From: an uncultured virus (IMG/VR IMGVR_UViG_3300025864_000013) | Lineage: Duplodnaviria; Heunggongvirae; Uroviricota; Caudoviricetes | Strand: one strand, 5' to 3' | Virus record (IMG/VR): IMGVR_UViG_3300025864_000013 | Length of the DNA: 20,000 nt | Notes under the pieces: model-generated | What the model was told of the DNA's origin: nothing | Database searches by the model: none | Seen by the model: the letters and a program-made list of their open reading frames with translations, nothing else | Part shown: positions 1-20,000 of the stretch, piece after piece | Layout: every line of letters starts with the position of its first letter | Numbering within the stretch: position 1 is the stretch's first letter | Translations under genes and position numbers: made by a program

Positions 1-98
1 GCGGTAGCCTCCCAATAGTTTTTTGCTATTACTGAGGATAATAGGTTTTCAGAAGTAAATCTTCCGCTTGGGCTTCGTCTCCAAATATTGCTTGCCAT
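1..98 (-). CDS. 5' part of a CDS running off the window (MASNIWRRSPSGRFTSENLLSSVIAKNYWEAT...), probably structural module
   Basis: ATG at 98, 3 nt after the stop of 102..884, open to the window edge; translated by hand. Confidence 0.55.
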   Translation of the reverse strand, partial: MASNIWRRSPSGRFTSENLLSSVIAKNYWEAT

Positions 99-101
99 AA
101 T

Positions 102-884
102 CTATCCCATTGCGATTTGTACTGAACAATCAGGCAATCCTACAGCCGTTGCATCAGCATATAGTAACATAAATAATGCGGATGTTTCAAATATCTGAGG
201 GAATCCCGTTTTAAGTAAATCATGCGTATCGCCATCATTAGTACTTCTGATTCTTCCAAACCATAAAGGACGGAGAACCATAACATTAAACGTCCCAACG
301 GTTGCAATTGAGGCTATAACTGAGTTGATTTGTTGTACTCCATTATCCCCTGCTGCCAATGGCATTTGAAAACACCTGCCTATTGGTAATGCCCCTACAA
401 CTACAACTCCGGTATCTCCTGCAACCCCTCCCTGATCAAGATATGTTACCCTCAAACTTAATGAACCAGTAAAGGCAGTAACAGCCTCTACCCATAATTG
501 AAGTCCATTATAATTTGAATTTATTATCCTGCCTGCATAACTTGGTTGTGTTGCTAAAGTAACATTAGCATTAAAAGCATAAGCCCCCGCTGCAAATACT
601 TTATCATAAAGATCCAAGCAACACGCCACACTACTTCCAAACTCTACCTTTGATAAATATCCTAATTGGCCACTAAAAGAAGTCATTACAGGGTAACCTG
701 CCGTAGTTGCAACAGGGACTAATCCATTTGCGGTATTTCCTATTGCAAGTGCGCCCGCCCCAGGATTACCCGCAAGATCAAATGTTGTATAGGGTAATGC
801 AGCCACAACTGTACGAGTACCCGTTTTCATCCATGTAATGCGTTGCTTCGCACTACCGATATATTTATCTAATGTATCTATCAT
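102..884 (-). CDS. Putative virion structural / tail-associated beta-rich protein (260 aa)
   Basis: G/A/T/V-rich, low-charge composition typical of virion proteins; tightly packed with neighbouring structural-looking ORFs. Confidence 0.55.
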   Translation of the reverse strand: MIDTLDKYIGSAKQRITWMKTGTRTVVAALPYTTFDLAGNPGAGALAIGNTANGLVPVATTAGYPVMTSFSGQLGYLSKVEFGSSVACCLDLYDKVFAAGAYAFNANVTLATQPSYAGRIINSNYNGLQLWVEAVTAFTGSLSLRVTYLDQGGVAGDTGVVVVGALPIGRCFQMPLAAGDNGVQQINSVIASIATVGTFNVMVLRPLWFGRIRSTNDGDTHDLLKTGFPQIFETSALFMLLYADATAVGLPDCSVQIAMG

Positions 885-893
885 AGCTTCCTA

Positions 894-1268
894 TTAGGTT
901 GGATCTGCAAGTTCCCATTTGAACGCTGGCGTATTTGCTGAATTTCCCGCTGTCACTACCTGTGACGTAACAGTATCAACAAAAAGTAAAACGGATGCTG
1001 AACAGAAAGCAATAAATAAAGTCGTTCCGCTATTCGTCACTGTTACTCCTGCCTCTGCTGTCTTTGTGATCTTCCTGCCACTTACATCACCATTTACAGG
1101 GCCGGTGAACGAACCTGCTGTTAATCCTGTTTTAAGAATTAACATAAAGGTTGTTATTGCTTCTGCGTATGTCGTCGGCTGTGCGCTACATAAGCTCATT
1201 TGTGTCGCTCCGTTTTTTAGTGCGTTTAAATTAGGATCAATCAAACTGTCATCTAAAGTTTTTGCCAT
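894..1268 (-). CDS. Small phage structural/tail-associated protein (124 aa)
   Basis: T/A/G-rich; motifs CSAQPTTYAEA and GDVSGRKIT resemble small tail-associated phage proteins (pattern recognition only). Confidence 0.55.
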   Translation of the reverse strand: MAKTLDDSLIDPNLNALKNGATQMSLCSAQPTTYAEAITTFMLILKTGLTAGSFTGPVNGDVSGRKITKTAEAGVTVTNSGTTLFIAFCSASVLLFVDTVTSQVVTAGNSANTPAFKWELADPT

Positions 1269-1285
1269 TTTATTTTATTTAAAAT

Positions 1286-1465
1286 TTAACTTATATCAAT
1301 CCATAAAAGCCCCTCGGTTGGATCTGGCGGCTCTGTTGCGCTAATAACCAACCCCCGCTCGCCATTTGCGCCCTTCAATGATAATAACCATGCGGCCTCA
1401 TTGCCTATAAACCCATTATCAACTGCTATCTGATAAGCAGATTTGCCCGTTTTAGATAGTGGCAT
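1286..1465 (-). CDS. 59-aa tail-associated mini-protein missed by the ORF track (MPLSKTGKSAYQIAVDNGFIGNEAAWLLSLKGANGERGLVISATEPPDPTEGLLWIDIS)
   Basis: Fills the gap between 894..1268 and 1470..2006; carries the GKSAYxIAVxNGFxGxExxWLxSLKG motif seen beside collagen-like phage fibre segments and a C-terminal EP...GxLWID motif. Confidence 0.75.
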   Translation of the reverse strand: MPLSKTGKSAYQIAVDNGFIGNEAAWLLSLKGANGERGLVISATEPPDPTEGLLWIDIS

Positions 1466-1469
1466 AATA

Positions 1470-2006
1470 CTAAGTTATTTCTGTTACCATTGCGTTTCCA
1501 TCAACTTCGCTCCAAAAACCTTCTATTCTGCCTAAATAACACGGATAGGGCAGTTCTAGGTAGTCAGCAGCACTTATTTTAACCGTAAAACTATCAATAC
1601 TTGCGTCCTCTCCATATTTGACATAAAGATATTTTAATGAGTTATTAAAAATTGTTGCCATCTTTCTTTTTCCATTCATATCTAATAATAGAACCGAAGA
1701 AGCTGACGAACTTATCTTTGAGACGACACTCGTCGTGGGCTGTTGTACATTCCATGAAAGCAGCAAGTCTCTTAGCTCTTCTGCACTAGTTAGCCCAAGC
1801 GGTTCTGAAATATCCCGCCAGTCTAGTACGATATAGTTTGCTGTTATAGCTGCACTACGAAGGACAATATAAACCAACGAGACGGCATCGGCAGCTCCGG
1901 TATAAGATATTATACAGTCAAAGTCACCCTTGTTGACTGTATATTTAAGGTTGGATGATCTGTCAACCTCAATACTTGTGACATTATTTCGTAGAATTGT
2001 TGGCAA
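1470..2006 (-). CDS. Hypothetical phage protein, probably structural (178 aa)
   Basis: ORF track; beta-rich C-terminal half; operon context. Confidence 0.55.
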   Translation of the reverse strand: MPTILRNNVTSIEVDRSSNLKYTVNKGDFDCIISYTGAADAVSLVYIVLRSAAITANYIVLDWRDISEPLGLTSAEELRDLLLSWNVQQPTTSVVSKISSSASSVLLLDMNGKRKMATIFNNSLKYLYVKYGEDASIDSFTVKISAADYLELPYPCYLGRIEGFWSEVDGNAMVTEIT

Positions 2007-2008
2007 GG

Positions 2009-2479
2009 TTAAATCATTACTTTATTTATAAATAATCCTATTATCACTGTCACGAAAGCGGCCACCTCAATCCACCATGCCGTATTCTTATTTTTCCAAA
2101 GTATAAATCCGGTAGCGAGTAACATTGGCACAACCAAATACCACTGATGAAAATTAAGCCACAACATCAACATTCCGACTGCTATTCCAGCATCAGCACC
2201 AAAATTATGGATGAATTGAGTTAACTTATCTCCGCTACCAGTTCTTGCTGCACCGTCAAAGCAAAGTAAACTACCTGCAATCATTCCTAAAGCATTGTCA
2301 GTGATAAGAATAATAGGAATTGATATTCCCCACATGAATAGTGTGTAATAAGCCTCCTGTGATTGTTTAAATAGTAGATAGCTACTAGAAATAGAAGGCT
2401 GAACACCCCATCTCTTTACTACCATTAAAACGTACCAAAGAAATACCGCTATTGTGAAAATCAATCCTGCTATTATCAT
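2009..2479 (-). CDS. Multi-pass membrane protein (156 aa)
   Basis: About five hydrophobic stretches; start overlaps the stop of the giant gene by 4 nt. Confidence 0.7.
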   Translation of the reverse strand: MIIAGLIFTIAVFLWYVLMVVKRWGVQPSISSSYLLFKQSQEAYYTLFMWGISIPIILITDNALGMIAGSLLCFDGAARTGSGDKLTQFIHNFGADAGIAVGMLMLWLNFHQWYLVVPMLLATGFILWKNKNTAWWIEVAAFVTVIIGLFINKVMI

Positions 2480-5400
2480 AATTTTATTTTTTTACGAAAT
2501 ATTAGTATATCCGAAACAACATTTGTTCTTCCAAAGATTCCTTCCGGTAGCCTGTAAGCATCAATCAGTTTCCCTTTCTCTGCAATAGCCTGCTTACATT
2601 TACTATCACCTTGGTCAAGCCATAGCTTCCCTCCGGCTGCTACTTCCGCACCGACAATGTAAATAAGTAAACCGTCTTTTTTTAGTAAGTCAAGGCCCCG
2701 GAATATGAAGTAATCAATGTAATTCTTTGCATGAGAATAACGACCTTCACCCATACCCATCTCTCTTCCGCTAACTTCCATGTAAGGAGGGTTGCCTATA
2801 ACCAGGTCGTGAGTAGGCTTCGGTATTTTTGCGCCTATGGTGTAGTTGTTCTTTGTGAATACCATTTCAAACTTCATTGAGTCGGCTCCGTCATTGACAA
2901 TAACATCAGGGTAGAGAATCTTCGTTATCCTTGCGGAATATTTATTTAGTTCATACGCTGTTTTGCGCTGTACGGACGACAATACATAACGAGGGTCAAA
3001 AAAGATACCTACTCCAACAGATGGCTCACAAACCGATTCAATAGCAAATTTACGGTGCTTATCAGCGAGTCCCCACATCTTTGCTACAATAGCATCAGGA
3101 GTGTAAAACTCATACATGCTTTTCAGTAATTCTTCATTGCCTGTAACTTCTTTTAAACCACCATAACCGGAATAAGCCCTGATAAAATCGTGTTTATCAT
3201 CAAAGAATGAAGTATCGTACCAATGTTCATCCAGAGCTTTCTCAATATCTTTGTTTAGCTCATATTCTGACGTGTAGTCGGAGAGGGTGTAAGAAATTGA
3301 TTTACCTTCTTCTTTTATGAGAGTTTGAACATAATCTTCTAGCCCGGTGTCGGCTAGTTGTTTTTCCGTAAGATCAGGGAATATGTCTTTTACTTCGGGT
3401 TTGCTAATTCTTGCCGGATGAATTATTTTACGTAATGCTTTCTTTATACTCTCGTCACGTCCAGAAAGAAATTCGCCGCCTTCCTTTAAATCATTATATG
3501 CCTCTGTAATCACATTCTTAATTTCATCTTTTATGGTTTGTTTATCCGGCATTTCTTTGAAGAAATTACCCGCATCGTAATTGCCATTTTCCCCAAGACT
3601 TTCAGGATAACCTATTGTCATTTCATAACGCCATCCATCAACATACATCGGATCTGTTTTTGTTATGACCTCGATTTTATAAGAAGCATCAAGTTCTGAC
3701 ACTTGCTGCCATTCGTTAAAAGTTATTTTTGGCTCACTCCACGCATCTTCCGGTATAGCTGCAACTTCTTCTTCCGTCTGTGTCGGGTATGTCATTTCTT
3801 CGGAGACAATGGCGACTTCCGGATCTGTAATATTATTACCCTCTCTTTTTTCCCATAATGGAGTGCCTGTTTCTTTAATATATGCGCCTTGATTCTCTAT
3901 TAACTTCTCTACCCTTAATTGTCGCTCTTGTTCTAAGTTCGGTTCATCATTCCGTACTTCTTTTTCTGCATCAAATAAAATACCTTTTAATTCTTTTGCT
4001 TTTTCTGCTAAATACAACCATCCTTCGCTTCGTTTCATTTCCACGGCGTATGCGGGAAGTGTCTTTATGTATTCACCTCCTGTGTTAATCCATTGTGCTA
4101 TTTCTGCGGTTATAGCTAAAGATTTATCTTCCCATTCAGCAATTTGCCTATCTATGGCTTTTTTGAGTTTTTCAGCAGTATTATAATTTGGGTTTTCTTC
4201 TACAATAGCCAAGTCCCTGTCAAAATATTCATTATGAACATCAAAGTTATGATTTATAAAGCTTACTATCGCTCTATCAATACCGTATGGTGAATGGTTT
4301 TTTAATACATGAACAACCGTTGGGTTATTTTTTTCTTCCTGCTCATTCCGTACTTCTTTTTCCATAGCGTTTGCCAATTCGTGTGCATCATCGTAAGATA
4401 ATCCTTCGTCCCGCATCTTACCTATTTCAAATAGTTCATGTTTGATTGTGGCCTCCATATCAGCGGGTTTATCCTTTTGGTTGTCGTCAATCCAGACTTC
4501 ATCCTTATTCGGAATCCAGTCGTAAACAAAGCCGTGGCCGCCTGAAACAAATTCAATATGATCCTTTCGGACTTGCTCTCCGTCAACCAAATAAAGTCTC
4601 ATCCCTTCCTGTTCACGTAAAAAGACTTTATGGTAATCGGGTTCCGGCTTAAATTCATACTTCGGAATACCACCTATAATAATATGATCTTTGATAAAAT
4701 CTTTTTTAGGCTGTAATTCCGGATATTCGCTTCTTATATTCTCTGGAACTGGATTGCCTTGTGCGATTGCTTCTTTAATAATATCCAGATGATTGCCATA
4801 TTGTTTTTCAAGTTGTTCGCGAGTAACTGGATGTTGATTCTTCATATGATACTCCATTTGCTCATCAATGAATTGATCCAATGGCTTACCTACTGTCTTT
4901 TCAGTAGCGTCACGGTATTCTTTTGCTGTCATTTGCCACGGCTCTTTCATTTTACCGTAATCCGGCTGAATAACATCGAGTGGCACTTTTGTATCACTTT
5001 CTTTGCTTACCATATCACTTCCCTCAATCAGTTTTTTATCCGTTTCACTTACTCCTCCAATAATCCAATGATTGAATATTTTATCTAAAGAAGGCTTTTC
5101 TCCAAATAGACTTGCGCCCTGGTTCTGCATGATGGCAGAGTTATAGCCTTCAATAGCCTGTTTAAACTTTATCTTCCCGGAATCAATAAGCCTATTGAGG
5201 TAAACAGTTTTGCGATCGTATTTATCACCAAACATTGTACGTTGACGTATAAAGTCTGCAAAGGTCGAGCCTTTTATATTATATTGAAGGATAACAGCAT
5301 CATTGAATTTCTGTTTTAAAGATCCCTCTGGCAAACTTGCATTTTTCATAAGCACTGGTAATGCTGTGAGTAGCTTTTGCCTTATTGCTTTCACTCCTGG

Positions 5401-7839
5401 CAGTTCGGTTGCCAACAATGCTTCACGGTCGAGTATCAATGCAGCAAGTAAACTTTCAATAAATTCCTTTCCAGCCTCTGTGAATGTTGTTTCACTGAAA
5501 AATGCGGGTAGTTCCTGTTCGGTTAATAAGTTGCACTCAATTAAAGTCTTTGAGAGTTGTTTTTGGGCTTGTATGTTAGCGTAAAATTCCGTGAATGTCT
5601 CATATTCCCCAACAATGCCTGCAATAATCTCAGCGCATCTGCTGTTATCCCTGAGTATATTGGAAAGTTTTATTGCTTTATCAATTGGCCGTTCTGACTT
5701 CTTTGTGTCCTTATTATACTTTGCGAGTTCCTGAGTAGTATATTCTGGGAAGTCAAGATCAATACGGACGAGAACTGGCTGAGTAAAATGAACTGTTACA
5801 TCATTCTTATCTGTTGCAACCAACTTATCGTCAGAAACAAAGCTGTGAGCAAAACCAAAGCTCTCTGCTTCTTCACCTAAAAACTTCACATATTCCTTAT
5901 AATTTTCAGGATAATTCTTCGCAGCGAGTTTCAATGACATAGTGCGGTTGTTGCCAGACACCACGAAACCGTCTTTTGTCACTATCGGGGTTCCTGATGG
6001 AGTACGGCTTGTTGTTATCAATCTTTCGGGCTCCAATTCCCTTGCATAGTCCATTACTGCCTTTTGTGCTGAAAGATCGCCTGAGTAGTTCCGGTCATTG
6101 ATATTATTACCGCTTGCGTTCTTTGGATATGATGACTCGCTATGAAAATTCTCTTCATTGTGACTTGCAATGATATTATTCAGATCAACAATCGCGAATA
6201 ATGCATTTCTCTTTTCACCATTCGGCATTGATAACTGGATCTCACGGCCTTTTAATAAGTTCTTGGTCATGAAGTCGGGACGCATGGAGCCAGGTTTGTT
6301 TTTACCTGATGGCGCAAACTGATTACCAAGTACTCTATTGTATTCGGTATTATTCCTATTTCGAAAATCAATAATAGTGCCGATTAAGTCCTTTAATTTA
6401 ATTAATTCACTGGTATTACCACCAGTGGAAATTATATCAGTTGCGCCCTCTTCTAACTGATTAATTAGGTTATCAAGTTCTTCGGTTGTTTTATCTTCCA
6501 AATCTCTTTTAGAAAGGCTTAATATTTGCTGAAATTCATCGGTTTTCTCCTGCCAAACTTCCTGCACGGCTTGGTCTGAAACTGTTTCGTCATCGTCAGA
6601 TAATACTGTCTCCAAATGCGCAATCCTTTCATCAATAGTTTTCCATTCTCCCCTCCATGACTTTTCAGGAGTAGGCTTACTGTTTAATCTGGAATATGAC
6701 TGAATAAGTTTTGAATCTGACAACACGCTATCAAAATCAGTTACGCTTACTGATGGGTGCATTCCGGCCATTTTATCATAATCACCTATGATTATAAGAT
6801 ATTCATCTCCAATACCTGCACTAAATATCTTACATGAATTAACGTATGGTTTTAATTCTTTTAGAAACTCCAAATACTGAGGTATTGTTTTTGTTTTTAG
6901 CTTGTAGTACATTGTCGTTTCCTTCATTGTACTTGGTTTTTCTTCTTTTACTGGCTCGGTTTTTAATTCAGGGTAATCAATCAAAACTTTTTCAGGAATA
7001 GATTTACCCTCTTTAATGGCATTTTCAAGAATAGCCTTATACTCCCAATCCATGTTCCGGTTCTTTATAAAAGCGACCATTGCTATTTTTTCATTTTTCA
7101 GCATGGTTAATGCTAGTTTTTTTGTGGCCCAGCTGGTAGTAGGATTCCCATCAGGCCTATTTGCGTACCACTTGCGACTAGTGGGGCTTTTCATTACCTC
7201 TTTTTCAGGACTCCAGGCTTCATATTTCTTTATCCAATAATCACGATATTGTTGTTTTGTCCATTTCCAAAACACTGGTTTCTCAGGAATATTATTATCT
7301 GGCTGTTCTCTTGATGGGATAATAGACTTACCCTCTGATCTGGCCCTATCCATTAATTCAGCAATCTTCCTTTTAGCATACAGAAAACTATTCTCATCGG
7401 TAATTTTAACCTTGCTTAGATTAATGTTAATTCCGTATTCAGCATCTTCAATATTTTTCTTTATACCAGTACCAAAATTATCTTCACTTATTTCTTTTTC
7501 GTATGCTTCTCGGAGAAGATATATTTTGTATTTTTCATGAATGGCCTCGTTATTTTTCCAGCCATATACCTCTCTGCCTTCTTTCAGATATTCATTGAAT
7601 GATTTTATTGGTTGATTCTCAATAGACATAGTGGGAACTTCGGACAATGATAATGGCACATTAAAGTATTCATGTACGGCAGTCCAGTCCTTTTGGCTAA
7701 ATTGCTTCCAGTAAAGATTATTGTACTTACTCCAACGGAAATGATTAACCGCTAACCATGTTTTATCTTGCTGAGAGAGCTGATCCTCAAAAGTAATTTC
7801 TATGCCAGCTTTTTTCAGATTCCGTACAATGATTGCCAT
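2476..7839 (-). CDS. Large polyvalent protein (DarB/DdrB-like): ParB-like domain, HExxE metalloprotein-like module, C-terminal N6-adenine DNA methyltransferase (1787 aa)
   Basis: MTase motifs YSGYGGL, EFYTP, EPSVGVG and GNPPY (NPPY at 2782-2793); ParB-like segment AIVDLNNIIASH...GTPIVTKDGFVVSGNNRTM (~5940-6200) resembling ddrB-type ParB; HELFE...AHELA at ~4370-4440. Confidence 0.8.
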   Translation of the reverse strand: MAIIVRNLKKAGIEITFEDQLSQQDKTWLAVNHFRWSKYNNLYWKQFSQKDWTAVHEYFNVPLSLSEVPTMSIENQPIKSFNEYLKEGREVYGWKNNEAIHEKYKIYLLREAYEKEISEDNFGTGIKKNIEDAEYGININLSKVKITDENSFLYAKRKIAELMDRARSEGKSIIPSREQPDNNIPEKPVFWKWTKQQYRDYWIKKYEAWSPEKEVMKSPTSRKWYANRPDGNPTTSWATKKLALTMLKNEKIAMVAFIKNRNMDWEYKAILENAIKEGKSIPEKVLIDYPELKTEPVKEEKPSTMKETTMYYKLKTKTIPQYLEFLKELKPYVNSCKIFSAGIGDEYLIIIGDYDKMAGMHPSVSVTDFDSVLSDSKLIQSYSRLNSKPTPEKSWRGEWKTIDERIAHLETVLSDDDETVSDQAVQEVWQEKTDEFQQILSLSKRDLEDKTTEELDNLINQLEEGATDIISTGGNTSELIKLKDLIGTIIDFRNRNNTEYNRVLGNQFAPSGKNKPGSMRPDFMTKNLLKGREIQLSMPNGEKRNALFAIVDLNNIIASHNEENFHSESSYPKNASGNNINDRNYSGDLSAQKAVMDYARELEPERLITTSRTPSGTPIVTKDGFVVSGNNRTMSLKLAAKNYPENYKEYVKFLGEEAESFGFAHSFVSDDKLVATDKNDVTVHFTQPVLVRIDLDFPEYTTQELAKYNKDTKKSERPIDKAIKLSNILRDNSRCAEIIAGIVGEYETFTEFYANIQAQKQLSKTLIECNLLTEQELPAFFSETTFTEAGKEFIESLLAALILDREALLATELPGVKAIRQKLLTALPVLMKNASLPEGSLKQKFNDAVILQYNIKGSTFADFIRQRTMFGDKYDRKTVYLNRLIDSGKIKFKQAIEGYNSAIMQNQGASLFGEKPSLDKIFNHWIIGGVSETDKKLIEGSDMVSKESDTKVPLDVIQPDYGKMKEPWQMTAKEYRDATEKTVGKPLDQFIDEQMEYHMKNQHPVTREQLEKQYGNHLDIIKEAIAQGNPVPENIRSEYPELQPKKDFIKDHIIIGGIPKYEFKPEPDYHKVFLREQEGMRLYLVDGEQVRKDHIEFVSGGHGFVYDWIPNKDEVWIDDNQKDKPADMEATIKHELFEIGKMRDEGLSYDDAHELANAMEKEVRNEQEEKNNPTVVHVLKNHSPYGIDRAIVSFINHNFDVHNEYFDRDLAIVEENPNYNTAEKLKKAIDRQIAEWEDKSLAITAEIAQWINTGGEYIKTLPAYAVEMKRSEGWLYLAEKAKELKGILFDAEKEVRNDEPNLEQERQLRVEKLIENQGAYIKETGTPLWEKREGNNITDPEVAIVSEEMTYPTQTEEEVAAIPEDAWSEPKITFNEWQQVSELDASYKIEVITKTDPMYVDGWRYEMTIGYPESLGENGNYDAGNFFKEMPDKQTIKDEIKNVITEAYNDLKEGGEFLSGRDESIKKALRKIIHPARISKPEVKDIFPDLTEKQLADTGLEDYVQTLIKEEGKSISYTLSDYTSEYELNKDIEKALDEHWYDTSFFDDKHDFIRAYSGYGGLKEVTGNEELLKSMYEFYTPDAIVAKMWGLADKHRKFAIESVCEPSVGVGIFFDPRYVLSSVQRKTAYELNKYSARITKILYPDVIVNDGADSMKFEMVFTKNNYTIGAKIPKPTHDLVIGNPPYMEVSGREMGMGEGRYSHAKNYIDYFIFRGLDLLKKDGLLIYIVGAEVAAGGKLWLDQGDSKCKQAIAEKGKLIDAYRLPEGIFGRTNVVSDILIFRKKIKL
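3947..4362. repeat. Exact 20-bp direct repeat TCATTCCGTACTTCTTTTTC at 3947-3966 and 4343-4362
   Basis: Read directly; 396-nt (132-codon) spacing, both copies encode EKEVRN in frame. Confidence 0.9.
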
Positions 7840-7942
7840 ATTATATATATATTATAACGGTTAAGTCACGAAATTACACTTACTTTTCAATCTGCTAGCG
7901 TATATTCTCCGTTTATTTATTGCGTAATGCAAACAATCGTTA

Positions 7943-7959
7943 TTTAGAATCATTCTAAA
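7943..7959. promoter_or_regulatory. Perfect palindrome TTTAGAAT-C-ATTCTAAA, candidate operator upstream of the polyvalent gene
   Basis: 8-1-8 inverted repeat; TTTAGAAT half-sites recur in intergenic DNA at ~15851 and ~19652. Confidence 0.4.
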
Positions 7960-7968
7960 AACATGCTT

Positions 7969-7996
7969 CATCCTAGCGGTTTTTCGCTAGGATGCG
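7969..7996. repeat. Intergenic palindrome copy 1: CATCCTAGCG-GTTTTT-CGCTAGGATG
   Basis: 10-bp arms, 6-nt spacer; same arms as copies at 9166 and 9734. Confidence 0.9.
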
Positions 7997-8015
7997 GTCA
8001 TTCTTTATCTTTATT

Positions 8016-8363
8016 TTACTTTTCGGTATATTTAAACGAGCTTGTGCCTTTCGACATAGAGACGACCTTTATGCCCGATTCAAGGCAAAGGGAAATCTCA
8101 AAACCCATTCCAGGACTGATTCTATCTCCATAAAGCCATAGCTCGTTAATAAATCCAGCTTTGAATAATGCAATATCGTTCTTAATACCTCGCTGCCTTT
8201 CGCTCTTAATAGAATCTTCCATGGCGAGACAATCCACTATATATGGCGCAAATGGTACTACGTCTAACTCAGTTAAATTAATATGCCGAACAATGGCTAG
8301 TATCTTGTTAATGTTTCCTTTTACATCACCGCCAATGGGATGAGCTATATACACAATCTTCAT
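8016..8363 (-). CDS. DUF4406 / nucleoside 2-deoxyribosyltransferase-like Rossmannoid phage protein (115 aa)
   Basis: KIVYIAHPIGGD...N, PFAP and ELWLYGDRISPGMGFEI pattern. Confidence 0.65.
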   Translation of the reverse strand: MKIVYIAHPIGGDVKGNINKILAIVRHINLTELDVVPFAPYIVDCLAMEDSIKSERQRGIKNDIALFKAGFINELWLYGDRISPGMGFEISLCLESGIKVVSMSKGTSSFKYTEK

Positions 8364-8524
8364 ATTTGAAATTATTATACTGTTTGCAGAACTTTAAAAA
8401 CTTATTAAAAATCTAATAATTGTTGTAGGTATTATATTTTTGTGATCTACTCCGGTCATCAGTATCGGAACAGTCCGGGCGATAAACAAGGTTAGAGGTT
8501 TCCTGTTTGCCCGGACTTCCTTTT

Positions 8525-8932
8525 TTAAAAATAATCTCTTCTCCCTCTTCTGTGCCCTTGATTTTTTGCCTGCATAAATTCCTTACTAGTAACATGCCGT
8601 TTTATTGCGCTTACAGCCTTACCTTTTATAGCACGGCCTATTCGCCTCTGTCTTCTTTCTGTCGTAGAAGGAGCATCGTTATCATAAAGTTTATGATTTA
8701 ACATTTCATGAAAATCACGCTGGACTCCGGGTTTTTTTATTCTAAATTCATTATCAATGTGCAATTCATCTAATATATCATCTGTAAAAGAAATATTAGA
8801 CGAATTAAAATAAACCCATCTCAAATAGCCCACCCTATGCCTGGTTATCAACATCTGTATTGGCAAATCTCCCTCGTAACCAAATCCCAATACGCTTTTC
8901 CTTGTCAATGTTCTTAGCATTATAATATCCAT
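8525..8932 (-). CDS. Hypothetical protein with basic C-terminus (135 aa)
   Basis: ORF track; start 1 nt after the stop of 8934..9137. Confidence 0.6.
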   Translation of the reverse strand: MDIIMLRTLTRKSVLGFGYEGDLPIQMLITRHRVGYLRWVYFNSSNISFTDDILDELHIDNEFRIKKPGVQRDFHEMLNHKLYDNDAPSTTERRQRRIGRAIKGKAVSAIKRHVTSKEFMQAKNQGHRRGRRDYF

Positions 8933-8933
8933 A

Positions 8934-9137
8934 CTAATCGTCTGATTTGGTTATTTCTGTTACCATCCCGTCGAGTTCGTCTGCCATCCAAACTTCGGCG
9001 ACATTATAAGACCCATCTGTTATTATCGCCATTAACTCCCTATCTTCCGCAATCTCTATGGCCTCCACAAGAGTATTGGCGGCGACTTCAGTATAGACAC
9101 TTATCGTTACATGGCCCGTTAGTTTAAAAGTACTCAT
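8934..9137 (-). CDS. Small acidic hypothetical protein (67 aa)
   Basis: ORF track; VAANTLVEAIEIAE resembles the VxAxxxxEA motif common in small phage proteins; A-rich upstream region. Confidence 0.6.
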   Translation of the reverse strand: MSTFKLTGHVTISVYTEVAANTLVEAIEIAEDRELMAIITDGSYNVAEVWMADELDGMVTEITKSDD

Positions 9138-9165
9138 TTTTATAATTTTAAATTGGTTATAATTA

Positions 9166-9197
9166 TCGCATCCTAGCGCATTATCGCTAGGATGCGA
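9166..9197. repeat. Intergenic palindrome copy 2: TCGCATCCTAGCG-CATTAT-CGCTAGGATGCGA
   Basis: Perfect 13-bp arms, 6-nt spacer. Confidence 0.9.
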
Positions 9198-9203
9198 ATG
9201 TTT

Positions 9204-9704
9204 TTAATCTATCTTTTTAGGCTTAGTTAACTCTGAAATAAAATTCAATACAGTTTCAAGTTCGTAATTACGGAAGGCATGTTGCAAATAATCAACTGGC
9301 TCCCTGTAATGATAATGGTTTAACCGGATATGCTCCTTACAGGCCTTTGCAGTGAGAAAAGCATTTTGATATTCATGTTTAAAGCTGAACCATATTTCTT
9401 GCCAGCCTTGGTCACGGAGCATATCAAGTTTATCGTCTTCATCCATTTGCTTTACCTGATCCATTGTGTAATCTGGCTCATAATAATCAAATATTCGCTG
9501 GTCAATCTCTTCCTGCGTTGTTATCTTCGAGTCATCATAGTGCCAGGCTTTTTCTCCGCAATTGTCGGGTACTGCTATCTCTTCGTTAGTTTGGATGGCA
9601 AAATAATACGGAAGTGCCGTTGACCTATTGTCCTGCGTGTTTAATTCCTTTGATAACTCCATTAAGAAGTCATACATTTTATCGGTGATTTCAATAGTTT
9701 TCAT
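9204..9704 (-). CDS. Hypothetical phage protein (166 aa)
   Basis: ORF track; TQDNRSTALPY and AFLTAKACKEHI motifs look like a recurrent phage family; bracketed by palindrome copies 2 and 3. Confidence 0.65.
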   Translation of the reverse strand: MKTIEITDKMYDFLMELSKELNTQDNRSTALPYYFAIQTNEEIAVPDNCGEKAWHYDDSKITTQEEIDQRIFDYYEPDYTMDQVKQMDEDDKLDMLRDQGWQEIWFSFKHEYQNAFLTAKACKEHIRLNHYHYREPVDYLQHAFRNYELETVLNFISELTKPKKID

Positions 9705-9733
9705 TTTTATCTAATTATGAAGTTTGAATTTAT

Positions 9734-9763
9734 CGCAACCTAGCGATAATGCGCTAGGATGCG
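9734..9763. repeat. Intergenic palindrome copy 3: CGCAACCTAGCG-ATAATG-CGCTAGGATGCG
   Basis: 12-bp arms with one mismatch; spacer is the reverse complement of the copy-2 spacer. Confidence 0.9.
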
Positions 9764-9773
9764 GAGGTTTTTA

Positions 9774-10016
9774 TTAAATCGCAAGCCTGTATTCTCCAAC
9801 TCTTTTACCGGATCTGAGTAATTTAAGTCTCCGGTCAATAGAAAGAAAGTATGGACCACGTTGTAAATCATATATTCTGGCCCCAAGCCTCATACAGCCC
9901 CATTTATTTAACGCTTCAAGCTGGGTTATTGCTTTCCCCTTCAATAGATGCCTTTTGATTTTCTCCAGCTGGCTCAATGTGTGTTTCTGATTTGGATTGA
10001 TGTTTTGCTTTTTCAT
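9774..10016 (-). CDS. Winged helix-turn-helix phage protein (HTH_39-like, 80 aa)
   Basis: SQLEKIKRHLLKGKAITQLEALNKWGCMRLGARIYDL...VGEYRL signature. Confidence 0.75.
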   Translation of the reverse strand: MKKQNINPNQKHTLSQLEKIKRHLLKGKAITQLEALNKWGCMRLGARIYDLQRGPYFLSIDRRLKLLRSGKRVGEYRLAI

Positions 10017-10395
10017 CTTTCAATGCTTTTTTAATTTTACCTAAAAGATCACTTGTAATTAGTTTGTAAAAAATATCAATATGCTCTCTGAATAATATTC
10101 TTACCAATAGTTCTTTTATCCTGAAATATCTATTTTTCTTCGTAAGCCTGATTGTGATATTAAGCCCAAAATCTGACCATAAATCTAAAAGAATAGAGCC
10201 TATTATTATAATTGCAAAAAAAGAAGCGAGCAGATTTAAAACCGGAATGGCTACCAAAAATACCTTGAAAGCAAATTGGCCCTCGTCAAACGCAGTATAA
10301 GTACGCTTATGTTTTTTCTTTCCTATTTCCATCAGGATAATTAGCACACAAGCTCCAACGACACAGGATAGATATATTTTAAATAGCAGTGGCAT
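9916..10395 (-). CDS. Membrane protein, two TM segments (159 aa)
   Basis: Two hydrophobic segments; 3' end overlaps the HTH gene by ~100 nt. Confidence 0.55.
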   Translation of the reverse strand: MPLLFKIYLSCVVGACVLIILMEIGKKKHKRTYTAFDEGQFAFKVFLVAIPVLNLLASFFAIIIIGSILLDLWSDFGLNITIRLTKKNRYFRIKELLVRILFREHIDIFYKLITSDLLGKIKKALKDEKAKHQSKSETHIEPAGENQKASIEGESNNPA

Positions 10396-10407
10396 GGTTA
10401 CGGCGGC

Positions 10408-11493
10408 TTATTCAACATATTGGCTTATCATCATAGGCATAAGCAATATTTGCTCCTGAAAAATAAAGGCTCTTGTGTTATCCTTAAATCCCATAGTTAT
10501 CTGTATATGGCCTTCGTCCAAAAAACATTTCAGTATTCGCCTTAGAAATAATACTTTCATTCCAAATTCAATTTCAGCATTATCAGGATTGATAATATTA
10601 ACCGTTTCTGATGCGGATATATCGAAGTCAATATCTTTACATGAGACATTCATTGTGTTGCCCTGTATTTTAGCGACGACTAACCATGAAGCCTGATTAG
10701 CTGCAAACTTAATTGCATCGAGTGCCTCGATGGTCTCTTTTACCGGAATTATAACAGTGTGCTCTATTGTCGGCAATACACTCCTCCAGTTTGGATATTT
10801 TGAATGGACTGCTGTGTCATTAAATACCGTGAGGTGGTCATTAAGATCCGACCGCCACCAGATTATCATATCTTCACTTTCCGCGCAAAGAAACTTTCCG
10901 GCAGTTTTCCCAATCTTAAAAGTTGTTGTGGGAAATAAGCGCATGAGCTTAATCACTCTTTTGTCAAACAATACTTCAATATTTTCGGTAATGCCTATTT
11001 TCCTGTAATAAAGGATATGCGCATCACTTGAAACAACAAAATGAGATCCTACACAAACCTGGCCCATAACAGGACGCAATTCATCGGATGCAACAAATTC
11101 AGAAGCAATATCCATTATCTCTATTTCTTTTGCGGAGACAGAAAATAATGGCTGCAGGTCTGTGTTGTTAATTTCTGCGGGAAACTCACTGAACTGTCCA
11201 TTTTTTAAAACTGAGCTACTTCCCGACTGTTCAAAGGTTATTTTTTCATCCTTGTTGCATGAAATAAGGAACGGAGCCCTGATGTGAGACATTCTCTGGA
11301 TGAAGTGATCAGAATTGACGGTAATGGGCTCAGAATCGCTCTTAATAGGAAATAAATGCCTAACCTTGACTCTTATTTCAAGGTTTGTGTAAGATATATA
11401 CTCGCGATCAATAGAAAAACATTCGAGTATTGGCATGGAGTTTCTAACTACCTTCAGTAAGGTTTTGATTGATTTTAATGTTTTGATTTTCAT
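10408..11493 (-). CDS. dnaN: DNA polymerase III beta (sliding clamp)-like protein, divergent phage copy (361 aa)
   Basis: Clamp-sized; motifs MPILECF, TNLEI, ASDELRPVMGQV, SSDAHIL, KYPNWRSVLP, IEFGMKVLFL and C-terminal LLMPM. Confidence 0.8.
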   Translation of the reverse strand: MKIKTLKSIKTLLKVVRNSMPILECFSIDREYISYTNLEIRVKVRHLFPIKSDSEPITVNSDHFIQRMSHIRAPFLISCNKDEKITFEQSGSSSVLKNGQFSEFPAEINNTDLQPLFSVSAKEIEIMDIASEFVASDELRPVMGQVCVGSHFVVSSDAHILYYRKIGITENIEVLFDKRVIKLMRLFPTTTFKIGKTAGKFLCAESEDMIIWWRSDLNDHLTVFNDTAVHSKYPNWRSVLPTIEHTVIIPVKETIEALDAIKFAANQASWLVVAKIQGNTMNVSCKDIDFDISASETVNIINPDNAEIEFGMKVLFLRRILKCFLDEGHIQITMGFKDNTRAFIFQEQILLMPMMISQYVE

Positions 11494-11517
11494 AACTGAG
11501 GTTTTAAAATAAATATA

Positions 11518-12189
11518 TCATAATTCTAGTAATAACCGAAAAGTGTATTTCCAAACCCAAGGATTAGAGGGCCATGAGCTGAAGCCATGAAGTTTAATCC
11601 ACGTATTTTGAAACTCCGCGATGCCATTAAATCCCTCGGCAATAGCTTCTTCCTCTGTGATATCATTTAGTTTTTGTGCAGTAACGTCGGTTACTTGGAT
11701 AAAGTAACGAGCGTATTTCTCCGGCATGAACATTTTATTATGCCAGTAATAATGTTTGTAACCCATTTCAAACTCGTAGGCCCTAAACTCTTCAACTTCT
11801 TTTTTGGCCCCATACTTATATGCAAATCGCTTTGACATGCTTTCACAATGTTCAGGCTCCCAAATAAAGTAAGGCTCTTTCAGAAATACGATTTCGCCAG
11901 GCTGATACCGAGGTTTTACATAAGCATTATCAAAATAGAACTGATCTCCCTCAAAAAGGCCATAGGTTCCTTTTAGTTTAATGAATTTTGGCTCTCCATC
12001 TTTATAGCAGACCATTTCTCCATCTTTATCTAGCTTGTAAACATCATCTGGATCTTCTTCCATACCTTCAAACGAGGGCTGTGACCAAAAGGTATAATCC
12101 GTTTTAGGGAAAATAATTCTCTTGGTTTGTGTTTTTTTGCCGCTTGTGGCAGCTAAAAACATCGGTTCTAAAAACATTATTCCTTGCAT
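11518..12189 (-). CDS. ASCH/PUA-like phage protein (223 aa)
   Basis: GIMF...SGKKTQTKR, PRYQPGEIVFLKE, MFMPEKYAR, LNDITEEEAIAEG, NPWVWKYTF pattern. Confidence 0.7.
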   Translation of the reverse strand: MQGIMFLEPMFLAATSGKKTQTKRIIFPKTDYTFWSQPSFEGMEEDPDDVYKLDKDGEMVCYKDGEPKFIKLKGTYGLFEGDQFYFDNAYVKPRYQPGEIVFLKEPYFIWEPEHCESMSKRFAYKYGAKKEVEEFRAYEFEMGYKHYYWHNKMFMPEKYARYFIQVTDVTAQKLNDITEEEAIAEGFNGIAEFQNTWIKLHGFSSWPSNPWVWKYTFRLLLEL

Positions 12190-12201
12190 TGATGATTTAG
12201 T

Positions 12202-12513
12202 TTAAGTAAATTTATACATGCCATTATCTTCAACTATCGTAGTTGTAAAGGGAAATTTATCTTTTGGGATACTTTCAATAACTTCAATTAAAGCTCTACC
12301 GGATGTAAATACAACATGCATTTCGTTATTAAATGAAACCTGTAGATATAAACACTTGCCCGAACCCTTCTTTTTAAAAGCCTCTATTTTAGTATCATCA
12401 ACTATGTACCGATGCACAGCAACCTCTTTATTAAGTATTCTGGTTATCTTTATTTTATCACCCTCTAGGGCTCTCTCTGGAATCTTAATATCAAACTGGC
12501 TAAACCTATTCAT
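12202..12513 (-). CDS. Small beta-rich protein coupled to the RT; candidate DGR accessory (103 aa)
   Basis: Start overlaps the RT stop by 8 nt; predicted strand-rich, unlike the all-helical Avd. Confidence 0.65.
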   Translation of the reverse strand: MNRFSQFDIKIPERALEGDKIKITRILNKEVAVHRYIVDDTKIEAFKKKGSGKCLYLQVSFNNEMHVVFTSGRALIEVIESIPKDKFPFTTTIVEDNGMYKFT

Positions 12514-13459
12514 GTAATAATTTTCTTAAAAGGTTTTTACTATTACAATGCGTTGCCCATCCTCTATATGATGCAATAGATTGAGGATTTTTGTTTCTTC
12601 TGAGCATCCGCGCAAATCTCTTTTTGATTGATTTTCTGAGTCGGGTATGAGTGTGATAAAAAACATAACCAACAAAGTCTATTCCCCTAACATCGACCGG
12701 AAATACTTGGTAATTAGCCTTAACTGTTAATTTAAGATTGTCCTGAAGATAGTTGCTTATTTCGGATAGGAGCTGGTGCAGATATGGCTTATTATCCGAT
12801 AGAATTACCATATCATCAGCATACCGGAAATAGTATTTTACATGTTTCTGCTCTTTCATCCAATGATCAAAATACGTGAGATAGAAGTTTGCAAAATACT
12901 GTGAGAGGTAGTTGCCGATCGGGAGTCCGGGGGCACTTTCGATAATTGAATCTAGTAGCCATAGAAGATCCATATCTTTAATTTTTCTCCGAAGTAGCTG
13001 CTTTAATATCGCATGATCAACATTAGGATAAAACTTCTTAATGTCAAGTTTAAGGCAATACTGAGTATTTGAAATATTTTTCAATGCTTCCCTCACTGAC
13101 CGGGCAGCTGCATGAATCCCCCGTTTTTTAATACAGCTATATGTATCTTTGGTAAAGACTGAAACAAAAATAGACTCAAGTGGTATCATGACGGCATGAT
13201 GAACTATACGATCAGGATAGTACGGCAGACGAAAAATAAGCCTTTCTTTGGGTTCATAAATTGGAAATGTTGTATATGGTGATGTTTTATATGTCTTTTC
13301 AACCAGCATTTTGTGCAGTTTAAGGATATTTTCAGTTGGGTTTTGGTCGAACTTAATCACTCCGGGTTGATTTTGTTTTCCTTTTCGGGCAATAGAATCT
13401 GCCAGCATCAGATTTTCGATGCTGCAGATCCTTTGGTATAAATTATTTTTACGCTTCAT
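12506..13459 (-). CDS. DGR reverse transcriptase (317 aa)
   Basis: YEPKERLI, DRIVHHA, LKLDIKKFYPNVDH, GLPIGNYLSQ (DGR-type SQ motif), RYADD catalytic motif, GIDFVGY; adjacent TR/VR pairs. Confidence 0.96.
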   Translation of the reverse strand: MKRKNNLYQRICSIENLMLADSIARKGKQNQPGVIKFDQNPTENILKLHKMLVEKTYKTSPYTTFPIYEPKERLIFRLPYYPDRIVHHAVMIPLESIFVSVFTKDTYSCIKKRGIHAAARSVREALKNISNTQYCLKLDIKKFYPNVDHAILKQLLRRKIKDMDLLWLLDSIIESAPGLPIGNYLSQYFANFYLTYFDHWMKEQKHVKYYFRYADDMVILSDNKPYLHQLLSEISNYLQDNLKLTVKANYQVFPVDVRGIDFVGYVFYHTHTRLRKSIKKRFARMLRRNKNPQSIASYRGWATHCNSKNLLRKLLHE

Positions 13460-13469
13460 GCCTTTGCCT

Positions 13470-13662
13470 TTGAAAGATCATTTTCTCCGAAGATACCAAC
13501 GCTCTTTAATTGTTTTTTGTTTTTTGCCATGTTGGCAGGGTTTATGCTGTAAATATCGCATAGGTGCGAACTGACATTCGTATTCGTGTTATCGTAGTTG
13601 TAATTCGTATTCGAAAAACTGAACCTGGACGACAAAAGTGGCAGCTCCATCAGCATACAACC
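13470..13662 (-). ncRNA. Predicted structured DGR RNA (TR plus flanking spacer); boundaries approximate
   Basis: Flanks GGTTGTATGCTG / CAGCATAAACC can pair around the TR; TGCCA-ACA-TGGCA hairpin; C-TTCG-G tetraloop at 13484-13493. Confidence 0.55.
13558..13635 (-). repeat. DGR template repeat (TR), 78-nt core
   Basis: TTGTCGTCCAGGTTCAGTTTTTCGAATACGAATTACAACTACGATAACACGAATACGAATGTCAGTTCGCACCTATGC; 23 adenines, 6 AAY codons; lies between target genes and RT. Confidence 0.95.
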
Positions 13663-13670
13663 AAAATTAA

Positions 13671-14087
13671 TTATTCTGAATAAAGAAAATATTCAACATA
13701 TTCGGATTCAAATTGCTTCGCAACGTACCGTGCTTTCTCACTAGTATCGGTGCAAAGGCGCGAACCGACACTCGTATACGTGTTAGCGTAGTTGTAAGTC
13801 GTATCCGAAAAACCGAACCCGGACGACAAAACTTCAAACCATGGATAATATTTGTACTGATTCCAATTACTCCAATCAGGTTTCCAGCCGTTGTTAATAG
13901 CTTTATAGATGATCATCAGTTTGTAAGCTGCAATGATCGGTTTCGCAAACTCTTGCAAAATACCTGAAACATCAGGAAGGTTTTTTGGATCTGCATTCAC
14001 TTTTTTACATGCATCTTCGAAGGTTTTGATTTTTTTATAATCAAACTCAGGGATGCTCTTTGCTACTTTTTTGTTTTTTGTTGCCAT
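13671..14087 (-). CDS. DGR target protein 1 (138 aa from MATKNKKV)
   Basis: Contains VR1; start revised to ATG 14087 by homology to paralog 2 and to avoid overlap. Confidence 0.9.
   Translation of the reverse strand: MATKNKKVAKSIPEFDYKKIKTFEDACKKVNADPKNLPDVSGILQEFAKPIIAAYKLMIIYKAINNGWKPDWSNWNQYKYYPWFEVLSSGFGFSDTTYNYANTYTSVGSRLCTDTSEKARYVAKQFESEYVEYFLYSE
13752..13829 (-). repeat. Variable repeat VR1
   Basis: 10 mismatches to TR in 78 nt, all at TR adenines; encodes LSSGFGFSDTTYNYANTYTSVGSRLC. Confidence 0.95.
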
Positions 14088-14095
14088 GGTTAAAT

Positions 14096-14512
14096 TTATT
14101 TTGGGTTCACATTTAAGAGCCAGCTCTTCCATAGATCAGGGAACTGTTCAAGTATATATATCGCCTTCTCTGATGAATTTGTGCAAAGGCGCGAACCGAC
14201 AGACGCAGTCGAGGAATCGTAGCCGCAATGCGTACCCGAAAAACCGAACCCGGACGACAAAAGCCAGGGCCACGGGTAATACCTTGGCTGCGTTTGATTG
14301 CTGAAATCAGGCTCCCAGCCATCGTTTATTGCTTCAAAAATTACCATCAGGATGAAGGCTGTTAGTAGTGATGCCCGAAACTTTTCAGGAATCATTGAGT
14401 GATCAGGAAGGAGCGATGGATCATATCCGCATTTCCGGAATGCATCCTCTTGCGTTTTGATTGTTTTGAAATCAAATACATCTTTCTTTTTTGTTACTTT
14501 TTTTGTTGCCAT
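14096..14512 (-). CDS. DGR target protein 2 (138 aa)
   Basis: Paralog sharing IKT.EDA, AINxGWxPDxSN, YYPW; contains VR2. Confidence 0.9.
   Translation of the reverse strand: MATKKVTKKKDVFDFKTIKTQEDAFRKCGYDPSLLPDHSMIPEKFRASLLTAFILMVIFEAINDGWEPDFSNQTQPRYYPWPWLLSSGFGFSGTHCGYDSSTASVGSRLCTNSSEKAIYILEQFPDLWKSWLLNVNPK
14183..14260 (-). repeat. Variable repeat VR2
   Basis: 18 mismatches to TR, all at TR adenines; encodes LSSGFGFSGTHCGYDSSTASVGSRLC. Confidence 0.95.
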
Positions 14513-14524
14513 TTTGTATTATTG

Positions 14525-14980
14525 CTAAGTTAAAAATTCTTTATAAAGTTGCAGAAATTGCTTACCTGCATAGATTGCTTTTTCTTCAGATTCAAAGCAA
14601 AGGCGCGAACCGACAAACGCATCCGTGCGATCGTAGTAGTAAGTCGTACTCGAAAAACCGAACCCGGACGACAAATTAAAGTACGGCCACCATTTACGTT
14701 GATTAGTATTGCTCCAATCTGGGGCCCAGCCCTGGTTGATAGCCTTAATTATAATTTTTAGTTTCTTGTAAGCAATCTCATCAGGAGTATCAAATCCAGC
14801 ACCAATAAATACTGCGCCAGAATTGATGTCTAACTCTTCACAGGCATGCTCGAAGGTCTTAATCTCTTCAAAACTTTTTTTCACGAAGATGTTCATCCCG
14901 AACGCTTCTTCAAGTTCTTTTTTAAACCAATCCTCTACTTTAGGATATAGTTTTTTTGCTGTTTGTTTTGTGATTTTCAT
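14525..14980 (-). CDS. DGR target protein 3 (151 aa from MKITKQ)
   Basis: Paralog with a different N-terminal extension; contains VR3; likely ATG at 14980. Confidence 0.88.
   Translation of the reverse strand: MKITKQTAKKLYPKVEDWFKKELEEAFGMNIFVKKSFEEIKTFEHACEELDINSGAVFIGAGFDTPDEIAYKKLKIIIKAINQGWAPDWSNTNQRKWWPYFNLSSGFGFSSTTYYYDRTDAFVGSRLCFESEEKAIYAGKQFLQLYKEFLT
14597..14674 (-). repeat. Variable repeat VR3
   Basis: 14 mismatches to TR, all at TR adenines; encodes LSSGFGFSSTTYYYDRTDAFVGSRLC. Confidence 0.95.
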
Positions 14981-15143
14981 AATATATAATTTTAATTTGA
15001 CCAATAATAATATCCTATCAGTTCATTAAAAGCAGTGGAATATCTTTTTATTCCAAAATAGTGGTATTGCCACCTTATCAACGGCCATTCAGTCTGAACC
15101 GTTGGTTTTGTTACGTCTTGGAGAGTGTACACTATTTTCATGG

Positions 15144-15467
15144 CTAAAAGTTTGAAAGGTTTTTAAGAATTGTTTCATAGAAGCCATAATCAATCCGACC
15201 ATCAGGAAGAAGGATTGCTTCGCCAGATATAATCTGTTTGTGAATAACCTCAAAGCTATGAGTGTTAATTCTAAAAGACCGAATTGTAATATGCGTTTTA
15301 AAGTCCTTTACTCGCTCATCTTGTATAGTATAGAGTAACTGAATTAAAACTCTTGGATCGTTTGGGTTAAATTCAAACCCTTCATTTACATCATCCATGT
15401 TCTTGACATAGCTACAAATAGAAGCCGTGAACAGGTCATAAATCATTTTTTGAAATACATTTTTCAT
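15144..15467 (-). CDS. Hypothetical protein (107 aa)
   Basis: ORF track, co-oriented with neighbours. Confidence 0.55.
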   Translation of the reverse strand: MKNVFQKMIYDLFTASICSYVKNMDDVNEGFEFNPNDPRVLIQLLYTIQDERVKDFKTHITIRSFRINTHSFEVIHKQIISGEAILLPDGRIDYGFYETILKNLSNF

Positions 15468-15480
15468 AATACAAGGTTTT

Positions 15481-15525
15481 AAAAAGCCGGTAACGGGGCT
15501 TTGATATTATCTCACCCCGACCGAC
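15481..15525 (-). terminator. Possible intrinsic terminator after 15535..15729
   Basis: Minus strand GTCGGT-CGGGG...CCCCG-TT-ACCGGC followed by TTTTT; large loop and a bulge. Confidence 0.4.
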
Positions 15526-15534
15526 TAAGGTTTC

Positions 15535-15729
15535 TTAAATATGTTTAGACTTTTGCTCGTACATTTCAGCCTTTTCGATAAGTTGCTGAGTTGTAAAACC
15601 ATTATACATACCAGTTCCAGTTCTTAGTGATCTTTCAACCATTTTTCTAAGGCCCGTTGCATTTGCAGCATAATGAAGTTTAATTGTGGATTCTGGAAAC
15701 TGATGTCCAAGAAATGTTATTGTGTTCAT
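15535..15729 (-). CDS. Small hypothetical protein (64 aa)
   Basis: ORF track; flanked by a perfect 10-bp inverted repeat. Confidence 0.55.
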   Translation of the reverse strand: MNTITFLGHQFPESTIKLHYAANATGLRKMVERSLRTGTGMYNGFTTQQLIEKAEMYEQKSKHI

Positions 15730-15875
15730 CTTAGTCGGTTTTAATTGTTTCCGAAAGGTCTGAAATGATTTTCAGATAAACAAGTCTTTTTGTTATTTAT
15801 ACAGCATAAAAATAAGCATATTGCTGAATACTAAGGACATGCTTAAATAATTTAGAATGATTTTATGTAAATAGA

Positions 15876-16952
15876 CTAGATAGGCCCGTTACTTTCTCCG
15901 AAAGCTCCTGATGGTAATTCCCATTTGTCAGTAAACACCGGAAGAGTATATTTATTGCTTAATGCACAGGCAAGGATGCCTTTTTTACGAAACTCAGGAC
16001 TGTATTCTTTGCCTTTCTCTGCCCTCTGGTCAACATTCATAGTTCTATGGATAGTAACACCAAACTCCTTTTCATAATTAGCTATCTTTTTAAGTCCGGC
16101 TGGATCTATACTTTTTATTGTGGCCCACTGGTTATTAGAACCAAAAATACATTTCATACATGATAGCCTTCCCCATCCAAGTCTATAAGCGGGATGCGGA
16201 TTAACTTTATGCTTTTTCATAATGTCCCAGACCTCTTGTTCCTTCCATGAGTGAACCGGCCTCCAGTGATCTACAAGTCTTCCCTTGGCTCCTGTTCTAT
16301 TATCTGCGCGATCTGGTTCAAACTCTTTATACTTTGCTCTGGAAGGGCTTTCTTCGGCTCTTTCACCGGAAATAACAAGCGTTCTTTTGTTATGAAAGCG
16401 TTCCTGATTATTTATAGCAGCGGTGCAAACATCAATTTTGAGATATGCACTACACCAACGGACACTTAAATCTGCCGATACCTGGGGAAACTTTTGTCTG
16501 GTTCCTTCGGGCCCTCTTCCCCCAGATAATCCACACTCAATAATATTGTCGTCTGGGTACTGCCAATGATTTTGTGATGTTGGTGTGTTTTTTCTGAGCA
16601 TCTCGCGCTCAAAGCCTCCTTCTTTCCAACTGAAATAAATAGGCTGATTAAAGGCCTTGGCGACTTCCCGGCAGTAATCCTCAGTTACCGGCCAATCCAT
16701 AAGATTTGATCCTTCTTTGCCGTCAACTAGGTGATGCCATAGTTCAATTTTGCTTTTATCAATGCCAATATCGAGTAAATGAAGATAGCAGGCCAGAGAA
16801 TCTTTGCCGCCGGAGAAAGCCAAAATGTAATAATCGTAGCTTTTAATCTCTATTTTGGGTGCGGAAACTGCCATCTCAGGAGAAAGCGCCTTAATTTCTT
16901 CCATCATTTTTTCGGCATCCGAAATGGCTCTGGAGTGAGAAACACTATCCAT
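15876..16952 (-). CDS. PAPS reductase family (PP-loop, Fe-S cysteines) phage protein (358 aa)
   Basis: AFSGGKDS PP-loop, RWCSAYLK, ISGERAEESPSRA, HPAYRLGWGRLSCMKCIF. Confidence 0.85.
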   Translation of the reverse strand: MDSVSHSRAISDAEKMMEEIKALSPEMAVSAPKIEIKSYDYYILAFSGGKDSLACYLHLLDIGIDKSKIELWHHLVDGKEGSNLMDWPVTEDYCREVAKAFNQPIYFSWKEGGFEREMLRKNTPTSQNHWQYPDDNIIECGLSGGRGPEGTRQKFPQVSADLSVRWCSAYLKIDVCTAAINNQERFHNKRTLVISGERAEESPSRAKYKEFEPDRADNRTGAKGRLVDHWRPVHSWKEQEVWDIMKKHKVNPHPAYRLGWGRLSCMKCIFGSNNQWATIKSIDPAGLKKIANYEKEFGVTIHRTMNVDQRAEKGKEYSPEFRKKGILACALSNKYTLPVFTDKWELPSGAFGESNGPI

Positions 16953-16963
16953 AATTATGTTTT

Positions 16964-17581
16964 TTAGATATTAAACTGGCTGAACTCCTGCATATACTTA
17001 CTTACAGAGGTTCCATTACAGTCTGCAAAATTATTACTGCCAGTTAAAAAATGTTGTACCCCGCCGATTCCGGCTAAGTGGGCCGCGGCGAGTAACCCGC
17101 CTTTTGTAATAACTACACCCTGGATTGTTTCTCCAATATAGTCTTCAAATCTTTTTTCAGACAACTTGCTTACTCGGTTCTTTAGTGATAATTCATTTTC
17201 TCGAATTAATGCCATTAGGGCCTCATCTTGCATTTCTGGGGAAAATATTGAGGGATCTACCTTAAATTTTTCAGGTGTTATTCCGGCGAATCCGAGTTTT
17301 TCAAGAGTATCGCTACAAAACTGATAGGTTCCCATATAGCCATAATCATTACATATTTTCCAGTTATTCCCTGACTCCTTAAACCCCATTAAAGACTTCC
17401 ACTTGGTAATTTCTTCTTTATAGATTAGTTTTTTAAAGGCTTTTTCTTTTTCTGTGGCCCATCTTTTGATCTCAGATAATGCAAATAGTTTATTCTGTTT
17501 TGTAAGGCTTTTTGAAATTGGCGGCGCGATAAGGCTTTGAAAGGCTAAGATTAAAATTGCAATTAATGTAATTCGCTTCAT
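16964..17581 (-). CDS. Lysozyme-like / lytic transglycosylase-like protein with N-terminal signal or anchor (205 aa from MKRITL)
   Basis: KESGNNWKICNDYGYMGTYQF (ES...GxxGxYQF) and AAAHLAGIGGV motifs; start revised to ATG 17581 (basic then hydrophobic leader). Confidence 0.7.
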   Translation of the reverse strand: MKRITLIAILILAFQSLIAPPISKSLTKQNKLFALSEIKRWATEKEKAFKKLIYKEEITKWKSLMGFKESGNNWKICNDYGYMGTYQFCSDTLEKLGFAGITPEKFKVDPSIFSPEMQDEALMALIRENELSLKNRVSKLSEKRFEDYIGETIQGVVITKGGLLAAAHLAGIGGVQHFLTGSNNFADCNGTSVSKYMQEFSQFNI

Positions 17582-17592
17582 TGTCTTAATTT

Positions 17593-17718
17593 TTAGTGAA
17601 TAAATTGAGGAAATATATATACGAGTAGTAATGTTGATACTCCGTATGCTATTGCGACCAGCAAGGCTACTCCAAGAAGGAATAGGGCTGCGTTTCTGAT
17701 CTGGATTAGTATTTTCAT
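17593..17718 (-). CDS. 41-aa hydrophobic membrane peptide missed by the ORF track (MKILIQIRNAALFLLGVALLVAIAYGVSTLLLVYIFPQFIH)
   Basis: Translated by hand; starts 4 nt after the -7 promoter box and ends 11 nt before the lysozyme-like ATG. Confidence 0.6.
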   Translation of the reverse strand: MKILIQIRNAALFLLGVALLVAIAYGVSTLLLVYIFPQFIH

Positions 17719-17722
17719 AAGG

Positions 17723-17755
17723 CAAAGGTATGTAATTTATATTATATGGGTCAAA
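17723..17755 (-). promoter_or_regulatory. Bacteroidota-type primary sigma promoter
   Basis: Minus strand TTTG (17755-17752), N21, TACCTTTG (17730-17723), matching the -33/-7 consensus TTTG/TAnnTTTG. Confidence 0.65.
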
Positions 17756-17789
17756 TAGTTATTATTCTGCAAGTTGCGAAAGGGATTGA

Positions 17790-18482
17790 CTAAAACAGTT
17801 TCAATTGTTGTTTATGGATCTGGAATCTTTCTTCCTGATCTTTAAAAAACTCTTCGTTATTTTCGCATGAGTAAAAATCAAAACCTCCATCAAAACAGGC
17901 TATTCTACTGGCCCCGCTTCCTAGGTTTGGGTCAAGTATAATGTCTCCGGGCTTTGCGTACTTTCTTAGCATCCATTGATAAATTGGAATTGGCTTTTCG
18001 GTTGGATGAATGCGTCTTTGATTCTTTTTTTTATTTCCCTGCATAGTTGCGCCATCGCCGGGAGTCCCTTGTAACATGCCATTCCATAAAAACCGGAATA
18101 GCCGTGTTGAGTGATGGAAACTACAATAAGCAATTTCACAGTCAGAAAAGTTTGTTCCTTCATTACACTTATCCCAGATAATACGACCTGCAGAGAATGG
18201 AAGATCAACCCTTCCAAGAAAATAGTTAATTCCAAAGATAATCTGGTGTTTTGAAACTCGAAATAGTTGATCAAAGTATTCTTGTGGGGGAATGTCGCTA
18301 TCCCAAAACTCCTTCCGGTACATTCTTGTTTTTGCGAGCTTCGTTCTTGATATATTTCTATGGGCCGACTCTTTTATCCCGTATTGCGGATCTGCAATAA
18401 CTATGTTTGCAAATTTATCCGGGAGGGTCTTCATGTATTTAATATTATCTATCAAATACGCTTCGCTGATCGGCTCTTTCAT
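17790..18482 (-). CDS. Orphan DNA methyltransferase, N6A/N4C beta-class (230 aa)
   Basis: ADPQYG (motif IV variant), IIWDK, HPTEKP, ILDPNLGSGAS (motif I); no cognate endonuclease visible. Confidence 0.85.
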   Translation of the reverse strand: MKEPISEAYLIDNIKYMKTLPDKFANIVIADPQYGIKESAHRNISRTKLAKTRMYRKEFWDSDIPPQEYFDQLFRVSKHQIIFGINYFLGRVDLPFSAGRIIWDKCNEGTNFSDCEIAYCSFHHSTRLFRFLWNGMLQGTPGDGATMQGNKKKNQRRIHPTEKPIPIYQWMLRKYAKPGDIILDPNLGSGASRIACFDGGFDFYSCENNEEFFKDQEERFQIHKQQLKLF

Positions 18483-18730
18483 CTGAACTGGTTTAAAACT
18501 TTATGGAGTTTTGCAACGGAATATATCTGGTAAACCAATACATTGATATAGCCGTTCTTTCCTGGATAATTTTTAGGTTCATTTGACCAGACTGTAATAT
18601 GATTTTTCTCCACGGAGATGTGGAGATTATTAAAAAGCCTGTTTTTTATCTTCTTTTCGTACCAAAAAGCCGATTTGTCGTCACAATAGACTTTCTCAAA
18701 GCCTACTGAAAATAAATATTTTTCTCTCAT
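18479..18730 (-). CDS. Hypothetical protein (83 aa)
   Basis: ORF track; ATGA overlap with the MTase gene. Confidence 0.55.
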   Translation of the reverse strand: MREKYLFSVGFEKVYCDDKSAFWYEKKIKNRLFNNLHISVEKNHITVWSNEPKNYPGKNGYINVLVYQIYSVAKLHKVLNQFR

Positions 18731-18732
18731 GA

Positions 18733-19308
18733 TTATGCCAGTAATCTATTAAGATACTCTTTTGCTTTTTCTGGGCCCCAGGCGTGAATCACTTTATCAA
18801 AATGGGTAACATCTTCGTCTGGAAATAAAATTTGTGCCTCTTTTTTAATGATAGTATCAGTCCAATCAATCTGTATTACTCTCTTACGCCATCCAATTTT
18901 AATTCTACCTTTATTTGTAGTAATAATAAACCACGGTAAATGTTTACAGCAATAGGAAGAGCAATAACCATTTGGGATCTCTTCAACAAATATCTCCCTA
19001 TTACCAAACAATGAAATAATCTCCGCTTTTTCTTTTATTGCCCTTATTTTTTCTTCTGGGTCAAGCCTTAAAGACTCTTCATTCAGATCATTTTTTATTT
19101 TTTCGATAGCATCACGGATGTTATTATTGTCGTTTTCTGTAAGTTTCCTATTTATGTCGAGTAATATTTCTATATCAGCACTGAATTTTTGCCCGACAAC
19201 TTTTAATGTGTAAACTGATTTTTTCATAATAATATTTTTAGGGTTTATTAAAGTTCTTCCATATCTATCCCCTTGGCCCAGGCATATATAAATATTCCGG
19301 CAACCCAA
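18733..19308 (-). CDS. Hypothetical phage protein (real start probably the internal MKKSVY, ~19227)
   Basis: EIPNGYC...PWFIITT...IKIGWRKRVIQIDW...IHAWG looks like a conserved domain; family unknown. Confidence 0.6.
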   Translation of the reverse strand: MGCRNIYICLGQGDRYGRTLINPKNIIMKKSVYTLKVVGQKFSADIEILLDINRKLTENDNNNIRDAIEKIKNDLNEESLRLDPEEKIRAIKEKAEIISLFGNREIFVEEIPNGYCSSYCCKHLPWFIITTNKGRIKIGWRKRVIQIDWTDTIIKKEAQILFPDEDVTHFDKVIHAWGPEKAKEYLNRLLA

Positions 19309-19496
19309 AAGAATAAAATAATAAGTTTAAAGGGAAGTAAGGAGTAAGTCACAACGGCTCTAATTTTTTGTCTGATCCGGGTTTTTATAAACCGCCGCCA
19401 ATTACCATACTTTTCATCTTGTTTTTCTTCCCACGCGACAAAAATCAATACAAAGGCCAAAAAAATGGCAAAAAATAAAAATAGTTTTGTTTCCAT
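19248..19496 (-). CDS. Small two-TM membrane protein (82 aa)
   Basis: Two hydrophobic stretches flanking a basic loop. Confidence 0.5.
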   Translation of the reverse strand: METKLFLFFAIFLAFVLIFVAWEEKQDEKYGNWRRFIKTRIRQKIRAVVTYSLLPFKLIILFFWVAGIFIYAWAKGIDMEEL

Positions 19497-19746
19497 AGTT
19501 CAAATTTTATACAAGGTTTAAACTTCTGCCTTAAATTCCAAAAAAAAAAGACTCAAAAAAATAAAACGGCAGACCCAAATATGTAATTCAGATTGTTTCC
19601 AAATTACAAAAAACCAAAAAATCTCCGCCAGATGTGGATTTGAGCACATTATTTAGAATTAATACAAACAAGAGTGCCAAGCGTAATAAACCTCAGTTAC
19701 AGGCAGGGCCAGTAGAACAACAAAGAATTATTAAAAGAAACATATA

Positions 19747-19920
19747 TCACAAAGCCATATCAAGAGCACGGCCCTGCCTATACCACTTTTTCTGGCAACG
19801 CTTGCAGCAACAGATGTGATTCTCATTCTTAATCACAAACTCATTTCCGCAAACTACACAATAGGTTCCTCTTCCTTTTCTTTTTCCCTCTTCAATTTTA
19901 AAAATAATTTCCTTCTTCAT
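19747..19920 (-). CDS. Small Zn-finger-like protein (57 aa from MKKEII)
   Basis: CVVCGNEF...CCCKRC cysteine pattern; start revised to ATG 19920. Confidence 0.45.
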   Translation of the reverse strand: MKKEIIFKIEEGKRKGRGTYCVVCGNEFVIKNENHICCCKRCQKKWYRQGRALDMAL

Positions 19921-20000
19921 AAAGAATAATTTAAAAAGCGGAAGGTATAAAAAAAAAGAATACTCCGGGAAAAAACAGCGCGTCAAAAAAAAAACAGGCC

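What the first reader, a model, noticed from the sequence alone, without database searches (positions are those of the whole stretch)
13671..14980. DGR targets are small, apparently cytoplasmic proteins in the replication/early region, not tail fibres
Seen: targets are only 138-151 aa, with no signal peptide or obvious anchor. They share IKTxExA-AINxGWxPDxSN-(YY/WW)P(W/Y)-LSSGFGFS-x-VGSRLC-xxSEEKA-like motifs, and the VR ends 23-28 codons before the stop. They lie next to clamp, ASCH, PAPS-reductase and MTase genes, about 11 kb from the structural genes. Established: the best-studied phage DGR (Bordetella BPP-1 Mtd) diversifies a tail receptor-binding protein with a terminal CLec VR. Inference: these are minimal CLec-like binders acting inside the cell, for example a hypervariable anti-defence or host-takeover family, possibly forming a hetero-oligomer with combinatorial diversity.
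Basis: partly seen in the sequence, partly recalled or inferred. Interest (0 to 1): 0.85.

Follow-up and report, generated by a model that had tools for sequence, protein, structure and literature searches.

The report
Phage mutator aimed at small soluble proteins
A phage from a peat sample carries a mutation-generating retroelement that rewrites one short stretch in three small sister proteins of unknown shape and function, encoded away from recognisable tail genes; a related case is already in print, but what these proteins bind is still unknown.

Summary
The window carries a diversity-generating retroelement (DGR). It consists of a reverse transcriptase (12506-13459, minus strand), a 79-nt template core (13558-13636) and three variable repeats in three tandem paralogous genes of 138, 138 and 151 aa. 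All 42 template/variable mismatches lie at template adenines.

The targets belong to phrog_11581, a large unnamed phage family: 3751 clusters. Distant members are the remote, non-tail second DGR targets of LoVEphage and phage Versailles. Benler et al. 2021 published that kind of target for Quimbyvirus.

Four things differ here:
- The small proteins are the only targets found.
- They come as a conserved long-plus-short gene pair, often fused into one protein elsewhere.
- A conserved 103-aa gene follows the RT instead of Avd.

'Non-structural' is supported by context only. Hetero-oligomer formation has weak support: score 0.37, best control 0.00. Action inside the cell remains an inference. I rate this a new variant of a known kind, of moderate interest.

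The parts
12506..13459 (-). DGR reverse transcriptase, 317 aa, one intact frame
   Evidence: Pfam RVT_1 E 1.1e-17. phrog_1423 'Reverse transcriptase' E 5.9e-125. Orthologues stand next to the same cassette in 13 of 14 IMG/VR loci (the fourteenth, L019, ends inside its family gene) and in 20 of 27 genome loci.
13558..13636 (-). Template repeat (TR) core, 79 nt with 23 adenines. It encodes LSSRFSFSNTNYNYDNTNTNVSSHLC.
13456..13656 (-). 66-aa ORF that carries the TR. It is a truncated relic of a target-family gene and overlaps the RT start by 4 nt.
   Evidence: Family HMM built from A2 hits it at E 3.8e-8. Equivalent relic ORFs occur in relatives.
13671..14087 (-). Target T1, 138 aa, short type
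   Evidence: phrog_11581 E 3.3e-29. AlphaFold model pLDDT 85.8, pTM 0.80.
13752..13830 (-). VR1 in T1: 10 of 10 mismatches at TR adenines; ends 26 codons before the stop
14096..14512 (-). Target T2, 138 aa, short type
   Evidence: phrog_11581 E 2.1e-23. AlphaFold model pLDDT 79.2, pTM 0.75.
14183..14261 (-). VR2 in T2: 18 of 18 mismatches at TR adenines; ends 28 codons before the stop
14525..14980 (-). Target T3, 151 aa, long type with an N-terminal extension
   Evidence: phrog_11581 E 4.8e-28. The upstream gene is the longer one in 20 of 22 genome loci that hold two or more family genes.
14597..14675 (-). VR3 in T3: 14 of 14 mismatches at TR adenines; ends 23 codons before the stop
12202..12513 (-). 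103-aa gene that overlaps the RT stop; candidate DGR accessory protein (phrog_19665)
   Evidence: phrog_19665 E 8.3e-9. A homologue directly follows the RT in 28 of 31 related loci with enough DNA. Atlas lead: the top cluster scores 0.95 with 216 shared features, and 44% of its members carry PF17427 Phi29_Phage_SSB. No Pfam hit at E<=10.

Best explanation
This is a diversity-generating retroelement laid out as targets, then TR, then RT, then a small accessory gene.

How diversification works. This mechanism is established for DGRs in general; nothing in the window contradicts it. The RT copies the TR transcript into cDNA and misreads adenines, and the cDNA replaces the homologous 79-nt stretch in each of the three target genes.

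What is varied (shown here). In each target 12 codons lie between fixed flanks (SSGFGFS ... VGSRLC). Ten of them differ among the three copies. These ten alone allow about 3e9 variants per protein (15^6 x 4^4, computed).

What the targets look like (shown here). They are three paralogues of a very large, unnamed family of small soluble phage proteins, phrog_11581. The predicted shape is a helical scaffold with a long beta-hairpin. The variable residues lie on the second strand of the hairpin and the loop after it. Fully variable Asn codons alternate with restricted Thr/Tyr codons, as expected for one exposed face of a strand.

What they do (inferred). I read them as hypervariable binding proteins that are not virion parts. 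They probably work as long-plus-short pairs (T3 with T1 or T2). They are probably made alongside the phage's DNA-modification and replication genes, and they take part in phage-host or phage-phage conflict, for example by binding variable host defence proteins.

My odds:
- DGR with three real targets: about 0.97.
- Targets are not virion parts: about 0.6.
- Targets work as pairs: about 0.5.
- Counter-defence specifically: about 0.3.
For: DGR anatomy and adenine-only mismatches.

Recent activity of the same cassette type in nature. In near-identical IMG/VR contigs from different samples, L008 differs from L009 at 12 of 2024 nt, 11 of them inside one VR. L011 differs from L009 at 13 of 1903 nt, 12 of them inside another VR and all at TR-A positions.

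The small proteins are the only targets found. The window holds only the 4 pattern matches. Two relatives were probed with their own TR:
- G001 (34.5 kb, 96% complete by CheckV): TR plus 3 VRs, all in the cassette.
- G003 (43.7 kb, 92% complete): the cassette only.

Context outside head and tail modules recurs:
- Phage Versailles: between NinB and the replisome organizer.
- LoVEphage: among methyltransferases, a PAPS reductase and RtcB.
- Mu-like prophages L034 and L048: after the early genes, followed by a PAPS reductase or an anti-repressor.
- L041: between a primase and two methyltransferases.
- L016: between a primase plus methyltransferase and the head genes.

The family occurs in phages labelled Siphoviridae, Podoviridae and crAss-like. 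It also occurs in Mu-like and HK97-type genomes. A dedicated tail part would not be expected to spread that widely.

Working as a pair:
- 22 of 27 genome loci hold two or more tandem family genes, and in 20 of these 22 the first gene is the longer one.
- 44 of 57 long homologues are two complete domains fused in tandem.

One homologue (P0297, partial, from a KSB1 MAG) fuses the domain behind a response-regulator receiver and a PAS domain, both cytoplasmic modules. It is the only one of 69 long forms with any Pfam domain.

The proteins are soluble, with no membrane segment.
Against: No experiment or expression data bear on location. No RNA run was listed, and only contigs could be laid.

Context is not uniformly early:
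- In the closest relatives the cassette lies between TerS and TerL (L009), or directly before TerL (L014).
- In Mu-like contigs L012, L013 and L020 the small target, with its own TR, lies 1.3 kb upstream of a 451-aa 'tail protein' target.
- In the window a lysozyme-like gene lies 2 kb away.

Phage Versailles annotates its family member as 'tail protein'. That protein shares only the 38-aa VR with the true tail-side target.

All genes in the window are on one strand, so strand gives no timing clue.

The REC-PAS fusion is a single partial MAG protein and could be an assembly chimera.

In contigs from run X3, VR1 and VR3 are identical to the window. Ongoing diversification of this very element is therefore not shown.
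Confidence: 0.5

Rival explanations
1. The small proteins are virion accessories: detachable adhesin tips or decoration proteins. They would be encoded outside the structural block and dock onto a fibre or capsid, so the DGR changes host range as it does in BPP-1.
For: - In L009 and L014 the cassette abuts the terminase genes.
- In L012, L013 and L020 it lies next to a 451-aa phrog_5302 'tail protein' DGR target.
- In LoVEphage and Versailles the family member uses the same TR as the tail-side target.
- Published surveys find most viral DGR targets annotated as tail proteins (Roux et al. 2021, PMC8144416, passages read).
- Published second targets of the DUF6273 type are read as receptor binders (bioRxiv 10.1101/2024.10.15.618418, passages read).
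Against: - No head or tail family hit for any of the three proteins.
- The family occurs across phages with different tail types.
- No docking domain can be recognised.
- In phage Versailles the family member and the tail-side target share only the 38-aa VR.
- In two near-complete relatives no structural gene carries a VR.
- One homologue is fused to cytoplasmic signalling domains.
Confidence: 0.25
2. The proteins are soluble binders released at lysis, or exposed after it. They would bind host surface glycans or environmental ligands, for example to mask receptors on debris or on lysogens. They would be neither virion parts nor intracellular agents.
For: - They are small, soluble proteins.
- A lysis-type lysozyme gene is nearby in the window, and an endolysin gene lies upstream in L013.
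- DGR variable proteins characterised so far act on surface ligands (my own background knowledge; no call).
Against: - No export signal.
- No carbohydrate-binding family was detected.
- The conserved placement beside DNA-modification and replication genes is not explained.
Confidence: 0.1
3. The target genes have little function for the phage. Target, TR and RT travel together as a self-maintaining cassette, and the small genes persist as its homing sites.
For: - The same module (targets, TR relic, RT, 103-aa gene) appears in unrelated phage backbones.
- The TR itself sits in a truncated family gene.
Against: - Scaffold residues are strongly conserved across 46 sequences, with 9 invariant and 24 nearly invariant columns.
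- In all three VRs the TR adenines of scaffold codons carry the same replacement (AGG to GGG, AGT to GGT twice, CAC to CGC), which indicates selection on the protein.
- At least four genome loci (L030, L036, L052, L053) keep family genes with no RT in the fetched stretch.
Confidence: 0.05

Closest known systems
Second, distal DGR target of Quimbyvirus ('Quimbyviridae'; Benler et al. 2021, Microbiome 9:78, PMC8008677; passages read), examined here in LoVEphage MW660583 and phage Versailles ON453897
   Same: - Same protein family. The LoVEphage ORF 33613-34197 and the Versailles ORF 10181-10762 hit the A2 family HMM at E 3e-18 and 8e-18, and tblastn gives 27-32% identity.
- They are true DGR targets: their 3' parts match the TR beside the RT at 83-86% over 112-113 nt.
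- They lie among replication, recombination and DNA-modification genes.
- LoVEphage shares the three-frame RT that Benler et al. describe.
   Different: - In those phages the family member is a single remote target (14 kb or more from the TR) that shares its TR with a tail-side target. Here three tandem copies lie next to the TR and are the only targets found.
- Those proteins are about 193 aa with a 38-aa lectin-type VR. Here they are 138-151 aa with a 26-codon VR.
- Benler et al. call both targets C-type lectin proteins. The models made here do not show that fold.
- That LoVEphage is a Quimbyvirus relative is inferred from shared features, not shown by a tree.
Bordetella phage BPP-1 DGR (mtd-avd-TR-brt)
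   Same: Target(s), TR and RT in one cassette, adenine-specific mutagenesis, and AAY codons at the variable sites.
   Different: - Mtd is a 381-aa trimeric tail-fibre tip with a C-terminal C-type lectin VR. This description is from my own knowledge and the abstracts listed; I did not compare sequences here.
- Here the targets are small, carry 23-28 residues after the VR, and match no lectin model.
- No Avd family was found among the window's proteins (Pfam). A conserved 103-aa gene follows the RT instead.
Small second DGR targets of gut Firmicutes phages: Roseburia phage Shimadzu orf43 (bioRxiv 10.1101/575076), Faecalibacterium Toutatisvirus, Lelie and CP11 DUF6273 proteins (PMC11792537; bioRxiv 10.1101/2024.10.15.618418)
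   Same: A phage DGR rewrites a small protein of unknown function that is encoded far from the tail genes. Activity at such a site was shown by reads for Shimadzu.
   Different: - A different family: the window's targets give no DUF6273 hit, or any Pfam hit, at E<=10.
- Those proteins are second targets beside a tail target. The papers describe them as lectin-like with a C-terminal VR.
phrog_11581 (PHROGs v4, 'unknown function')
   Same: All three targets match it (E 2e-23 to 3e-29), as do the relatives' genes.
   Different: The PHROG carries no function, no link to DGRs and no fold.

Membership tests
Diversity-generating retroelement | Reverse transcriptase of the DGR type next to the repeats | tested here: met
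   RVT_1 E 1.1e-17. phrog_1423 E 5.9e-125. 48% identity to the RT beside the TR of phage Versailles.
Diversity-generating retroelement | Template and variable repeats that differ almost only at template adenines | tested here: met
   42 of 42 mismatches lie at TR adenines across the three VRs. The A-to-N pattern gives 4 exact matches against 0.00 expected.
Diversity-generating retroelement | VR lies in the 3' part of a protein-coding target, with AAY-rich TR codons | tested here: met
   Six AAY codons in the TR, and the VR is in frame in all three targets.
Diversity-generating retroelement | Accessory variability determinant (Avd), common but not universal | tested here: not met
   No Avd family was reported among the 23 window proteins in Pfam or NCBIfam. 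A 103-aa phrog_19665 gene follows the RT here and in 28 of 31 related loci.
Diversity-generating retroelement | Diversification seen in a population | tested here: inconclusive
   Seen in close relatives: 11 of 12 and 12 of 13 differences fall in a VR. Not seen for this element itself: only contigs were available, and the X3 contigs are identical over VR1 and VR3.
C-type lectin-fold DGR variable proteins (Mtd, TvpA type) | C-type lectin fold around the VR | tested here: inconclusive
C-type lectin-fold DGR variable proteins (Mtd, TvpA type) | Sequence membership in a lectin-type family (FGE-sulfatase, DUF1566 or DUF6273; family names recalled, except DUF6273) | tested here: not met
   No such family at E<=10 for T1, T2 or T3. 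The PDB sequence searches gave only one unrelated chain (6pis_A, a potassium channel, E 0.054) for T2 and none for the A2 profile.
C-type lectin-fold DGR variable proteins (Mtd, TvpA type) | VR at the extreme C-terminus | tested here: not met
   23 to 28 residues, predicted to be helical, follow the VR.
phrog_11581 small phage protein family | Significant profile match over the domain | tested here: met
   E 3.3e-29, 2.1e-23 and 4.8e-28. 233 homologues among 240 candidates. 3751 clusters at E<=1e-3.
Phage tail fibre or receptor-binding protein | Homology to tail families, or a place inside the tail module | tested here: not met
   No tail family in Pfam, PHROGs or NCBIfam. The flanking genes are the RT and small unknown ORFs, then a PAPS reductase.
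Phage tail fibre or receptor-binding protein | Presence in the virion | not testable with these tools
   No proteome data. The papers read on isolates that carry the family give none.

The most novel reading that the evidence does not exclude
phrog_11581 is a third kind of DGR display scaffold, alongside the C-type lectin fold and the disputed Ig-like fold. It would be a helical mini-domain that presents a hypervariable beta-hairpin. It would be used in long-plus-short pairs, rather like a two-chain binding site. Phages of Bacteroidota would use it as a repertoire of binders that work inside the cell against variable host defence proteins or rival phages. The same DGR class would also have replaced Avd with an SSB-like accessory protein.
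Probability: 0.22. Interest if true: 0.85.

Novelty: new variant of a known kind. Interest (0 to 1): 0.55.

Why it matters
DGRs create the largest known protein sequence variation, yet in phages the only worked-out use is changing the tail fibre. A very large family (3751 clusters at 50% identity) of small soluble proteins is the sole, paired target of a conserved DGR cassette in many Bacteroidota phages and prophages. This implies a second, unexplored use of targeted hypermutation.

If the proteins act inside the cell, they would be the first phage-encoded repertoire of variable binders for conflict with host immunity or with other phages. If they are adhesins, they are a new minimal receptor-binding module.

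Either way the domain is small (about 120 residues) and has a defined 12-residue variable face. That makes it an attractive natural scaffold for structural study. The question can be tested directly in cultured Bacteroides phages that carry distant family members.

Tried and rejected
- Whole genome: none is held.
- Megablast of 12000-16000 against the phage collection: no match.
- Scan of metagenome contigs with the full TR pattern: 0 matches, so the source contig could not be extended.
- Sequencing runs: five holders, all peat or soil DNA kept as contigs, and no RNA holder listed.
- Laying contigs of X1-X4 showed breaks at the repeats and no VR variants. X3 contigs are identical to the window over VR1 and VR3. 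Contigs drop rare variants, so this says little.
- Fold searches found no lectin or other fold.
- BFVD gave only uncharacterised family members.
- The Atlas gave only unnamed viral clusters for T2.
- PDB sequence searches with T2 and with the A2 profile: only one unrelated chain (6pis_A, a potassium channel, E 0.054) for T2 and nothing for the profile. The same search with the Versailles tail-side target: nothing.
- PADLOC: no defence family for the targets.
- Pfam on 69 long homologues in search of informative fusions: only P0297 had any domain. By eye, P0234 ends in a helix-turn-helix-like stretch and P0210 starts with a CxxC...CxxC stretch. Pfam does not confirm either, so I do not use them.
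- Complex prediction on T3 plus T1: verdict 'weak support'. Runs scored 0.10, 0.37 and 0.75 (median 0.37), against 0.00 for the best of 3 controls. Partner pLDDT was at least 68, and the runs agreed in at least 63% of contacts. At 0.60 or under, only 18 of 157 solved complexes reached the mark, as did both mismatched pairs that passed. My own alignments were used.
- MW202615, which holds a 48% homologue of ORF 102-884, has neither the family nor the 1787-aa protein.
- The sigma-70 promoter and terminator scan of 11400-16000 gave fewer promoter-like sites than shuffles (7 against a mean of 16) and nothing that defines a transcription unit. Bacteroidota promoters are not covered by that scan.
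- Tentaclins (abstract read) were rejected as relatives: they are a lectin domain followed by Ig domains, and no Ig domain is present here.
Full report
**What is there**

All ORFs of note in the window lie on the minus strand. Read in the direction of transcription, the region runs as follows:
- a DNA methyltransferase (17790-18482);
- a lysozyme or transglycosylase-like protein (16964-17725);
- a PAPS-reductase/DndC-like protein (15876-16952);
- two small unknown ORFs;
- three paralogous small genes: T3 (14525-14980, 151 aa), T2 (14096-14512, 138 aa) and T1 (13671-14087, 138 aa);
- a 66-aa ORF (13456-13656);
- a reverse transcriptase (12506-13459, 317 aa);
- a 103-aa gene that overlaps the RT stop (12202-12513);
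- an ASCH-like protein;
- a weak sliding-clamp candidate;
- further unknown ORFs;
- a 1787-aa ParB-methylase protein.

**The DGR is real**

The repeat finder finds one family of four 121-nt copies. The 79-nt core of the copy next to the RT, written with N at each adenine, matches exactly four places with no mismatch: TR 13558-13636, VR1 13752-13830, VR2 14183-14261 and VR3 14597-14675. None was expected in 200 shuffles.

The TR differs from VR1, VR2 and VR3 at 10, 18 and 14 positions, and every one is a TR adenine. The core holds 23 adenines.

The TR encodes LSSRFSFS-NTNYNYDNTNTN-VSSHLC. Its 66-aa ORF is itself a truncated family member (family HMM E 3.8e-8).

In all three VRs the adenines of five flanking codons carry the same replacement: R to G, S to G twice, H to R, and one silent change. 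This restores the family motifs SSGFGFS and VGSRLC. Ten of the twelve codons between these flanks differ among the three copies.

The six AAY codons sit at positions 1, 3, 5, 8, 10 and 12 of that stretch. They alternate with ACG and TAC codons, which can reach only four residues each. This is the pattern of one exposed face of beta-strands.

From, the ten codons that differ allow 15^6 x 4^4, about 2.9e9 variants per protein. The script's printed figure of 1.2e10 also counts one codon beyond the repeat, which I leave out.

**What the targets are**

None of the three has a Pfam family, even at E<=10. None has an NCBIfam family beyond one chance-level row for T3, and none has a PADLOC family.

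All three match phrog_11581, labelled 'unknown function', at E 2e-23 to 3e-29.

The word-indexed search found 233 homologues among 240 candidates. The 120 listed are 111-149 aa long and none has a precomputed Pfam domain.

A full hmmsearch with the 46-sequence profile found 3751 clusters (50% identity) at E<=1e-3 and 2110 at E<=1e-10. The median length of the best 150 is 145 aa.

The proteins are hydrophilic, with Lys-rich N-termini and no membrane segment. T2's central helix reaches a Kyte-Doolittle mean of 1.67, but the same helix carries Lys or Glu in the paralogues.

**Fold**

| Target | Alignment | pLDDT | pTM |
|---|---|---|---|
| T2 | 46 rows | 79.2 | 0.75 |
| T1 | 98 rows | 85.8 | 0.80 |

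The elements agree in both models. For T1, in the model's own numbering (one more than T1's, because of the extra first residue): a short helix (24-30), a long helix (46-66), a beta-hairpin (80-87 and 94-102) and two C-terminal helices (117-135). The variable residues, T1 95-106, lie on the second hairpin strand and the loop after it, where confidence is lowest.

Foldseek against the PDB gave no match at E<=0.001 for either model.

BFVD returned five matches at E<=0.001. All are 'uncharacterized' proteins with 24-30% identity, from entries labelled Siphoviridae, crAss-like, Podoviridae and uncultured Caudovirales.

The 'CLec-like' label therefore has no support here. The searches cannot prove that the fold is new.

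**Link to published cases**

tblastn against 50,697 phage records found 8 records, 7 from Bacteroides and 1 from Phocaeicola, at 27-43% identity.

In phage Versailles the homologue (annotated 'tail protein') lies between NinB and the replisome organizer. In LoVEphage it lies among a cytosine methyltransferase, a PAPS reductase, Dam and RtcB.

Both phages have an RT elsewhere in the genome. In LoVEphage it is split over three frames. In both, the 3' part of the small gene matches the TR next to that RT at 83-86% over 112-113 nt. A second VR lies in the gene just upstream of the TR.

This matches what Benler et al. [quoted passage not shown]

In phage Versailles the two targets share only the 38-residue VR, at 71% identity.

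Other small second DGR targets are in print for Roseburia phage Shimadzu (bioRxiv 10.1101/575076, passages). They are also in print for Faecalibacterium phages, where the proteins are DUF6273 (PMC11792537; bioRxiv 10.1101/2024.10.15.618418). Those belong to a different family.

Roux et al. 2021 note that uncharacterised domains over VRs may be new lectin variants (PMC8144416).

My literature searches turned up no description of this family as a sole or tandem DGR target. I did not see the supplements of these papers, and they may list such targets.

**The cassette in relatives**

IMG/VR loci:
- Of 14 IMG/VR loci, 13 have the RT beside one to three family genes. The fourteenth, L019, ends inside its family gene.
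- In the 10 loci with an RT that are not Mu-like, every adjacent family gene has a VR whose mismatches fall almost only at TR adenines.
- Three Mu-like contigs (L012, L013, L020) carry two TRs for one RT. One lies directly behind the small gene. The other serves a 451-aa phrog_5302 'tail protein'.

Genome loci:
- Of 27 loci in the GTDB genome collection, 26 come from Bacteroidota (Prolixibacteraceae, Draconibacterium, Maribellus, Chitinophaga, Bacteroidales and others) and one from a Cloacimonadota MAG.
- 22 of the 27 hold two or more tandem family genes. In 20 of those 22 the first gene is the longer one (about 150-240 aa followed by about 135-144 aa). An RT lies within the fetched stretch in 20 of 27.
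- L030, L036, L052 and L053 keep family genes with no RT in the stretch.

Genes around the cassette:

| Locus | Order of genes |
|---|---|
| L009 | TerS, targets, RT, TerL |
| L014 | targets, RT, 103-aa gene, TerL |
| L016 | primase, methyltransferase, targets, RT, then head protease further on |
| L034 (Mu-like) | early genes, targets, RT, 103-aa gene, PAPS reductase |
| L048 (Mu-like) | early genes, targets, RT, 103-aa gene, anti-repressor |
| L041 | primase, three targets, RT, 103-aa gene, two methyltransferases |

The module is therefore mobile among backbones. It sits at the junction of the early and late regions, usually beside DNA-modification genes and sometimes beside the terminase.

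**Only small targets, and recent activity**

Two relatives were searched with their own TR:
- G001 (34.5 kb, 96% complete by CheckV) has the TR and three VRs only in the cassette.
- G003 (43.7 kb, 92% complete) has matches only in the cassette. BLAST reported one of its two known VRs, so sensitivity is imperfect.

Among near-identical contigs from different samples:
- L008 differs from L009 at 12 of 2024 positions, 11 of them inside one VR.
- L011 differs from L009 at 13 of 1903 positions, 12 of them inside another VR and all at TR-A positions.
- L007 and L010 are identical to L009.

That is the signature of recent retrohoming into these small genes.

For the window's own element only contigs from peat metagenomes were available, and they show no VR variants.

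**Do they work together?**

- Of 57 homologues of 235 aa or more, 44 are two complete family domains in tandem.
- Nine are a single domain split by an insertion; most of them follow an unknown N-terminal part of about 145-190 residues.
- One (P0297, a partial protein from a KSB1 MAG) is a response-regulator receiver plus PAS plus the family domain.
- Complex prediction on T3 plus T1 gave 'weak support'. The median score was 0.37 (runs 0.10, 0.37, 0.75), against 0.00 for the best of three controls. Partner pLDDT was at least 68 and the runs agreed in at least 63% of contacts. By the tool's own counts, passes at or below 0.60 are more often wrong than right unless the guess was already likely.

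With the conserved gene pair and the fusions, I put pairing at about even odds.

**Function**

Shown:
- a DGR;
- three soluble paralogous targets of a huge phage family;
- a conserved pair layout;
- a place outside recognisable head and tail modules;
- spread across phage types.

Inferred: the proteins are binders (by analogy with every characterised DGR target), they are not virion parts, and they serve in conflict with host defences or rival phages.

The neighbourhood argument is the same one Benler et al. used, and it is no stronger here. Points against it are the terminase-adjacent position in the closest relatives, the tail-protein neighbour in Mu-like contigs and a lysozyme-like gene 2 kb away in the window. 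The missing signal peptide does not discriminate.

I keep the virion-adhesin rival at 0.25.

**Earlier notes of this scan**

These notes are unchecked AI notes. They describe the same theme in other genomes, including a soil crAss-like phage with two small sister targets of an unnamed family with no known fold (e1-6124660) and Quimby/LoVE-type remote targets (e1-5865255). I re-derived the LoVEphage and Versailles result myself. I did not compare sequences with e1-6124660.

**Verdict**

- The finding is a new variant of a known kind: a DGR aimed solely at paired small non-lectin-looking proteins, with an unusual accessory gene.
- Interest is moderate, 0.55. The general idea is published and the function is still open, but the family is very large, its fold is unassigned, and the question can be tested in cultured Bacteroides phages.

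Noticed in passing
window 12202-12513 (-): A 103-aa gene (phrog_19665) overlaps the RT stop. A homologue directly follows the RT in 28 of 31 related loci. The Atlas feature search puts it nearest a cluster in which 44% of members carry PF17427 Phi29_Phage_SSB (score 0.95, 216 shared features). Pfam gives nothing at E<=10. It may be an SSB-like DGR accessory that stands in for Avd.
   Followed up: partly
L013 10001-14288 (also L012, L020): Mu-like phage contigs carry one RT but two template repeats. One lies directly behind the small family gene (L013 10440-10533). The other serves a 451-aa phrog_5302 'tail protein' (L013 13101-13212).
   Followed up: partly
window 2476-7839 (-): A 1787-aa protein carries a ddrB-type ParB domain (E 6.5e-16) and a C-terminal Eco57I/N6 methylase domain (E 4e-9 and 1.5e-5). 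It may be a DNA-modification or anti-restriction protein.
   Followed up: no
protein P0297 (377 aa, KSB1 MAG, partial): A response-regulator receiver and a PAS domain are fused in front of a family domain that is cut by the contig end. This is the only informative fusion among 69 long forms, and it could be an assembly chimera.
   Followed up: partly
protein P0059 (138 aa): Its C-terminal part reads like the TR-bearing ORF (NYDNTNTNVSSHLC followed by the sequence downstream of the TR) rather than a VR. It is either an assembly join between VR and TR, or a retrohoming event that carried TR-flanking sequence.
   Followed up: no
window 16964-17725 (-): A 253-aa protein has a hydrophobic stretch near residue 50 and a lysozyme or transglycosylase-like C-terminal part: PHROG 'baseplate hub subunit and tail lysozyme' 4.4e-10, endolysin 3.9e-4, and Pfam Transglycosylas below its cut-off. 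A lysis or tail-lysozyme gene thus sits inside the supposed early region.
   Followed up: no
window 15876-16952 (-): The PAPS-reductase-like protein is closest to BrxP and DndC models in PADLOC (5e-13 and 3e-9). PAPS-reductase genes also neighbour the cassette in LoVEphage and L034.
   Followed up: no
whole window: The near-identical holders are peat-metagenome runs. Published family members are from gut Bacteroides phages and genome hits are from aquatic, sediment and soil Bacteroidota MAGs. The family is therefore not confined to the gut.
   Followed up: partly
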